A stretch of 64,000 nt of DNA from Escherichia phage phiWec188. The position numbers and the translations under genes were made by a program. The DNA is taken from sequence record LC739537.1; one strand, written 5' to 3'. Positions 1 through 64,000 of the stretch are shown here, piece after piece (the first letter of the stretch is position 1; the number at the start of each line of letters is the position of its first letter). The notes under the pieces were generated by a model that saw nothing but the letters and a program-made list of their open reading frames with translations, made no database searches and was not told where the DNA came from.

Positions 1-277
1 CCTTGTCACGGATATCTTCGAAGCTTGTAATCTCGAAATCAACTTGTGCAAGAGACATGTTTTCGGGACACAATAGAGTAGGATCTGTGTTCCAAAAAAC
101 TATACGGTTTTGCTCATCAAATACGACTTTCATTTTATCGTTCTGTAGCAAACCATCGCGCAATTCATACCAATCAATACCCTGGTCGCAAAGTAGGAAC
201 AAAATGTTCTCTACTTCTACGAGTTCTCTTAGGGCGGGATCTTCTGGGATATACTTCTTAAAATTAGTGTAGAGCAT
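1..277 (-). CDS. 5' part of a late gene running off the window edge (possible tail-fibre assembly or adhesin partner)
   Basis: ATG at 277 on the minus strand overlaps the stop of the 278-1339 gene (TAATG); frame stays open to position 1 (MLYTNFKKYIPEDPALRELVEVENILFLL...). Function is a guess from position only. Confidence 0.35.
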   Translation of the reverse strand, partial: MLYTNFKKYIPEDPALRELVEVENILFLLCDQGIDWYELRDGLLQNDKMKVVFDEQNRIVFWNTDPTLLCPENMSLAQVDFEITSFEDIRDK

Positions 278-1339
278 TTAGCCTCCAATATCGTACCAGT
301 TTCCGTTCACGTTTCGCTGGAGACGTTTGAAGTAAACACCACCAATGTTATCCGCAGAACTACGACCTGTTTCCTGAACAATAATACCAGAAAGAACATA
401 GCCGGAAGAACAAATATATGTCCAAGACACTTCGTTACCTGGTGGGTAATATACGCCTTGGCTGGTATAACGTATGTCACGAACAAAATTACCATTCGCA
501 TAGTTATAGTTGTTACTGATCTGGTTTTGCAAGTTACTGTTCACGCTGTCAATACGTGAGTTCAAGTTATTGTTAACGTTGTTCAGGTTGTTTTGAACAG
601 AGTTAATATTCGTTTGCAAGGTGTTCTGTAAAGAGCTTAAACGTGAGTTCAAGTAATCTAAACGAACCAGAGCATTACCGTTCCCAGTATCTTGTCCACT
701 ATTAGATCGTGGATTATCAATCAGAACATAACCGCCATCATATAAACGCACTGCACAGGATACGTTACCACTGGTAGGGTTCCTGCGGTATATATAAAGA
801 TGACCGCCATTATTGTACTCGGAAGAAATCTCTCCGTTAGTTTGCCCTGCAAAGTTTTTAAAGAATATTGTAGCAGGATCTGAAGTAGCTGTACCGTTTA
901 CGTAAACATCTCCAGCATAAATAGCGCCGCCGCCGTCACGTTTAACCAATACATTAGGGGTTACTGTGGTGCTTGTTGCATCTGTGATGTTAGAGGATAA
1001 GTGGTTGTGACTGTTGTCTACAACTTGAATAGAAAGCGTTACTGCTGCATTCCCGTTCCAGGTTACTTCGCCTGTTGCATCCCCTGCCATTGTTATCTTA
1101 GTACCAACCAGGGGAAGATATGTATTTGGTAATGTTGGAAGGAATTCATCAACCAAGTAACGAATCCATAATCCGTTATTGTTGAGTATCCAGTTCATTT
1201 CTTCACATGTCATGATTTGACCATAATCCATACCCACGGTACGAATGATTTCTTTAGGTCGAATCTTGTTCATGTTTTGTGTTCCTGGGAGGGTAACTGT
1301 TTCTACAGCCCAATCAGGATAGTAAATTGGCTTCGCCAT
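278..1339 (-). CDS. tail fibre protein
   Basis: 353 aa; ATG with AAGGAG RBS; N/S/Q-rich heptad-like segment (NSVQNNLNNVNNNLNSRIDSVNSNLQNQ) typical of fibre shafts; last gene of the tail module. Confidence 0.55.
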   Translation of the reverse strand: MAKPIYYPDWAVETVTLPGTQNMNKIRPKEIIRTVGMDYGQIMTCEEMNWILNNNGLWIRYLVDEFLPTLPNTYLPLVGTKITMAGDATGEVTWNGNAAVTLSIQVVDNSHNHLSSNITDATSTTVTPNVLVKRDGGGAIYAGDVYVNGTATSDPATIFFKNFAGQTNGEISSEYNNGGHLYIYRRNPTSGNVSCAVRLYDGGYVLIDNPRSNSGQDTGNGNALVRLDYLNSRLSSLQNTLQTNINSVQNNLNNVNNNLNSRIDSVNSNLQNQISNNYNYANGNFVRDIRYTSQGVYYPPGNEVSWTYICSSGYVLSGIIVQETGRSSADNIGGVYFKRLQRNVNGNWYDIGG

Positions 1340-1348
1340 TGGAACTCC

Positions 1349-1978
1349 TTAATAGATTTGTTTCAGAAGCATACACATGCGTCCAGTTTCATCCCCTGTA
1401 GATTCCAAGTACAAGGAACCCAAACCACCAATACCGTGAGGATCTTTGGTAGCGTAATAAGAGGTGAATCCAAAAGCTGATCCGGCTTTAGCTCCCAGTC
1501 GGTAGTTGCTTATAATTGGGAACACACTTAAAAGTTGCTCAAGAGCTTGATCAGACTGAAGACACAAGTTATAAAAGAACACATCAAAGGATTTATTCAA
1601 CCCAACATATGTGTTAATTGTATCTCGTTTTGTACCTGTGAAACGGGCGAAGATATCAATAATGTCCCCACGAGTCCCCGAAGAGGCAACACGATAAGCC
1701 CTGATTTTTAAAATTGTGCGGTACTCTTCATCATCAGAACCATTTCGTTCAATACCCATCTCTTCACCAAGGAGATCAAGATAATCCCCTGTGGCTGTAG
1801 ATATTAAACGGTGTTTAGCAAGATAGATCATTGCCTGATCTATCTTTTGCTTTTCACTTGATACGATGTAGAGGAGCTTGACAATGTTAGGGGAAGATTT
1901 AAAATCTTCAATCAACAGATCTTTAACGTCTTCATTGATATTCTCCCAAGTCGTTACATGGTCAACACTCACTGCCAT
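1349..1978 (-). CDS. hypothetical tail/baseplate-associated protein
   Basis: 209-aa ORF, ATG start, tightly packed between fibre genes. Confidence 0.4.
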   Translation of the reverse strand: MAVSVDHVTTWENINEDVKDLLIEDFKSSPNIVKLLYIVSSEKQKIDQAMIYLAKHRLISTATGDYLDLLGEEMGIERNGSDDEEYRTILKIRAYRVASSGTRGDIIDIFARFTGTKRDTINTYVGLNKSFDVFFYNLCLQSDQALEQLLSVFPIISNYRLGAKAGSAFGFTSYYATKDPHGIGGLGSLYLESTGDETGRMCMLLKQIY

Positions 1979-1980
1979 TT

Positions 1981-3468
1981 TTAGACTCCATACTCGTAGG
2001 AAATGTTATCAAGGTCGAAAGACGGGACAATATTGTAGGCAGGAACAATGTTTCCTTCTGTATATTTACTGTCGTCTTCATTATTAAGTTTAACATAAAC
2101 ACGGAGAGAAGTCAAGCGCCCAAAAGCAAGTGCTGCATAAATAACGCCTTTAATCTGGTCGTTAGTTACAGAAGAACCCAATTCGAAGTAGGCTTGCAGG
2201 TTATCCAGTGCTTCAACAATGTTTTCTTTCTCTGTCCCGCTTAACGTTGTACCATTGATTGTCTGGTATACAAGTTTCAAGGAGTACGTTGCAGTAGCAC
2301 CAGGAGAGAAGCGGATAATCTCTTGTCCACCATCTTCCGTCATGACAGTAATGTTAGTTGTGCCATAAGTCAAGGTATTGATTGGTTTAGTGTCGTAAAT
2401 TACTTTAGCAACTTCTTCGGCACTCCCACCGTACACGATTGTCTGGAAACTCATTGCAGGTGCATGTTCCTGATCGTGGATTGTTGGGTTGTCGTAAATC
2501 TTAACCTTGGTTACGCCGTCAGTCTGCAACAAAGCTTTAATGATAGCTGCGCGTGTACCTGCGTTTGCTTCATCAAGGTTATCGTTGAAACGTGAGCGGA
2601 ACTCTGCATCTGTCTCTACATCTCGTCCTGAAGAGAAAGCATAAAAGTTACCAGAATCAAGGTAGCCTGTGAAGGTTGAAGAGATCCCAGAAATGGATTC
2701 CACACCTACCGGATTGTACCCTGCTTCTGATCCTACCACCGGAACTTCACTCCACTTCGTCCCGACAGGAACAGAAGCATAGAATTTTATTGGTGTTACC
2801 AAACCAACAGGTTCTACATCTCCCGCTGCTGCGAAGCCAACGTAAACGTTACTTGCGTCTGTATGGATTAAATCACGATCCGTAGTGGAGAGGTTGTCTC
2901 GAATAAAGTTTGCAAGATCTGTAATGAATGTCGAAGAAGCTGGAGAGAGTACACGACTATTCAAACCACCATCATTTGCACTTTGTGCGTAGAAAGTTAT
3001 GTTAGCCACTCCTGTAGCTGTTGCATTCGCACGCGAGATTTGATATGCTGCTATCTTAGCATTCAACATGGTAGGTGCGCTGACATAATAGTTCATGTCG
3101 TTGTCTGCATTAAAATACGTATCCGTGCCAAGTTCAAAAGTCCAAGGGGCTTTGTTGTTGCTTTTCACATAAGCAAAACCTGAACCAGGTGCAGCGGCAG
3201 AACGATAGAAACCACGTTTGGAGAAGATTTCATCAAGGTAAATACCTTCAGCACCATCCAGTGTCTGGGTATTATAAACTCCTTGCATTCCTTCCCATAA
3301 TGTGTAGTCGGTATAAGCAATAATACGGAACAACTGTCCGAAGACAGTATCCTCCGAAGTCGCTGCATCGGCACCAAAAGTGTTCTTAAGTGCAGTCATA
3401 TAGTTGTTAAGTACATCATCGAATGTCGGGATTACAAATCCCGCATCGGTTAAGCCATATTCATCCAT
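1981..3468 (-). CDS. structural protein (tail fibre or baseplate component)
   Basis: 495-aa ORF, ATG start, within tail gene block; no recognisable catalytic motif. Confidence 0.45.
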   Translation of the reverse strand: MDEYGLTDAGFVIPTFDDVLNNYMTALKNTFGADAATSEDTVFGQLFRIIAYTDYTLWEGMQGVYNTQTLDGAEGIYLDEIFSKRGFYRSAAAPGSGFAYVKSNNKAPWTFELGTDTYFNADNDMNYYVSAPTMLNAKIAAYQISRANATATGVANITFYAQSANDGGLNSRVLSPASSTFITDLANFIRDNLSTTDRDLIHTDASNVYVGFAAAGDVEPVGLVTPIKFYASVPVGTKWSEVPVVGSEAGYNPVGVESISGISSTFTGYLDSGNFYAFSSGRDVETDAEFRSRFNDNLDEANAGTRAAIIKALLQTDGVTKVKIYDNPTIHDQEHAPAMSFQTIVYGGSAEEVAKVIYDTKPINTLTYGTTNITVMTEDGGQEIIRFSPGATATYSLKLVYQTINGTTLSGTEKENIVEALDNLQAYFELGSSVTNDQIKGVIYAALAFGRLTSLRVYVKLNNEDDSKYTEGNIVPAYNIVPSFDLDNISYEYGV

Positions 3469-3737
3469 TACTCATCCTCTTTGTTGTGTTCAGGGGTGGA
3501 AGACCTACCCCAGCGCAGGTCTATTAGATTTTTCATTAGTCGTGAGGGAGTGACCATAAAAACAAAAGCCCAGCCCATCCATTCAGGAATTTCTTTTTCT
3601 ATTCCTAAAAAGATGAACATACCTGTCATTGTCATCATACCTACGGCGTTCCATACTTTAGTGGAACTTACCCCGTTTCCAGGGTAAGTACAAAACATTC
3701 CGCGAACAAACTTCTTAAACCCATTCTCTTTAGGCAT
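3468..3737 (-). CDS. small membrane protein (two hydrophobic segments)
   Basis: 89 aa; hydrophobic stretches [15 protein letters not shown] and [12 protein letters not shown]; overlaps neighbours by start/stop coupling. Confidence 0.3.
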
Positions 3738-5796
3738 AAACTGTATCCTGTAGGTAAACGTTTAAAGGAACATTGCCCATATAGAAAACTTGCGAATGAG
3801 AGTTGACCACAGTAATAGAGTCTTGCATTATTTGTGGGTAAGCCCATATATATTGCTTAAGACCTTCGAACTTGCTATTGTTCAGGACTATGTTCCCGAT
3901 GATCATTTTCCACAAATATGTGCGATAATTTGAATCAGGATCAAAGCCGTACAACGGTGCTAATGTGGCATCTGGTACGAACCCAGCCAAGTAGTGAATA
4001 TCTTCGTAAGGGAATCCCAAAGTCTCGTGCGGTATTGTTACGGCATCGTAGGCTTTAATCATCTTACCTTGAAGCAACCAATCATAACATTCAGAACAAT
4101 AGAAATCGAAAGCTTCTGGAATGTAGTAATCTTTAGGAAAGTTTACTTTCTCCATTAACCCGTTGCCAATGATCGAAGGTAAGAACGGAAGTAATGTCAC
4201 TTGAGCGCCTGGGTATGCAGCGCGTGTATCCGTTGCAAACTTGGTAACTCTCAAACCCAATTTACGAGACAAGAACTCGTAATACTGATCGTATGGGCTT
4301 CCTGTTTTATAGTTATCAATCGTCCCAGCATCTTGTGCAAACAAACCTGTTTCTGTATTGAAAGCCAGTTTTGTCGTATAATCATAAATGCAAGGCAGGT
4401 TGGTAGCTGTATTGTACCACCACCACGGTTCCCCAATTTGAATAACAACCGGAATGTCGTTAGTTGTGGAAATGGAGGCGATCTTGTTAATTACATTCTG
4501 AAGATATTGCATACCCTCATCAATTGTAGGAGACAACACATAGCTCGGAGGCACATAACCTGTAGCAGCTAAAGCATCGTTCCAATCGTGCTGCACCCAC
4601 TCAACAGGGCAGACTGTGCTCATCAATTCGAAACTCAAAGAGTTCATAACTGTGTAGCCGGAGGCTTTGGCGATTGCATGGAAGCTGTTCAACCACGCTT
4701 CAGTCGCTGGGTTAAGAAACACGGAAGTGTTTAATTGCCAGCCATCATTGCCGTCCCATTCAAACTGGTAGTAGTGCGACATTCCGTTGTAATGGTTTAT
4801 CATACCACGATACCCTAAAGCATAAGTGTTGGAAATAACACGTTCAGGGGTAAGATTATACATGTCATCGTAAGATGTGCACATACGAATATCGTGTGCT
4901 GCTTGCACCAAATTGCTAACGTCCATCTGACTAAACCCAGTGTCAGGTTCAAGCAAAGTGAATTTCATTGACGACTGCATATTGTTCATCTGAACAATTT
5001 CTGTTATGTCTTGGTAGCGTGTCGTGATCAATGAGAAGAAGAAATTGTCCACCTGTGTGGTGTCCACTTCAATATCATTGTTCGGTCCAGACTTAATATT
5101 ACTAAAGTCTAAGCGGATATCTGCTGTTTTGCCATCTTCTGATACATTGAAAGCATAATAACTCAAATCAATGTAGTGAATCGTCTTATCAACCAATGTT
5201 AAAGTAATAGTTGGGATCAACGGAGCATCATTGAACCCTGGCATGTTTGCACTAAGTTCTAATTTAAACCAGAGCTTCTCTTCACTTAAATCTTGGTGAG
5301 GAAGAAAACCTACGCCCTTATGATCAAAGGTGTCTGTTGTGTGCCAAATAACACCTGCCAAACCTGCTGCTGTACGGTTAACAAAGTACGCCGTAAAGGA
5401 ATCCCCACTGGAAATTATGGAACAACTCTCTGTTGCTTGGGAGTCGATAGTCCAGAACTTAGGAGAGAACATTTTAGCTTTGGTTGAGGTCCATGTAATC
5501 GGAGTGGTGTTCTCTTGTCTCGTCGTAATGACACACTCGATCTTGGTTTCAACCATCGTGTTGTTTTCGCTGATACCAGAAACTTCTAAAAAGAAGTTAA
5601 TATCTATTGAGTTTTTTGGTCGTTCGTAAACATCAACCACAATTGTTGCAGAGTCGGCGTTAGCAGGGAACACTAAGGTTCCCGACTTCGCTACATAATC
5701 TCTACCGGAGACTGCCGTTCCATCGACAGTCTTGTAGTTGAACGAACTCACATTTACTCGTTTGTCTCTTGTGACAGTAAATGTTGCCTGTTTCAT
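3730..5796 (-). CDS. large tail protein (possible receptor-binding protein or tailspike)
   Basis: 688-aa ORF with ATG start in the distal tail module; Trp/Tyr-rich globular region. Confidence 0.45.
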
Positions 5797-5804
5797 TTTG
5801 CTCC

Positions 5805-8681
5805 TTATTCAGTGGCATCCACGGTTACGTCTTTTATTGTCAAGACGGTAAGCGCCGGAATATTGCTTGAGGCTAAGAGTGGAAGGGCATTTTGCGGATT
5901 CAGTTTTTTGTATAAAGCATATAAACCAAAACCACGTAAAAGTTCCCCAGCGTGGAAGCCAAAGAATACCCCGTTATCTGTGCTTGCTCTTGGTGCAGAA
6001 CTCCAACATCCATTCATGATGTGGTTCGGACCTAAGACAATGTAGTTTTCCTGAATCAGTTCGAAGCAACGATCTGCTACGATTTTAAGATTAGGGATCT
6101 CTGTGTCATATCCTGCCATACCCATGATAGAACAACCCGCCATAAACAATGCAGACATGTGACTGGTAAAGTCGTCTATAGGAGCAGTTACCTCTCCAGT
6201 AGGGTAGAAGATTGTCGGTGTTCTTCCTTCGTTGTTATCTTGGAACCATTTCAGATAGTTGATCCAGTTCTTACAAACAGTCAAAAGCTTGGTTGGAATA
6301 TCTTCCCCACGCTGCTTCAGTTCGTAAACTGTATGACAAGCACAATAGAACGCACGAGCCTCGTATCCATCCCAAGCTTTATCATTCCAGTGATACATGG
6401 TGAACTCATTCTTAGTACCATACTTCAAAGCATCCCAACGATCCCAAACATAAGCTTGCGCCATAGGGCCAGGCATTACAGGAGAGAACTTATTGTAGAA
6501 CCACATTTGTGAATCGTACAAGAAGTCAATACTGTTGTTCAGTCTTGTCCAATCAATATCACGCCCTTGGAAACAATACAGAGACGGATACTGGTAGCCA
6601 GGATATGGAATCCCACGCCACCCATCATACAAGGATGTATTAGGGTCACTAATATTCGAGAACGGAATAATTCCTGGTGTGTAGTTCAGGCTATTTAGTT
6701 TGTAGTCAATGATCGTACAATCACCAAGTTTAGCAGTGTGCGGGTGTTCAGACTGAACTGTGATCCTGAAATACATCGTGTAATCTTCACCGGAAGCAGA
6801 AGAGTAACGAGAAGGTATATCGTTAACACAATAGAAGTCAATGCCGCCTGTCAAACCGTTTGCAGGATCTGTATCCAGAACCAAGTTAATCTGCTCTACA
6901 GCAGAAAGGTCTATAACCGTAGGCTTGGGATCTGTATCTGAATGATCTGGTTGCCAAGCTGATAACTGGAAACTTGCTGTGGTTAACGTTTTAGTTGACC
7001 AAAGTCCACCAGTTTTCTCCAGCATTGCCCACCATCTCCACCCATTCTCGTCCGTTATTGTGATATTGAAATCATCAGTATAGGAACGGTAAGTGATAGA
7101 TTTTAAGTTTGCTGTTTTAGTTGGTGTCAACCAGAAACCGATTGTTATCCCGCCATCAGCGTCCATGTTTGCAGAAACAATCTGATCGCTATTCGTTCCA
7201 GCTATATCTGTTGCATATTTGTATTGTACCACAGTATTGGCACCCCAGTCAATGATCATTCGTGGGTCTGCAATAATATATACACCACCATTAGCTGGTT
7301 CAGTACGCATGAAGCTGGACAGAGGAATATCCATTGTCGTCATGTTGGCTGCACCTAAAGGCAGTCCACAACGATATGTAACTGTGTCAGTCTCACTTTT
7401 CGTCTTGCTCAATTCCAACTCTGGACGGAAAACAATACCCTCCCCTGCATCATCAACACCTTGGAACTGAACACGCAGTTTAGAGCTATCCCCAACACGG
7501 AACCAGACAGCCTGTTGCTCCAGTGTAGTTTGTGCTGCCACGTTCTGACGAATAACCGTGTACCCTAACGAATCCCTGGAGTAAGTTGGGATTGCTGTAG
7601 ATGGGTAACTGTAATCATAAGAAATGCCATCTGTGAATGGGATGGTCGCAGTAGTTGACTTACGGAAAAACTTATCGAACATATCTATGTTGGAGTAGTC
7701 TTGACAAAGCAGCAGTGAAGACTGCCAACACAACCAATACTTCCTTTCGCCAGTGATCTGGTACATCAGATAGTTCGCATCACACCACCAAGTTTCAGCA
7801 TCGGAGGCGTTATCTTGGAAGCCCATCTCTACAGGTACGTTGACTGGGCGGTTATGCCACATCTCGTTACGTCCCATGAGATAGCCACCATGCTCTACAG
7901 GGTTACATGTTGCATAGTTGAATTTGTATGATCCGGTGACTGTGGTGTTCTTCAGTTGGACAGTACCGTATTCAGCGGGAGTGTGCCCTTGTGATAGAAT
8001 GTTTCCATCCCAGTCCACTTTACGTCCCAGCCGATCAATAATCCAATCAACATCCCATTGATCTCCGTACTCACGCCAGTTGGTAGAGCCGTCACTGTTG
8101 GTCGCGTAAACTGTGGCATTAACAGAGTTCCATCCTAAGTTACCGTTGAAAGCAAACCAAGCTTTATCCAAGTATTCTCCCCAGTGTGGAGCACCTTTAG
8201 GAATCACGGTACGCCCGTTTGTCCAAGTCATCAGACTTCCTTTGAAGCCCCCGTGAGTTGGATACCCATCATCCGTTAATGGGTAGTGGGCCAGACGTGG
8301 TTCCTTCCCGTTGATGATCCAATTAGGACGATACTTTTGCGGAGGATCGGGGATAGGTTGCCCCCCGAAGAATCCGTCAATGTAGGCTTGCCAATATTTC
8401 TTAGCGGAGTCCAGATATTTGCTATCTCCGGTGGCTAAGTATGCATAGGCAAAACCTGTGATAAGCACAGATTGACCTTCTGTTGTAGCATCGCCGTTTG
8501 GCTGACCTTCCTGTGCTGTCCAGTTGATAAAGTGACGGTTGTTAGCCAGAATGTTTTGTGGGTTGATCACGTAATGTTGAACCGTAGGATCAATTGTCAA
8601 CCCAGTATTTCTTTCTAAGAACTGTACCAATCCGTCGATTAGCTGGAAAGTGTTATCAATATTGTGCTTAATTTGAGACAT
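5805..8681 (-). CDS. large tail fibre or tailspike protein
   Basis: ORF track gives 5805-8717 from an upstream TTG; an ATG at 8681 with GGGAG RBS and TAATG overlap with the upstream gene is the more likely start. Confidence 0.45.
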
Positions 8682-9154
8682 TAGATCACTCCCGCCATTA
8701 CCATACTTCCAATCCAAGAAGCACCGTTGTCTAAACTGATAAATTCAAAAGTATCGATCGCACCTTGACGATAACTTAAAACAGGTGTGCGCCCAAAACT
8801 CCATTTAACCGAGGCTGGCCATACCACTTTATTTGCCCCGCTACCTTGACGCAAAGCCAGACTAAAGTTTAAAACTGTTGCTGTGGTAACGGGAATGTTT
8901 GTAAAGCTGATCGTACAAGAAGCAGAAGAGAGGGTAGCATAAAAATACTCTGCTGATCCCAAGTCTAAAGCTAAGGTACTGGTGACGGTGCCACGGGTAC
9001 TTAAACGGTTACGAGTAACCCCAGCACCATTCAAAAGAACACGCAGGGACGTTTTCTTGGTTATCCCTGCCTGATCCGTTACAAAAAAATCTGCATCTGA
9101 AACAGACGTGGTTTGCACCAAGTCTGTAACTTTGATAGTTGTTAAATCTGCCAT
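8681..9154 (-). CDS. baseplate/tail structural protein
   Basis: 157-aa ORF translationally coupled to neighbours. Confidence 0.4.
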   Translation of the reverse strand: MADLTTIKVTDLVQTTSVSDADFFVTDQAGITKKTSLRVLLNGAGVTRNRLSTRGTVTSTLALDLGSAEYFYATLSSASCTISFTNIPVTTATVLNFSLALRQGSGANKVVWPASVKWSFGRTPVLSYRQGAIDTFEFISLDNGASWIGSMVMAGVI

Positions 9155-9155
9155 C

Positions 9156-9776
9156 TTATACTCCTGTCATAGCCGTAAGGCCGAAGTTATTATTTGTTGA
9201 AAGAACTGAACCTGAATCGCTAACCATCATACGTTCGACAGCGGTTTCAGTCGCCCACTCATTCCACCAAGTAGAATAAGTATTTTCAGGCAGACCAACA
9301 AAGTTAATGAAGCGGTACAGACGGTTAGAAGATTCAACAATGGTGTATGCTTCACAAGTGATTGCCGCATTGTCATCGCCAGCTTCTGGGTAAATGAATT
9401 CTTCAGAAGGTTGGGTGTTGAAACTCGTTGTTACTGTGTCTGCGCCTACTGTGACAACAACATCCATATTATAATAGCGTTGGTCACGATCGTAATAAGA
9501 TTTGTAAGAGTTGATTGTGTCGATATAAATATTCTTGGCAATCTCTGCCAGGAAGATTCGGTCCACAATATCTTTCTTTCGTGCTACACCGATAATCTCT
9601 TGCAGGTAAGGAACACCGAACGTGGTGTTAAGGAACCATTCTCCACGATATGTTTTGAGGGTGATCCCTAATGTCTGCGCTGCAATCTCGGTACGAGTGG
9701 TTGTCAAAACAAGATCCCCATCATCCATGATGAGGTCGTTGTCTGATCCCAATTTTAAATCATATGGGATACCCAT
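9156..9776 (-). CDS. baseplate protein
   Basis: 206-aa ORF in baseplate block. Confidence 0.4.
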   Translation of the reverse strand: MGIPYDLKLGSDNDLIMDDGDLVLTTTRTEIAAQTLGITLKTYRGEWFLNTTFGVPYLQEIIGVARKKDIVDRIFLAEIAKNIYIDTINSYKSYYDRDQRYYNMDVVVTVGADTVTTSFNTQPSEEFIYPEAGDDNAAITCEAYTIVESSNRLYRFINFVGLPENTYSTWWNEWATETAVERMMVSDSGSVLSTNNNFGLTAMTGV

Positions 9777-9778
9777 TA

Positions 9779-10513
9779 TTATGCTCCTGAAGGTTTCAAG
9801 GATTCCGCACTTGAGCTTCCGCTCTGAATGTTGCGAACCGTATGGGTGTGGGTATGGAAGCCAATACCATTACCGTCTGTCATCAATCCGTTCTGATCAA
9901 TCTGTAGTCCGTTAATGTTTGCAGACGTGCCTTTGAAAGTCATGACACCACCTGTCAAATCCAGGGTGCCGGAACCGTCTGTCATTGTTATTCCAGAAGG
10001 AGTAATATCAATCTTCATTCCTTGACTATTCCATATAGATATGGTGCCAGAAGGATCGAAAGATGCATATGTGTTTTTGTTATTTGAAATAACCACCTTC
10101 TCGGAATCTACTGCTTCTGTTGAATCGGTGCCTGTGGAAATCTTAGGAATAAAGCAAATCGGATATAAACCGCAAGGCTGCATTAATGTAGTCGTTGTGG
10201 CTGCTTCTCCAGAAGTTTGCATTGCATTCGAAGGATCTCGTTCAGAGAAAATAACAACACCAATATCGCCGGATTTAATAGGGAAGGAGATACGCCCTGT
10301 ACCTCCTCCGTTAACCATAAAAGGAACATCGTGGAAGGTTGGATAGTCGATAGAATCTTCTTCTGATCGCGTATTCTTCACAATGGATTCCAGTGTCAGT
10401 GTTTTTGCACCGTAGTTAACACCTGTAACTCGTACTGGTAATGAGGTGTGCACCTCTGCCAGTTGTTCTGTCATCATGCCACGCATTGCTGTGACAAAGT
10501 TCAAAGCATCCAT
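9779..10513 (-). CDS. baseplate hub/spike-like protein
   Basis: 244-aa ORF; Gly/Thr-rich beta-type repeats (TGTDSTEAVDSEKVV..., GSGTLDLTGGVMTFKG). Confidence 0.4.
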   Translation of the reverse strand: MDALNFVTAMRGMMTEQLAEVHTSLPVRVTGVNYGAKTLTLESIVKNTRSEEDSIDYPTFHDVPFMVNGGGTGRISFPIKSGDIGVVIFSERDPSNAMQTSGEAATTTTLMQPCGLYPICFIPKISTGTDSTEAVDSEKVVISNNKNTYASFDPSGTISIWNSQGMKIDITPSGITMTDGSGTLDLTGGVMTFKGTSANINGLQIDQNGLMTDGNGIGFHTHTHTVRNIQSGSSSAESLKPSGA

Positions 10514-11526
10514 TATTTACCTTCCTTCGTCATGATCGCAGATACAGATACGCACTCAACTTCTGTCACCCACTCGCTACCTTCCTTGTCCCCATGATGC
10601 GATACAGATACCACTTTAAATGGACCATCATAATCACGGCTCTTGAGCCAAATGGTTTTTTCAGGTAAGATTGCACCATTCATCTGACATTTGAACTTCA
10701 CACCGTCTGTAGGTTTCTTGGCTTTCTTAGAAGCTTTAGTCACCTTCTTGGCAGGTTTGATATCGTTGTGGAATGGTTCTGGGCTTCCTATCAACCCTGT
10801 TTCAGGACTGATGTAGGCGCTTCTTGCGTTGGACATTTGAGAACGAGGTGTAACATAAACAGATCCATCTTGAATGGACACGTTATGATCAATACTCTTA
10901 CAAATATGTTCCAGGTAGTGTGAAGTATTTCCACACATCGCTGTCGCAGAAGAAAGGGTCTGATCGTTATCAATATGAATGTTACCTTCTGTTGTCCCAA
11001 GATCTTTAACAAGATCTGCAACAACACGTTTCACTTTCGTCCCTTTAGGGTAGCTACGACTGGTACGGGCTTCAGAGATGTTAATACCTCCGTCCAGACA
11101 ATGGAGAACAGTTTTACGATCGACGCTATCAAACGTATCACTTACCCACTGAATTGTACCCTTGAAAATCATAACCAATTCTTGTCCTTCGTAGCCCACT
11201 GCTAAGGCTACTGCCAGGTTGTTACGAATCCCTCGGTTGATGTAGTTTACTGTGTCATCTGACAGGTTGTAAATAGTAATCTCCGCTTGGTTAGGATCTT
11301 TGTTATTATCTTTCTTGATGTTGAAAGTAATTTGATGATGTTCAAGTAGATACAAATTAGAAGAAGATTTTGTAGTGCTTCCCAATTTAGTATCCAAATC
11401 TACTGTTGATTTAAAGGATGAGTTGCTTGTCCTTTTCTGCACGGTATTCGTTGCCGTGCCAATCAACAGTTTATATGCCCTGTTCAGATTGGGAACAGGG
11501 GCTTTTGTATATCCTCTTTCTGCCAT
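10513..11526 (-). CDS. baseplate/tail protein
   Basis: 337-aa ORF, start overlaps stop of upstream gene. Confidence 0.4.
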   Translation of the reverse strand: MAERGYTKAPVPNLNRAYKLLIGTATNTVQKRTSNSSFKSTVDLDTKLGSTTKSSSNLYLLEHHQITFNIKKDNNKDPNQAEITIYNLSDDTVNYINRGIRNNLAVALAVGYEGQELVMIFKGTIQWVSDTFDSVDRKTVLHCLDGGINISEARTSRSYPKGTKVKRVVADLVKDLGTTEGNIHIDNDQTLSSATAMCGNTSHYLEHICKSIDHNVSIQDGSVYVTPRSQMSNARSAYISPETGLIGSPEPFHNDIKPAKKVTKASKKAKKPTDGVKFKCQMNGAILPEKTIWLKSRDYDGPFKVVSVSHHGDKEGSEWVTEVECVSVSAIMTKEGK

Positions 11527-11544
11527 ACAATCTCCCCTTAACTA

Positions 11545-11958
11545 TTAAGCTTGGTTCGATAGATTATCTATGTAAACCAAAACAAAACGTTTTTCAATTC
11601 CTGTTGTTGTGTAACCAGGACGACCATTAATCTTCACCGTGTCAATCATATAGAGCTGTCCGTCTGGAACGCCTTCAAGATATTTGTACGGCTTCAACAG
11701 ATCGAGTCCGTTGGTTATCTTAAACGTTACACTTGGTTCATCTCCTGATAAACCTATAAGGCACTGCCAGGCTTCATCACGAGTGTTCCAACGTAAACGT
11801 ATATCGTAATCCACACCATCCAATGTTACGGTGTAGGTTTGGTCTGGATACTCTTCAGTTTTTAAATACCAGGCGAAGTAGTCAGAACGGTCTTCCAAGA
11901 AGACAGCCTTGTATCCAGAGTTTGTTGTGCTTCGTGTTGCTTTAGAATAAGTTGCCAC
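11545..11958 (-). CDS. tail assembly protein
   Basis: 137-aa ORF. Confidence 0.4.
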   Translation of the reverse strand: MATYSKATRSTTNSGYKAVFLEDRSDYFAWYLKTEEYPDQTYTVTLDGVDYDIRLRWNTRDEAWQCLIGLSGDEPSVTFKITNGLDLLKPYKYLEGVPDGQLYMIDTVKINGRPGYTTTGIEKRFVLVYIDNLSNQA

Positions 11959-11960
11959 GA

Positions 11961-12695
11961 TTACCCTCCGTTATTCGACGGTGTATTAGTATCCCTTGCA
12001 GCATTTTGGTTAATTGGGTTAGTGATTTTAGCACCACCAGTTGGAGCCTTGCTCTTAACCTCACCACCAGTAGATTTGTTCGGGGCAGTCTTCACAGCTA
12101 TCGCGTTAGTTGTTGCAGTGCTGACCAAACGAATCTGTTCCAATTCCAGGTTAAACTGCATAGCAAATTCTGAACGATATTCGTAAGTGTAACCTTTCAG
12201 GATCACGTTCTCGAAAGTACGGTGTTCAGTTAATAAGACTATTGGCTGACGTGAATCGAAAATCTGATCCAAATACTCAATTGCTTGAGAGATACGTGTT
12301 CCATTAACACCTGCACTGTAAAGCTGATCACGCATCAGACGAACAGGTGTTTCTGTAATCACACCCGTCAGTTTAAAAGTGTTATTGTTTATCTTTACGT
12401 TATCACTAACTGTACTACCTGATTCAACAGGGAAGCTTGTGATATCGGCTGAACGAGTTACCCCAACTTCCGGTGCGGAGTCGAAAGTAATCGCCATAAA
12501 GTTTTGTATGTATTGATCACTTGAGCTATTGTAAACACTGGCTAAGATACAAAAACCGTTATCACCTTTCACCGTGGAGGCGGAGTTATTCGTATTTTGT
12601 GTTGAGTTCACCTCTTGCTCGGATTTGTAGACGGCTCTTACCGACTGTTGTGGAGTCATTGCTGCCATGATAACCTCATAGTAATGGTAATGCAA
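11961..12695 (-). CDS. tail protein
   Basis: 244-aa ORF immediately downstream of a terminator hairpin. Confidence 0.4.
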   Translation of the reverse strand: MHYHYYEVIMAAMTPQQSVRAVYKSEQEVNSTQNTNNSASTVKGDNGFCILASVYNSSSDQYIQNFMAITFDSAPEVGVTRSADITSFPVESGSTVSDNVKINNNTFKLTGVITETPVRLMRDQLYSAGVNGTRISQAIEYLDQIFDSRQPIVLLTEHRTFENVILKGYTYEYRSEFAMQFNLELEQIRLVSTATTNAIAVKTAPNKSTGGEVKSKAPTGGAKITNPINQNAARDTNTPSNNGG

Positions 12696-12802
12696 AGAGG
12701 AAGATGCAAGATCTTCCCATATTGATTATAATACCACAAATGTCGCCGTTATGTCAATGTAAAAATAAGAAGGGAGTATGCGAAGGGAGTATTATAGAAA
12801 TG

Positions 12803-12827
12803 AAAAAGGGGCCGAAGCCCCTTTCTT
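12803..12827 (-). terminator. rho-independent terminator after tape-measure gene
   Basis: On minus strand: TAA stop, then GGGGC-TTCG-GCCCC hairpin followed by TTTTTCATTT. Confidence 0.7.
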
Positions 12828-14783
12828 TTAGTTGCTGTTTGACTGTCCACTTAACGTCTGCAAAGTCAGGCTTTGCATGAACGATTCAGAAGAAGCTTTA
12901 GCATTGAAGTCAATGTAATCGGAAAGACGAGAAACATCGCTTTGTAATGTCAAGGCAACTTCCGGTGTCAACGTAATGTTGAAGGTCGGGTTTGTCTGGT
13001 ACTGCATAGCTTTAGACTGGAAATTCTGTGCGTCTTGACGAATAGATTCTCCGGTAAACGTATAATTGTTTGCCGCAGATCCTGATCCATCCTTCTCAAA
13101 ATATCCCACAACCTTATCCCAAATAGAAACACCCTCGTCATTCTTAGAAGTGAGTCCATCTGAAACCGCCGCAAAAGGGTTAAAGGTTCTGTTCGCCATA
13201 TCCCACACACTGGCATCCTTTCCTGTAGCTGCATAAATGAAACCGAAGTTCTCACGCATGAAGCTATCCAACCCTGTAAAGATGTTCAGGAACATGGTTG
13301 CAGTTTTGGCTGTGTTGACAGTTAACTTACCCATCTCTTCACCCAAATCTTTCGCTACCTTATCCAACATTTTTACGTTGTCCAACCAGGACTCGTCTTT
13401 AGGTATTGCGTTCATAAATCCTTCCAGGAAATAGTTCTGCATACCTTGCCCGACCAAGCCCACCGTGGCAGTCAAGCGTGTGTACTCTTTAGAAGCTTCC
13501 ATTTGCTCATTGGTCAATGCAGCGCCAGTACGTTGAAGCATACGGAGGGTTTCTTGGAAGCCTTCTCCGTTCTTACTAAACATACGTTGGTAATGCATGA
13601 GGTCGTCCCCAAGGTTCTCAAGAAGACGACCAATCTGTGCCGAGTTCATGCCACGACGCTCGCCTTCATTCACAGTTGCCTGGATGAAAGCTAATGGATC
13701 GTTCTGCATATGTTTAATTTGTGAAGGGTTCCAGCCGAACATGTTCATGATATCATTGATACCATTATCACCGCCACGCCAGCGACCTTTCTTTTCGTCC
13801 CATTCAGCAGCCATCATCGAGTTACCCAAACGTTCACGAACGTCTTTAAGGTTATCGATTGACTTAATAATGTTTGCCGAGTCAACACCGTTTTGTTCAC
13901 CCCAAGCAGTCATTGTCATAATGGCGTTGGCGTTTGCCTGAACGTTCTCTGCACCACGACCTATGAACTTGATACGATCGTTAGCAGTTTGTAACGTATT
14001 ACCTACAACAGAGCCACCTGCAAACAATCCTGCACCAATCATGGAGGAAACCATCATGCGAGGATTAAGGCCCAAAGCGCCATCTCTCATTTGCGAGTAT
14101 TGACGATCTTTATCTCGGCGTTGCTGTGCCAGTTCACGTTTATGGTTACGTTCAATATCACGTAGCTCTTTATCACGCATACGTTGACGTTGTTTGGCTT
14201 CTGCTTCCAGTTCACGACGAACTCGACGACGACCACGTACTTCATCTTCGATATCTTTTACTTTCTCTCGGTGAGATCGACGAAGATTATCAAGCTGGTG
14301 GGCCAGTGTCTGGTTCATACGTTGAAGAGTGATATCACCGCGTTTGTACGATTCTACAGACGCATCCATGATTTGTTTGGCTTGACGTTGCGCATCTATG
14401 GAAGCTTTGGTATACTGCATACCCCGCTTTTCAAAGTTCTCCATACGGAGATTGCCTAAATCATTACGACGAGCCTGTAGCTCGGCAGCGCGTTCTTCTG
14501 GAGTTTTCTTTCCTGGTTTAGCTGGACGACCAGGACCGGAGGTAGTTCCACCACCTTTTGGAGTAGGAGGGGGAGCAGGGCGAGCAGGGAAAGTCTGCGC
14601 TTTACGCATTTCTCTTTCGATCTCTTTCATCTGCTGCCTAAACTTACTCATGTTTAAGGTGGGCTGTATTCTTTCAGCGAACTTTTTAACACTCTCTACA
14701 GAATCTTTGGCTTCTTTGAGACTGTTCTTGTCCACCTTAAATGTGACTACGTTACTGATTTTAGCCGCGTTTATATCTAACAA
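12828..14783 (-). CDS. tail tape measure protein (putative)
   Basis: 651 aa; long charged coiled-coil region (RQRMRDKELRDIERNHKRELAQQRRDKDRQ), Gly-rich hydrophobic segment, position between chaperones and baseplate genes. Confidence 0.5.
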   Translation of the reverse strand: MLDINAAKISNVVTFKVDKNSLKEAKDSVESVKKFAERIQPTLNMSKFRQQMKEIEREMRKAQTFPARPAPPPTPKGGGTTSGPGRPAKPGKKTPEERAAELQARRNDLGNLRMENFEKRGMQYTKASIDAQRQAKQIMDASVESYKRGDITLQRMNQTLAHQLDNLRRSHREKVKDIEDEVRGRRRVRRELEAEAKQRQRMRDKELRDIERNHKRELAQQRRDKDRQYSQMRDGALGLNPRMMVSSMIGAGLFAGGSVVGNTLQTANDRIKFIGRGAENVQANANAIMTMTAWGEQNGVDSANIIKSIDNLKDVRERLGNSMMAAEWDEKKGRWRGGDNGINDIMNMFGWNPSQIKHMQNDPLAFIQATVNEGERRGMNSAQIGRLLENLGDDLMHYQRMFSKNGEGFQETLRMLQRTGAALTNEQMEASKEYTRLTATVGLVGQGMQNYFLEGFMNAIPKDESWLDNVKMLDKVAKDLGEEMGKLTVNTAKTATMFLNIFTGLDSFMRENFGFIYAATGKDASVWDMANRTFNPFAAVSDGLTSKNDEGVSIWDKVVGYFEKDGSGSAANNYTFTGESIRQDAQNFQSKAMQYQTNPTFNITLTPEVALTLQSDVSRLSDYIDFNAKASSESFMQSLTLQTLSGQSNSN

Positions 14784-14798
14784 AGTATTTTCCTCATG

Positions 14799-15047
14799 TT
14801 AGTGGATCATTTTCTTAAACATGTCTTGCATTTGAGTAGCGTTCTCTTGTTGCTTTCTCTTTATTGAAGTGTCTTTGGTGTACAGAGCTTCAATATATTC
14901 CTCATAAGTGAGGTACTCGTACATCCCCAATAGATAATCCACCCCGTATTGATCCAGGGTGGAGCGTGTTTCCGAGGTATTCTTCACGACCTTGCAGAGA
15001 ATGATCTCATACCACTTCAACGTAAGGGTCTTCTCTGCTGTTTCCAT
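14799..15047 (-). CDS. tail assembly chaperone-like protein
   Basis: 82-aa ORF between chaperone and tape-measure genes. Confidence 0.35.
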   Translation of the reverse strand: METAEKTLTLKWYEIILCKVVKNTSETRSTLDQYGVDYLLGMYEYLTYEEYIEALYTKDTSIKRKQQENATQMQDMFKKMIH

Positions 15048-15067
15048 CGCATGACGAATGGCTGGGC

Positions 15068-15550
15068 TTAGTTCGTTGCCAGATCCTGAACTGCTTGGAA
15101 CTGGGTCAACAGTTTTCCGAAACCTCGTTTGAAAAAAGGGCCGTAGTTCACCTCAAGAACTTTTGCTGTCAAGTCGAGGACAAGTTCTGGGTGAGCAAAG
15201 AAGAGTTCGTCGAAGTTATCAGATACGTTGTGACCTGCTTCGGTATATACTTCATCTAAGATCTTACGGAGGAACACAGTAAGGTTCTTCTCTTCAAGAC
15301 CAGAGAACAATTGAATAAGTGCCATTGCAATACGAGATTCCAGATCTTCTTCAGCCGACATAAGGGCAGTATTGTACATGGTCATAGGTACAGCTAAAAC
15401 GCTACCGAGTTCTGGGATACGCTCGAAGACCTTTGAAGGACTCCATTTCAGAATACGGAAGGTTACAAAACGGGTTTCATCCAAATAGATTTTTACAATT
15501 TCTTCTGGACGTGCATATTGTTTGATAGTATCATCTTGTTGTTCGGACAT
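15068..15550 (-). CDS. tail assembly chaperone (putative)
   Basis: 160-aa acidic protein directly downstream of tube gene and terminator. Confidence 0.4.
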   Translation of the reverse strand: MSEQQDDTIKQYARPEEIVKIYLDETRFVTFRILKWSPSKVFERIPELGSVLAVPMTMYNTALMSAEEDLESRIAMALIQLFSGLEEKNLTVFLRKILDEVYTEAGHNVSDNFDELFFAHPELVLDLTAKVLEVNYGPFFKRGFGKLLTQFQAVQDLATN

Positions 15551-15565
15551 AGTTTCCTCTCTTTT

Positions 15566-15598
15566 TAGTTAAATAAAAAGGGCATTTCTGCCCTTTCG
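15566..15598 (-). terminator. rho-independent terminator after tail tube gene
   Basis: Minus strand: AAAGGGCAGAAATGCCCTTT hairpin followed by TTATTTAAC. Confidence 0.6.
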
Positions 15599-15601
15599 TT
15601 A

Positions 15602-16081
15602 TTATTGAATGGTCAGTGCGGAGATAGAGTTAAGAACACTCATACCTACACCAACTTCATTACGTAACAGGCTTGCATCTTTCAGACCGATAACCCACTG
15701 GTTCTCTGTAATCATTTCGCCCATAGTGTCTTCAGGTTGAGATTGAATCCAACCAATGGTGCTAATGTAGTAACCACGAGGATCTTCCAGATAAACGCTG
15801 AATGCTACTTGACGAGTAGAATACATTGTTTGAGCATAAGTTGCCAAAACTTCGTTTGCCGGAGATGTACGTTGCAGAGAAATAGTCATGGTGCCGAGAC
15901 GGTTACGGCTAAGAGCCAGAGAAACATCGCCATCAGTACCAGCATATGGGTTAATAATATCGTTGGCTTTTGCGATTACAATTTTAGTGTCGGTTGCAAA
16001 ACCCCACGGCTCCCATCCACCCAGGGACAGAACGATTTGGGAAGGATCATAGGCCATTACGCCAGTAAGCATTTTATCCAA
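15602..16081 (-). CDS. tail tube protein (putative)
   Basis: 159 aa; follows sheath-sized gene; probable TTG start with AAGGAG RBS 7 nt upstream. Confidence 0.5.
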   Translation of the reverse strand: MDKMLTGVMAYDPSQIVLSLGGWEPWGFATDTKIVIAKANDIINPYAGTDGDVSLALSRNRLGTMTISLQRTSPANEVLATYAQTMYSTRQVAFSVYLEDPRGYYISTIGWIQSQPEDTMGEMITENQWVIGLKDASLLRNEVGVGMSVLNSISALTIQ

Positions 16082-16127
16082 TTTGGATCTCCTTTAGGGA
16101 TAAGGCGAGGTTGCCCCCGCCAAATTA

Positions 16128-17501
16128 TTAGTTTGCAGTACGGTTGGTCAGGACGTGAACCTGAACCTTAACGTAATGGAAGAATCCTGCGTAAACGTAT
16201 TCAATCTTCATGCCGTCAACCAGACGCTGATTAATCTGCGAATCAGTCATGTCAGCACGAGAAGGAAGGTAAACGATAGGCTTCAGGTCAACACGCAGTC
16301 CAGTTTCTTCTGAAACAACCACTTCGTTAGAAATAGAGCCATTCAGAATACCAACTTGGATCGGGTTAGCCAGAACCGCTTGTTTAATCAGAGCCAGACC
16401 ATTGGAAGTAGCACGAACACCACCACCCAACATTGACTGCTGTTTGAACAGAGTGAACAGAGATTCTTCGGTACGAGCTTTGAACCACAGAGCGTGAACT
16501 ACGTAGTCAGCAAAGAAACCGTTAACCATCAGACCATCGCGGTAGAACAGAGTTGCGTGTTCTTTACGGTAGATGTTACCATTCTGTTGAACAATGTTAT
16601 TTTCCGCAGTCTGACCGAGTTTCTCGATTTCAACTCCAACCAGAGTTTTACCATGCAGAGTCGTAGTACCAGGCTGTGCAGAGCAGATAGAACCAACAAC
16701 AGCAGCTTCTGGGAATACAGAGTCTGCGTCGCTCATCCACAGAGCAAAACAGGTGTTGACATAGCCAAGGTCATTTAAACGCTCAAGAACGTTGTCTTCG
16801 GCTTTAGTAGTGATACCAACGTCTGAACTGGAGAAGAAGTATACTTTATCATTCTCTTCTACCCAAGCAGCTACATCGAGAATATCTTCAACAGCGTGGG
16901 AGTCAGACAGAACCCAGAACCAGCTACTATCGATATCATGCAGTGCAGCGATATCTTCAGTAATGTCGTTAGCGTATACGGTTTCTTTAGCGAAGCCGCT
17001 TGCATCCAGAGAAGCGTATTTGCCTACAACTGGAGAAACAGTGATCACAGCGCCATCGTTAGCAACGGTGAACAGACCACCATAAACTACGTCTGCATTG
17101 ATCATTTCTGTCAGACCAACAACGATTTCTTGTGCTGTTGCAGTGTCGTCAGCAATGAATTTGAAATCTTTCTTGTTCTTGCCTTCTTTGATAGTGATAA
17201 CATATGTTGCACTATCTTCAACTGCTGGGGTCAGGGTAAAGTTTGTTACTTCACGCTTACCAACAATCACTTGACTTGGTGCAAATAATCCGTTAAACAG
17301 TTTAACTGCCATGATATAGGCTGGATCATTAACACCGTAACCCGCTTCCAGAAGTGCGTCAGAAGAGGTGTAATATTCAATCGCGTTACCAGTGACAGTC
17401 TGACCAGTAAGGATCAGGGGAATGTCAAACTGGGTTTCACGGATTGATGTAGCTCCGTACAGTAAAGTTACGGTTGCTACCTTTTCACGAAAAGTTGCCA
17501 T
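16128..17501 (-). CDS. tail sheath protein (putative)
   Basis: 457 aa; ATG with AGGAG RBS; sheath-tube gene pair typical of contractile tails. Confidence 0.5.
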   Translation of the reverse strand: MATFREKVATVTLLYGATSIRETQFDIPLILTGQTVTGNAIEYYTSSDALLEAGYGVNDPAYIMAVKLFNGLFAPSQVIVGKREVTNFTLTPAVEDSATYVITIKEGKNKKDFKFIADDTATAQEIVVGLTEMINADVVYGGLFTVANDGAVITVSPVVGKYASLDASGFAKETVYANDITEDIAALHDIDSSWFWVLSDSHAVEDILDVAAWVEENDKVYFFSSSDVGITTKAEDNVLERLNDLGYVNTCFALWMSDADSVFPEAAVVGSICSAQPGTTTLHGKTLVGVEIEKLGQTAENNIVQQNGNIYRKEHATLFYRDGLMVNGFFADYVVHALWFKARTEESLFTLFKQQSMLGGGVRATSNGLALIKQAVLANPIQVGILNGSISNEVVVSEETGLRVDLKPIVYLPSRADMTDSQINQRLVDGMKIEYVYAGFFHYVKVQVHVLTNRTAN

Positions 17502-17534
17502 TTATGCTCCTGTTAGAAACTTATTCCAATGAAT

Positions 17535-18173
17535 TTATTCGTTGGGGTTGTTAAATAATGATCCATCATCAGTTACTGGTGAGTATTCGCCATTAACCTC
17601 ATGAACTACGTAAATTCTATCCAGAGTTAAATCCAGAGGTGTGGGATCATTGTAGCTATCTCTGAATGATCGAATATGCATGTTGACAGCCTCTATAGGG
17701 GTTGTCATAATGTCCTCAATACTCATACGAGTGTTGAAGGTCATAATCATACGCGCTCTAACTTCAGTCTTATCTCCATCCAGAACTGTGTTTGCCTGTG
17801 TGATATTTGTTGCTGACAGGAAACCCATCCCTTTGGAATAGAGATGCTTGTATTTTAATTCCTCTGCACCACGTAGAGCAGCCAGAACATAGCTCAACAG
17901 AGTAGTAGGTCTTCCACGGAAAGCCATGAGTTCAATCTCATAGGTATTATCCATCTCATAGGAAAACATATCCTGATCTATTTTGCCTCGGTAAGACCAC
18001 CCGCCAGAATCACTGGAGGTGATAATACGTAGTGCCAGGTATGGATTGGTCGGTTGGACGAACGGTTTGTCCATCACGTAAATTGGCAATCCAGTTAATT
18101 CTTGAAGGAAACTACCTATGTTAAGATAGATAGCATTCTCATACGCTTCGATTTGTTCGTAGATATTAGCCAA
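17535..18173 (-). CDS. head-tail joining/tail completion protein
   Basis: 212-aa ORF between capsid and sheath genes. Confidence 0.4.
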   Translation of the reverse strand: MANIYEQIEAYENAIYLNIGSFLQELTGLPIYVMDKPFVQPTNPYLALRIITSSDSGGWSYRGKIDQDMFSYEMDNTYEIELMAFRGRPTTLLSYVLAALRGAEELKYKHLYSKGMGFLSATNITQANTVLDGDKTEVRARMIMTFNTRMSIEDIMTTPIEAVNMHIRSFRDSYNDPTPLDLTLDRIYVVHEVNGEYSPVTDDGSLFNNPNE

Positions 18174-18615
18174 AGTTTCCTCCCTCTTGATCGTAATCCC
18201 ACGTATTGTTTTGATCGTCTAATATGGCGACACAATGATGATGGGTTAGGAAAGTAGTTCGAGTCCAATCTTTAAGGGAGTACACAGAATACCACTGACC
18301 ATCAATCAAGATTTGGTCGGATAGTTGAGAGGTTCCTTGTTGGATGCCTCGCATTTCTGTTTTAGTCCAGAAACTATATTGCGCCTTTGATCTGTACCCT
18401 TCGGGCAGTGCTTTTAGAGTTTTTCCAGAGATTGGTTGCAGACTTGCAGCCGCTATCTCAAACTCTTCATATTCTACGGTACTACCCATATTGGCAATAA
18501 CAGAACCTACAGCTTCTTTGTAGACACGTCTACGCCCTTGATATGAGGTAAGATCAAGGAGAGTGAATTGATCAAGTAACACCTGTATCTCCTTTTTAGT
18601 ATACATCAAAAACAA
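18166..18615 (-). CDS. head-tail connector protein
   Basis: 149-aa ORF overlapping downstream gene start. Confidence 0.4.
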   Translation of the reverse strand: MFLMYTKKEIQVLLDQFTLLDLTSYQGRRRVYKEAVGSVIANMGSTVEYEEFEIAAASLQPISGKTLKALPEGYRSKAQYSFWTKTEMRGIQQGTSQLSDQILIDGQWYSVYSLKDWTRTTFLTHHHCVAILDDQNNTWDYDQEGGNFG

Positions 18616-18627
18616 AATTTATGCAAG

Positions 18628-19116
18628 TTATTTTTTAGACTTGCCTTTTGTGATCTTCGAGTCTATATCGTTAATCATGTGCCCTGTGTCAATCAAAGTA
18701 TGCGTAGAGTAATTCCCTCTATCACGACGAATCTTAATTGTCACCGGAGAAAGTGCTCTATATCGTTGGGAAGCTATTGCTCTTGCTATTCCTTCACGAG
18801 AAGCTTTCGCTATCGGCTCAAAAACTCCGAGTCCTTTATTTCGCATCAGGTATTGAACAAAAACATTCGGTAATAGCTTGGCTATCTCTTTACTGGAAAT
18901 CACAGCACCGTCAGTCATAAACGGACGGGCTGGAATATTATTTGTTTCGTTACCGTATTGCTGGATAGCAGCTATCGCTGGAATAGTGAGATCTGATTCA
19001 GGGTGTCTCTTGTTTTCAAGGAAACCAGCTTCAATTTCCACATTCTCTAATACCATCATCTTTTTAATGATTGTATCCCAGTCTGTGTCTGTACCTGGTA
19101 AGATCTCACTTTTCAT
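18628..19116 (-). CDS. head completion protein
   Basis: 162-aa ORF. Confidence 0.4.
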   Translation of the reverse strand: MKSEILPGTDTDWDTIIKKMMVLENVEIEAGFLENKRHPESDLTIPAIAAIQQYGNETNNIPARPFMTDGAVISSKEIAKLLPNVFVQYLMRNKGLGVFEPIAKASREGIARAIASQRYRALSPVTIKIRRDRGNYSTHTLIDTGHMINDIDSKITKGKSKK

Positions 19117-19664
19117 TATTTGTCCCTACGATAATATGATACAGGCCCGTAGTTTCGCAGATAGTTTACGTTACGTGTTTTACGATCTACACTGGCAACA
19201 TTACCTAAACCATTCACGGAATTAGGATCGCTGTTGACACGATCGATTTCACGAGCATCTACACCACCAATCAGAACACGACTTGTTGCACCACGTCCAG
19301 CGGTACATCCTGGAATAACCATTAAGCCGTTCAGGTAGTTGTTGTAGATATCTTCCCAAGGAGATTTGTATTCTACTTGACCGTTACTAAATTTAACTTC
19401 TACTTCCACTTCGCCCATCTTTTCACGGCGGGACATTGCACCGCCACTTTGACTGTTGTTATTTAAAACATCAGTATTCCACAGGTATTCCAGAACAGAA
19501 ATTAAACTGTTCCACAGAACAGCACACTTATTAGAGTCGGCGTTACCAATAATATCGATCCACGTCTGGATAATCTGAATCAACACTGCGTCTGGCAAAG
19601 TTTCTTGAGACGGATTATAAACAAGGATTCGAACCATTGGTGCCAATTCAGTAGCAATCAGCAT
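19116..19664 (-). CDS. head-tail adaptor protein
   Basis: 182-aa ORF. Confidence 0.4.
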   Translation of the reverse strand: MLIATELAPMVRILVYNPSQETLPDAVLIQIIQTWIDIIGNADSNKCAVLWNSLISVLEYLWNTDVLNNNSQSGGAMSRREKMGEVEVEVKFSNGQVEYKSPWEDIYNNYLNGLMVIPGCTAGRGATSRVLIGGVDAREIDRVNSDPNSVNGLGNVASVDRKTRNVNYLRNYGPVSYYRRDK

Positions 19665-19673
19665 AACTTCTCC

Positions 19674-20048
19674 TTACTTTTTACGGAGTGATCGTTTCTT
19701 GGCTGGTGAATCTACTGCTTCAACTTTCAGAACTTCCTGTTCGACTTCGATCTCTTTGTAATCTTCGAAGCTGACAAGGAAATAGCCCATGTGCTCTTCG
19801 CTACTAAACGGATGAACCAACAGACCAGTTTCTTCACGCAGACGTTGTAAGAAATGAATAAAATTACCACCTAAAGCAACACGACCATCTTTCAGATAGA
19901 AAGACATTGGAGGCGCTTGAGTGAGAGTCTTCTCTGCATCCAGATTGCTCACGAGCTTAGAGAAATCCTGAATCATTTCGTGGTAGCTGAAGTAACGTTT
20001 TAATTGTGGGTTTGACATTATAATCTCCTCGGTGTATATTGTTCTCAT
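19674..20048 (-). CDS. hypothetical virion protein
   Basis: 124-aa ORF directly after capsid-gene terminator. Confidence 0.35.
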   Translation of the reverse strand: MRTIYTEEIIMSNPQLKRYFSYHEMIQDFSKLVSNLDAEKTLTQAPPMSFYLKDGRVALGGNFIHFLQRLREETGLLVHPFSSEEHMGYFLVSFEDYKEIEVEQEVLKVEAVDSPAKKRSLRKK

Positions 20049-20082
20049 AACAAAAAAGGCTCGCCCATCACGGACGAGCCTC
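20046..20082 (-). terminator. strong rho-independent terminator after major capsid gene
   Basis: Minus strand: AGGCTCG-tccgtgatggg-CGAGCCT hairpin followed by TTTTTTGTT. Confidence 0.75.
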
Positions 20083-20100
20083 TTTTAGAACAGAGTTCTA

Positions 20101-21099
20101 TTAAGCAGTGGTCAGACGAACGATCAGTTCTGGGCGAACGTTAACTGCCAGAAGAGAGAATTCAGACTGAAGACTTACAGTACGGTGCTCACTGATCATG
20201 AACGTGTACAGTTCACGAGCAACAGTGTTAGCCAGTTCTGGAGTATCAGCAGGAGCGTAGTGCGCCTGGAACATATCCGCGATACCCATAGGCAGAACAT
20301 ATGCTTCACCAGCAGGGATGTTACCGTGAATATCTTCGATGTAGGTTACGCCGTTCCATTCGAACACCTGAACGTCCATGTTACCGTTCAGACGGTCACG
20401 CAGGAGGTTAGGAGTACCCTGGAAGTACTGGTAAGCCTGGCGAACGAACGGAGAGTTAACCAGAGAAGCGAAGAACTCACGAGAACACAGAGCAACGATA
20501 CGAGTAGCGGTAGAACCGTCTTGTTTCTCGTCGATGATGTATGCACGAGCTTCTTGTTCAACGGTAGCCGCTGGAGAAACAGTGGTAGAAGAGAAATCTA
20601 CAGCAACTGATTTCTGGGTAGCGTTCCACTCGGTGTACCAGTTGTACGCAGAGTTAGCAGCGCCGCCGCCAGTGTATGCACGACCCATTACTGCTTCAGC
20701 AAAGATCTTCTCTTTGGTTTTTGCAGCATCACGCAGAATCTGCGTCATATAACGGTTAACTACTTCTGCTTCAGTACGCAGAGAGTCGTTGATACCAGCC
20801 ATAGCGAAGCTACGGAAAGACTGGATATCTTGAGCTTTGATGTTCTTATCAAGTGGGAAGAATGGGATACGGAACACTTTGACTTCTGGAGTATCCATAG
20901 TCAGGAAGTTACGCTCACCACCACGTTCACGGGCAGGGATCAGACCATCTTGAGTTTTTTGTTTGCCGATTTCAACAACGGTAGTTGCATGGTACTGTAC
21001 ATCAAACAGACCCAGGCTGGCAATCAGTGTATCAGGAGTATCCTGAAGTTCGATCATTGGGCTGAAATCAACAACCTGATCTAAAATTACTGCTGGCAT
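20101..21099 (-). CDS. major capsid protein (putative)
   Basis: 332 aa; ATG with AGGAG RBS; follows scaffold-like gene and precedes strong terminator, as expected for the most highly expressed late gene. Confidence 0.55.
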   Translation of the reverse strand: MPAVILDQVVDFSPMIELQDTPDTLIASLGLFDVQYHATTVVEIGKQKTQDGLIPARERGGERNFLTMDTPEVKVFRIPFFPLDKNIKAQDIQSFRSFAMAGINDSLRTEAEVVNRYMTQILRDAAKTKEKIFAEAVMGRAYTGGGAANSAYNWYTEWNATQKSVAVDFSSTTVSPAATVEQEARAYIIDEKQDGSTATRIVALCSREFFASLVNSPFVRQAYQYFQGTPNLLRDRLNGNMDVQVFEWNGVTYIEDIHGNIPAGEAYVLPMGIADMFQAHYAPADTPELANTVARELYTFMISEHRTVSLQSEFSLLAVNVRPELIVRLTTA

Positions 21100-21121
21100 T
21101 ATATTAATCTCCTATCAAAAA

Positions 21122-21514
21122 TTAAGAAGTGAAAACGACTTTTTCAGTCAGTTTCAGATCACGAGTTTCCAGTGCTGCTACGCCAGCGTCGTCAATCAGA
21201 TTACCGTTGCTATAGAATACAGCAAAACGGTTCAGAGTCAGGTCGCGTACACCAACAACGGCGGTGAAAGTGTCACCAACTGCAACATCATCGATACCGA
21301 ACAGAGCGTCAGTCCACAGCAGAACTTTAGCAGCGTCAGCAGCGGCAGCAGCTTCAGTGTTGTCAGCTTTCAGTACGGAACCAATTTTCATGGTTGCGGT
21401 TTTAACCAGGTTTACTTCGCGTACACAGTGTCCGAGGTCAGAGCTAAAAACTCCACCCAGAACCAGGTGTCCGAATTCCTGGCGAGAGTTAGATAAAGTA
21501 ATTCCTTTAGCCAT
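21122..21514 (-). CDS. head decoration/auxiliary capsid protein
   Basis: 130-aa Ala/Val-rich ORF between scaffold-like and capsid genes. Confidence 0.35.
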   Translation of the reverse strand: MAKGITLSNSRQEFGHLVLGGVFSSDLGHCVREVNLVKTATMKIGSVLKADNTEAAAAADAAKVLLWTDALFGIDDVAVGDTFTAVVGVRDLTLNRFAVFYSNGNLIDDAGVAALETRDLKLTEKVVFTS

Positions 21515-21533
21515 TTAATTTAATCTCCTAAGA

Positions 21534-22652
21534 TTATTGTTTCTGGGCTTTTTTGAGTTCGGCAGCTTTCTGACGAATCAGTTCAGATGCAGACTTGGCA
21601 ACAACTTCAACATTGGCAACATCAGCGCCTTGTTCTTTACCAAACTCTTTCTTAACTGCTTCAACTTCTGCACGGGCTTTTTCGAATGCGTTAACAACAG
21701 TTTCAGCGATCTCTTTATTATCGATCAGGTATTTAACCAGAGCTTCAACTTTTTCTTCTTCTACGAAAGCGTAGGACTTAACAACAGTGGTGTACTCTTC
21801 TTCGATACGAGCCAGTTCAGCTTTACGAAGTTCTTCTGCTGCGAGTTCTGCTTTAGCGATCTTTTCCTGTGCTGCCAGTTCTGCTTGTTCACGGGCTTCT
21901 GTCGCTGCTTTTTCTACAGCTTCAGCAATCTGTGCTTTCATCAGGTCTTGGAATTCGGCAGATTTCAGGAATTCTTCTTTGTTAATATTTTCCAAAGGTA
22001 ATTCTCCTTTATTGATTCCAGTTGTGTTTGCAGATTTGTCACCTGCGGGGTTAGCCTCTGCATCCACAGAGTTCTTATTGGTTTGAGCATTCTGTGCTTT
22101 CACCAGATAATCTTTAACTTGATCGTGTTTCAGAGCACCTTTAATAAGATCGCCAAGAGCATCTTCGATCAGGTCTTCAAAGAAATCGACGGAAACCATA
22201 ACGTCACCATCAACAACTTGATAATCGGTAGTACGTACAACAGGTTTAGCAACTTCTTCGAGTTCAACAACTAAACCGTTCAAAGTAAAGTTTACGGCAA
22301 ACATACCGTGATCAGAACAGAAGATTGCAACGTTAGCATCAAAGTCTACATCTGCCAGCCAAACCCAGTCCCAACATGTAGAGAACTTTTCGTTTACAGC
22401 GTTGGCGATGCGGTCCATTACTTGCTGAATATAACCTTTACGTAATTCAGTAACGTCTTCACCCATTTTAGCCAGAGCTTCGATTTTCTCGAAGGTCACT
22501 TCAGGAGAGCCGTCAGATTTAAAAAGCAGTGGGGTATTGTAACCAGACGCTGCACCACCTTGAAAATCGAAAGTGTATGCGATGTGTGCGCCCAGAGTTT
22601 CTTCCGTAGCTTTACCCGAAAAGTCTACGTTAGTAAGATATGTATTTGCCAC
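21534..22652 (-). CDS. scaffolding protein (putative)
   Basis: 372 aa; C-terminal half is A/E/K-rich predicted coiled coil (AEAVEKAATEAREQAELAAQEKIAKAELAAEELRKAELARIEEE). Confidence 0.45.
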   Translation of the reverse strand: MANTYLTNVDFSGKATEETLGAHIAYTFDFQGGAASGYNTPLLFKSDGSPEVTFEKIEALAKMGEDVTELRKGYIQQVMDRIANAVNEKFSTCWDWVWLADVDFDANVAIFCSDHGMFAVNFTLNGLVVELEEVAKPVVRTTDYQVVDGDVMVSVDFFEDLIEDALGDLIKGALKHDQVKDYLVKAQNAQTNKNSVDAEANPAGDKSANTTGINKGELPLENINKEEFLKSAEFQDLMKAQIAEAVEKAATEAREQAELAAQEKIAKAELAAEELRKAELARIEEEYTTVVKSYAFVEEEKVEALVKYLIDNKEIAETVVNAFEKARAEVEAVKKEFGKEQGADVANVEVVAKSASELIRQKAAELKKAQKQ

Positions 22653-22654
22653 AA

Positions 22655-23134
22655 TTAGTCCTTCTTGACTTTCACGCCCATCGCACCTATACTCAAACCT
22701 TTAAGAACACCGTCCTTACGAGCTTGATACAGTTCAGGGTCGTTGAATTGGATTTTAACGAGGGGAGTTCCTTCCACAACGAGTTCGTCACCAATGTAAC
22801 AATCAACTTCGTTCACCCAAGCTTTAACTGGAGCAAATTTGTCTGTGTTCTTCATGTGACCAAGATTACCACTTACGTTAGTAATATTCTCATTGAAGTT
22901 GTCTACCATCTTCCTGATTTCCATATCAGACATACGCTCACCGTGGAGGTCGTCTTTTTCAGGTGGACAATACAATACCTCAATAACCTGCATTTGCTCT
23001 TCGTCAAACTTATTATGTTTGATTACTGTTTGAGGTTGTTGAGGAGGTGTAGAATCTTGTTGGGATGGGGTTGATTCTTTCATACCGCTGAACGATTTGA
23101 AGAGTTCCCAGAGTGTATCTTTATTAAGTTCCAT
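22655..23134 (-). CDS. head morphogenesis protein
   Basis: 159-aa ORF between portal and scaffold-like genes. Confidence 0.35.
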   Translation of the reverse strand: MELNKDTLWELFKSFSGMKESTPSQQDSTPPQQPQTVIKHNKFDEEQMQVIEVLYCPPEKDDLHGERMSDMEIRKMVDNFNENITNVSGNLGHMKNTDKFAPVKAWVNEVDCYIGDELVVEGTPLVKIQFNDPELYQARKDGVLKGLSIGAMGVKVKKD

Positions 23135-23225
23135 ATGAACCTCTTAAAAACAAATATCCCATAAATCTTAGTCTACAGGATATTCGTCATTTTGTCAATA
23201 CCTAAAATCAAAAAAGTTTAATTTT

Positions 23226-24791
23226 TTAATTCGATAAGTTTGCTGCTGATGGATCAAGAGCCGAAACGCTGGTGGATGTACCTGTACCTGCGGTCGCCAT
23301 ACCGTCTCCAGAACGTGAAGTTTTATCTGGCATGAATGTCTCCATATATTCTACGAATTTATCCTTGTCAGAAACAATCTCGTCTGGTATACGATAATCA
23401 AAGCCTAACTTCTCTAAGAACTCGTTGATAATTTCCGCTGTAAGTGGAATAGCTCCTGCTGCAACAATCTGTTGGATCGCTTTAGCGTTTACTTCAATAT
23501 CAGGATCACCCATTTCACCACTAACAAACTTCGGCATATCTTCATCGGAAAGGAAGATATTGTTTAAGCGAAGTGCTTGTGGAATGAGTTGAGAGTTAAT
23601 AGCTTCAACAACAATATCTACATCGCGTTCAATGAAGTGTGAGAGCAGGGTCTGTTTATTATCGGACAATGCAAAGCTGCCAGCGTCCCCGTCACCCATT
23701 ATCAATACACCCGCACCAAAACGGTTGTAAATATCCAGTTTACGTTGTTTGATCAGTTCTTGTGTATCAAACTGTTTACCAGCCCCTTCTACGCCCTGGA
23801 ACACCAGATCGTACTGACGCATAACAGTTCCTTCATAAACGTCTGAAGGTAATACCATGTATGCTTGCTCACCAGAGTGCAGGTTGGCAATGTTTGCCTG
23901 TAGAACTCGTAAGGACTGTGCTTCATCTCCGGCAGGATCAAGAGATGCGCGGTTAAGAATATCGCTCGGTACTTTCAGAACAGGCATACCGCCCAAATCT
24001 TTAGAAACCCCGATAACTTCGAATTCTTGAATTAAAGATTTTTCACGCCAACTACGATAAACAGCCAACAGAGGTGACACACCCAAAGGATTGTTTTCTG
24101 TGATATTGCTACCCACAAAAATAACCTTGTTCATAGGGATTTGACGTACACCCAGTTGCAACTTACTGTTACCTGGAGCCAACATGGTATTAGTGATGTT
24201 CTGGTTTACCGAAATAACGGTGCGACCATCATCAGAATAGGTGAAAGGGTTTGCCATATCCAAAGTATCTTGCGGTCGGAAAGCAAGTTTAGTGAGGCGG
24301 TAATAGCCATAGTATGGACTCTTCGGATCTTCGTCAAGTTCAAACACCTTTTCAGCAAATGCAAAACCGAACTGTTTGTAAGTAAGAAGAGATCTCACAT
24401 ACTGACGTAATGGTGCTTGCATGTTGCGTAACATATATTCAATAAACTTTGCAGCTTTTCTTGACTTGGCAGAGTTTACGTTGTATTTTATTTTAAAGTC
24501 GAAAAATGCTCTGTCTACGAAAATGTATGTTGCGTCAAGAGCGGTAGCAACATCTGGGTCTTCACCCATTTCCTTATAAGTACGGATGTTTTCAGGAAAG
24601 CGTGTTTCATACGGTTGCATGAAGTTAGTGAATGCTTTGATTGAGTTCAACCCAATCGTCCCGATTTCAGGAGAGAGAAGTAAACTCTTTTCTTTCTCTG
24701 CCTGTTTTGACGGAGAGAGAGCAGCTTTGTTCACTGCACTTTGTTTCCAGTAATCCGACTTCTTAGTGTACTGTCTTTTTTCTGTTGACAC
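23226..24791 (-). CDS. portal protein (putative)
   Basis: 521 aa; GTG start with GGAGGA RBS; directly downstream of terminase large subunit. Confidence 0.55.
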   Translation of the reverse strand: MSTEKRQYTKKSDYWKQSAVNKAALSPSKQAEKEKSLLLSPEIGTIGLNSIKAFTNFMQPYETRFPENIRTYKEMGEDPDVATALDATYIFVDRAFFDFKIKYNVNSAKSRKAAKFIEYMLRNMQAPLRQYVRSLLTYKQFGFAFAEKVFELDEDPKSPYYGYYRLTKLAFRPQDTLDMANPFTYSDDGRTVISVNQNITNTMLAPGNSKLQLGVRQIPMNKVIFVGSNITENNPLGVSPLLAVYRSWREKSLIQEFEVIGVSKDLGGMPVLKVPSDILNRASLDPAGDEAQSLRVLQANIANLHSGEQAYMVLPSDVYEGTVMRQYDLVFQGVEGAGKQFDTQELIKQRKLDIYNRFGAGVLIMGDGDAGSFALSDNKQTLLSHFIERDVDIVVEAINSQLIPQALRLNNIFLSDEDMPKFVSGEMGDPDIEVNAKAIQQIVAAGAIPLTAEIINEFLEKLGFDYRIPDEIVSDKDKFVEYMETFMPDKTSRSGDGMATAGTGTSTSVSALDPSAANLSN

Positions 24792-24894
24792 TTTCTTCCT
24801 CCGGCACTGTGCTTAAAGATCAATAGGGCAAGGGTTAAATAAATTAACCCGCCCATAAAGTCATTGTACACTTTAAAGTAACTTTTGTCAACAA

Positions 24895-26973
24895 TTATCT
24901 TCGACGAGGGGCACTTACCGTAGTGAAATGCCTTGAGTTCATGTTACTGTACCCAGTAGGTGCATTTGTTGTTGCAGGTATTGCTACAGCCTTGTGTGCC
25001 GTCTCTTTCGCCAGAGTGTTGAAGCAAGATGCTGCGGCATCTGGAAGGTCATCTTTAAGCATTGCTGTAGATCGTTCACCGTTAAAAGATTCCAATTCTT
25101 TATAAAAGTGATTCAAAGTTTCAATGTTAGGAAATGAATCTTCCACGATATAAACAAAGCCGTTCTGACAGGCACTACTGAATGGCATGAAACGTTGGAG
25201 TTTCTTTTTGTTACCTGGCATTGCGTCCGGTTTAACAACGAAGCCTTCAACAATAAGTTTTTTAGCCGATTCCGTGTATTCGATGAGTCCAGCACCAGAC
25301 GGGTCTTTTGGAAGAACGATCTGAACATCCGGTCCATCAATCTTAGCTTGTTGGAGGATCAGGTTATCCCTGTCACCAGGTAAGCGTCGGAATCTTCCGA
25401 AAACTTTACTCTTCTCGTCTATAGCGTCGTAATCATAATCCCCGAAGATATAAATGTTCCCGTTTAGGTCTTTACCCATCTTAACAGATGCTGTATAGTC
25501 AGGATAACGATAACGTTCACTTGGAACGGATACAGCTTTATCCCATGCACGCATATACTTCATGTTGTTAGGAACATCTTTGTATTCTATCTTGTGAAGC
25601 CATTCACGTTGGAAGAATGATTCCTCTTGAATACGGGCAAACCAACAACCATCCAGAAGCTGTGCTCGCTTTATCGCTGTCTGCGATTTAAGAGAAGCCA
25701 GGTATTTCGGGTTAAGGCGAATCAGTTCAGGGTTATCAAAGATCGTACCGCCGATAAACACAAACGTTTGAGGTTCGATCGTAACAACCTCACCAGTGTT
25801 TGGGTTCTCCATGAAACAGTTTTCAGGATACTTCTCTTTAAGTTCCTCTGCTGTGTCGGCAAATACAGGCTCATCATTTACAATAATGAAGTAGGTTTGT
25901 TTACCACACATATCTTCACGAGGATAACCACCTTCGTCAAGGTAAGGTAACACCCAGTTCAGTACCCAACTATCCGCATCGGGGTTACAGGTACAAAGCA
26001 TGAAAGATGTTTCTGACTCGGAACGCATACGACCGAGAAGATAAAGCATCTCATACTGGGTGAAATGGGTGAGTTCGTCAAAACCGACCATACTGTACTG
26101 TGTACCCTGATGGTTAGTCTCGGCTGTAACGTTATCATTCTCCAGATGGTCAAACTTCAAAGTACCACCGTTAGTGGCCTCAAAGATAATGTCCATCGTA
26201 CTTTCTTTTACGTGCGGTTGTAAAGGCAGGTACAGACGTTTAGCTTCTGTAAACAAACCACCTGGCTTACGGTGTGCAGTGGTGTTCTTACGGAATAAGA
26301 TACCACCGAACAAAGGGTCTTTATAGGCAAACTTAAGAGCTTTTAGCAGTAGCAGACGAGACTTGCCGCTATTGCCAGTAACGAAGCAGTGATTGCCCCG
26401 TCTAAGGACAATATAGCTACTTGGAGTTTCAAAGCAATATTTTTTATCATCGGATGTAATAACCTCGTGTATTTTTAAATAAGTGTTTTGTTTGCCTGGG
26501 ATGTTAAACGGAACGCGCTTACCAAAAGGATCTTCAATGTATCCTTTCAGTGGTGCTCCTGCTTGTTGCAGAGCAATAAGATCTCCCACAGCAATCTCAA
26601 AATGTTTTTTGGATTTCTTTTTCTTGTAAAAGACGAAACGATGTTCCATACTCAATTCTTGGAACACTCCTGCACCGTTAGTGATTCGGTACAAGTTATC
26701 ATCTTTCATATCATATTCTACGAAGTAAGGCGTGACCAATTCTAAGCGTTTTCTCTTAGGATTATACTGATAGATATCTTCTCCGCTATATTGGCTTATT
26801 TGTTTCCAGCCGTCACGGGTAAGATACTCTGTTTCAGCAGATACACAACCTGCGGCACCACCGTAAATCATAACTTCCGGCATTAAATCCATTGCCAGGG
26901 TTTGTTTACCTGGTTGAGCTTTTACTTCGATATCAGCGCCAGCTAAACTGCCAGCCGCTTTTTTCTTAGCCAC
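24895..26973 (-). CDS. terL: terminase large subunit, apparently intein-containing
   Basis: 692 aa; GTG start with AAGGAGG RBS; nuclease-domain-like C-terminal half; N-terminal ATPase region interrupted by a Hint-like insertion (see intein feature). Confidence 0.7.
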   Translation of the reverse strand: MAKKKAAGSLAGADIEVKAQPGKQTLAMDLMPEVMIYGGAAGCVSAETEYLTRDGWKQISQYSGEDIYQYNPKRKRLELVTPYFVEYDMKDDNLYRITNGAGVFQELSMEHRFVFYKKKKSKKHFEIAVGDLIALQQAGAPLKGYIEDPFGKRVPFNIPGKQNTYLKIHEVITSDDKKYCFETPSSYIVLRRGNHCFVTGNSGKSRLLLLKALKFAYKDPLFGGILFRKNTTAHRKPGGLFTEAKRLYLPLQPHVKESTMDIIFEATNGGTLKFDHLENDNVTAETNHQGTQYSMVGFDELTHFTQYEMLYLLGRMRSESETSFMLCTCNPDADSWVLNWVLPYLDEGGYPREDMCGKQTYFIIVNDEPVFADTAEELKEKYPENCFMENPNTGEVVTIEPQTFVFIGGTIFDNPELIRLNPKYLASLKSQTAIKRAQLLDGCWFARIQEESFFQREWLHKIEYKDVPNNMKYMRAWDKAVSVPSERYRYPDYTASVKMGKDLNGNIYIFGDYDYDAIDEKSKVFGRFRRLPGDRDNLILQQAKIDGPDVQIVLPKDPSGAGLIEYTESAKKLIVEGFVVKPDAMPGNKKKLQRFMPFSSACQNGFVYIVEDSFPNIETLNHFYKELESFNGERSTAMLKDDLPDAAASCFNTLAKETAHKAVAIPATTNAPTGYSNMNSRHFTTVSAPRRR
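26371..26847 (-). other. putative mini-intein (about 159 aa) in the terminase P-loop
   Basis: Starts CVSAETEYLTRDG (resembles DnaE-type intein N-terminal block C-L-S-x-E-T-E-I-L-T), internal SMEH (TxxH-like), ends FVTGN followed by Ser. Excision joins GGAAG to SGKS, giving a canonical Walker A GAAGSGKS. Too short for a homing-endonuclease domain. Confidence 0.55.
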
Positions 26974-26982
26974 TTCTCCTCC

Positions 26983-27309
26983 TTACTTACTGATAATCCC
27001 TTTCTCTTGCAGAGCCTTAATGTAGTTTTGTAAACCGATCACTTTGTTTCGGTCTTGACTCCAGAGAACATTATTTGTGGTCCCGTTATCAACTACTTCA
27101 GAACGAGAAACACCTTTAGCAATTTGTTGATCTGTGTACGGTACAGGTTCACTTACACCTTCCATTAAAGAAGAGTCTGGTCCTCTGACTTCCTGCACTG
27201 CTACAGCTTTACATTCGTCAATTAGAATCGGGGAGGCTTTTGTTGAGGATGTGCAACCCGTCATCATTAGGGCCGAAGCAAGACATAGACCCAGTAGTAG
27301 TTTTTGCAT
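26983..27309 (-). CDS. o-spanin (outer-membrane lipoprotein, Rz1-like)
   Basis: 108 aa; signal peptide with lipobox LMMTGC; 5' end overlaps the 3' end of the upstream i-spanin gene. Confidence 0.5.
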   Translation of the reverse strand: MQKLLLGLCLASALMMTGCTSSTKASPILIDECKAVAVQEVRGPDSSLMEGVSEPVPYTDQQIAKGVSRSEVVDNGTTNNVLWSQDRNKVIGLQNYIKALQEKGIISK

Positions 27310-27625
27310 AATTTGTTTTCTCCTCGTTTACCTTCTTCTCCTTGTTTGCTAAATCTTTTTTCAATTTAGCATTCTTTTCGGAGAGGGAAGCTATTTGGTT
27401 GTTAAGTGCCAGACGTTCATCATCGGCTTTCTTTTGAAGAACATCGAAGTCTTGTTTAGCTTTTGCTTGTTGTTGTTGATAGATAGTTACTTGGTGTTGT
27501 TCTCCTGCTGCGTAACCATTATCATACAGAGCCTTTCCGCCGAAGTACAAACCAGCTAAAAGTGCAACTAACAGAAGAATAACGTAAAACCACTTACTCT
27601 TCAGAATCATTGTTATCAGTGTCAT
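27218..27625 (-). CDS. i-spanin (Rz-like)
   Basis: 135 aa; N-terminal transmembrane helix (WFYVILLLVALLAGLYFGG) then charged coiled-coil region; overlapped by the o-spanin gene. Confidence 0.5.
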   Translation of the reverse strand: MTLITMILKSKWFYVILLLVALLAGLYFGGKALYDNGYAAGEQHQVTIYQQQQAKAKQDFDVLQKKADDERLALNNQIASLSEKNAKLKKDLANKEKKVNEEKTNYAKTTTGSMSCFGPNDDGLHILNKSLPDSN

Positions 27626-27886
27626 CTTTAAATCTCACTTTAGGTAAGGATGGAGAGTTATTCACTATCTTCTTCACTTCCATCGGTTTGGCTTCCGCAA
27701 GAATCTCTTCCCACGTCTTCTCGATCATCATCTAATTCGTCCTCAAGATCCCATTGACGGGAGTAATCATTTTTCCTGTCACGATGGACAGAAGCTTTGT
27801 TAAAATCATTCTTAACTACAAAGTTGCGCATATTTTATCCTCCTCAATATTGATCTTATCACAAAACATATACACAATGCAAGCCC

Positions 27887-27925
27887 TAAAAAGAAAAAAG
27901 CCCCTAACCTTTCGGAAAGGGGTTG
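27887..27925 (-). terminator. rho-independent terminator
   Basis: Minus strand: CCCCTTTCCGAAAGGTTAGGGG hairpin followed by CTTTTTTCTTTTT. Confidence 0.55.
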
Positions 27926-27972
27926 TTAAAATAACAAGGAGGAGAGGGCAAAGTGCCCCAAGAGAGGAGAGG

Positions 27973-28263
27973 TTAAATTACAATTTTCTTAGGCTGTTCT
28001 TCCACAACGGTAGGAGTTTCTTCTTCCATTGCTTCATAATGTTCTTCCAACCAGTCTTCTACTTGCTCTTTAATGGCTTTCGCTGCTTGGAATCGGAGAG
28101 GTTTTGCTGCTTCGTTATCATACACAAGTTCAACGATGTATTTCATTGCTGCGAGATAGTTCTCGGCAAACAATTCCTTCACTGTTGCTTGTGCTGCATC
28201 CATAGCATAAATTTGTTGCATTTCTGCTGTAGGTCGTCCACGACCACGTTTGAGTTTAGGCAT
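27973..28263 (-). CDS. hypothetical protein with basic N-terminus (KRGRGRP)
   Basis: 96-aa ORF upstream of the lysis/terminase genes; could be a small DNA-binding protein. Confidence 0.4.
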   Translation of the reverse strand: MPKLKRGRGRPTAEMQQIYAMDAAQATVKELFAENYLAAMKYIVELVYDNEAAKPLRFQAAKAIKEQVEDWLEEHYEAMEEETPTVVEEQPKKIVI

Positions 28264-28334
28264 AATAAATCCTCCTATAATTTATCTTACCATACAAAAA
28301 ATAATAAGTCAAGTTTTATCTGATGGGTACTAAA

Positions 28335-28355
28335 AAGCCTCCACGAGGGAGGCTT
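28335..28355 (-). terminator. rho-independent terminator
   Basis: Minus strand: AAGCCTCC-ctcgt-GGAGGCTT hairpin followed by TTTAGT. Confidence 0.55.
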
Positions 28356-28452
28356 ATAAGATACTGTCAATTTGGAATGTTACTGTTAACATGTGTCCCT
28401 AATGCCATTTTACCATTTTGGTATAAAAATGTCTTTAGGATAATTCTTAGAA

Positions 28453-28722
28453 TTAAGGTCGATTGATTACCTTAACAGTTTGTCCTTTGTCATTCATCAG
28501 ATAGGCTGATTCAGTTTTGTGAACAAAGATAACCCGTTCACCTGAGATAACAGAGGCTACCACGCCATCTGGTCGATCATAACCTTCCCAATGATACTGA
28601 ATAATTACGTCATCCTCTAAGCAGTAAAAGAATTCTTCTTCATTTACATTGAAGGGGACGGTATTGTAAATCTTTACTTCATCTTCTTTAGAAAATTTAC
28701 GGATTGTTTTTAACGTATACAT
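28453..28722 (-). CDS. hypothetical protein
   Basis: ORF track extends to 28950 but that N-terminal extension overlaps two tRNA genes; first ATG downstream of the tRNAs is at 28722 (MYTLKTIRKF...). Confidence 0.4.
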   Translation of the reverse strand: MYTLKTIRKFSKEDEVKIYNTVPFNVNEEEFFYCLEDDVIIQYHWEGYDRPDGVVASVISGERVIFVHKTESAYLMNDKGQTVKVINRP

Positions 28723-28835
28723 GATGTGTCCTATTAAGTATTTAGTATTTAGTGGATTGTGCGTTTTAGGAGTCGCACCCCTCCCTCTTAGAAGGAACCA
28801 GGCAAGGTCTTCAAAGATACCGCTGGCGCGATATT

Positions 28836-28914
28836 TGGAGGCGGGAATCGGATTCGAACCGATGATCTCCAGCATATGAAACTGGCGAGGACGACCAAAC
28901 TCCTCTATCCCGCT
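28836..28914 (-). tRNA. tRNA-Met (anticodon CAT)
   Basis: Manual fold: acceptor stem, D-stem GAGG/CCTC, anticodon stem CCAGT/GCTGG with loop TTCATAT, T-arm ATCGG-TTCGAAT-CCGAT, encoded CCA. Position 1:72 is A-C mismatched. Confidence 0.65.
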
Positions 28915-28918
28915 ATTA

Positions 28919-28991
28919 GGTGTCCCGTGCTGGATTCGAACCAGCATCACAATAGTTGTGGATCTCTTATCCTGTAAGTCTAACGGGAAAC
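28919..28991 (-). tRNA. tRNA-like element / probable tRNA pseudogene
   Basis: Canonical T-arm GCTGG-TTCGAAT-CCAGC and 6/7-bp acceptor stem, but no 5-7-5 anticodon stem-loop can be drawn (CACAA-CTA-TTGTG has a 3-nt loop). Confidence 0.3.
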
Positions 28992-29065
28992 TGGTTGTTT
29001 CGACAAGAATCGAACTTGTATCTCACGATTATCAGTCGTGGGTTCTACCATTGAACTACGAAACA
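28992..29065 (-). tRNA. tRNA-Ile (anticodon GAT)
   Basis: Acceptor TGTTTCG/CGAAACA, D-stem GTTC/GAAC, anticodon stem CACGA/TCGTG with loop CTGATAA, T-arm ACAAG-TTCGATT-CTTGT, CCA encoded. Confidence 0.7.
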
Positions 29066-29071
29066 TTTAAT

Positions 29072-29146
29072 TGGTCAGCATGGAGAATTTCGAAATCTCG
29101 GCCCCCTCGTCCCAAACGAGGTGCTCTGCCACTGAGCTACACGCTG
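29072..29146 (-). tRNA. tRNA-Pro (anticodon TGG)
   Basis: D-arm GCTC-AGTGGCA-GAGC, anticodon stem CCTCG/CGAGG with loop TTTGGGA, CCA encoded; T-stem has one T-T mismatch. Confidence 0.6.
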
Positions 29147-29346
29147 TTATTAAAAAATCTCACGTCTTATACAAGCTAACCTTTTGCCTGACGCATGAAA
29201 TTTAAATACATTCTAAAGGTACACCGTAAAAGATTGTCGGGGCGATACTTCAAAAACATACCGATCCGTAAATCGATAATCAGACAAACTTCGACGGCTC
29301 CTCGTTTTTAACTTCACACTTAAGGTAGTGACTCACCTTTGTTATA

Positions 29347-29422
29347 TGGCTGGTCTGTCTGGATTTGAACCAAACCTACGACAGTCAAAGTGTCGTGTGC
29401 TACCGGACTACACTACAAACCA
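29347..29422 (-). tRNA. tRNA-Gln (anticodon TTG)
   Basis: Acceptor TGGTTTG/CAGACCA, anticodon stem CGACA/TGTCG with loop CTTTGAC, T-arm TTTGG-TTCAAAT-CCAGA, discriminator G, CCA. Confidence 0.7.
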
Positions 29423-29512
29423 TTTAATGAAGGGCAACCAGAAGAGGTGTGAGAGAAGGAGAAAACCATAAGTAAAAGAGAAAGTTTTCTGGCAACCCTT
29501 TATTAAATAATT

Positions 29513-29586
29513 TGGAGCGTTCTACGAGTTTCGAACTCGTGCCGCCGACTTGGAAGGACGGAATGCTACCGCTACACCAAGAACGC
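29513..29586 (-). tRNA. tRNA-Gly (anticodon TCC), one mismatch in anticodon stem
   Basis: Acceptor GCGTTCT/AGAACGC, anticodon loop CTTCCAA, T-arm ACGAG-TTCGAAA-CTCGT, discriminator T, CCA; anticodon stem CCGTC/GTCGG has a T-T pair. Confidence 0.55.
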
Positions 29587-30082
29587 CCTACATCTTTACT
29601 ATACTACATTTTACTATCAGTTGTCAATAGTTTTATTGGGTGGGACAGTGACGAGTATCCCATTGGGTGACTAACCCTACGTTCGGTTGTGATTAATCTC
29701 CTGGGTGTCGCTTGCAACACTGGAAAACTCTCACGTCGATGGGAGAATCCGCTTCTTCTTTACCCCATCCAACCCTACTCCGGTCAAGTTTCAGGTGACT
29801 CTTTTTGTGATCAACACAATACTAAGAACACTGTCTTTCGAGCAGACCTTGTGCACAGGATACGACGATCAATCACAGTGCTCTTAATGTTGTGTTGTGA
29901 ATATTAACCTCGGAACTCATTACCGCGCTTCGGCTCGACCTTATTACAGGTTAGTGAATGTCTTTCTTCCGCTTACATTCAATAAATTTGCTTTCTTCAC
30001 AACGATAAGAACACTTAACAGAAGATAGGTCTGATTGCCTCGGATGATTTCTCAGTAGCCTAAATGTTCTTACCTGTTATGT

Positions 30083-30158
30083 TGGTGCTCCAAGTAGGAC
30101 TCGAACCTACGACCTCATGCTTACAAGGCAAGTGCTCTACCAACTGAGCTATTGAAGC
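30083..30158 (-). tRNA. tRNA-Thr (anticodon TGT)
   Basis: D-arm GCTC-AGTTGGTA-GAGC, anticodon loop CTTGTAA, T-arm GTAGG-TTCGAGT-CCTAC, CCA; overall very close to enterobacterial tRNA-Thr as I recall it. Confidence 0.7.
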
Positions 30159-30277
30159 GTATTGCGCCCCTTCAGCCATGCTTGATGTTGACCAGAACAC
30201 AGTTAAACTGTGGGAGGAGGAACACCGCAGGGGGCTTCAGTTGGACGACTTACAGGGAGCGACCCTGTTTCTTTTCT

Positions 30278-30354
30278 GGGACTCGGCAGGATTCGATACC
30301 TGCAATTCCAGAAGCCTCTTGGCGACTGAGGGTTTACCTTAACTCTACAAGTCC
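30278..30354 (-). tRNA. tRNA-like element (atypical, no canonical anticodon arm, no encoded CCA)
   Basis: 7-bp acceptor stem GGACTTG/CGAGTCC and T-arm-like GCAGG-TATCGAAT-CCTGC (8-nt loop), but the central region does not fold into a 5-7-5 anticodon arm. Confidence 0.25.
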
Positions 30355-30510
30355 ATAATTCTTAAATACTTTGGAGCCTTACTGACAAACCGTTAGTTTG
30401 TAACATAGCGTATTTCCATTCTGGGGCACCGCCTGTGAATGTAATTCCAATACAAACTTTCTCAAGATCAAACCAATTATCAAATAACATAAGAACCTCC
30501 AGTTATAATT

Positions 30511-30594
30511 TGGTGTGAGATGATGGATTCGAACCACCGCGCCTTTCAGAACAGATTTACAGTCTGCTGCAATCGACCACTCTGCCAATCTCAC
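30511..30594 (-). tRNA. tRNA-Tyr (anticodon GTA)
   Basis: Perfect acceptor stem GTGAGAT/ATCTCAC, anticodon stem GCAGA/TCTGT with loop CTGTAAA, long variable arm, T-arm GGTGG-TTCGAAT-CCATC, CCA. Confidence 0.7.
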
Positions 30595-30719
30595 AAAATT
30601 ATTTTTAAAGTAGCCAGTATTCGCGGTACTGACTATGCGGTATCGGGGGATGGTGAGAGCCATCTGCCGAAAGTTTACTCTGTTAAAGTAAGAAACAACA
30701 AGCTACATTAAAAACAACT

Positions 30720-30805
30720 TGGCGGTAGATGTAGGACTCGAACCTACACGCCGTTTCCGACTACAGTTTAGCAAACTGTCGTGGCTACCATTTCACCAAT
30801 CTACC
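30720..30805 (-). tRNA. tRNA-Ser (anticodon GCT)
   Basis: Acceptor GGTAGAT/ATCTACC, anticodon stem ACAGT/ACTGT with loop TTGCTAA, long variable arm, T-arm GTAGG-TTCGAGT-CCTAC, discriminator G, CCA. Confidence 0.7.
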
Positions 30806-30811
30806 TAAATT

Positions 30812-30901
30812 TGGAGGAAGGTAATGGAGTCGAACCATCACCGTATCTCTACAATGGGCCAGGGTTCAAATCTGGTTGCGTACCACTACGCCCTACCTTC
30901 C
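30812..30901 (-). tRNA. tRNA-Ser (anticodon TGA)
   Basis: Acceptor GGAAGGT/ACCTTCC, anticodon loop TTTGAAC on stem CCAG/CTGG, long variable arm, T-arm GATGG-TTCGACT-CCATT, CCA. Confidence 0.6.
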
Positions 30902-31136
30902 ATACATTTAATCTAACATAAAACGATGTTGATTGTCAACACCTTTTAAAACATTTTATTATGAATGGTGACTCCACCAACCCCCGTTCTCCACGAACGG
31001 TACTCTTCGAGCAATCTACCCTTGCAATCAAACGTTGTACACCGTTAGCTTGCTCATGCATATTTGCCTCATTCTCTGCCAACCATGATCAGTGGTAGGG
31101 TTCAAATCACTTGAGCTAATTCATACTAAAATGTTC

Positions 31137-31211
31137 TGGTGTCTTTACAAGGAATCGAACCTTGACTAAGAGTTTAGAAGACTCCTGTGCTATCCATTAC
31201 ACCATAAAGAC
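31137..31211 (-). tRNA. tRNA-Arg (anticodon TCT)
   Basis: Acceptor GTCTTTA/TAAAGAC, D-arm GTGT-AATGGATA-GCAC, anticodon loop CTTCTAA, T-arm CAAGG-TTCGATT-CCTTG, CCA. Confidence 0.7.
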
Positions 31212-31213
31212 GT

Positions 31214-31288
31214 TGGTGGCCCTGACTGGTTTCGATCCAGTTGCCTATCGGTTATGAGCCGACTGCTCTCCCATTGAGCTACAGGGCC
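31214..31288 (-). tRNA. tRNA with CAT anticodon (Met or lysidine-type Ile2)
   Basis: Acceptor GGCCCTG/CAGGGCC, D-arm GCTC-AATGGGA-GAGC, anticodon loop CTCATAA, T-arm ACTGG-ATCGAAA-CCAGT, CCA; acceptor resembles Ile2-type tRNAs. Confidence 0.6.
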
Positions 31289-31545
31289 GTAAATGTGGTA
31301 ACAGAGACGTTGAAAGTAGTAGGAAGTAGCTACCATTCCTCGGACGTAAGCCCAACATTCAGCGTAAATGTTCTTGAGCCGAAGCTTTTCCATATGTTCT
31401 TTGGTAGCTAACCTCCGAACAAGTAGCCTCTAACATCTCAACGATGCAAATCCGTCTTAACAACAGTCAACGACCCTGTTACCACACTTGATAAAGCGTA
31501 TCTTAACAAAATAAGACACGCTTGTCAATACTTATTTCAAATATT

Positions 31546-31794
31546 TTAGGCGTAATCTTGAACCTCTTCAGAGTCACGTTTTTCAAGTAGTGCTATAACA
31601 AGTGCTTCAGCATTTTGCCAAGAGTTCTCCAGGTCCATTTGACGCATAAGAGCCAGGAAATCGATAACTTTAACGTCCTCGTTGATGACGATCCTAACAC
31701 CGTCTTCACTCTCGGTAACATACTTCTCTGGGTTGAACATGAAGATTGCTCCGCCTTCACCGTCAGTCAACACATGTTTTTCTACTAAAGACAT
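31546..31794 (-). CDS. hypothetical protein
   Basis: 82-aa acidic ORF at the start of the leftward transcription unit. Confidence 0.4.
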   Translation of the reverse strand: MSLVEKHVLTDGEGGAIFMFNPEKYVTESEDGVRIVINEDVKVIDFLALMRQMDLENSWQNAEALVIALLEKRDSEEVQDYA

Positions 31795-31805
31795 ATTGAT
31801 TCCTC

Positions 31806-32066
31806 CTAATCGATTGTTTGTTCGTCCTCCATTACATTAGAAATGAGAACGTCTGTTATACCTTGATGCTGATAGACCCTTTCGGGGCTGTCGTCAAATG
31901 CCAAGCCTGTACATATCGAACAGAGATCTGACTCTTGAATAATTCCATTTTTATCACGTCTGGAATGGTTAGTCAAGTGTCTGTTACAAGCCCGACAACG
32001 AAAATAAAAATTGTTTTGCATAAATCCTTCGAACCCCAAAATGGGGAGTAATCGGCATCTCCTCAC
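31806..32066 (-). CDS. hypothetical Cys-rich (zinc-ribbon-like) protein
   Basis: 86-aa ORF with CRACNRH...CSIC; start uncertain (GTG at 32066 or ATG at 32021). Confidence 0.35.
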   Translation of the reverse strand: MRRCRLLPILGFEGFMQNNFYFRCRACNRHLTNHSRRDKNGIIQESDLCSICTGLAFDDSPERVYQHQGITDVLISNVMEDEQTID

Positions 32067-32095
32067 TTTTAGTGTAGCACGAAGGTTATGTTAAG

Positions 32096-32287
32096 TCAAC
32101 TGGGAATAATCTTATCACGTTTGGTTTCGTAACCTGTCCACTCAAGATCTCCCCAACCCTCATCACCATCCATCAAGTTATCTTCTTCATCGTAAGATGA
32201 AATGTTGTAAATTGACTTCGGATTACAAGACATACAATCTTTGATTGGGATGTGGTGCCACTTGCACGGATTCTCGCTGGTACTCAT
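32096..32287 (-). CDS. hypothetical small Cys-containing protein
   Basis: 63-aa ORF; ATG with GAGGAG RBS. Confidence 0.4.
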   Translation of the reverse strand: MSTSENPCKWHHIPIKDCMSCNPKSIYNISSYDEEDNLMDGDEGWGDLEWTGYETKRDKIIPS

Positions 32288-32362
32288 GTTAATCTCCTCT
32301 GTTATCGTGTTCTTGGGATGAACTCTAACATATGTAAGATCTAAAAGTCAACTAATTCTTTT

Positions 32363-32410
32363 AACTACTAACTAATAATAATTATTTTATTTTTTGTTAG
32401 TTAGTTTGTT
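32363..32410. repeat. imperfect inverted repeat in the divergent intergenic region
   Basis: Arms AACTACTAACTAA (32363-32375) and TTAGTTAGTTTGTT (32397-32410) flank an AT-only spacer TAATAATTATTTTATTTTTTG. Confidence 0.5.
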
Positions 32411-32604
32411 GATCAGTATAGAGCAGATCTGTTACTATCTAACTGTCTTTAAGATCTTTAAAACCTAAGTCTTTTAGATCGAGCATATACTTAACCAATA
32501 AAAACAAGACCTTAACTCGCTGCGCTCGTTAATAGGTTTTTAGGGTATCACATTTCGATAATCAAAGTCAAGACAATTTTTCAAATTATTTTCATTGTGC
32601 AAAG

Positions 32605-32633
32605 CTTGTGTTCTTTGGTGTATGTGCTATAGT
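32605..32633 (+). promoter_or_regulatory. candidate sigma70-type early promoter
   Basis: TTGTGT-like -35, about 16-17 bp spacer, TGcTATAGT extended -10, roughly 30 bp upstream of first rightward gene. Confidence 0.3.
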
Positions 32634-32663
32634 GAATAAACTTAAACAAGAAAGGAGATATAA

Positions 32664-32876
32664 ATGAGTATTGCTAAGACAGCCAATCAACGTATGAAAG
32701 AAGGTATCAACCTAACACCACGACCTAAACCTGGAGGTCACTATGTAACACATGCAAAAACTTACTGGGTTGATCAGATAGTCGGTAGTCGTGAAGTAGA
32801 TAGTCCAAAAGAGTTCGACCGCCTGTGTTATGGGTATAGCGATATGGAAGACTTCATAGATCGCATTGTGGATTGA
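32664..32876 (+). CDS. hypothetical early protein
   Basis: 70-aa ORF, ATG with AAGGAG RBS. Confidence 0.45.
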   Translation: MSIAKTANQRMKEGINLTPRPKPGGHYVTHAKTYWVDQIVGSREVDSPKEFDRLCYGYSDMEDFIDRIVD

Positions 32877-32948
32877 TTAAGGTGTGAGGTAAGGTGATTT
32901 ATCATCTTCATTAAAATATTGCGTTAGAGACGCGTTTAGGAGGGTAGA

Positions 32949-33275
32949 ATGAGGTTTACAAGACAAGAGGTGGTTGTGCTGGACGAGGCAATGACAATGA
33001 TTGTCTTTTACTATGAAGATATCTTCTGTGCAGCATATCATTTAAACGACATTCAAATTGAATGGCAGCAGATAGCGTTCCTGTTTGACAAGAGTAATCA
33101 TCTGGATGGATTTGAGTATTTGGAATGGGATGGTGCAAGACAAATCAAAATTGTTGGATTAAATCATGATCAGCTTGTTGACATTGATTGCAAGCTGTGT
33201 CATTATCAGTTCTCCAACAAAGTTAAACTCGAAAGACAATTGGAGGTAGTTAAAGATGATAGCACTAATCAGTGA
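32949..33275 (+). CDS. hypothetical early protein
   Basis: 108-aa ORF with GGAGGG RBS. Confidence 0.45.
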   Translation: MRFTRQEVVVLDEAMTMIVFYYEDIFCAAYHLNDIQIEWQQIAFLFDKSNHLDGFEYLEWDGARQIKIVGLNHDQLVDIDCKLCHYQFSNKVKLERQLEVVKDDSTNQ

Positions 33276-33368
33276 GCACCCATACCTGGCAACATTTGTT
33301 CTGATTTTTGCCCTTGCTGTAATTCACGATGTTCTGATAAGCTATTTTGACAACAAAGGAGGTAAGAA

Positions 33369-33563
33369 ATGAAAGACGTTATTCAAATGATTTTCCGTGT
33401 CACCCTGGATGATAATCATGTTGTTAAAGGCACCCAGAACTACACAGAAGCGAAAGAACATTTCCTGGAATGGATTGAGACGTTGAAGACACAAAACGTG
33501 TCCTACAGTCGCGTTACGCTCTCTGGCGACCATATGCCTATCATGGAGTATACAAAGAAATGA
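33369..33563 (+). CDS. hypothetical protein
   Basis: 64-aa ORF with AGGAGG RBS. Confidence 0.4.
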   Translation: MKDVIQMIFRVTLDDNHVVKGTQNYTEAKEHFLEWIETLKTQNVSYSRVTLSGDHMPIMEYTKK

Positions 33564-33799
33564 GTAAATATCCGATCACAGGTGTAACCTACTCGTGTGT
33601 AGGTAAAGGCGGTTTGTATTCGGTTGTGGAATTTCCAAAACCTGCTGGGGTATCTAAAGTCTTCGATCCTATCGTGATCTATGAAGACTTACGTACAGGA
33701 CAGCACTACTGGAGATTCCAGGGTGATTTTTTAGATCGTATGGAGGTAGTTAATGGCGACAACACCGAAGAAGTCATCAAAAACAAAAACCGCTACTAA
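33560..33799 (+). CDS. hypothetical protein
   Basis: 79-aa ORF, ATGA start/stop overlap with upstream gene. Confidence 0.4.
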   Translation: MSKYPITGVTYSCVGKGGLYSVVEFPKPAGVSKVFDPIVIYEDLRTGQHYWRFQGDFLDRMEVVNGDNTEEVIKNKNRY

Positions 33800-34109
33800 G
33801 AAACCAAAGAAGAACGAAGTTCTGAAGGTTGCTAAATCAGTCCCTAAGAAAGATAAATTTGATACGGAGGCATTCGTCTTTGACACAGCTATCGAGAAAA
33901 TTGAAGAAGCGTTGCAGCGTCTTGAGGAGCAGGAGGCAGACCCAATGGCTGAACCACTCACCCAAGACCAACTCTACTGGTTTGGATGGTGGACTCTCAA
34001 TCTCCCAGAAGCAAAAAAGCGAGGAATGACTTCAGTTCCTACTTGTGCAAAAGAGGCTGCTGTGTTAGGCTTATACGAGAAATCCAAGAAAGGGGGTAAA
34101 AAGAAATGA
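33753..34109 (+). CDS. Lys-rich (histone H1-like) putative DNA-binding protein
   Basis: 118 aa; N-terminus PKKSSKTKTATKKPKKNEVLKVAKSVPKK and C-terminal KKGGKKK. Confidence 0.4.
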   Translation: MATTPKKSSKTKTATKKPKKNEVLKVAKSVPKKDKFDTEAFVFDTAIEKIEEALQRLEEQEADPMAEPLTQDQLYWFGWWTLNLPEAKKRGMTSVPTCAKEAAVLGLYEKSKKGGKKK

Positions 34110-34387
34110 CCAAGACTTTCCTGAAGTGTGTAAAAGCAAAAGAGAACGAATGGTACTCTGGACTCTTTACTGTAGGCAAGAAGTACGAGATCCTCAACGG
34201 GACAGGTAAGAAGTTTTCTCTTGTTGTAAACGACGAAGGTGCGGAGCAAATGGTATTTGCTGAAAGCTCTGTCTACGGTATCTTTGAAGTGGTGCAAGAA
34301 GGTTCTCCATTAGTCCTGGAATATCTTGGCACGAATCAACCATACACTGCCCTGGATGTTATCAACAACAAGAAGGATGCAAAATGA
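34106..34387 (+). CDS. hypothetical protein
   Basis: 93-aa ORF, coupled starts. Confidence 0.4.
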   Translation: MTKTFLKCVKAKENEWYSGLFTVGKKYEILNGTGKKFSLVVNDEGAEQMVFAESSVYGIFEVVQEGSPLVLEYLGTNQPYTALDVINNKKDAK

Positions 34388-34566
34388 TTTTGCTTTATTC
34401 CGGCAAGGCAAAATACATGCAAGGTGTTAAGCGTGTAGAGGTTACTAAGACGGTTACAATTGGAAAGTCTTTCGTGGTATACTGCTTCCTTGTTAACGGA
34501 ACAGAGTATGCTGTTGCAAAGACTTTGGTTGATAATGGTAAAACTTGGAAAGTGGAGGCACTATGA
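34384..34566 (+). CDS. hypothetical protein
   Basis: 60-aa ORF. Confidence 0.35.
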   Translation: MILLYSGKAKYMQGVKRVEVTKTVTIGKSFVVYCFLVNGTEYAVAKTLVDNGKTWKVEAL

Positions 34567-34760
34567 TCAGTGTGGCTGGATGGGTTGTACTGGCAACCCT
34601 CAACGGGAATGTCACCGTGGAGACTAAAACAGTCTTCAAAGCACCAGAAGATTGTTATAACTCTCTGGTGGCATGGCCTCGTGATGAGGATGATAAGGCA
34701 GAGTATCAGTGTTTTTACATTGAGGCTCAACCTGTTGAATTTGAGGTTAAAGTGAAATGA
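34563..34760 (+). CDS. hypothetical protein
   Basis: ATG at 34563 with GGAGG RBS (ORF track begins at an upstream TTG, 34545). Confidence 0.35.
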   Translation: MISVAGWVVLATLNGNVTVETKTVFKAPEDCYNSLVAWPRDEDDKAEYQCFYIEAQPVEFEVKVK

Positions 34761-35242
34761 AAATAAAAATTACTAAAGCAGAGGTAGATAACCCACAATT
34801 CTTTTCTTTGAATAAGAGTTACGATATTAAAAACGGAGACGAGTTTGATGTTGTAGATATGGTAACAGACTCTGATGGTGTAGACATTGGATATATGATT
34901 ATTCCGCCTTGTGGTGGTAGTCCTATTATCGTATTGCGTGACGAAGCTATAGAGGTATGTTCCGATGAACCTCCATATGACAGCCCATACATGACAGAGT
35001 GGGTTGTTGCTGTGGATGTTGGAGGTATGGTTTCTGTACTGAAAGCTCCTAATCTCCACCCTGGCTTCACAGAGAACGGTAAGACAGCTTTGGATTACGG
35101 GTTGCCGGAAGATGTTGACAATACACCGCCAGGCATGTATCGTTGGATCTGCTCTTTCCACGAAGAGAAGGATTGGGAATCAGGTCTTGTGGATGATTGG
35201 CATTTCAAAGTGGAGAGTTCTTTTTTAATCATGCCAGCTTAG
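34757..35242 (+). CDS. hypothetical protein
   Basis: 161-aa ORF. Confidence 0.4.
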   Translation: MKIKITKAEVDNPQFFSLNKSYDIKNGDEFDVVDMVTDSDGVDIGYMIIPPCGGSPIIVLRDEAIEVCSDEPPYDSPYMTEWVVAVDVGGMVSVLKAPNLHPGFTENGKTALDYGLPEDVDNTPPGMYRWICSFHEEKDWESGLVDDWHFKVESSFLIMPA

Positions 35243-35252
35243 AGGAGGTTAT

Positions 35253-35597
35253 ATGAAAGTTTGGATAGATGATATGCGTAACCCAGCCGACTACGGACAG
35301 GAAGATGCCATTTGGTTTAAAACGTCACAAGAAGCTATGGAGTTTCTCAATGACCCTGCTAAACTGTATCGAAGAGTAACCGAGTGGTCCTTTGACAATG
35401 ACTTAGGTATGCAGTCAGACCAAGATGGGTATGACGTTTTCCTGCACTTGGAAGAACTCCTGGCGTTTGGTAAACCTTGCTTTGGTTCGCCTATCATCTT
35501 CGTGCATACTTCTAATCCCGCCGCTGGGGATAAATTCATGCTTGCAAAAGAATCCATGCTGCGTTATGGTATTCAAATGAAGCGTGTTCACTATTAA
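35253..35597 (+). CDS. hypothetical protein
   Basis: 114-aa ORF, GAGGAGG RBS. Confidence 0.4.
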   Translation: MKVWIDDMRNPADYGQEDAIWFKTSQEAMEFLNDPAKLYRRVTEWSFDNDLGMQSDQDGYDVFLHLEELLAFGKPCFGSPIIFVHTSNPAAGDKFMLAKESMLRYGIQMKRVHY

Positions 35598-35606
35598 GGA
35601 GGTGTT

Positions 35607-35741
35607 ATGCTTTATGTTATTTGGGTAGATGAAGGGGATGGGTTTTATGTATACAAACACACTAACCATTGGCCCGATGTAGAAAAAGCACTTGCAACTT
35701 TTGAAGATTGCTTTTACGATATACATACAGACGAAGAGTAA
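35607..35741 (+). CDS. small hypothetical protein (44 aa)
   Basis: ATG with AAGGAGG RBS, fills the gap between annotated ORFs; below the 60-aa track cutoff. Confidence 0.3.
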   Translation: MLYVIWVDEGDGFYVYKHTNHWPDVEKALATFEDCFYDIHTDEE

Positions 35742-35752
35742 GGAGAAACCTA

Positions 35753-36109
35753 ATGAGCAGTCTTGATCATAACATTTGTTACCAACCTCTCACTTGGATT
35801 GGTGAGGGTCATTATGCGCAACGTGTTATCGTCTGTGCTGCGAATAAGTATATTCTGAATAATGGTGAAGAGTTAATTATCCCTTGCGTTCGACATGCAA
35901 ATCCTGTACTATATGCACAGTTAAGCGTGTTGAAAGAAGCAGGTGCGATCAGCAAAACTTTGTGCACGCCAGATAATCAAGGTTTTATCGATCAGTATTA
36001 CAATTGGTGGAGTCGTGAGGATGCTTACATCATCGCGGAAAATGCTGACCAGATTGACCATGAGCGTAATGGTCACGACCATGAACTATTTAGCGAGGGA
36101 TTATACTAA
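35753..36109 (+). CDS. hypothetical protein
   Basis: ATG at 35753 with AAGGAG RBS (track ORF starts earlier at 35708). Confidence 0.4.
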   Translation: MSSLDHNICYQPLTWIGEGHYAQRVIVCAANKYILNNGEELIIPCVRHANPVLYAQLSVLKEAGAISKTLCTPDNQGFIDQYYNWWSREDAYIIAENADQIDHERNGHDHELFSEGLY

Positions 36110-36654
36110 TGTTTATTACAAGCGATTTGCATTTTATGCATAAACGTATTCGAGAGTTTGCTCCTGAATATCGTCCGTGGGAAGATATGGACCACATGAC
36201 AGAAGCCCTGATTGAAGCATGGAACAAATGTGCTACTACTCCTGGTGTTAAGATGTGGCATTTGGGCGACTTCTGTTTCGGGACTGAAGAAGATACCCGT
36301 AAGATTGCTTCCCGTCTCCAAGGAGATATCACTTATCTTGTTGGGAACCATGATTACAGCAAACACCGAGAAGTGCTTGCAGAGTATGGCGAAGTGAAGT
36401 ATTATGACGAAGTGAAATATCAGAAGCTGTTCTTCGTCTTAAGTCATTACCCTATTGCCTCCTGGAATAAACAGGGTCGCGGTAGTATTATGGTCCACGG
36501 GCATTCTCACGGATCTTTCCCTGATGAAGCCTACGGCAAGATGCTTGACGTTGGTTGGGATGCACATGGTAAGATTCTGCATTTTGATGAAGTTATTAAA
36601 ATGATGGAAAAGCGTGAAGTGATCACGGTAGACCATCACAAAATTATTCGATAG
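36109..36654 (+). CDS. metallophosphoesterase (calcineurin-like phosphatase)
   Basis: 181 aa; metal-binding signature elements GDFCFG, GNHD, and GHSH. Confidence 0.55.
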   Translation: MFITSDLHFMHKRIREFAPEYRPWEDMDHMTEALIEAWNKCATTPGVKMWHLGDFCFGTEEDTRKIASRLQGDITYLVGNHDYSKHREVLAEYGEVKYYDEVKYQKLFFVLSHYPIASWNKQGRGSIMVHGHSHGSFPDEAYGKMLDVGWDAHGKILHFDEVIKMMEKREVITVDHHKIIR

Positions 36655-36662
36655 GAGAGAAC

Positions 36663-36989
36663 ATGCAAATTTATACAGACGATCGTAAATATGAGACAAT
36701 TCTTGATGAAGACACTGGACGAATTACCGTTCTACGTCACGGTGAAGAATGGCGCGATGAGACTGGAGATAACTACATCTTATCTCTGATTCATGTTATT
36801 GAACAAATGCGCGATGATTACACTGAACTTCATTATGAAAATGAGCTAAACAAAGTAAAATTTGAAAACGCTCTTGAAGAGGAACGGGCTGAAATTAACA
36901 GTCTCAAAGAACTGGTTGCCCTACGTGATGAAGAAATCGACGGGCTGCAAGAAGAGATCTACGAACTTAACAGCGAACTGAACGGTTAA
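36663..36989 (+). CDS. hypothetical coiled-coil protein
   Basis: 108-aa ORF, acidic C-terminal coiled coil. Confidence 0.4.
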   Translation: MQIYTDDRKYETILDEDTGRITVLRHGEEWRDETGDNYILSLIHVIEQMRDDYTELHYENELNKVKFENALEEERAEINSLKELVALRDEEIDGLQEEIYELNSELNG

Positions 36990-36998
36990 GGAGGAAAC

Positions 36999-37160
36999 AT
37001 GGTAACAACTTATGTGTTGTTTGCATTTTATATGCTTGGTAACGGTGTGAATGGTGACTACTCACACGATTTCGGATCTCAAGGTGCTTGCGAAATGGCT
37101 TTAGCAGAAGGAATCCGTCAGAATATATTTAAACGTGGATTCTGTACACCTAAAGGCTAA
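36999..37160 (+). CDS. small hypothetical protein (53 aa)
   Basis: ATG with AAGGAGG RBS; not in ORF track (below 60 aa). Confidence 0.3.
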   Translation: MVTTYVLFAFYMLGNGVNGDYSHDFGSQGACEMALAEGIRQNIFKRGFCTPKG

Positions 37161-37169
37161 GGAGCAATT

Positions 37170-37361
37170 ATGAAGAAAGATATCGTTGTTGTTGGTTGGC
37201 TGACTTGTCCTTGTGGCAGTCATGACATTACAGTAAACACGGAGGGTGATAAAGATTATTTGTTCTATGGTGATAAAATCACTTGCAATACCTGCGGACG
37301 TGTTGGTATTATAGAAACCGATGATTGTTGTGCTTTTGAATCTTGGGATGAAGAGGAATGA
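37170..37361 (+). CDS. zinc-ribbon protein
   Basis: 63 aa with CPCG...CNTCG pair of CxxC motifs. Confidence 0.4.
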   Translation: MKKDIVVVGWLTCPCGSHDITVNTEGDKDYLFYGDKITCNTCGRVGIIETDDCCAFESWDEEE

Positions 37362-37585
37362 GTACTGCATTTTATGTACGTAACGAGGATGAAGATTTCC
37401 TTGCTTCTTTCGACGACGATTGCGATCTTGAAGAAATGTATGAAGACATGTTGGATTACGCCAAAGGTCAACGCTTTACGAGTGTTGATCATATGTTGGC
37501 AACTTCAACCATAATCTTGGATCAAGATTTGGATGAGATCTGCAATCGATTAAAAATTGCATTATTTACTTGGGACGAAACATAA
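37358..37585 (+). CDS. hypothetical acidic protein
   Basis: 75-aa ORF. Confidence 0.35.
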   Translation: MSTAFYVRNEDEDFLASFDDDCDLEEMYEDMLDYAKGQRFTSVDHMLATSTIILDQDLDEICNRLKIALFTWDET

Positions 37586-37809
37586 TGGCAACAACATTCT
37601 ATTTTGAAGGTAGTGAGAAAAAGACTTCCATTACCTTTCAAAGAAACACACCAGCAGAAGATTTCTTATGGATGATAATCGATCACCTGAAAAGCGAAGG
37701 TATTCACCATATAGACGAGTATTTCGCAGAGTCAACAGACTGGCAAAACGTTGTTATGGAAGATGTTATTTTCGAACTGCACCATATTATTACGGAGGAA
37801 GGAATTTGA
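37585..37809 (+). CDS. hypothetical protein
   Basis: ATG at 37585 (track ORF begins at upstream TTG 37570). Confidence 0.35.
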   Translation: MATTFYFEGSEKKTSITFQRNTPAEDFLWMIIDHLKSEGIHHIDEYFAESTDWQNVVMEDVIFELHHIITEEGI

Positions 37810-38921
37810 AACAGACAAATCAGACACTTTACGGTAAAGACTCAAATGGCAAACTGAAGCAATGGACTGTTTTCACAGACGGTGCAACAGTTACTGTAGC
37901 TCACGGTAAAGTTGGTGGAAAGATTACACAAAAATCATACGAAGCGGAAGCTAAAAATACTGGACGTGCAAATGCAACCACTCCAGAAGAACAAGCAGAA
38001 GCTGAAGCTTTTGCCAAGTGGACAAAACAACTGAAAAATGGTTATTATAAAACTATGGAAGAGGCGGAGAACCACGTCCCATCCACACCTATGAAATGCC
38101 AGGACTATAAAGATTTTGCGCATAAGGTGGTCTTCCCTGGATATGCACAATACAAACTGAATGGCTTACGTTCAATGATCAACATGAAGGGCGAATGTTT
38201 GTCTAAAGCTGGAGAAGTTTACAAACTCCCTCCGCACTGGCAAGGTATTCCAAACTTCATCAGCGAAGTTGTTGGTCATCCTCTGGATGGGGAAGTGTTC
38301 GCTGGTCTTGGTGTTCTTAGTTTGCAACAGATTAATAGTGCATGGAAAAAGCACAATGAGAACACGCCGCTCCTGAACTACTATGTTTACGATGTTCCTG
38401 TGGCAGATATGCCATTTGAGAAGCGTGTTGAAGTATTGGCGGCTCTTAAGGCTGTAGCTGAAGAGAGTGGTCTGGATGAACTGATCTGTGTCGTACATAC
38501 AGAGTATATTGAAAATCAAGAACAGTTGGATGCATTTTATGTTAAAGCTTTACTTGAAAAAGCTGAAGGTATCGTGTATCGTAATGCTCATGGTGTCTAT
38601 GAGTTTGATAAACGTTCCTATGACGTGATCAAACGAAAACCACGCCAGACTTTGGAAGTTAAAGTTATTTCTATGCGTTCTGATAAAAATAACGATGGGG
38701 TGTTGACAGGTGAGATGGAGAATGGTAAACTTGTTGAGTTCTTGATGCGAAAAGATGCTCACGAAACTATCAACTACCGTAAAGCAGAGAATGCCGAAAC
38801 TTTGATTGATCAGTTTGTTGAGATTGAGTATGAAGAATTTTCTGACGAAGGTATCCCAACTAAACCAGTCGGTGTACGTCTTCGTAAAATGATCCCAGGG
38901 ACTTGGGAGCCAGCAGAATAA
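37806..38921 (+). CDS. ATP-dependent DNA ligase
   Basis: Adenylation motif KLNGLR (KxDGxR-type motif I) about 110 aa from the proposed start; size and layout match T7-type phage ligases. Probable TTG start at 37806 behind GGAGGAAGG; the track ORF start at 37668 would overlap the upstream gene. Confidence 0.6.
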   Translation: MKQTNQTLYGKDSNGKLKQWTVFTDGATVTVAHGKVGGKITQKSYEAEAKNTGRANATTPEEQAEAEAFAKWTKQLKNGYYKTMEEAENHVPSTPMKCQDYKDFAHKVVFPGYAQYKLNGLRSMINMKGECLSKAGEVYKLPPHWQGIPNFISEVVGHPLDGEVFAGLGVLSLQQINSAWKKHNENTPLLNYYVYDVPVADMPFEKRVEVLAALKAVAEESGLDELICVVHTEYIENQEQLDAFYVKALLEKAEGIVYRNAHGVYEFDKRSYDVIKRKPRQTLEVKVISMRSDKNNDGVLTGEMENGKLVEFLMRKDAHETINYRKAENAETLIDQFVEIEYEEFSDEGIPTKPVGVRLRKMIPGTWEPAE

Positions 38922-38931
38922 AGGAGGTTGT

Positions 38932-39120
38932 ATGTTGATTTTAACAGTGTATATCTTGTTGTCAGTATTGGCTGTATGCTGTATGTTTCTTAGCTGTTGC
39001 AAAGATAAGACACTTTTAGTCTCTGTAGCAAAAACTATAGATGCGATAATGGCGGGTGTTGGGTACGCAGCAGTGATCTACATTTTCTGTTTTTACTTTG
39101 TGGCTGAATGGGTTAATTAA
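38932..39120 (+). CDS. small two-TM membrane protein (holin-like candidate)
   Basis: 62 aa, two hydrophobic helices, AAGGAGG RBS. Confidence 0.35.
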   Translation: MLILTVYILLSVLAVCCMFLSCCKDKTLLVSVAKTIDAIMAGVGYAAVIYIFCFYFVAEWVN

Positions 39121-39129
39121 GGGGGATTT

Positions 39130-39318
39130 ATGGGTGTTGAAGTTTTTCTGATTCTTTTGTTGCTTTCTATTGTGGCTTGTGGTATTATTATGGCTTCTAC
39201 ATTCCCATTAAACACTTGGTGGCGAAAATTAAGTCTGATGCTTATATACTGTGCAGCAGGTGCACAAATGGGTTCGGTTGTTGTCTACTTGACTGAACTC
39301 GCAAAAAACTATTTTTAA
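39130..39318 (+). CDS. small two-TM membrane protein (holin/antiholin-like candidate)
   Basis: 62 aa, two hydrophobic helices; tandem with the preceding membrane protein. Confidence 0.35.
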   Translation: MGVEVFLILLLLSIVACGIIMASTFPLNTWWRKLSLMLIYCAAGAQMGSVVVYLTELAKNYF

Positions 39319-39331
39319 TAAGGAGAACAAG

Positions 39332-40060
39332 ATGATCGAGAACTTTTTTAAAGAGATTAAGGTAGATGTGGACTTCTATAAGAAAGCAGCTAAACATGTA
39401 ATCGATTGGAATGCAAAAGCGCGTGGCGGAGAACAGCCGGAATTTGACCAGGCAATGTTTGTTTCCCAAATCGGGTTTGTTCGTGAAGAACTGAAAGAGT
39501 ATGAAGAAGCCGCTAAAACTAATGATCACGTTGAACTCTTGGATGCAGCCGCCGATGTATTCGTTGTTTCCAGTTACCTGGTGTACATGTTCTTTGGTGA
39601 AGAAGCAACTCTGAAGTTCCTTGAGAATCAGGTTGGTACTGTCTTCACAGAAACAATCTACACCGATTTCGACAATATGGAAGCTACCTTCACTGATCCT
39701 GTTCAGATGGCAGTATTGAGTGCTGGTATTATGAACCTTGCGCGTGATACGCTGGTGCGTTCTGTTTATGCCGACAAAAAGATTATGAAAGAAGTTCTTG
39801 ACAGTAATGACTCTAAGTACCCTACTAAGAAGCAACTGCTGGCTGTATGGAATACTTCCGATATTGATCTTGCAATTTCACAAGAATGTGCAGCGATTGA
39901 AGAGCGTAATGCCAATCGTCCTGAAGGTGCTTACACTGGCGTACATGCTACGTACAATGAAAAACAGAAAGTTTATGTGTTCTTTGATGATAAAGGTAAG
40001 ATCATGAAGCCTTCTACCTTTGTTAAACCTGATATTGCAAAAATCATTACTAAGAAATAA
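39332..40060 (+). CDS. MazG-like nucleoside triphosphate pyrophosphohydrolase (putative)
   Basis: 242 aa; all-alpha acidic motif pattern REELKEYEEAAKTNDHVELLDAAADVFVV resembling the MazG/HisE EExxE...D signature. Confidence 0.35.
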   Translation: MIENFFKEIKVDVDFYKKAAKHVIDWNAKARGGEQPEFDQAMFVSQIGFVREELKEYEEAAKTNDHVELLDAAADVFVVSSYLVYMFFGEEATLKFLENQVGTVFTETIYTDFDNMEATFTDPVQMAVLSAGIMNLARDTLVRSVYADKKIMKEVLDSNDSKYPTKKQLLAVWNTSDIDLAISQECAAIEERNANRPEGAYTGVHATYNEKQKVYVFFDDKGKIMKPSTFVKPDIAKIITKK

Positions 40061-40068
40061 TCTGTAAG

Positions 40069-40090
40069 CCGCCCTTCGGGGCGGTTATTG
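40069..40090 (+). terminator. rho-independent terminator (weak T tract)
   Basis: CCGCCC-TTCG-GGGCGG hairpin followed by TTATT. Confidence 0.45.
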
Positions 40091-40117
40091 TGAGAGTTAA
40101 ATAATAGGAGGAAATAT

Positions 40118-40996
40118 ATGTTCGTTAAATCTTTTAAATCTGCACTTCCGATGGTTGCTGGTGATAATGCTTCTGTAGCGTCTCTGAACGAGTTCAACGA
40201 ATTTCCGATTGACTTTGTACCTGCTGAAGGATCTCAAGCCCATACTATTGGTCTGGTTCGTTTTGAAGATGATGGGAAATACGTAAAAGAGTTCTCCGAT
40301 CTGGAACTCCTCCAGGTTGGTCAATCTGTTAAGAAAGTTGACAAGAAGAAAGTTAAACGTCTTCTTAATGAGCGCCTGGAAGAAATTCGAGTAGATATGG
40401 AAAGCCAAGGTCAAGAATTCTTTGTCGCTAAAGAAGACATGAAAGTCCTGAAAGCTGATATTGAATTTGGTCTGCTCCCAGAAACCGAACCGGAAGATTT
40501 CTTCAATTATGTGGTTCTGGATAAAACAACCAACCTGTTCTATGTGATCAACGGTAGTAAGAAAGTAGCGGAAGCTATTACTTGCTTCTTCCGTAATGTT
40601 TTGGGGACTTTCCCCTCTGTAGGTTTTAGTGTGCACGAAGAAGCAATTGTCAAAGGTTTTGGTACATTGTTGAAAGAACACGAAGCTGATCGCCTTACTC
40701 TTGGCAATTACATTAAACTGGAAGATAGTGAAGGTGTTGTTGTCTGGACGAAAGAATCTCTTTACGATTCCAAAGCAATCGAACTTAAAGAAGATGGTAA
40801 AGATGTTGTCGCTATTGGCTTGGAGTACGATGGTGTGCTGGAGTTTGTCGTAGATAAAGAGTTGAAGTTGAGCAAGCTTCGTTTCCCTAAATACTTCAAC
40901 GATGACGAAGGCTCTATTGAAGCATCTACTCTACTTTGCTTCAACGAGATTCGTGGTTTGATGGCAGATCTGACGAAAGCAACTATTCTTAAATAA
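40118..40996 (+). CDS. RdgC-like recombination-associated protein (putative)
   Basis: 292 aa; C-terminal segment (LEYDGVLEFVVDKELKLSKLRF...DEGSIEA) resembles the RdgC C-terminal pattern as recalled; size matches RdgC (~300 aa). Confidence 0.4.
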   Translation: MFVKSFKSALPMVAGDNASVASLNEFNEFPIDFVPAEGSQAHTIGLVRFEDDGKYVKEFSDLELLQVGQSVKKVDKKKVKRLLNERLEEIRVDMESQGQEFFVAKEDMKVLKADIEFGLLPETEPEDFFNYVVLDKTTNLFYVINGSKKVAEAITCFFRNVLGTFPSVGFSVHEEAIVKGFGTLLKEHEADRLTLGNYIKLEDSEGVVVWTKESLYDSKAIELKEDGKDVVAIGLEYDGVLEFVVDKELKLSKLRFPKYFNDDEGSIEASTLLCFNEIRGLMADLTKATILK

Positions 40997-41000
40997 GTGC

Positions 41001-41029
41001 TTGACTTGCAGACTTCATTGTGATACTAT
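41001..41029 (+). promoter_or_regulatory. sigma70-type promoter
   Basis: TTGACT (41001-41006), 17-bp spacer, TACTAT (41024-41029). Confidence 0.5.
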
Positions 41030-41057
41030 GCCTACCTACTCAACGAGGTAGGCTTTT
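41030..41057 (+). terminator. rho-independent terminator (overlapping promoter -10/+1)
   Basis: Perfect 8-bp stem GCCTACCT/AGGTAGGC with 8-nt loop followed by TTTT, then AGGAGG RBS of next gene. Confidence 0.5.
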
Positions 41058-41067
41058 AGGAGGTGTT

Positions 41068-41277
41068 ATGAAAAAGACAATTGTGGCGTTACTGTTGGCA
41101 ACAAGTTTCTCGGCAGCGGCTGGACAAACTACTCTCATTCTTTCGGATGAGGAAGTTAGCGGCAATACTAAATATTGTTTCTATTCCAACTCCATCTACG
41201 ACAAAGTTATCCAGATCTCTGCGAGTCGGCAATGTCCTTACACAAAAACATTCAGTACGGATGATGACGATGAATAA
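41068..41277 (+). CDS. small secreted protein (signal peptide, two Cys, acidic C-terminus)
   Basis: MKKTIVALLLATSFSAAAGQ signal peptide; ATG with AGGAGG RBS; track ORF begins at upstream alternative start 41020. Confidence 0.5.
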   Translation: MKKTIVALLLATSFSAAAGQTTLILSDEEVSGNTKYCFYSNSIYDKVIQISASRQCPYTKTFSTDDDDE

Positions 41278-41321
41278 TAGGGGGAATTATCAGCGGGTAC
41301 ATTTTAATAAAACCGGAAGAT

Positions 41322-42413
41322 TTGCACAAGTATGTTGACCTAAACACTGTTGTGGTTATCGATTATGACCAAGTGGCTTTCCAAGCAGCTTCTGCTGTAG
41401 AGAAGCGTCGTATATTGGCTAAACATGCAGCCTCCGGTTCCGAAAAAGAATTTGACAATAAGACAGAGTTTTGGGGTAAGAGTAAAACTGAAATTGGTGG
41501 TTGGCTTGGAGCATTGAATGCTAAACGAGAAGAGCAGGGTAAACGTCCTTTCACCAAAGAAGAGTTTGAAATTGTCGATGTGCAGTACGTACCAGACACT
41601 TTGTCACATGCTTTTCAAGCAGCTAAAACAAAAGTTCAAGCGATCTTAAAGCATTTAAGTTTAGAAAAATATTGCGGGGTTATTGGTGTAGGGAAAACCT
41701 TCCGACATGATTTTAAGATGCCTACCGAGTATAAATCTGAACGATCTGACATTAAGCCTTTACAACTATCCGATACCAAAGACTACTTGGTAGAGCAACA
41801 CAATGGGGATGTTGTTACGGTTATCGAAGCCGATGATGAATTAGAGAAGTACGGTTTCCAAGGTTACAAAGATTACAAACGCACAGGAAAATTCTCTTAC
41901 ATCCTGGCGTCAATAGATAAAGACAGCCTATCCACTCCAAGCATCCTCTTTAACTTCTACAAAGAAGACGGTGTATTCAAGAATCCAGATATCATCTTGA
42001 TAGACGAGTCCATCGGAGACTTGTGGATTGTTGAAAAGGGCAAGAAAAAAGAGGTGAAGGGTTGGGGATCTTTCTGGTTGGCCTATCAGATGCTGATGGG
42101 AGATAAAACGGATAGCATCCGTCCTTACCAGGATTTTGGTATTAAGTTTGGAGACGTTTCTTGCTTCAACTTGATATCTGAATGCAAGACCCAAGCTGAA
42201 CTTTTCCAGAAAGTGAAAGATACATTTTATACCTGGTTCCCTGAAGGTGTTAAATTTACATCTTGGGATCGGGAAGCAGTAGAATTAACAACCGATCAAT
42301 GGATCGAGACAATATTCCAACTTGTTTACATGAAGCGTTGGGATAACGATAACACAACTTTTGAGAGTATGCTTCAAGCGTACATTTCACAACAGGAGAC
42401 AATTAATGAGTAA
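41322..42413 (+). CDS. 5'-3' exonuclease / flap endonuclease (T5 D15 / T4 RNase H-like)
   Basis: 363 aa; segments TVIEADDELEKYG, ASIDKDSLS and GDKTDSIRPYQDFGIKFG resemble conserved acidic blocks of phage FEN-family exonucleases (recalled from T5 D15). Confidence 0.5.
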   Translation: MHKYVDLNTVVVIDYDQVAFQAASAVEKRRILAKHAASGSEKEFDNKTEFWGKSKTEIGGWLGALNAKREEQGKRPFTKEEFEIVDVQYVPDTLSHAFQAAKTKVQAILKHLSLEKYCGVIGVGKTFRHDFKMPTEYKSERSDIKPLQLSDTKDYLVEQHNGDVVTVIEADDELEKYGFQGYKDYKRTGKFSYILASIDKDSLSTPSILFNFYKEDGVFKNPDIILIDESIGDLWIVEKGKKKEVKGWGSFWLAYQMLMGDKTDSIRPYQDFGIKFGDVSCFNLISECKTQAELFQKVKDTFYTWFPEGVKFTSWDREAVELTTDQWIETIFQLVYMKRWDNDNTTFESMLQAYISQQETINE

Positions 42414-43371
42414 ATTAACAACAGAGCAGAAAGTAGAAATCATTAGCCTTAAAACACAAGGTCTTTCTTCTCGCCAGATCGCTGCATTAGTTCTCGGTAG
42501 CGCGACAAAGAAAAGTACAGTGAACGATTTCTTGGTTCGTGAAAACTCTGCCAACGCTGGAACTCCTAAAGTTAAACCAGAAGGTCCAGTAGTTAAAATT
42601 ATTGACGTTGAAACAGCACCAGAAATTGCGTATACTTTCCGTCGATTCAAAGCTTTTATCTCTCCTGATCAGGTGATTCGCCGTGGTTACTTGTTGTCCT
42701 ACTCTTCCGCAGATCTGCGTACTGCTGAAGTTGAAGGTAAGAACTTGGCAAGCTACCCTCTGTTCGATATTGATCACACAGACGATTGGGAACTGTGCCA
42801 AGACATTTGGAAGCTTCTGGATGAAGCTGATATCGTTGTAGCTCACAACGGTGTTAAATTTGACCGTGCTTATATTAACCAGCGTTTCGCATACCACGGA
42901 ATGGTTCCTCCATCGAACTATGTTGTGGTCGATACTCTGAAAGCAGCTAAGAAACAATTCTTCTTACCATCTAATTCTCTGAAAGAGATGGGTGCTTACT
43001 TTGAAACAGAGAGCGAAAAACTTGATAACGAAGGGTTCCCGTTGTGGAAGGCTTGTTGTGAAGGTGATCGTGATGCGTTTGAACGTATGCAAACTTACAA
43101 CGATGGTGATGTAGTTTCTCTGCGAGATCTGTACATTAAGATTCTGGCGTGGATTCCGCAACATCCTAACGTATCTGCTTACTACGAAGATACTAAAGTT
43201 CGTTGCTCTCGTTGTGGCAGTGCACATGTGAATGTACTGGCAGATAAGAAGTACCACACAGCAGTAAGTTCTTTTGATATTATTCGTTGTGAAGATTGTG
43301 GTGGACTTTCTCGTGGACGTGTTAACAGCCGTTCCAAAGATAAGATGAAAAATACCATTGTCGGGATTTAA
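42406..43371 (+). CDS. DnaQ-like (DEDD) 3'-5' exonuclease with N-terminal HTH
   Basis: ATG at 42406; N-terminal helix-turn-helix-like region (LSSRQIAALVLG), then exo motifs IIDVETAPE, VAHNGVKFD, YNDGDV; C-terminal Cys4 cluster. Confidence 0.5.
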   Translation: MSKLTTEQKVEIISLKTQGLSSRQIAALVLGSATKKSTVNDFLVRENSANAGTPKVKPEGPVVKIIDVETAPEIAYTFRRFKAFISPDQVIRRGYLLSYSSADLRTAEVEGKNLASYPLFDIDHTDDWELCQDIWKLLDEADIVVAHNGVKFDRAYINQRFAYHGMVPPSNYVVVDTLKAAKKQFFLPSNSLKEMGAYFETESEKLDNEGFPLWKACCEGDRDAFERMQTYNDGDVVSLRDLYIKILAWIPQHPNVSAYYEDTKVRCSRCGSAHVNVLADKKYHTAVSSFDIIRCEDCGGLSRGRVNSRSKDKMKNTIVGI

Positions 43372-43375
43372 TAAG

Positions 43376-43398
43376 AAAGGGGCTTCGGCCCCTTTTTT
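43376..43398 (+). terminator. rho-independent terminator
   Basis: AAAGGGGC-TTCG-GCCCC hairpin followed by TTTTTTC. Confidence 0.8.
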
Positions 43399-43408
43399 CA
43401 TTTAAGTG

Positions 43409-43437
43409 TTGACACAGAGAACTAATTGCGATACAAT
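43409..43437 (+). promoter_or_regulatory. strong sigma70-type promoter
   Basis: Consensus -35 TTGACA (43409-43414), 17-bp spacer, TACAAT (43432-43437). Confidence 0.6.
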
Positions 43438-43480
43438 CTTTATCAACAAGGCATACCGCCTTAAACAAGAGGAGACTATC

Positions 43481-43939
43481 ATGAGTAAGAATATTATTGT
43501 TTTTCGTAACGCTGCTGATTTCCGTAATTATGCCGCAGAATCTGGTCGTAACAATGCAGCCCGTGCTTTGTATCGTCAGTTCTTACGTTTAAATAATCTG
43601 GACCGTAACGAGCTAATCCAGGATTCCTCTGGTTTGACAGTAGGGAAAGATAACCGTCAACAGGTACTTATCGGAGGTTGCCTGTACGGTGTGTCTGTGA
43701 ACGATAAAGGTGATTGCCGTCAGTACGACAGTGACTATGTTGGTCTGATTAATATCTCCCCGACTACGGGCAGAGTTCTACTGGCATTCACTAACGATTT
43801 GTCTTTACACAAGAAACCAAACTTGATCCGCACAAAAGGAAACAATGCATCTTATAACGCTGCTCTTAGCGAAGATGCTTCTGTAGAGCTTGAAAACTTT
43901 AAAATCTGGGATAATACCACTCCAGAACAAAATTACTAA
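43481..43939 (+). CDS. hypothetical protein
   Basis: ATG at 43481 with GAGGAG RBS downstream of the promoter (track ORF starts at 43406). Confidence 0.45.
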   Translation: MSKNIIVFRNAADFRNYAAESGRNNAARALYRQFLRLNNLDRNELIQDSSGLTVGKDNRQQVLIGGCLYGVSVNDKGDCRQYDSDYVGLINISPTTGRVLLAFTNDLSLHKKPNLIRTKGNNASYNAALSEDASVELENFKIWDNTTPEQNY

Positions 43940-43948
43940 GGGGGTTGA

Positions 43949-44176
43949 ATGAGCATTACATTAACGGGTAATGAAATTTTTGAATTATTTGAAATGTTAG
44001 GGATGAGTTATTCTATTGACAAAGACCCTGATCTTCTAAATGTGGAGATCACCGTTTTAGAGAATGGTGAACTTCTTGATGATAACGGTAATGTTATGTA
44101 CCGTGGTCGCGTTGCTTATTACACAGACTACCCTGAAGAAGGTGGAGTCGGAATCCAGGAGGAAAATTATGTCTAA
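43949..44176 (+). CDS. hypothetical protein
   Basis: 75-aa ORF. Confidence 0.4.
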   Translation: MSITLTGNEIFELFEMLGMSYSIDKDPDLLNVEITVLENGELLDDNGNVMYRGRVAYYTDYPEEGGVGIQEENYV

Positions 44177-44567
44177 TGCATTTAATGATCAAGTTGACGG
44201 ACACCATTACACAGATATGGTAATGCAACCTATAGAGTTGGCTTATCTTGTAGGTGGCACACCTTGTTTCTGCAAGCTTGCTAAATACTCTACTCGTGTC
44301 AAGGGTGATCGCATGATCAACTTGGACAAAGCTATTCATTGCATCGCGCTGGAAGCTACCATGATGGAGAACCATAGTTTCATGGTACAGGAAAACTACC
44401 CAGCAGCCACAAGTAAGGCCAAAACTGATCAAGCCATGTTGCTGATTGACTTCTTCACAAAAGATCCCTTAATCCGCGAAGCTTTGAAGTGTATGTATTG
44501 TTCTTACTACCAAGATGCAATGATCGCTATCCGAAAACTTAAGGAACAAATTAGTAATGGCGAATAA
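44169..44567 (+). CDS. hypothetical protein
   Basis: ATG at 44169 with CAGGAGG RBS (track ORF begins at 44064). Confidence 0.4.
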   Translation: MSNAFNDQVDGHHYTDMVMQPIELAYLVGGTPCFCKLAKYSTRVKGDRMINLDKAIHCIALEATMMENHSFMVQENYPAATSKAKTDQAMLLIDFFTKDPLIREALKCMYCSYYQDAMIAIRKLKEQISNGE

Positions 44568-44748
44568 CACAAAACAGTACGGGGAAGGTGAGGTTTATAA
44601 AATTTATAACCGTAAAGGGGATAAGCTTTTAGTAACTATCACCATTCCAGAAAATATGTGCAAGGCAGGTTTGGATCGCCTGTTGTTCTTTAAACACAAT
44701 ATTCCACCTGGTGAATACACAATCAAGAAGGTGCCAATTGTCAAGTAA
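44557..44748 (+). CDS. hypothetical protein
   Basis: 63-aa ORF. Confidence 0.35.
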   Translation: MANNTKQYGEGEVYKIYNRKGDKLLVTITIPENMCKAGLDRLLFFKHNIPPGEYTIKKVPIVK

Positions 44749-44761
44749 AGAACCTAAAGTA

Positions 44762-45316
44762 ATGTGGGGCGAAGGAACGCCCTGGAAAACCCAATCGGAG
44801 TTCTATACATATTTACGGGGATGTTTACGTCAAGCATGGATGCGACACCCAAACAAAATCAAAGTTCTTCAAGCTAAACGTTACAAAGTTGACCGCCTTG
44901 ACAAAGACGGAAATGTGATGTTAGATAAGAAGACGGGTAAACCAAAACAAGTTTGGAACTGCAAATGTGAACTTTGTGGACATACAGGAGGAATGAAAGA
45001 CTTCCAGGTTGACCACATTCATGCAGCTAAAGCCTTGCAATGTTTTCAGGATATTCCTGACTTTGTTTTGCGTTTGATTTATGTCAAAGAAGAAGATTTG
45101 CGTATGGTTTGTAAGCTTTGCAACTCTATCTTAGCCTATGCAGATAAGCAGGGCATCTCCTTCGAGGCAGCAGCCGTTGAGAAGGAAGCTATTGCGATCT
45201 GTCAAGCGAAGAAAGATAAGAAGTGGTTGGAGTCCAAAGGTGTGACACCTGAATCCACAGCAGCAAAACGACGCAAACAAATAGTCCAAATCTTATTGAC
45301 CGAAAGAGGTCTTTGA
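44762..45316 (+). CDS. HNH endonuclease (putative free-standing homing-type nuclease)
   Basis: CELCGH...FQVDHIHAAKA...CKLCN arrangement (CxxC, DH, CxxCN) typical of HNH nucleases; ATG at 44762. Confidence 0.45.
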   Translation: MWGEGTPWKTQSEFYTYLRGCLRQAWMRHPNKIKVLQAKRYKVDRLDKDGNVMLDKKTGKPKQVWNCKCELCGHTGGMKDFQVDHIHAAKALQCFQDIPDFVLRLIYVKEEDLRMVCKLCNSILAYADKQGISFEAAAVEKEAIAICQAKKDKKWLESKGVTPESTAAKRRKQIVQILLTERGL

Positions 45317-45347
45317 GGTACTATGAAATAACTGGAGAGGAGGGATT

Positions 45348-45965
45348 ATGAAGATAGTTTGTGATTGGGATCTGGTGGTTGCTCCACTGGATGTTGCTTG
45401 GCTGGAATGGTTGGTTAAAGTTAGCGGAGATTGTGTAGGCTTCTGCGGAGCTGTCAAAAATGTTGACTACGATCTTACTAAATACTTCCCAGGTTTCCGT
45501 GAGAAGTTTAACATCGATCCTTACGGCTTTCTGGATAATTCCCATCTCTACGATACAATGGGATGTATCAAACCTATGGCTAACTTCTTAGAAGGTGTTG
45601 TGAAAGAGGGAGATAATGCACTTATTGCAAGTGTGACTAAAGGTGGACACCTTAGCTCAAAACACAAACATGTTTTAAGAACTTTGCCAACCATCGATTT
45701 TGGTAAAGGTTCTGGTAATGGTTTCTTTGCCACAAAAGAAAAATACCTGTTGCCTTGTGATATTGCCATAGATGACAGGGCAGAAAACCTGTTGTATTTT
45801 CCAGACCATGTTGTTAAGATTTACTACAATACGATGTATAAAGATTTGTATTTGGAAGAATTAAAAAAGAAACCAAATGTAGTTGTCACAGGTTTGTACA
45901 ATCAAGCAGAAACCTGTTGGCAAGTTTATTCAATGTTAAAAGAACGAGGAGAAATTAATGTCTAA
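45348..45965 (+). CDS. HAD-superfamily hydrolase (possible 5' nucleotidase)
   Basis: N-terminal KIVCDWDLVVA fits HAD motif I (hhhhDxDxV); sits directly upstream of thyX. Confidence 0.35.
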   Translation: MKIVCDWDLVVAPLDVAWLEWLVKVSGDCVGFCGAVKNVDYDLTKYFPGFREKFNIDPYGFLDNSHLYDTMGCIKPMANFLEGVVKEGDNALIASVTKGGHLSSKHKHVLRTLPTIDFGKGSGNGFFATKEKYLLPCDIAIDDRAENLLYFPDHVVKIYYNTMYKDLYLEELKKKPNVVVTGLYNQAETCWQVYSMLKERGEINV

Positions 45966-46953
45966 TATCAGTGCACAAGTCATCGCCCAGTCTATGAACG
46001 CAGAAGGGCAAGTGATTACAACTTTCGAACTGGAATACCCACGTATCATCCATTCTGAGTTGATGACGCACCGCTTATTCTCCCGCAACGCGGCTTCAAG
46101 CCGTGCTATTCCGGTGAAGACCCTGATTGAAATGGTTCGCAAAGAACCTGCTGCACCTGTTCGTTTTGGTCAACACCAACCTGGGATGCAGGATCAAGGC
46201 GTAGAATATGATGCTCTTATTGGGGCAGGTTACTCAGGTCGTGAGTGGTGGAATTTAGCTGCGCTTAGTGCAGCAAACTTTGCAGAACAAATGGCGGAAG
46301 CTGGTTACGCGAAGCAGGTTTGTAATCGCCTTCTTGAACCATTCCAGAGAATGAAGACGGTTCTGACAGCAACCGAGTATGAAAACTTCTGGTGGCTACG
46401 TGATGACGCTGATGCTGATCCGACTATTGAAGCTTTAGCTAAAGTTATGTTTGAAGCTTATGAAGCCTCTACTCCAGAACTGCTGGCTCCAGGACAATGG
46501 CATACGCCTTACGTAGATCACGTCTACGAGAACATCGGTCTGGAAGGTGATGATGTTTTGGTATTCGCTGGGTATAGCACTACAGATGAAAATGGTGATA
46601 CTGTCATGCTGTCGCTGGAAGAAGCACTTGCAATCTCTTCTTCTTGTTGCGCACAAGTGAGCTATCGTCGTCTGAATGCAACTAAAGATAAAGCTTTGGA
46701 TATCTACGGACGTTTGCTTACTGGTCGTAAAGTCCACGCTTCTCCGTTTGAACATCAAGCTACACCTATGCAAGCAACCTTGGAACTTCTTGGTGAGAAT
46801 TCGTCTGAAGATATTCTTATTAACGTTCCGTGGTATGCAGCTTCTTGGGAAGTAGGTATTACTCACAGCGATCGTAACGAAAAACTGTGGTCTGGAAATT
46901 TCAAAGGATTTATCCAGCACCGTCAGCTTTTAAATAATCATACTAAATGGTGA
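45958..46953 (+). CDS. thyX: flavin-dependent thymidylate synthase ThyX
   Basis: ThyX signature THRLFSRNAASSR (RHR...S...R motif) near the N-terminus; 331 aa. Confidence 0.7.
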   Translation: MSNISAQVIAQSMNAEGQVITTFELEYPRIIHSELMTHRLFSRNAASSRAIPVKTLIEMVRKEPAAPVRFGQHQPGMQDQGVEYDALIGAGYSGREWWNLAALSAANFAEQMAEAGYAKQVCNRLLEPFQRMKTVLTATEYENFWWLRDDADADPTIEALAKVMFEAYEASTPELLAPGQWHTPYVDHVYENIGLEGDDVLVFAGYSTTDENGDTVMLSLEEALAISSSCCAQVSYRRLNATKDKALDIYGRLLTGRKVHASPFEHQATPMQATLELLGENSSEDILINVPWYAASWEVGITHSDRNEKLWSGNFKGFIQHRQLLNNHTKW

Positions 46954-46968
46954 TTCGAGTAAATTCTT

Positions 46969-47031
46969 ATTGACTTTAGTATGAGATTTAGTGTAGTATA
47001 GCAAAACGTTGGGGGAGGTGAGATTCCCCCT
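46969..47031 (+). promoter_or_regulatory. candidate promoter plus hairpin downstream of thyX
   Basis: TTGACT (46969-46974), then TAGTAT-like -10 about 18 bp on; GGGGGA-ggtgagat-TCCCCC hairpin followed by TTTAC. Confidence 0.3.
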
Positions 47032-47049
47032 TTACAAAAGGAGAAAATT

Positions 47050-47460
47050 ATGTCATTAGTAAACACTACCACTTGGGCTACCGTGAGCATGTCTACCGTT
47101 AAGTCTACCCCAATCTGGAAGCAAGAGTCAGAAAAATACCGTGGTCATATTCCTCACGATCGTCACGCAGATGTACTTCGTGCCGCTCTGGTGTTCCTTG
47201 GTATGAACGAAGATGGCAACTTCTCTGTTGAGCGTAATGTTAACATTCGTAGTAACAACGACAACAGTTTGGTTTATATCAACACAACTCTTTATACTTT
47301 TGCTGTTAAAGAAAGCTGTCCTTTCAAACATATCTACCAAAAGAATGATATTTTTCATTATGGTGCTGAAGAATTTGGCGGTTGGGGTGTGACTCACACA
47401 AAAATGGACGATTTCGGTAATTCCTACGATCCTGCAAGAGCAGAAGACAATTCACTTTAA
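47050..47460 (+). CDS. hypothetical protein
   Basis: 136-aa ORF, AAGGAG RBS. Confidence 0.4.
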   Translation: MSLVNTTTWATVSMSTVKSTPIWKQESEKYRGHIPHDRHADVLRAALVFLGMNEDGNFSVERNVNIRSNNDNSLVYINTTLYTFAVKESCPFKHIYQKNDIFHYGAEEFGGWGVTHTKMDDFGNSYDPARAEDNSL

Positions 47461-47470
47461 GAGAGGGATA

Positions 47471-47716
47471 ATGACCGATAATAAATACGAAGGCTGTGAG
47501 ATTGAAGTTTACTTTGATGAGACAGTAGGCTGTAATGTTACAGTGATTTTAGATACTTCCAAACGCTTATCACCAAAACGACAAGAAGCAGATCGCAAAG
47601 CTAAAGCGAAAGGTTTCCACGATATAAATCATTTTGAAGGGTTCCTTTATGCGAACGGACTGTTTAACGAAATGAAATTTGGATACGATGTAGACGTGCT
47701 TGGGATTCATAGTTAA
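47471..47716 (+). CDS. hypothetical protein
   Basis: 81-aa ORF. Confidence 0.4.
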   Translation: MTDNKYEGCEIEVYFDETVGCNVTVILDTSKRLSPKRQEADRKAKAKGFHDINHFEGFLYANGLFNEMKFGYDVDVLGIHS

Positions 47717-47730
47717 GATAGGGAGGAGAA

Positions 47731-49971
47731 GTGATTCGATACGTTACTAAATCAAATGGCAAGACAGAAGAGTTTAATCCTGAAAAACTGCGTAAATGGT
47801 CTGAATTTGCAGCAGGGAAACTGAACTGGTCGGAAATTGAATTAGAAGCTGTGAAACGTTGTTACGATGGGGTGTCTACTCGTGATTTACATAAAGCTAT
47901 GATCGCCGCATGTATTGACAAAAAGACTCAAGCGTATAGCGACATGGCAGGTCGATTGCTTCTCGGTATGATTTACAAACAGGCTCACGGGGGATACCAC
48001 AGTATCCCTTCCCTGTACACCTTCTACCAGGATATGGTGAAGCGTGGACATTGGGCTAAGATGGATTATACCGAAGAAGAAATCAAAGAGATTGGTAAGA
48101 TTGTCAAACACAACAAGAATCTAACCTACGGTTATTCCGTTCTTCGTCAGATGGCAGATAAATACCTGGTTCGTGATGCTGTGAATGATGTTGTTCATGA
48201 GTCACCGCAATTCCTGTTTATTGGTGTGGCAATGCGTGTTATGGAGATCCAGCCTAAAGATCGTCGTATTGACGATATCAAAAAGCTGTACACATATGTA
48301 AGTGATCTTCAGATTAACTTACCATCTCCATATCTGACAACGTTACGTACTCCGATCAAGGGTAGCGCGTCTTGTTGTTTATTCCGTGCAGACGATACAG
48401 CAGAGTCTTTGGCTATTGCAAACTATTTGGCACACGAATACACGTTAAATAATGCAGGGATTGGTGTTAACCTCCAGACCCGTGCAACGGGACAGGGTGT
48501 TAAGAACAACCGTATCATTCATGGTGGTCTTCTCCCTTACCTGAAGTGGATGGAAGATAGTGTAGGAGCTTCTAAACAAGCGAGTCGTGGTGGTAGTGCA
48601 ACGGTTACGTTCACAATCTTGGAGCCAGATTTTGAAGATCTGATTCGACTGAAGAACCCAACCACTCCGATCGATAAGCGTGTTGATAAGCTGGATTATT
48701 CTGTTGTTGTAAACCGCTCCTTCCTTCGCCGTGCTGCTAAAGGTGAAGAGTGGATGCTTGTGAGTTGTGACGAAGCACCGGAACTTTACGAAGCACTGTA
48801 CAAAAGTGAAGAAGAGTTCGATGCTGTCTACGATAAAGTTAGTCGCCGTCGCATCAAAAAGAAAATTGTTAAGGCTCGTGACCTGTTGACTGAAATCATT
48901 GTTCAACGTGCAGAGACTGGACGTATTTATATGTTCTTCGCTGACAACGTAAACAATCACACTCCTTTCCTGGATACCGTGTATCAGTCGAACTTATGTC
49001 AGGAGATCTTTTTACCTACTAAAGCGTTCCATAAAATGACGGATCTCTTTACTGGTGAAAACACAGAAGATCAAGAATTGGCTTTATGCTTCTTGTCCTC
49101 TATCGTTGCTGGGCGAGTTACGCCGGAGCAATACGAAGATGTTGCGTACTACACTGTATTGACGATTGATAACGTTATTGAGACGATGGAATACCCATTC
49201 AAACATAACGAGATCACAGCTAAGGCTCGCCGCTCTATTGGCGTAGGTATTACAAACCTTGCACATTATCTGGCAAGCAACTTTGTAACCTATTCTGATC
49301 CTTATGCGAAGAAGCTGATGCATGAATTAGCAGAACGTCATTACTTCTGGTTGGCACAAGCCTCTCTGCGCTTGGCGAAAGAGAAAGGTAATGCCGAGTG
49401 GATGGATAAAACTAAGTGGCCTCAAGGTTGGCTCCCTATTGACACCTACGCTAAAGCAGTAGATACTATTGGGGACTTTGAACTGAAGCTGGATTGGGAA
49501 GGCTTACGTGCTGGTATCATTGAACAAGGCGGTATCCGTAACAGTGTGCTTGCAGCAGTGGCCCCGAACGAATCAAGTAGCTTGGTGAGTAACACTACCA
49601 ACTCACTCTACCCTGTACGTGACACGATCATGTACAAACAGAGTCAGAAAGGTAACGTACTGTTTATCGTACCGGATTACGAAAAACTGAAAATGTTCTA
49701 TCAGTCGGCGTGGGATACCCCGTCTAAAGATATTGCCGAGATGTACGGACTCTTCACTAAGTTTACGGATCAGGGTATCTCCTGTGATGCTTGGTTGGAT
49801 TATTCCAAAATGGAAGGTGGACGTTTATCAGTGAAAGCCGAGATGCAATTTATCTTGACATTTGCAAAGCTTGGTGGTAAATCTCTTTACTACCTGAACA
49901 GCCGAACCAAATCAGCAGAATCTATGGCCCAAGAAGATTCTGACGGTGGTTGTGAAGCTTGTAAAATGTAG
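47731..49971 (+). CDS. nrdA: ribonucleoside-diphosphate reductase alpha subunit (class I)
   Basis: 746 aa; N-terminal ATP-cone-like start, class I catalytic-subunit length; GTG start with GGGAGGAG RBS; followed by nrdB. Confidence 0.8.
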   Translation: MIRYVTKSNGKTEEFNPEKLRKWSEFAAGKLNWSEIELEAVKRCYDGVSTRDLHKAMIAACIDKKTQAYSDMAGRLLLGMIYKQAHGGYHSIPSLYTFYQDMVKRGHWAKMDYTEEEIKEIGKIVKHNKNLTYGYSVLRQMADKYLVRDAVNDVVHESPQFLFIGVAMRVMEIQPKDRRIDDIKKLYTYVSDLQINLPSPYLTTLRTPIKGSASCCLFRADDTAESLAIANYLAHEYTLNNAGIGVNLQTRATGQGVKNNRIIHGGLLPYLKWMEDSVGASKQASRGGSATVTFTILEPDFEDLIRLKNPTTPIDKRVDKLDYSVVVNRSFLRRAAKGEEWMLVSCDEAPELYEALYKSEEEFDAVYDKVSRRRIKKKIVKARDLLTEIIVQRAETGRIYMFFADNVNNHTPFLDTVYQSNLCQEIFLPTKAFHKMTDLFTGENTEDQELALCFLSSIVAGRVTPEQYEDVAYYTVLTIDNVIETMEYPFKHNEITAKARRSIGVGITNLAHYLASNFVTYSDPYAKKLMHELAERHYFWLAQASLRLAKEKGNAEWMDKTKWPQGWLPIDTYAKAVDTIGDFELKLDWEGLRAGIIEQGGIRNSVLAAVAPNESSSLVSNTTNSLYPVRDTIMYKQSQKGNVLFIVPDYEKLKMFYQSAWDTPSKDIAEMYGLFTKFTDQGISCDAWLDYSKMEGGRLSVKAEMQFILTFAKLGGKSLYYLNSRTKSAESMAQEDSDGGCEACKM

Positions 49972-49977
49972 CAATAT

Positions 49978-49999
49978 AGGGGCTTCGGCCCCTTTTTAT
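49978..49999 (+). terminator. rho-independent terminator after nrdA
   Basis: AGGGGC-TTCG-GCCCCT hairpin followed by TTTTATT. Confidence 0.75.
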
Positions 50000-50010
50000 T
50001 GAGGAGGATT

Positions 50011-50349
50011 ATGAGCACACTTATAGTTTTACCTGGAGTAACCCCAATCTACCGACCTGGGTTTAAGCCTCTGTTGATTCGCCCTGAAGATTTTACCCCT
50101 ACTTGGTGTCACCATTATCTTGGTGGTCTTGAAATAGCTAACATGCAGATTTGGGAATCTTTTTATCCAGAAGCCACGGCTTACGCAATAACAAGGGCAA
50201 GAAGTGAAGAAACAGTGACTGTTATACTTGGTAGAAGCGTATGGGAAGCACTGGAAGCTTTCTACCGGAGCAATGATTTTGAGGAAGAAGATATTTTAAG
50301 CTTAAGAGGTTTTTGTGAAATAGTGGAGGATTTAAATGGCAGCAATTAA
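50011..50349 (+). CDS. hypothetical protein
   Basis: ATG at 50011 with GAGGAGG RBS (track ORF begins at TTG 49999). Confidence 0.4.
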   Translation: MSTLIVLPGVTPIYRPGFKPLLIRPEDFTPTWCHHYLGGLEIANMQIWESFYPEATAYAITRARSEETVTVILGRSVWEALEAFYRSNDFEEEDILSLRGFCEIVEDLNGSN

Positions 50350-51421
50350 TTTACATAACGAGACTTACAAAACAGGTAAATATCCAGTTTTCATGGGGGA
50401 ACAGTTGGGGATTTTTGATTCTATCAACGTGACTTACCCTGAAATGCACCGTCTGTATAAACTCCAGAAAGCCCAAGATTGGGATGAGAATGAAGTGGAT
50501 CTTAGTCAGACCCGTAAAGACTTTGTAGCGTGTTCAAAAAACAACTACGATGTTATGATCAAGAACTTGTCGTTCCAGTGGGAGAATGATTCCCTGGCAA
50601 AATCAATCATCACTTTGTTCTCTCCGTTTTTGAGCAACAATGAAGCTTGCGCTATGATGATGAAGCAGAGTGAAATGGAAGTGCTTCATGCTCTAACTTA
50701 CTCGGAGATCGTTCGCCAGTGTACTCCAAACCCTGTAGAAGTTATTGATCAGATTATGGAGAACGATAAGATCTTCAACCGTATGGGTATCATTGCAGAG
50801 ATCATGGGAGATTTGGAAGAAGCAGGTCACAAATATGCACTTGGTCTGATTGAAGCTGATGATAAACTACGTTTGCTGGTCATGAAAGGTCTGGTAGCCC
50901 TGATTGGTCTGGAAGGTATCCAGTTTATCTCTTCTTTCTCGGCAACGTTCGCCTTGGCAGAACAGCAACTGTTTGTAGGTGCTTGTAAACTGATTCAGAA
51001 AATCATGTTGGATGAAATCCTGCATGTTAAAATGGACTATGCTGTCATTGATGCTCTGATGCAAGATCCTGTGTGGAAGAAGATCTACGAAGATAACATC
51101 GAAGAACTTACAACTATTCTGGATACAGTTATCGCTCAAGAAGAGCAGTGGTGTGATTATCTGTTTAGTGAAGGACGTTTTATCGTTGGGCTGAATGCTG
51201 AACTATCCCGTCAATGGGTGTACTTCAATGCGGCTCCAATTTATCGTCGTCTGAAGATGAAGCACAGCTTTAAATCTCCTAAACAGAACCCACTACCTTG
51301 GATGGACATTTGGTTAAACCCAGATCAGATTCAAGCAGCGGCGCAAGAGATCCAGGTTACAGCTTATAAACTGAACTCGGCTAACAAAGATGTTTCTGAT
51401 GATATGGAGTTTGACTTTTAA
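50336..51421 (+). CDS. nrdB: ribonucleoside-diphosphate reductase beta subunit
   Basis: 361 aa; ferritin-like R2 pattern with conserved E/H-containing helices and the acidic C-terminal tail characteristic of R2. Confidence 0.75.
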   Translation: MAAINLHNETYKTGKYPVFMGEQLGIFDSINVTYPEMHRLYKLQKAQDWDENEVDLSQTRKDFVACSKNNYDVMIKNLSFQWENDSLAKSIITLFSPFLSNNEACAMMMKQSEMEVLHALTYSEIVRQCTPNPVEVIDQIMENDKIFNRMGIIAEIMGDLEEAGHKYALGLIEADDKLRLLVMKGLVALIGLEGIQFISSFSATFALAEQQLFVGACKLIQKIMLDEILHVKMDYAVIDALMQDPVWKKIYEDNIEELTTILDTVIAQEEQWCDYLFSEGRFIVGLNAELSRQWVYFNAAPIYRRLKMKHSFKSPKQNPLPWMDIWLNPDQIQAAAQEIQVTAYKLNSANKDVSDDMEFDF

Positions 51422-51639
51422 TGAAACTTAAATGTGTAGGATTGATCGACACATTCAAAGACGTATTTGACAAAGGGGCTTCCTATGAAGCCTCGGAGTT
51501 AAAGAACGGTTTTTGTGATGTGCATGGTAAACGTCTTAAGAAAAACGGAGAACCCTGGCTTGGTGTTATGTCTTGTGGTCATATTGTGGTTAACGGTGTT
51601 GCAAAGTTTGAAATCGTAAAGGAGGAAGATAATGAGTGA
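51421..51639 (+). CDS. hypothetical protein
   Basis: 72-aa ORF starting at the nrdB stop (TAATG). Confidence 0.4.
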   Translation: MKLKCVGLIDTFKDVFDKGASYEASELKNGFCDVHGKRLKKNGEPWLGVMSCGHIVVNGVAKFEIVKEEDNE

Positions 51640-51775
51640 GTTTCGTTTTTGCCCTATTTGTGGTGGTACAGGTAATGCCTTAATTAGTGCGGAGCAGTAC
51701 AGCCCGTGTTGGCATTGTTCTGGTAGTGGTTTGGTAGTTGAAGAAAACAAAGAGGAGGAAAAAGATGGGGATTGA
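51632..51775 (+). CDS. small zinc-ribbon protein (47 aa)
   Basis: CPICGG...CWHCSGSG two CxxC motifs; GGAGG RBS; below track cutoff. Confidence 0.35.
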   Translation: MSEFRFCPICGGTGNALISAEQYSPCWHCSGSGLVVEENKEEEKDGD

Positions 51776-52091
51776 TATCGAGTGGAAGATGGTGCAAGGC
51801 GCACCATATAAGAAATGGGAAGAAGTGTTTAAAGGCGATCCGCAGATTGAAGATCAATTCGATGGGGATTTCAACTGGTTTCTTTACGAAGGTATTGGAC
51901 TGGTAAACGTATCCCCGTGGTATGATGCAGATCCTGAAGATTGTGTCTTTGGTATTGAACTTGCGTCAGGATGCAGCGCACGGGCAATAGACCTCACAAG
52001 CTTGGATAAAAAAGCAAACGAGATCTATTTTGAACTGCTTAATAAGTATAACATTGAAACTGAAACGTTAGTATCACAGAACGTCTGGTAA
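51765..52091 (+). CDS. hypothetical protein
   Basis: ATG at 51765 with GAGGAGG RBS (track ORF from TTG 51738). Confidence 0.4.
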   Translation: MGIDIEWKMVQGAPYKKWEEVFKGDPQIEDQFDGDFNWFLYEGIGLVNVSPWYDADPEDCVFGIELASGCSARAIDLTSLDKKANEIYFELLNKYNIETETLVSQNVW

Positions 52092-52100
52092 GGAGATTAA

Positions 52101-52298
52101 ATGAAAGACCAAATGATTAATGGACCTCGTGTAACAGTTAGTCCTAAAACTTTTGCATCTCTTCTGGACGACACTGGTGAGGTTTATACTTACACAAGAG
52201 ATTCACTGCCTCTGCCTGAAAGTGCACAGGGTTCACGTTCGCTTTTTTATAAAGGTGTTCTTTTTACGGAAGCAAAAGAAGACAAGGAGACTAAATGA
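52101..52298 (+). CDS. hypothetical protein
   Basis: 65-aa ORF directly upstream of rmlB. Confidence 0.4.
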   Translation: MKDQMINGPRVTVSPKTFASLLDDTGEVYTYTRDSLPLPESAQGSRSLFYKGVLFTEAKEDKETK

Positions 52299-53287
52299 GA
52301 TACCTGGTAACAGGTGGTCTTGGTTTCATTGGGAGCGCCGTAGTGCGCTCTCTTTGTCAAGATCCTAAAAATGAAGTTTTTGTTATTGATAAAATGGGCT
52401 ATGCTGCTGACATTGAAAATGTCGGAGATATTACTCATGCGAAACTAAGCATGACAGATCTGGTCGATGAAGCACAAGTTAAAAACTTGGTTGTTGAGTG
52501 TAACCCTGATTTCATCATTCACTTGGCAGCAGAGAGTCATGTAGACAATTCGATCAAGAATCCACGAGCTTTTATCGACTCTAACATCATCGGTACATAT
52601 AATCTGTTAGAAGCTGCAAGGCTTCTTCCTAAGAACAAGCTGAAGATGTTTGTACACGTCTCTACAGACGAAGTGTACGGCGATATGGAGGACTCTGGTG
52701 CTCCCTTTACCGAAGAGACAGCTTATGCTCCTTCAAGCCCATACAGCGCGTCTAAGGCGGCATCTGATCACCTTGTCAAAGCTTGGCACCGTACTTACGA
52801 TTTACCTGTAGTGATAACCAACTGTTCCAATAACTTTGGGCCTTACCAACACCCTGAAAAATTGATTCCAAAAGTGATCACGAACATCTTGACAGACCAA
52901 CCTATTCCCGTATACGGTAAAGGCGATCAGGTACGAGATTGGCTTTTCGTAGAAGATCATGCACGAGCTATTATTTTGGCAGCAACGGGCGGGGAAGTAG
53001 GACAAACCTACAACGTAGGTACACGCAATCCTAAAACAAACATGGAAATCATTTACATGATTTGTGATTACATGGATGCTGTTCACCCATCCTTCGGGAC
53101 ATACCCTGCTTCCGGTTTGATTAGTTTTGTTGAAGATCGTAAAGGTCATGACTTGCATTATGAAATCAATCCTGCTAAGATTGAATCTGAACTGGGTTGG
53201 AAAGCAAACTCTACATTCGAAGAAGACTTGTACTCTACGATTGAATGGTATTTAAATAATCCTCAATGGTGGAGTATGAAGATTTAA
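52295..53287 (+). CDS. rmlB: dTDP-glucose 4,6-dehydratase
   Basis: N-terminus [18 protein letters not shown] (Rossmann GxxGxxG), [21 protein letters not shown] (SDR catalytic YxxxK); near-collinear with bacterial RmlB. Confidence 0.85.
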
Positions 53288-53295
53288 GGAGGGTT

Positions 53296-54174
53296 ATGAA
53301 AGGTATTATTTTAGCGGGAGGAAGTGGAACCCGCCTACATCCTGTAACACGCAGTGTGAGCAAGCAATTGCTCCCTGTGTATGACAAACCTATGATTTAT
53401 TATCCTTTATCAGTCTTGATGTTGTCAGATATTAAGGATATCTTAATCATCACAACCCCAGGCGATCAGGAAGATTTTGAGTATCTTCTTGGAGATGGGT
53501 CTATGTTTGGAATAAAGATCACTTACGCAATGCAGTCTGAACCACGAGGTCTTGCAGATGCTTTCATCATCGGTAAAGATTTTATTGGGGAAGATTCTGT
53601 TGCTCTTATTTTAGGGGATAACTTGTTCTTCGGACAAAGTTTCGGAAAACTCCTTATCCAAGCCAGCGAAATGGTGGATGTTTGGGGTGGAGCTTGTATC
53701 TTCGGGTATCTGGTGAAAGATCCTGAACGATTCGGTGTTGTTGAGTTTGGAAGTAATCGCCAAGCTATCTCTATTGAAGAGAAACCGGAACATCCCAAAT
53801 CAGACTATGCAGTCACGGGTTTGTATTTCTATGACAACTCTGTTGTTCAACGTGCATTGGAAGTAACTCCTTCCGATCGTGGAGAACTGGAGATCACAGA
53901 TATCAATCGCAGCTACCTCGAAGACAGGAAGTTACAAGTGGAAGTTCTTGGAAGAGGATTCACTTGGTTGGATACAGGGACACACGCCAGTCTAATGGAA
54001 GCAGGTCAATTCGTGCAGACTATTGAGAACTGCCAAGGATTGAAGATTGCGTGCCTGGAAGAGATTGCTTTCAAAAAAGGGTGGATTTCTTTAGAGACTT
54101 TGGTGTATCATGGCAACTCATTGAAGAAAACAGAGTACGGGCAATATCTGTTAAAATTAGCGGAGGGTAAATGA
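53296..54174 (+). CDS. rmlA: glucose-1-phosphate thymidylyltransferase
   Basis: [39 protein letters not shown] closely matches the RmlA N-terminal signature; ATG at 53296 with AAGGAGGG RBS. Confidence 0.85.
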
Positions 54175-54731
54175 AAATAAAAGAATTAAGTATTCCTGGT
54201 CTGGTTGTCTTTAAACCTCAAGTTTACAAAGATGATCGTGGTTCCTTCACGGAGACGTTTAACGAGAAGATTTACGAAGAGGTTATTGGCAAACAAACGT
54301 TTGTTCAGGATAACCATTCATTCTCTACTTTAGGTGTTCTTCGCGGAATGCACTTTCAAGTAAATAACCCGCAAGGTAAGCTTGTACGTTGCACACGAGG
54401 TGAAGTTTTTGACGTGGCTGTAGATCTTCGTGAAGGTAGTCCAACCTTCGGACAATGGGAAGGTGTGATTCTTAGTGGGTGTAACAATAAACAGTTGTGG
54501 ATTCCACCTGGCTTTGCACATGGTTTTGTTGTAACCTCTTATGAAGCCAACTTTGAATACAAGTGCACCAACTACTACGATCCGGCATCTGAACGTAGTT
54601 TGTTGTGGAACGATCCTACTGTGAATATTGATTGGGGTTTTGATATGATTTTCAATGATGAGAATTTTGTACCCATCATTTCGGAAAAGGATGCACAAGC
54701 TAAAACACTGAAGGAGCTTATGGGATCATGA
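54171..54731 (+). CDS. rmlC: dTDP-4-dehydrorhamnose 3,5-epimerase
   Basis: 186 aa cupin-type protein; DDRGSF, RGMHFQ and [11 protein letters not shown] match RmlC conserved blocks. Confidence 0.8.
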
Positions 54732-55570
54732 AAACATATTTAGTATTGGGTGGTAATGGTCAATTAGGTCAGGCACTGCGTAAAGTGGTGCCGGAGAATG
54801 TGACTTTGGTGTATCCAGAAAAGCGTGTAGATATCACCAGTTTTGAAGCTGTGCGGAAAGCGATCATGGAAACCCCAAATATTAACGGTGTTATCAACTG
54901 TGCGGCATACACTGCTGTGGACAAAGCCGAGACAGATGTTGATGCAGCTATGGCTGTAAATTTACACGGGGCAGCTAATATTGCTGCCTTCTGTAAGGCT
55001 TGGGATATTGACATGGTGCATATTTCTACTGACTATGTGTTCAACAGCGATAAACCGTTGTTCCATCAGGATGAACCCAACCCTATCAATGTTTACGGGT
55101 TATCTAAAAGTTTGGGTGAAGCTGCTGTTCGTGGTATCTACCATAAAGCTTTTATTATCCGCACGGCTTCTGTGTATAGCGAGTTTGGTAACAACTTCCT
55201 GAAGACTATGGTATCTCGTTACAACGATGGTCAAAGAAACTTCTCGGTAGTTGCAGATCAAACATCTCGACCAACTTATGCCCCAGATTTGGCTAAGATG
55301 ATTTTCCAAGTGTTGGAAACAGGATATAACACCCGTACTTTGCATTACGCTGGGAACATCACTGTTTCGTGGCACCAGTTCGCAAAAATGATATTGACAC
55401 GTATGCCTGAATCTGTTATTATACACCCGACCTCTGCTGCAACCTATAATTCGGCAGCGATGCGACCAGCAAAGTCTATACTAATTACGTCTGGTTGGAA
55501 CGAACCTTCAAGCGTCGGACAAGGTATTGAAGAATCTTTAGCAGTATTACTTAATAAGGAGAGAGCATGA
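54728..55570 (+). CDS. rmlD: dTDP-4-dehydrorhamnose reductase
   Basis: 280 aa; NCAAYTAVDKAE, STDYVF, NVYGLSK...GE, GNNFLKTM and RPTYA correspond to RmlD conserved segments. Confidence 0.8.
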   Translation: MKTYLVLGGNGQLGQALRKVVPENVTLVYPEKRVDITSFEAVRKAIMETPNINGVINCAAYTAVDKAETDVDAAMAVNLHGAANIAAFCKAWDIDMVHISTDYVFNSDKPLFHQDEPNPINVYGLSKSLGEAAVRGIYHKAFIIRTASVYSEFGNNFLKTMVSRYNDGQRNFSVVADQTSRPTYAPDLAKMIFQVLETGYNTRTLHYAGNITVSWHQFAKMILTRMPESVIIHPTSAATYNSAAMRPAKSILITSGWNEPSSVGQGIEESLAVLLNKERA

Positions 55571-55827
55571 ATTTTGTAATTTACGGCAAACCAAATTGCC
55601 AGTTCTGTGAAATGTCCAAACAACTCTTAACTATGCGTGAAAAAGAGTTTGAATATCTGACATTAGATCAAGATTATGATTTTGAAGTGATGACTCAAGC
55701 AGTGATCGCAGCAACAGGAATTGCACCTCGCACCTTCCCGCAGATCTTTGTGGAAGAGCTTGGAGCAGTAACCCACGTAGGCGGTTTTACCGAACTGCGT
55801 GATTTCATGGCTCAAATTGCGGAGTAA
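55567..55827 (+). CDS. glutaredoxin-like protein (NrdH/Grx family)
   Basis: 86 aa with N-terminal CQFC redox motif in a thioredoxin-fold context (VIYGKPNCQFCEMSKQLL). Confidence 0.65.
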   Translation: MNFVIYGKPNCQFCEMSKQLLTMREKEFEYLTLDQDYDFEVMTQAVIAATGIAPRTFPQIFVEELGAVTHVGGFTELRDFMAQIAE

Positions 55828-55832
55828 TATAA

Positions 55833-55982
55833 ATGAAAAGTAAACAGAAACGTAAGATCTTTTCTCGTGCTTTAGCAAACGAGCTTAAGTCCAACACAAA
55901 GAAGACGAAACCGAAACGTGAGACTTCTCCTGAACATTTACTGTTTGACGAACTGGATCACGGAGTAGAGGACGACGAATAA
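55833..55982 (+). CDS. small hypothetical protein (49 aa; basic N-terminus, acidic C-terminus)
   Basis: ATG at 55833 filling the gap between grx and lysozyme; below track cutoff. Confidence 0.3.
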   Translation: MKSKQKRKIFSRALANELKSNTKKTKPKRETSPEHLLFDELDHGVEDDE

Positions 55983-55990
55983 AGGAAAAC

Positions 55991-56494
55991 ATGGCTAAAA
56001 AAGTAGTAGATGAGTTTGACATGTTGGCTGTTGATGAAGGACTGAAGCTGACTGTTTACCCAGACACCTTGGGATATTGGACAGTCGGCATTGGACACCT
56101 CTTAACTAAAAAGAAAGATAAGGCGGAAGCTATTCGTATTCTGGATGCTCTTGTTGGTCGCAAGACTAACGGAGTTATCACAGAGAAAGAAGCCCGTGCT
56201 ATCTTTGCTGACGATGTTGAAAAGGCGAAAAAACAGATTAAAAACAGTTCCATTCTTGCCCCAATTTATGATAAGGTGAGTGAAACCCGTAAACTGGCAA
56301 TCATCAATATGGTGTTCCAGTTGGGGTTAACCGGAACGGAAGGCTTTAAAAATAGCTTGACTTTAATCAGTAATTCGTACTATACTCAAGCTGGTAAAAA
56401 CATGAGAGCCAGTAAATGGTACTCTCAAACGCCAAACCGTGCAGAACGAGTAATCAAGGTTCTAACATCTGGGACTCTTGATTCTTACAACTAA
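55991..56494 (+). CDS. endolysin, T4 lysozyme (gpe)-like muramidase
   Basis: Collinear with T4 lysozyme as recalled: DEGLKLTVYPDTLGYWTVGIGHLLTK (catalytic Glu/Asp/Thr region), NGVITEKEA, INMVFQLG, WYSQTPNRAERVI. Confidence 0.8.
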   Translation: MAKKVVDEFDMLAVDEGLKLTVYPDTLGYWTVGIGHLLTKKKDKAEAIRILDALVGRKTNGVITEKEARAIFADDVEKAKKQIKNSSILAPIYDKVSETRKLAIINMVFQLGLTGTEGFKNSLTLISNSYYTQAGKNMRASKWYSQTPNRAERVIKVLTSGTLDSYN

Positions 56495-56497
56495 CAA

Positions 56498-56519
56498 AGG
56501 GGCGCAAGCCCCTTCTATA
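56498..56519 (+). terminator. hairpin, weak terminator candidate
   Basis: AAGGGGC-GCAA-GCCCCTT hairpin followed by CTAT (poor T tract). Confidence 0.35.
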
Positions 56520-56531
56520 AGGAGTGCTACT

Positions 56532-57287
56532 ATGGGAAAAACAGCTACCGCTAAATCACCGCGCCAGAAGTTAGCTTCTAATGCGAAAGTAGAAAGTCGT
56601 TATGCTGCAAAAGCAGTTGGAAATGATGACTATCGTTTAGATGGGTTTTCACCAGAAGGAGATCAGCAGCAAATCGTTCAAAGTATGATCTGGAATGATC
56701 TTACAGTCGTAAATGCTCCAGCAGGGACAGGCAAGACTTCCGTGACTTTATGGAAAGCTTTGCAGATGCTTCGAGCAGGAGATTTCCGTAAGCTTCTTTT
56801 TATTAAAAACCCGACTGAAGTTGGTGATGATCAGATTGGTTTCCTTTCGGGAGATAAAACTGATAAACTGGCGGCGCACTACGAATCAACCAAACGAATC
56901 TTCCAGCAGTTTATGACTGCAAACAAATTAGAGAATGATATTGGTTCCGGTAAGATTGAACTTAATATCCCGAACTACCTACTGGGTGCTACCCTGGACA
57001 ACACTATCGTGATCATTGATGAAGCACAGCTTATGTCTCCAGAAACATTAAAACTTCTGGTAGAGCGTGCAGGGATCAACACTCATGTTGTTGTTCTTGG
57101 AGATGTTCGTCAAACCTACGCTATCAAAAAGCGTGCAAACGGTTTGAAAGATCTTCTTGACAAAGTTGCCCCTGAAGGTGAAGATGGTGTTCGTGTCCCT
57201 CTGGTAGACTTTATCGGTTATGTGCAGTTAACCACAGATGACAACAAACGATCTCGTTTGTCTAAGTTCATCACGGAAATTTATTAA
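56532..57287 (+). CDS. phoH: PhoH-like ATPase
   Basis: Walker A APAGTGKTSV, Walker B VIIDEAQ; ATG at 56532 with AAGGAG RBS (track ORF from 56478 overlaps lysozyme). Confidence 0.75.
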   Translation: MGKTATAKSPRQKLASNAKVESRYAAKAVGNDDYRLDGFSPEGDQQQIVQSMIWNDLTVVNAPAGTGKTSVTLWKALQMLRAGDFRKLLFIKNPTEVGDDQIGFLSGDKTDKLAAHYESTKRIFQQFMTANKLENDIGSGKIELNIPNYLLGATLDNTIVIIDEAQLMSPETLKLLVERAGINTHVVVLGDVRQTYAIKKRANGLKDLLDKVAPEGEDGVRVPLVDFIGYVQLTTDDNKRSRLSKFITEIY

Positions 57288-57325
57288 TAACAAAAAGCAA
57301 GGATGCTTTATTAAAGGGAGGGTCG

Positions 57326-57823
57326 ATGGTACAGACAATTATAGATCGGACTGGTATTGATGAATGTTACCAAACTGGGCTTGTGAAGCCTAACGAGTTC
57401 CGACAGATTTGCGTGAATCATATTGAGAAAGAAATTGCACTAACTTTGGAGAACCTTACCCTCCGAGACAAGCTGTCAATGTTTGTGGCTTGGTGTAAAG
57501 GTGAAGATTGGTTATTGGCCCATTTTCAAGAACTTTCTGATAGTCAAGAAGGCTTATATGAATGTATAATAGGAATAGCTGGCTCCAATCCTGAACTTCT
57601 CCATTTGGAAGAAGAAGAGGCGAAGTTACTGTTCTTAAGCAACATGTTCAATCGTAAAGCATTGCTTGTTCGTGAGTGTAGTGATCTTTTAAATCATCCA
57701 CTGGCGATCACAAACGAAATACTGGTTGACAAAGAGACATTACGTGCGATAGACTATCTGCGCAAGTATGTCAACGGCGGGAAAGCAGTTCTTAAAACAT
57801 TAACAGAGGAGGAAGCAGAATGA
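57326..57823 (+). CDS. hypothetical protein
   Basis: 165-aa ORF, AGGGAGG RBS. Confidence 0.4.
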   Translation: MVQTIIDRTGIDECYQTGLVKPNEFRQICVNHIEKEIALTLENLTLRDKLSMFVAWCKGEDWLLAHFQELSDSQEGLYECIIGIAGSNPELLHLEEEEAKLLFLSNMFNRKALLVRECSDLLNHPLAITNEILVDKETLRAIDYLRKYVNGGKAVLKTLTEEEAE

Positions 57824-58506
57824 CTACAATTATCGCAACCAAAAACAAGATCCTTAGCGACGGTAAAGTAACTTTCGGTGGTCGTGTAGATTCAACCAAT
57901 TTCAAGAAAGTACGTAAGATTGGGGATTATCTCGTAGGTGGCGCAGGGCGTTTAACTTCGGTTTTAGCTTTCTTCCAGTGGTTCGAACAGAACCTGCAAT
58001 GTGAAGCGGCGCGTGAGGCAGTGCCTGGGTTGATGATCAGTTCTAACCCTGATCGTGAAGATGAAGAGTTTATTGCTCTCGTTGTTCACCCAGACGGACG
58101 TATTTTCCTGCATGAAGGTAATGATCCTACCCGTGCATACCCAATCGACGAAGAATACTACGCAGTAGGCAGTGGTTCCGATTTTGCGCTCGCAGCACTG
58201 GATGGTGGTGCTTCTCCAGAAGCTGCTATGGAGGTTGCCAAGAAGCGTGACGCATACTCTGGTGGCGAAACATTCGTTGAAGAATTAGACGAGATCATCG
58301 AACTGACTGACGAAGATCTCGAAAACTTCACCAAACAAGAACTGATCAACCTGCTTAAGTTTGGCGATCCTGCTGGTGAAGAAACTCCTCGTGACGTGGC
58401 AGGTGACGAGACGGCAGGAGAAGTTGTAGTAGAAAAAGACTTGACTTCAAAACCGGAAAATATTAATCTCGTAAATGTAGCGGATTTCGAGAATCCCGCT
58501 TCTTAA
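57820..58506 (+). CDS. HslV-like Ntn-hydrolase peptidase (proteasome beta-type)
   Basis: Begins MTTIIATKNKILSDGKVTFGG (Thr immediately after Met, as in HslV TTIV...); GGAGRLTS and AVGSGSDFALAAL match HslV blocks as recalled. Confidence 0.55.
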   Translation: MTTIIATKNKILSDGKVTFGGRVDSTNFKKVRKIGDYLVGGAGRLTSVLAFFQWFEQNLQCEAAREAVPGLMISSNPDREDEEFIALVVHPDGRIFLHEGNDPTRAYPIDEEYYAVGSGSDFALAALDGGASPEAAMEVAKKRDAYSGGETFVEELDEIIELTDEDLENFTKQELINLLKFGDPAGEETPRDVAGDETAGEVVVEKDLTSKPENINLVNVADFENPAS

Positions 58507-58512
58507 TAAAAC

Positions 58513-58534
58513 TGCCCCTTCGGGGGCATTTCTT
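58513..58534 (+). terminator. rho-independent terminator candidate
   Basis: TGCCCC-TTCG-GGGGCA hairpin followed by TTTCTT. Confidence 0.5.
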
Positions 58535-58551
58535 ACGCAGAGGAGATTACT

Positions 58552-58989
58552 ATGTTGAACGTTCCTGTTAAATTCGTCGATAGCTGTGTTAATGCTTACC
58601 AACAAACTTGTAAACGTGCCTCAAACTGTTTGCAGTCTTTGATTCAAACGCGGTACGTGATCCAAAAGAAAAGAAAGTGGTTTGGTAAGGATTCTTATAG
58701 TGTTAATGCGTTCGGGGAGTATCAACTCCAGTATGACGATAACATGCAACACATCTTAGAGTTTTTACTGATAAAAGATAAAATCTCCCCTGCGGATTAC
58801 CAGTTACTTAAATTCTACGATCAGAGTTTGTCTATTGAGGAAGTTATTCAAGATATCCTTTCTCGTAAGACAGATAAGAACACTGTTGGTATTACAAACT
58901 TAGAGATGCAATTGCTCAATGAGATCTTTTTGTTTGTGGAAGATGAGTCTGTAACTAAGGAGGAGCTTTTAAATGGCTTTAAGCTATGA
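58552..58989 (+). CDS. hypothetical protein
   Basis: 145-aa ORF. Confidence 0.4.
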   Translation: MLNVPVKFVDSCVNAYQQTCKRASNCLQSLIQTRYVIQKKRKWFGKDSYSVNAFGEYQLQYDDNMQHILEFLLIKDKISPADYQLLKFYDQSLSIEEVIQDILSRKTDKNTVGITNLEMQLLNEIFLFVEDESVTKEELLNGFKL

Positions 58990-59481
58990 TCGTCCAGAGT
59001 CCGATTACTATCCGACTCCGCAAAAAGCGATTAACTCGTTATTTAGCATTATTGATTTTAAAAATTTGAAAGAGGAAGGATTTACATTTGCAGAACCGTG
59101 TAGAGGACAAGCAGCGGCTATTTACCGTCACTTTCCTGAAGGTTCTCAGTATTGTGAGCTTGAAGAAGGTAAAGATTATTTTAGTCACGTATGGGAAAAT
59201 CGTCCCGACATTATAATCACGAATCCTCCATTCAAGCTGGCATTAGAGTTCTTGGAAAAGAGCTTGAAAGAAGCAGACGTGTCAGTCTACCTGCTTCGCC
59301 TGGGATTCCTTGAGTCAAAGAAACGTCGAGCGTTTCATCAAGAAAACCCCCTACGAATTTGATTGTACTCTCCGAACGTCCTTCGTTCGTAGCAGGTGGA
59401 ACAGATAAGACAGCGTATGCTTGGTACGTATACGATCCAAAACAAATTTTGGGTCTAACTCAACCATTTTATTTCGTTTAA
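58973..59481 (+). pseudogene. Dam-like DNA N6-adenine methyltransferase, reading frame interrupted at a C5 tract
   Basis: N-terminal 129-aa ORF (58973-59362) has DYYPTP and ITNPPF motifs; stops just after AAAACCCCC (59343-59351). Adding one C restores a 170-aa frame ending at 59481 (...ENPPTNLIVLSERPSFVAGGTDKTAYAWYVYD...). Confidence 0.45.
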
Positions 59482-59491
59482 GGAGCACACT

Positions 59492-59728
59492 ATGGCTAAA
59501 TTTACTATGACCGTTTCTATTGATTTTGATGATGAGGACGGAGGCATTAACTTAGGTATTGCTCAGAGCCTGGAAGGTGATTTGAACCCGACACAAGCAG
59601 CTATGGCGGTATTCTTTAAAGATACCATAACAGTTACAGCAACACATTCTGCAAATCAAACTGTAGATTACGGTAGCATGGTTCAAGCCTTGGTTGATGC
59701 TCAAAACGGTGAAGATTGGGATGATTAA
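59492..59728 (+). CDS. hypothetical protein
   Basis: 78-aa ORF, AAGGAG RBS. Confidence 0.4.
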   Translation: MAKFTMTVSIDFDDEDGGINLGIAQSLEGDLNPTQAAMAVFFKDTITVTATHSANQTVDYGSMVQALVDAQNGEDWDD

Positions 59729-59931
59729 TGGCTTATAATTATTATTGCGTTTACGCAAATGAAGCAAAGAAAGGCGACACTGGCACTAACGTCTATGCAG
59801 AATCAGAAACACATGCAAAAGAAATTGGTGCGATCCTTCTGTCACGTTGGACAGGTGGTAACTATTCTGCTGTGGATTTGTTCGCAGAAATGGATGATAC
59901 CATCCAAGAAGATACTATCACCACAACCTGA
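59728..59931 (+). CDS. hypothetical protein
   Basis: 67-aa ORF. Confidence 0.35.
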   Translation: MAYNYYCVYANEAKKGDTGTNVYAESETHAKEIGAILLSRWTGGNYSAVDLFAEMDDTIQEDTITTT

Positions 59932-59995
59932 TATTGCTTGAAGTAGTTGGTACTCTCCTTGTTTCGGCAAGGAGGGTATTTTTAAGGAGGAAGTT

Positions 59996-60187
59996 ATGCA
60001 AGAGAATGAAGAGGTAGTTGTTAAAAAGTTCCCGACACGTACACAGGCAGTCAACTTTGCTTCTGATTTGCTTGTAGATGTGGAAGGAGTTCTCATTAGA
60101 CATGAAGGGGATTCCTGGAATGTCTCTTATAACGTAAACAGATCAATTATCTATTTAGGAGAAGAGAACTTCTCTCGTATAGATTGA
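59996..60187 (+). CDS. hypothetical protein
   Basis: 63-aa ORF, AAGGAGG RBS. Confidence 0.35.
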   Translation: MQENEEVVVKKFPTRTQAVNFASDLLVDVEGVLIRHEGDSWNVSYNVNRSIIYLGEENFSRID

Positions 60188-60201
60188 TCGAAGGAGTAGT
60201 T

Positions 60202-60774
60202 ATGCGTTCTACTTACACAGGTAAGATTAATTCTGGTATCATTTTAGCAGTAGCAGGAATCATCAGCAAAACTTTCAAAGTGGCAAACCTACCAGAGTGT
60301 GTAGATTTTGACCACGTATTCAATCCATTAAATCCTTCTCGTTGTGTTGTTCGTAGCAACATTGAGAATCCAAACGAGAACTTGTTTTATGTAACATCGC
60401 CTTCACAAAGTATTCTAAACCAAGTGGAGGCTAAAATTATTACCGAAGGTAGTTATTTCTCATTGCTACCTTGTAAATCGGTGGCGATTGAAGATAGTAT
60501 CACCTTCGCAAATAACTTGGTCTTGACCATGTTCATGGTTTCTGATAAAGACTGTGGAGAGGATATGGTTTTAGCTGTAAGGAATGTTTATGACACATTG
60601 GGTATTGCTTATAGCTGTAAGTTGTGCGATGATTATAAATCTTGTTCAGACTTTTACATAAATGGTGTTCGGGTATGTCGTGTTGAATCCTACTGGGTGC
60701 AAGACACATACGTAACAGTAGCGAACGTGATCAATGAACCTATGTTCAGCCACGCTTTAGCGTTAATCATTTGA
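60202..60774 (+). CDS. hypothetical protein
   Basis: ATG at 60202 with AAGGAG RBS (track ORF from TTG 60184). Confidence 0.4.
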   Translation: MRSTYTGKINSGIILAVAGIISKTFKVANLPECVDFDHVFNPLNPSRCVVRSNIENPNENLFYVTSPSQSILNQVEAKIITEGSYFSLLPCKSVAIEDSITFANNLVLTMFMVSDKDCGEDMVLAVRNVYDTLGIAYSCKLCDDYKSCSDFYINGVRVCRVESYWVQDTYVTVANVINEPMFSHALALII

Positions 60775-60784
60775 GGAGGAAGGG

Positions 60785-61114
60785 ATGGAAATTACTACAG
60801 AACAGGCTCTTATCGACGAAGGGCGTAAAATCTTAGAGAAGCATTTGGGAGATATACATCAAACCCCTGGCTACTTAGGGTGGCGCATGGTTGAAGCTGT
60901 AGATTTCCTTCCTCGCACCAAACAAGACGTTGAAATGCGTTCTCTGTTTTTGCTTGTTAAGGTAGACGGAGATACGCCTTTCAAGCTGGCAGCTTCACAC
61001 ATTGAGAAGGTGGAGGAGAAAGCTTATTCAGAGTTTGCCGAACTCGTATTACAGGAGGATCTCGAAGGGAAGGTAAACATTTTTATTTTTCTGGATTTTG
61101 AGGAGGAGATATGA
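60785..61114 (+). CDS. hypothetical protein
   Basis: 109-aa ORF. Confidence 0.4.
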   Translation: MEITTEQALIDEGRKILEKHLGDIHQTPGYLGWRMVEAVDFLPRTKQDVEMRSLFLLVKVDGDTPFKLAASHIEKVEEKAYSEFAELVLQEDLEGKVNIFIFLDFEEEI

Positions 61115-61848
61115 TTTTATATAAAGAGATTACCGTGGAGCAGGATCAAGACCTCTTCATTATCGGGGACTTGCATGGTTGCTACGATCTTTACTTGAAA
61201 GGTAAGAATTATCTTGGTATCCGAGATACAGATGTGGTTGTGTCTCTCGGAGATTTGACAGATCGTGGTAAACAAAACTTCAAATGTGTTGTAGAGTTTT
61301 GTCGCAAAGAGAATCGTTATGCTCTCTGTGGTAATCACGAAGATATGATGATTAAAGGCTTACTGGAAGGGGATCGTCGTTACTACGAATGTTGGTATCA
61401 GAATGGTGGTCATACGGTATTGGCAGAATGTGATGAAGAAGGATCTACTCTGCTCGCTACGATGGTTGAGGACAACCCTGTGATTTTGGTTGTGAACTAT
61501 CGAGGTATGAAGTTAGGGTTTATTCATGGTGGATATCCTTCCTCTTTTGAATATCTTCCCCTGACAGACATACCACACCTACGTATGAGCAAAGCAAAAG
61601 AAGCTACTTTCGCTGAAGCTTTGATGTGGGATCGTGATATGGTGGAGTGTGCCAAAGAAGGCATGAAACTTCCGGTTGTTATGGGTGTTGATTATGTGTT
61701 TCACGGGCACTCTTATGTGAAAGAACCTTTGATCAATGCTAATCGTGTTTATATGGATACTGGGTCTGTTTTCAATAACAACTTAACGTTTGCCTATTTT
61801 GATGCAGACGGTGGACTTCAGTTTTATTCAACTTTACAGGAGGATTAA
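61111..61848 (+). CDS. Ser/Thr protein phosphatase-type metallophosphoesterase
   Basis: GDLHG, GDLTDRG, GNHE and HGG motifs in the canonical order of lambda-phosphatase-like PPP enzymes. Confidence 0.65.
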   Translation: MILYKEITVEQDQDLFIIGDLHGCYDLYLKGKNYLGIRDTDVVVSLGDLTDRGKQNFKCVVEFCRKENRYALCGNHEDMMIKGLLEGDRRYYECWYQNGGHTVLAECDEEGSTLLATMVEDNPVILVVNYRGMKLGFIHGGYPSSFEYLPLTDIPHLRMSKAKEATFAEALMWDRDMVECAKEGMKLPVVMGVDYVFHGHSYVKEPLINANRVYMDTGSVFNNNLTFAYFDADGGLQFYSTLQED

Positions 61849-62141
61849 TGTATAAAATTACAATCGTAGAATCTGTGGGCGAGATTCGTAAAGAAATTAT
61901 TCTGGAGACGGAAGATCTGGAACTGGTACGTGAAATCATAATTGGGAAGGATGTAGATAAGGTTGAGTCGGACGCTCCGAATCTGATGATCGATGATCAA
62001 TATGCAGAATTTCGTCGTATTTTTGAGGAGGAAAGGAAGAAGTGGGGCAAAGAACCACACGTTTTTCGTCCTTATAATCCATATCCTTCTGGTGATCCGT
62101 GGATCATGACTAACAGAAACCCGTTTGAAATAACCTGTTGA
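61848..62141 (+). CDS. hypothetical protein
   Basis: 97-aa ORF. Confidence 0.4.
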   Translation: MYKITIVESVGEIRKEIILETEDLELVREIIIGKDVDKVESDAPNLMIDDQYAEFRRIFEEERKKWGKEPHVFRPYNPYPSGDPWIMTNRNPFEITC

Positions 62142-62149
62142 GGTGGCTT

Positions 62150-62728
62150 ATGAGCAACCTATTTTACACAGGTGTGGGAAGTCGAGAGATAACCCACGAA
62201 GAATGGGATTTAATGGTCGCTGTAGCAAAGTGGTTGGCTAACTGTGGTTTTACTTTACGTTCAGGTAATGCAAACGGTAGTGACTCTGCTTTCGAAACTG
62301 GTGTAGAAGAATCTAAAAACAAAACTCTCAAGGAGATTTATATCCCTTGGGAGAAGTTTGAAGGTAATGATATCCCAGGTGAGAAAATAGTGCTTGCTAA
62401 TCCTGACAGTATGAACTATGCTATCAGTCTCCAGTGGATAAAGGAAATCCATCCAGCATTTGATAAACTTAAACAAGGTGCACGTAAATTGCATCAACGT
62501 AACGTTCATCAGGTGTTGGGACAAGACCTGGAGCATCCTGTGCCTTCCTTATTCTTATTGGCATGTTCCAAAGAGGATAAGAAGGGAGATGTTATGGGTG
62601 GAACACGGACGGCGTGGCTCATCGCTAAAGCTAATAACGTTCCATGTTTTAACTTACGTGGTAAAACAAAGGAAGAACTTTATGCTTTTCTTAAACCGTT
62701 GGTCAAGGGGGCAATCAGTGGCAATTAA
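62150..62728 (+). CDS. DprA/Smf-like (SLOG-type Rossmann) protein
   Basis: YTGVGSREIT...LRSGNANGSDSAFETG resembles the DprA Rossmann-domain GxGxR...SGgAxGiD pattern; ATG at 62150. Confidence 0.35.
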   Translation: MSNLFYTGVGSREITHEEWDLMVAVAKWLANCGFTLRSGNANGSDSAFETGVEESKNKTLKEIYIPWEKFEGNDIPGEKIVLANPDSMNYAISLQWIKEIHPAFDKLKQGARKLHQRNVHQVLGQDLEHPVPSLFLLACSKEDKKGDVMGGTRTAWLIAKANNVPCFNLRGKTKEELYAFLKPLVKGAISGN

Positions 62729-63242
62729 GTTAGATCGTGCAAACGTAGGTAATCGTTTTAACCTTAGTCGTATAAACGAGGACACAGATGTTACAGCAGA
62801 TATTGAAAAAATCATGCAGGGTATTGTCCATCACGGTTTGCGTTTTGCCAGAGATTTGGTAATCTTTCGTTATGACGGAGAAGATGATCGTTCAAAGAAT
62901 GATGGGATTATCTTCGTAGATAAAGATTTAACCCAAGCAGATATTGAACAGATCAACCGTTATTTTATTGGTGTAGGGGATCTTCAAGACACGCAGCTTG
63001 CACGTATGGCAGAAATTCTGGCGAATAAATTGTTGCAAGATATCGGAAAAGTTCTTGACAAAAATCCAAAACATGTTATAGTGACTATCCACAAAATGAG
63101 TTTTATTAAGTATCTTAACAAACCTGGTAAACTGGGTTATGGGTGGATACGCACAAGTGGACCACAAACCACTCTCGAAACCGAGATGTGCTATACAATT
63201 GAAGAAGTAAAACGTGAGGAGGGAGAGAATGGCGGAATTTAA
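62718..63242 (+). CDS. hypothetical protein
   Basis: Probable GTG start at 62718 behind AAGGGGG, overlapping the upstream stop; track ORF starts far upstream (62460) inside the previous gene. Confidence 0.35.
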   Translation: MAIKLDRANVGNRFNLSRINEDTDVTADIEKIMQGIVHHGLRFARDLVIFRYDGEDDRSKNDGIIFVDKDLTQADIEQINRYFIGVGDLQDTQLARMAEILANKLLQDIGKVLDKNPKHVIVTIHKMSFIKYLNKPGKLGYGWIRTSGPQTTLETEMCYTIEEVKREEGENGGI

Positions 63243-63519
63243 TGAAGTGAAAAGTTACGAAAGCAACTTCGTAAGCAATTGGGAAGCATGGGATGAGATG
63301 GGTGTTGGTGAACTCTATTTCTACAATGTAACCCTTCGTCCAGAATATCAACATCTCATTCCAGAAGGCACTGTGCAGATCGGTATGTTCATGTCTTCTC
63401 AAGACGGTGTTGTGCAGTTTGAGTTTTACTCTGACACAGAACAGAACGAATTCACTTATCGTGCATTCAATATCGTATTAGCTTTAGGAGAGGAGAAATT
63501 TTATGACGACGAAGTATAA
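63229..63519 (+). CDS. hypothetical protein
   Basis: ATG at 63229 with GAGGAGGGAGAG RBS. Confidence 0.4.
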   Translation: MAEFNEVKSYESNFVSNWEAWDEMGVGELYFYNVTLRPEYQHLIPEGTVQIGMFMSSQDGVVQFEFYSDTEQNEFTYRAFNIVLALGEEKFYDDEV

Positions 63520-63700
63520 AACAGTAGCAGAAGCACTGAAAGCAGCACACGAAGCCATTGCAGAAGCTGAACAATTGGCTGATGAAACTGGCACAAGTTT
63601 TCACTTCTCAGTTGAATATGGGATGGGTGGTACTTATGACCCAGAAGATGAGAACGAATACACTGGGACCAACTGGCACCCATCTTCCCTCGGTTGTTAA
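63503..63700 (+). CDS. hypothetical protein
   Basis: 65-aa ORF. Confidence 0.35.
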   Translation: MTTKYKTVAEALKAAHEAIAEAEQLADETGTSFHFSVEYGMGGTYDPEDENEYTGTNWHPSSLGC

Positions 63701-63714
63701 TAAGGAGAAATAAA

Positions 63715-63933
63715 ATGAGTGATCGTAATGCACAAGCATTAGCAGACAAAGCAAAAGCTATCATGTCCTTGGTAGATGAACTTACAAAAGAAGCAGAAAA
63801 GGAAGGTTTCGGTCTTAGCTTAGAAAACAATGCAATCTGTTTTGAAGATTGGCAATCTTCTGCTTGCTACGGCGAAGCTGATGATGGTTTCACCGTTGAC
63901 TCTGACGGTGTTTGGTACAGCAGTAATTGTTAA
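63715..63933 (+). CDS. hypothetical protein
   Basis: ATG at 63715 with AAGGAG RBS. Confidence 0.35.
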   Translation: MSDRNAQALADKAKAIMSLVDELTKEAEKEGFGLSLENNAICFEDWQSSACYGEADDGFTVDSDGVWYSSNC

Positions 63934-63942
63934 GGAGGGATC

Positions 63943-64000
63943 ATGTCAGAAGGTATCGCCTTAATCAAGGCAAAAGTTAAAGAGATGGAAGCATCACAAC
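63943..64000 (+). CDS. 5' end of a gene continuing beyond the window
   Basis: ATG with AAGGAGGG RBS; open to window end (MSEGIALIKAKVKEMEASQ...). Confidence 0.3.
   Translation, partial: MSEGIALIKAKVKEMEASQ

What the first reader, a model, noticed from the sequence alone, without database searches (positions are those of the whole stretch)
58973..59481. Dam-like N6-adenine methyltransferase gene interrupted at an A4C5 homopolymer
The ORF with MTase-like motifs (DYYPTP, ITNPPF) stops eight codons after the tract AAAACCCCC; the conserved-looking C-terminal region continues in another frame and is restored by a single C insertion. This could be a sequencing error at a homopolymer, a recent pseudogenisation, a slippage-based phase-variable switch, or programmed frameshifting. 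The outcome matters for whether phage DNA is adenine-methylated against host restriction.
Basis: seen in the sequence. Interest (0 to 1): 0.5.

Follow-up and report, generated by a model that had tools for sequence, protein, structure and literature searches.

The report
Frameshifted small phage methyltransferase gene
One C is missing from a run of six C's in a small methyltransferase gene of coliphage phiWec188, which cuts the protein short; the near-identical sister phage and every other relative examined carry the intact gene, so this is an ordinary recent mutation or a sequence error, not a regulatory device.

Summary
ORF 58973-59362 (129 aa; motifs DYYPTP, EPCRG, NPPF) stops just after A4C5 (59343-59351), three sense codons later rather than eight. 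The remaining 43 codons run in the -1 frame to TAA at 59481.

The window is Escherichia phage phiWec188: the 129-aa product is exactly BDU13251.1. Over all 64 kb it differs from its sister isolate phiWec190 at two positions: one SNP (1354) and this missing C. phiWec190 has C6 (CCC CCT) and an intact 169-aa gene. Eleven other relatives are also intact and have no homopolymer (CCA CCT, CCA CCA or CCT CCA).

A conserved programmed frameshift and a conserved phase-variable tract are therefore rejected. What remains is a recent slippage deletion in a lineage-specific C6 run (about 0.55) or a consensus error (about 0.33). Only the reads can separate these.

The truncation removes three beta-strands and five invariant residues, so the short product is probably inactive.

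The protein has a class I SAM-methyltransferase fold. It is closest to gamma-type N6-adenine enzymes (M.TaqI, HsdM) and small RNA m6A enzymes (METTL5), and it is not in the Dam family. Its substrate is unknown.

Published plating data show that phiWec188 plates no worse than phiWec190. Ordinary; low interest.

The parts
58957..58963 (+). Shine-Dalgarno sequence AAGGAGG, 9 nt upstream of the ATG of the methyltransferase gene
   Evidence: Read directly from the sequence.
58973..59362 (+). Truncated ORF of 129 aa. It contains motif X (DYYPTP), motif I (FAEPCRG) and motif IV (ITNPPF), and ends ...HQENPLRI*. It is identical to BDU13251.1 of phage phiWec188.
   Evidence: exact-sequence look-up.
59343..59351 (+). 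A4C5 tract. The C run at 59347-59351 is one C shorter than the C6 run of phiWec190. This is the only indel between the two phages in 64 kb.
59344..59350 (+). A_AAC_CCC, a heptamer of the form X_XXY_YYZ in register with the ORF. A -1 ribosomal slip here would give exactly the wild-type 169-aa protein. It is not conserved in relatives and its presence is no more than chance would give.
   Evidence: sequence; 0.57 such heptamers per 510 nt of ORF in this window; absent from relatives.
59350..59481 (+). The remaining 43 codons plus TAA of the gene, now in the -1 frame (PTNLIVLSERPSF...YAWYVYD...YFV*). They encode three beta-strands and the invariant residues R136, P137, F139, W151 and D155.

Best explanation
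The window is phage phiWec188. Its copy of a small (169-aa) SAM-dependent methyltransferase gene, conserved in this phage group, has lost one C from a C6 run.

Most likely order of events (inferred):
1. In the common ancestor of phiWec188 and phiWec190, a synonymous CCA-to-CCC change in a Pro-Pro pair (CCA CCT to CCC CCT) created the C6 run.
2. Replication slippage then removed one C in phiWec188.

Consequences (inferred):
- Translation shifts frame after Pro127 and stops three codons later.
- The 129-aa product keeps the SAM-binding and NPPF motifs but lacks the last three beta-strands of the Rossmann-like sheet and five invariant residues, so it is very probably inactive.
- The gene is thus a very young pseudogene, at most a weak hypomorph through rare spontaneous -1 slippage on A_AAC_CCC.
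- The downstream gene (ATG at 59492) has its own AAGGAG and should be little affected.

Shown: the deletion relative to all relatives, the lineage-specific origin of the run, the loss of conserved structure, and the methyltransferase fold.
Inferred: that the deletion is in the phage DNA and not only in the assembly, the direction of change, and the loss of activity.
For: - The 129-aa product is exactly BDU13251.1 of phiWec188.
- Window versus phiWec190: 99.997% identity over 64,001 columns, with one mismatch (window position 1354) and one gap (C5 versus C6 at 59351).
- phiWec190, PsgM04F, phiWec179, nieznany and eight IMG/VR loci all have an intact 169-aa ORF. Only phiWec190 has CCC CCT; the others have CCA CCT, CCA CCA or CCT CCA.
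- In a tblastn search of the phage collection, 457 of 533 matching records cover at least 80% of the protein in one place, and all 60 sampled rows are single-piece matches.
- Homologues are almost all 160-230 aa long, most of them 165-180 aa.
- All other homopolymers in the window have the same length in phiWec190: 204 runs of 5 or more bases, including 38 of 6 or more. The assemblies therefore show no general homopolymer problem.
- The two isolates are distinct. There is a separate SNP, and their plating efficiencies differ by up to about 1 log.
- The AF2 model (mean pLDDT 89.8) places strands 129-132, 149-154 and 166-168 after the break.
- The invariant residues R136, P137, F139, W151 and D155 lie after the break.
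Against: - No reads are available, so a consensus error at the C run cannot be excluded.
- The sequencing platform for the phage genomes could not be found. The 2023 PHAGE paper is not held. The same laboratory used DNBSEQ short reads plus Nanopore for the host genome.
- The direction of change is inferred. The path from the ancestral CCCACC by loss of the A (giving C5) followed by gain of a C in phiWec190 also needs two events.
- phiWec188 shows no plating defect relative to phiWec190. That fits either a dispensable gene or an intact gene that was mis-sequenced.
Confidence: 0.55

Rival explanations
1. Consensus or assembly error. The phiWec188 DNA really has C6, as phiWec190 does, and one C was dropped from the deposited sequence. 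The gene is then intact and nothing biological has happened.
For: - The difference is a one-base length change in a G/C homopolymer, the classic site of such errors. In phiWec190 this run is one of only two C6 runs in the 64-kb region.
- The two phages are otherwise almost identical.
- They have the same qualitative host range, and phiWec188 has no plating defect.
- The same laboratory has used Nanopore reads in hybrid assemblies.
Against: - All other homopolymer runs of 5 or more bases in the window (204 in total) agree in length between the two independent assemblies, so there is no sign of an error-prone platform.
- Short-read consensus errors at a C5/C6 run are rare (general knowledge).
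- The authors annotated the 129-aa CDS as it stands.
Confidence: 0.33
2. A nascent slippage switch or population polymorphism. The newly created C6 run toggles between C6 (ON) and C5 (OFF) at an appreciable rate. The two sewage isolates have captured the two states, so methylation becomes heterogeneous in the population.
For: - Two sister isolates from urban sewage samples differ by exactly one repeat unit in a coding homopolymer of a methyltransferase gene.
- Both routes from the ancestral CCCACC need two events, so back-and-forth changes cannot be excluded.
Against: - The run is only 5-6 bases long, whereas known contingency loci use longer G/C runs, usually 8 or more (general knowledge).
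- The run is absent from every other relative.
- No further C5 or C6 alleles were found in the viral, metagenome or genome collections.
- No other repeat-length variants were found.
Confidence: 0.06
3. Programmed -1 ribosomal frameshifting on A_AAC_CCC (59344-59350) produces the full-length enzyme from the C5 allele, together with a 129-aa short form.
For: - The heptamer has the X_XXY_YYZ form and is in register.
- A -1 slip yields exactly the wild-type sequence ...ENPPTNL....
- A predicted hairpin begins 6 nt after the heptamer.
Against: - The arrangement is not conserved. All 12 relatives encode the protein in one frame, and 11 of them lack the heptamer.
- The hairpin is no more stable than in shuffled sequence (z = -0.95; 28 of 200 shuffles fold at least as well).
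- The same hairpin sequence is present in the in-frame phiWec190 gene.
- Such heptamers occur by chance at 0.57 per 510 nt of ORF in this window.
- There is no Shine-Dalgarno-like stimulator upstream, and no Rfam frameshift element matches.
Confidence: 0.02

Closest known systems
Gamma-type N6-adenine DNA methyltransferases (catalytic domain of M.TaqI; type I HsdM; PacII M; M.BseCI; MmeI)
   Same: - The linear motif order is X (DYYPTP, compare xFYTP), then I (EPCRG), then IV (NPPF).
- A weak profile alignment to PacII M covers exactly these motifs.
   Different: - The protein is only 169 aa and has no target-recognition domain.
- No Pfam or NCBIfam model reaches its threshold.
- Sequence identity to solved structures is 20% or less.
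- The substrate and target sequence are unknown.
Small RNA m6A methyltransferases (human METTL5, Pyrococcus PH1948, Erm/KsgA)
   Same: - They are of similar size and are single-domain, with an (N/D)PP(F/Y/W) motif.
   Different: - There is no significant sequence similarity.
- The gene sits in lytic phage genomes and is usually annotated as a DNA methyltransferase, although some records call it TrmN6 or dimethyladenosine transferase.
- Nothing here tests RNA against DNA as the substrate.
Dam-family orphan methyltransferases of phages and E. coli (alpha-type, GATC; Pfam PF02086) and the phage 'Dam' family PF05869
   Same: They are phage-borne orphan amino-methyltransferases with a (D/N)PP(Y/F) motif, and they are presumed to act on DNA adenine.
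   Different: - Neither Pfam family is matched.
- Motifs I and IV are adjacent, with no intervening recognition domain, which is not the alpha-type order.
- No Dam structure appears among the 50-60 best fold matches shown by each search.
Phase-variable mod/methyltransferase genes ('phasevarions' of Haemophilus, Neisseria and Helicobacter)
   Same: A change in the length of a coding homopolymer switches a methyltransferase ORF in and out of frame.
   Different: Here the run is 5-6 bases long, is specific to one lineage, and is seen as a single difference between two isolates. There is no conserved tract and no evidence of reversible switching.
Programmed -1 frameshift sites (E. coli dnaX, IS elements, the phage tail chaperone G/GT)
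   Same: A heptamer of the form X_XXY_YYZ in register, with a hairpin predicted 6 nt downstream.
   Different: The site is not conserved, the hairpin is not significant, and the relatives make the same protein from a single frame.

Membership tests
Dam family (alpha-type N6-adenine methyltransferase, Pfam PF02086 MethyltransfD12) and phage Dam (PF05869) | Significant match to the family profile | tested here: not met
   A Pfam scan of the restored 169-aa protein up to E = 1 lists only EcoRI_methylase (E = 0.075) and MTS (E = 0.11), both below their cut-offs. There is no Dam model among the matches.
Dam family (alpha-type) | Alpha-type motif order: motif I, then the target-recognition domain, then motif IV (DPPY) | tested here: not met
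   Motif I (EPCRG, residues 41-45) and motif IV (NPPF, residues 84-87) are about 40 residues apart with no inserted domain. A motif X-like DYYPTP precedes motif I, which is the gamma-type order.
Dam family (alpha-type) | Methylation of GATC | not testable with these tools
   This needs m6A mapping of virion DNA or an enzyme assay.
Gamma-type N6-adenine amino-methyltransferases (M.TaqI/HsdM-like) | Class I SAM-methyltransferase fold | tested here: met
   [not shown]
Gamma-type N6-adenine amino-methyltransferases (M.TaqI/HsdM-like) | Motifs X, I and IV in that order, with (N/D)PP(Y/F) | tested here: met
   DYYPTP (residues 11-16), FAEPCRG (39-45) and ITNPPF (82-87). T15, E41, P42, C43, N84, P85 and P86 are invariant in 55 homologues.
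Gamma-type N6-adenine amino-methyltransferases (M.TaqI/HsdM-like) | Significant sequence-profile match (Pfam N6_Mtase or Eco57I, or a PDB sequence) | tested here: not met
   Nothing reaches threshold in Pfam, NCBIfam or the PDB sequences. The profile of 55 homologues against PDB sequences gives E = 0.047 at best, to PacII M.
Gamma-type N6-adenine amino-methyltransferases (M.TaqI/HsdM-like) | A DNA target-recognition domain or a specificity subunit | tested here: not met
   The 169-aa protein consists of the catalytic domain only. Some distant homologues carry a Cys-rich insert of about 35 aa after RPSF, but this phage's protein does not.
PHROG 799 ('DNA methyltransferase') | Significant match to the family profile | tested here: met
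   E = 9.5e-55, 187.6 bits, residues 4-157. The family name is an annotation, not a tested function.
Programmed -1 ribosomal frameshift site | Slippery heptamer X_XXY_YYZ in the zero frame | tested here: met
   A_AAC_CCC at 59344-59350. Such heptamers are frequent by chance: 0.57 per 510 nt of ORF.
Programmed -1 ribosomal frameshift site | The two-frame arrangement is conserved among relatives | tested here: not met
   All 12 relatives examined encode the protein in one frame, and 11 of them lack the heptamer.
Programmed -1 ribosomal frameshift site | A downstream stimulatory RNA structure more stable than chance | tested here: not met
   MFE = -21.9 kcal/mol against a shuffle mean of -18.9 kcal/mol; z = -0.95; 28 of 200 shuffles fold at least as well. 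No relevant Rfam match.
Phase-variable (contingency) methyltransferase locus | A long simple-sequence tract within the ORF that is retained across strains and varies in length | tested here: not met
   The run is C5/C6 only and is present only in phiWec188/190. Other relatives have CCA CCT, CCA CCA or CCT CCA. No further length alleles were found in the public collections.
Phase-variable (contingency) methyltransferase locus | Length heterogeneity within a population and reversible switching | not testable with these tools
   This needs read pile-ups or amplicon sequencing of lysates.

The most novel reading that the evidence does not exclude
phiWec188 (C5, OFF) and phiWec190 (C6, ON) could be the two states of a newly born slippage switch, created by a single synonymous CCA-to-CCC change in a phage methyltransferase gene. 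Leaky -1 slippage on A_AAC_CCC, which restores exactly the wild-type protein, would then make the OFF state a hypomorph rather than a null. That would be the birth of a contingency locus in a lytic phage caught in the act.
Probability: 0.06. Interest if true: 0.45.

Novelty: already known. Interest (0 to 1): 0.1.

Why it matters
As a phenomenon it matters little. A one-base homopolymer frameshift in a single isolate is routine, and the record should be annotated either as a pseudogene or corrected.

Its practical value is as a tool. phiWec188 and phiWec190 are a natural, near-isogenic pair: two differences in the 64 kb examined, with the rest of the genome not seen here. If the deletion is real, they differ in a widespread but uncharacterised methyltransferase. 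That enzyme has no recognition domain, is found in 533 phage records (including Vequintavirinae, Phapecoctavirus and SE1-like phages), and is covered by no Pfam or NCBIfam model.

Comparing the m6A patterns of the DNA and RNA of the two phages could reveal the enzyme's substrate and target. The published plating data already suggest that the gene is not needed on the six permissive non-propagating strains tested.

Tried and rejected
Searches that gave nothing useful:
- Pfam, NCBIfam and PDB-sequence searches of the restored protein gave nothing above threshold. The methyltransferase call therefore rests on PHROG 799, the motifs and the predicted fold.
- The 129-aa product is not indexed in the assembly collection. 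It was found by the exact cluster look-up instead.
- Cluster members could not be used for contig look-ups, so relatives were fetched from IMG/VR instead.
- Pattern scans for C4-C7 or CCCACC alleles found only the CCCACC allele, in one IMG/VR contig. These were two scans of metagenome contigs, one of genome contigs and two of viral contigs.
- LC739537 is not in the phage collection.
- The 2023 PHAGE paper that should state the sequencing platform is not held. The later papers give the platform only for the host genome.
- Rfam gave only a sub-threshold partial PhotoRC-I match at 58509-58527, which is irrelevant.

Ideas considered and rejected:
- +1 slippage of tRNA-Pro on CCC-C leads into the wrong frame (from the sequence).
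- Reinitiation at the TTG at 59359, which overlaps the TGA stop, would make a 40-aa C-terminal fragment. There is no Shine-Dalgarno sequence upstream and no evidence that split halves could assemble.
- Transcriptional slippage is unlikely, because runs of 4 A and 5 C are too short (general knowledge).

Full report
**1. The observation**

The ORF starting at ATG 58973 has an AAGGAGG 9 nt upstream. It reads MALSYDRPESDYYPTPQ...FAEPCRG...IITNPPF...AFHQENPLRI and stops at TGA 59360-59362, giving 129 aa. The tract AAAACCCCC lies at 59343-59351.

From 59350 the -1 frame reads PTNLIVLSERPSFVAGGTDKTAYAWYVYDPKQILGLTQPFYFV and ends at TAA 59479-59481. One extra C restores a single 169-codon ORF.

**2. 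Where the window comes from**

- A megablast search of 58600-59800 finds five close phage records, and each matches over 1202 bases against the query's 1201.
- In all five, the corresponding CDS is 510 nt and intact.
- The whole 64,000-base window aligns to Escherichia phage phiWec190 (LC739539.1, reverse strand) at 99.997% identity, with exactly one mismatch (window 1354) and one gap (the missing C at 59351).
- The truncated 129-aa product is exactly BDU13251.1, 'hypothetical protein [Escherichia phage phiWec188]', from a contig of 149,831 bp.

The window is therefore phiWec188. It is the sister isolate of phiWec190: same laboratory, both from urban sewage, same host TK001, and both placed in the proposed species 'Wecvirus wec188' (PMC12695924). 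Its record is not in the phage collection searched here.

**3. The site in relatives**

| Phage or locus | Codons for Asn-Pro-Pro | ORF |
|---|---|---|
| phiWec190 | AAC CCC CCT (C6) | intact, 169 aa |
| PsgM04F, phiWec179, IMG/VR UViG 3300014004_000001 | AAC CCA CCT | intact, 169 aa |
| nieznany and seven more IMG/VR loci | CCA CCA, CCT CCA or CCA CCT | intact, 169 aa |
| phiWec188 (this window) | AAC CCC CT (C5) | broken, 129 aa |

All 12 relatives have no internal stop. The homopolymer is therefore not a conserved feature. It exists only in the phiWec188/190 pair and arose from a synonymous third-position change.

The most economical history is CCA CCT, then CCC CCT (a silent, functional intermediate), then loss of one C in phiWec188. 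The alternative is loss of the A to give C5, followed by gain of a C in phiWec190. It also needs two events, but it passes through a broken intermediate and starts with the deletion of a non-repeated base, so I rate it lower (inference).

Scans of the viral, metagenome and genome collections for C4-C7 alleles found no further examples.

**4. A real mutation or an error?**

The window has 204 homopolymer runs of 5 or more bases, 38 of them of 6 or more. Every one except this run has the same length in the independently assembled phiWec190 genome. Neither assembly therefore shows a general homopolymer problem.

In phiWec190 this run is one of only two C6 runs in the region, so it is a likely site both for replication slippage and for a base-calling slip.

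The two phages are distinct isolates:
- They differ by a separate SNP, D209Y at the last residue of the 209-aa ORF 1349-1978 on the minus strand.
- Their published log EOP values differ by up to about 1 log.

The platform used for the phage genomes could not be established. I put a real deletion at about 0.55 and a consensus error at about 0.33. Only the reads can decide.

**5. What the gene encodes**

- Pfam, NCBIfam and PDB-sequence searches give nothing above threshold.
- PHROG 799 ('DNA methyltransferase') matches at E = 9.5e-55.
- Homologues are numerous (260 at E <= 1e-3 among the candidates scored) and nearly all are 160-230 aa long, most of them 165-180 aa.
- tblastn finds the family in 533 phage records (Phapecoctavirus, Vequintavirinae, SE1-like phages, Vibrio, Listeria and Staphylococcus myoviruses). 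Of these, 457 cover at least 80% of the protein in one place.
- An alignment of 55 homologues shows invariant T15, E41-P42-C43, Y69, N84-P85-P86, F93, S97, R118, R136-P137, F139, W151 and D155.
- The AlphaFold model is confident, with mean pLDDT 89.8 and pTM 0.86.
- Foldseek's best PDB matches are M.TaqI and a type I HsdM subunit, both at E = 6e-5.

Together with the motif order X (DYYPTP), I (EPCRG), IV (NPPF), this makes the protein a minimal class I amino-methyltransferase of the gamma-type N6-adenine kind, without a target-recognition domain.

It is not a member of the Dam family. There is no Pfam match, the motif order differs, and no Dam structure is among the best fold matches shown. 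Whether it acts on DNA or RNA, and at what sequence, is not known. Database annotations range from 'DNA N-6-adenine methyltransferase' to 'TrmN6' and 'dimethyladenosine transferase'.

**6. Consequence of the frameshift**

The break falls after residue 127. The parts lost are strands 129-132, 149-154 and 166-168 of the central sheet and the invariant R136, P137, F139, W151 and D155.

From general knowledge of M.TaqI, an aromatic residue in the C-terminal motif VIII (Phe196) helps hold the flipped adenine, and the invariant F139 may play that part here. This is an inference and was not tested. The 129-aa product is therefore very probably inactive.

**7. Programmed frameshifting and phase variation**

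A_AAC_CCC (59344-59350) is an X_XXY_YYZ heptamer in register, and a -1 slip would recreate exactly the wild-type protein. As evidence for a programmed event this is weak:
- The same heptamer sits in the in-frame phiWec190 gene.
- It is absent from the 11 other relatives.
- Such heptamers occur at 0.57 per 510 nt of ORF in this window.
- The hairpin predicted 6 nt downstream is no better than shuffled sequence (z = -0.95).
- Rfam has no relevant match.

A +1 slip on CCC-C leads into the wrong frame. For phase variation, the run is short and specific to one lineage, and only one length difference between two isolates is known. Both ideas are rejected as evolved mechanisms. Low-level spontaneous slippage or a mixed population cannot be excluded.

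**8. Phenotype data from the literature**

Supplementary Table S1 of PMC12695924 gives log EOP on the six permissive non-propagating strains:

| Phage | Log EOP on the six strains |
|---|---|
| phiWec188 | 0.3, -0.2, 0, -0.7, 0.5, -0.7 |
| phiWec190 | 0, -0.9, -0.7, -0.8, -0.6, -0.9 |

The isolate with the broken gene plates as well or better on every strain, and the two have the same qualitative host range. The BASEL study reports that Vequintavirinae and their relatives are exceptionally sensitive to type II and III restriction systems. Two BASEL phages listed (EduardKellenberger, MaxBurger) carry homologues of this gene.

Nothing therefore supports a strong anti-restriction role. The comparison is confounded, however, because about 86 kb of each genome lies outside this window.

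**9. Verdict**

This is an ordinary single-base homopolymer frameshift in one isolate's copy of a conserved small methyltransferase gene. It is either a very recent pseudogenisation or a consensus error. It is not new as a kind of feature.

Its modest value is that phiWec188 and phiWec190 may form a natural knock-out and wild-type pair for an uncharacterised, widespread phage methyltransferase family.

Noticed in passing
window 1354 (ORF 1349-1978, minus strand): This is the only other difference from phiWec190 in 64 kb: A in the window against C in phiWec190. It changes the last residue of a 209-aa protein from D to Y (...LLKQIY against ...LLKQID). The gene lies directly upstream of the 353-aa tail-fibre gene at 278-1339 (minus strand; 353 residues is the length the authors give for TfpS1). 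This change might underlie the small EOP differences between the two isolates.
   Followed up: partly
window 58973-59481, and alignment A2: The methyltransferase family is widespread (533 phage records) but is covered by no Pfam or NCBIfam model and has no recognition domain. Some distant members carry a Cys-rich insert of about 35 aa (C..C...C.C, zinc-ribbon-like) between the RPSF motif and the TD..YAW motif, possibly an added nucleic-acid-binding module. Annotations in the records conflict: DNA methyltransferase, TrmN6, and dimethyladenosine transferase.
   Followed up: partly
proteins P0133 (80 aa) and P0025 (96 aa), each on record on an ENA metagenome contig of 19,525 bp, probably the same one: This is probably a second, independent split of the same gene in a Phapecoctavirus-like contig. 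The break is at a different site, the GGGAAAAT run encoding ...SHEWEN/RPD... It is either another homopolymer error or another inactivation, and it is not at the C run.
   Followed up: partly
L002 (OR584014.1, 'Pseudomonas phage PsgM04F'): A phage recorded as infecting Pseudomonas coronafaciens pv. garcae is 98.9% identical to the E. coli phages phiWec188/190 across 58600-59800. 'Campylobacter phage B15' also appears among the Phapecoctavirus hits. The host labels of these records deserve caution.
   Followed up: no
window 28836-31288, minus strand: A cluster of 11 tRNA genes: Met x2, Ile, Pro(UGG), Gln, Gly, Thr, Tyr, Ser x2 and Arg(UCU). It matches the tRNA block annotated in phiWec190.
   Followed up: yes
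window about 52295-55570 (mapped from phiWec190 record positions 19343-22618): The phage carries a complete dTDP-rhamnose pathway: glucose-1-phosphate thymidylyltransferase, dTDP-glucose 4,6-dehydratase, the 3,5-epimerase and a reductase. It lies next to nrdA and nrdB. This is the 'sugar-related enzyme repertoire' that the BASEL authors discussed as a possible source of DNA modification.
   Followed up: no
window 59359-59362: The TGA that ends the truncated ORF overlaps a TTG (59359-59361) that opens the 40-codon remainder ORF (sequence ATTTGATTG). There is no Shine-Dalgarno sequence in front of it, so this is probably a coincidence rather than a coupled restart.
   Followed up: partly
window 57820-58506: The gene two positions upstream of the methyltransferase gene (228 aa) is annotated 'peptidase HslV family' in PsgM04F. 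The gene at about 60184-60774 is annotated 'histidyl tRNA synthetase' there. Neither annotation was checked here.
   Followed up: no
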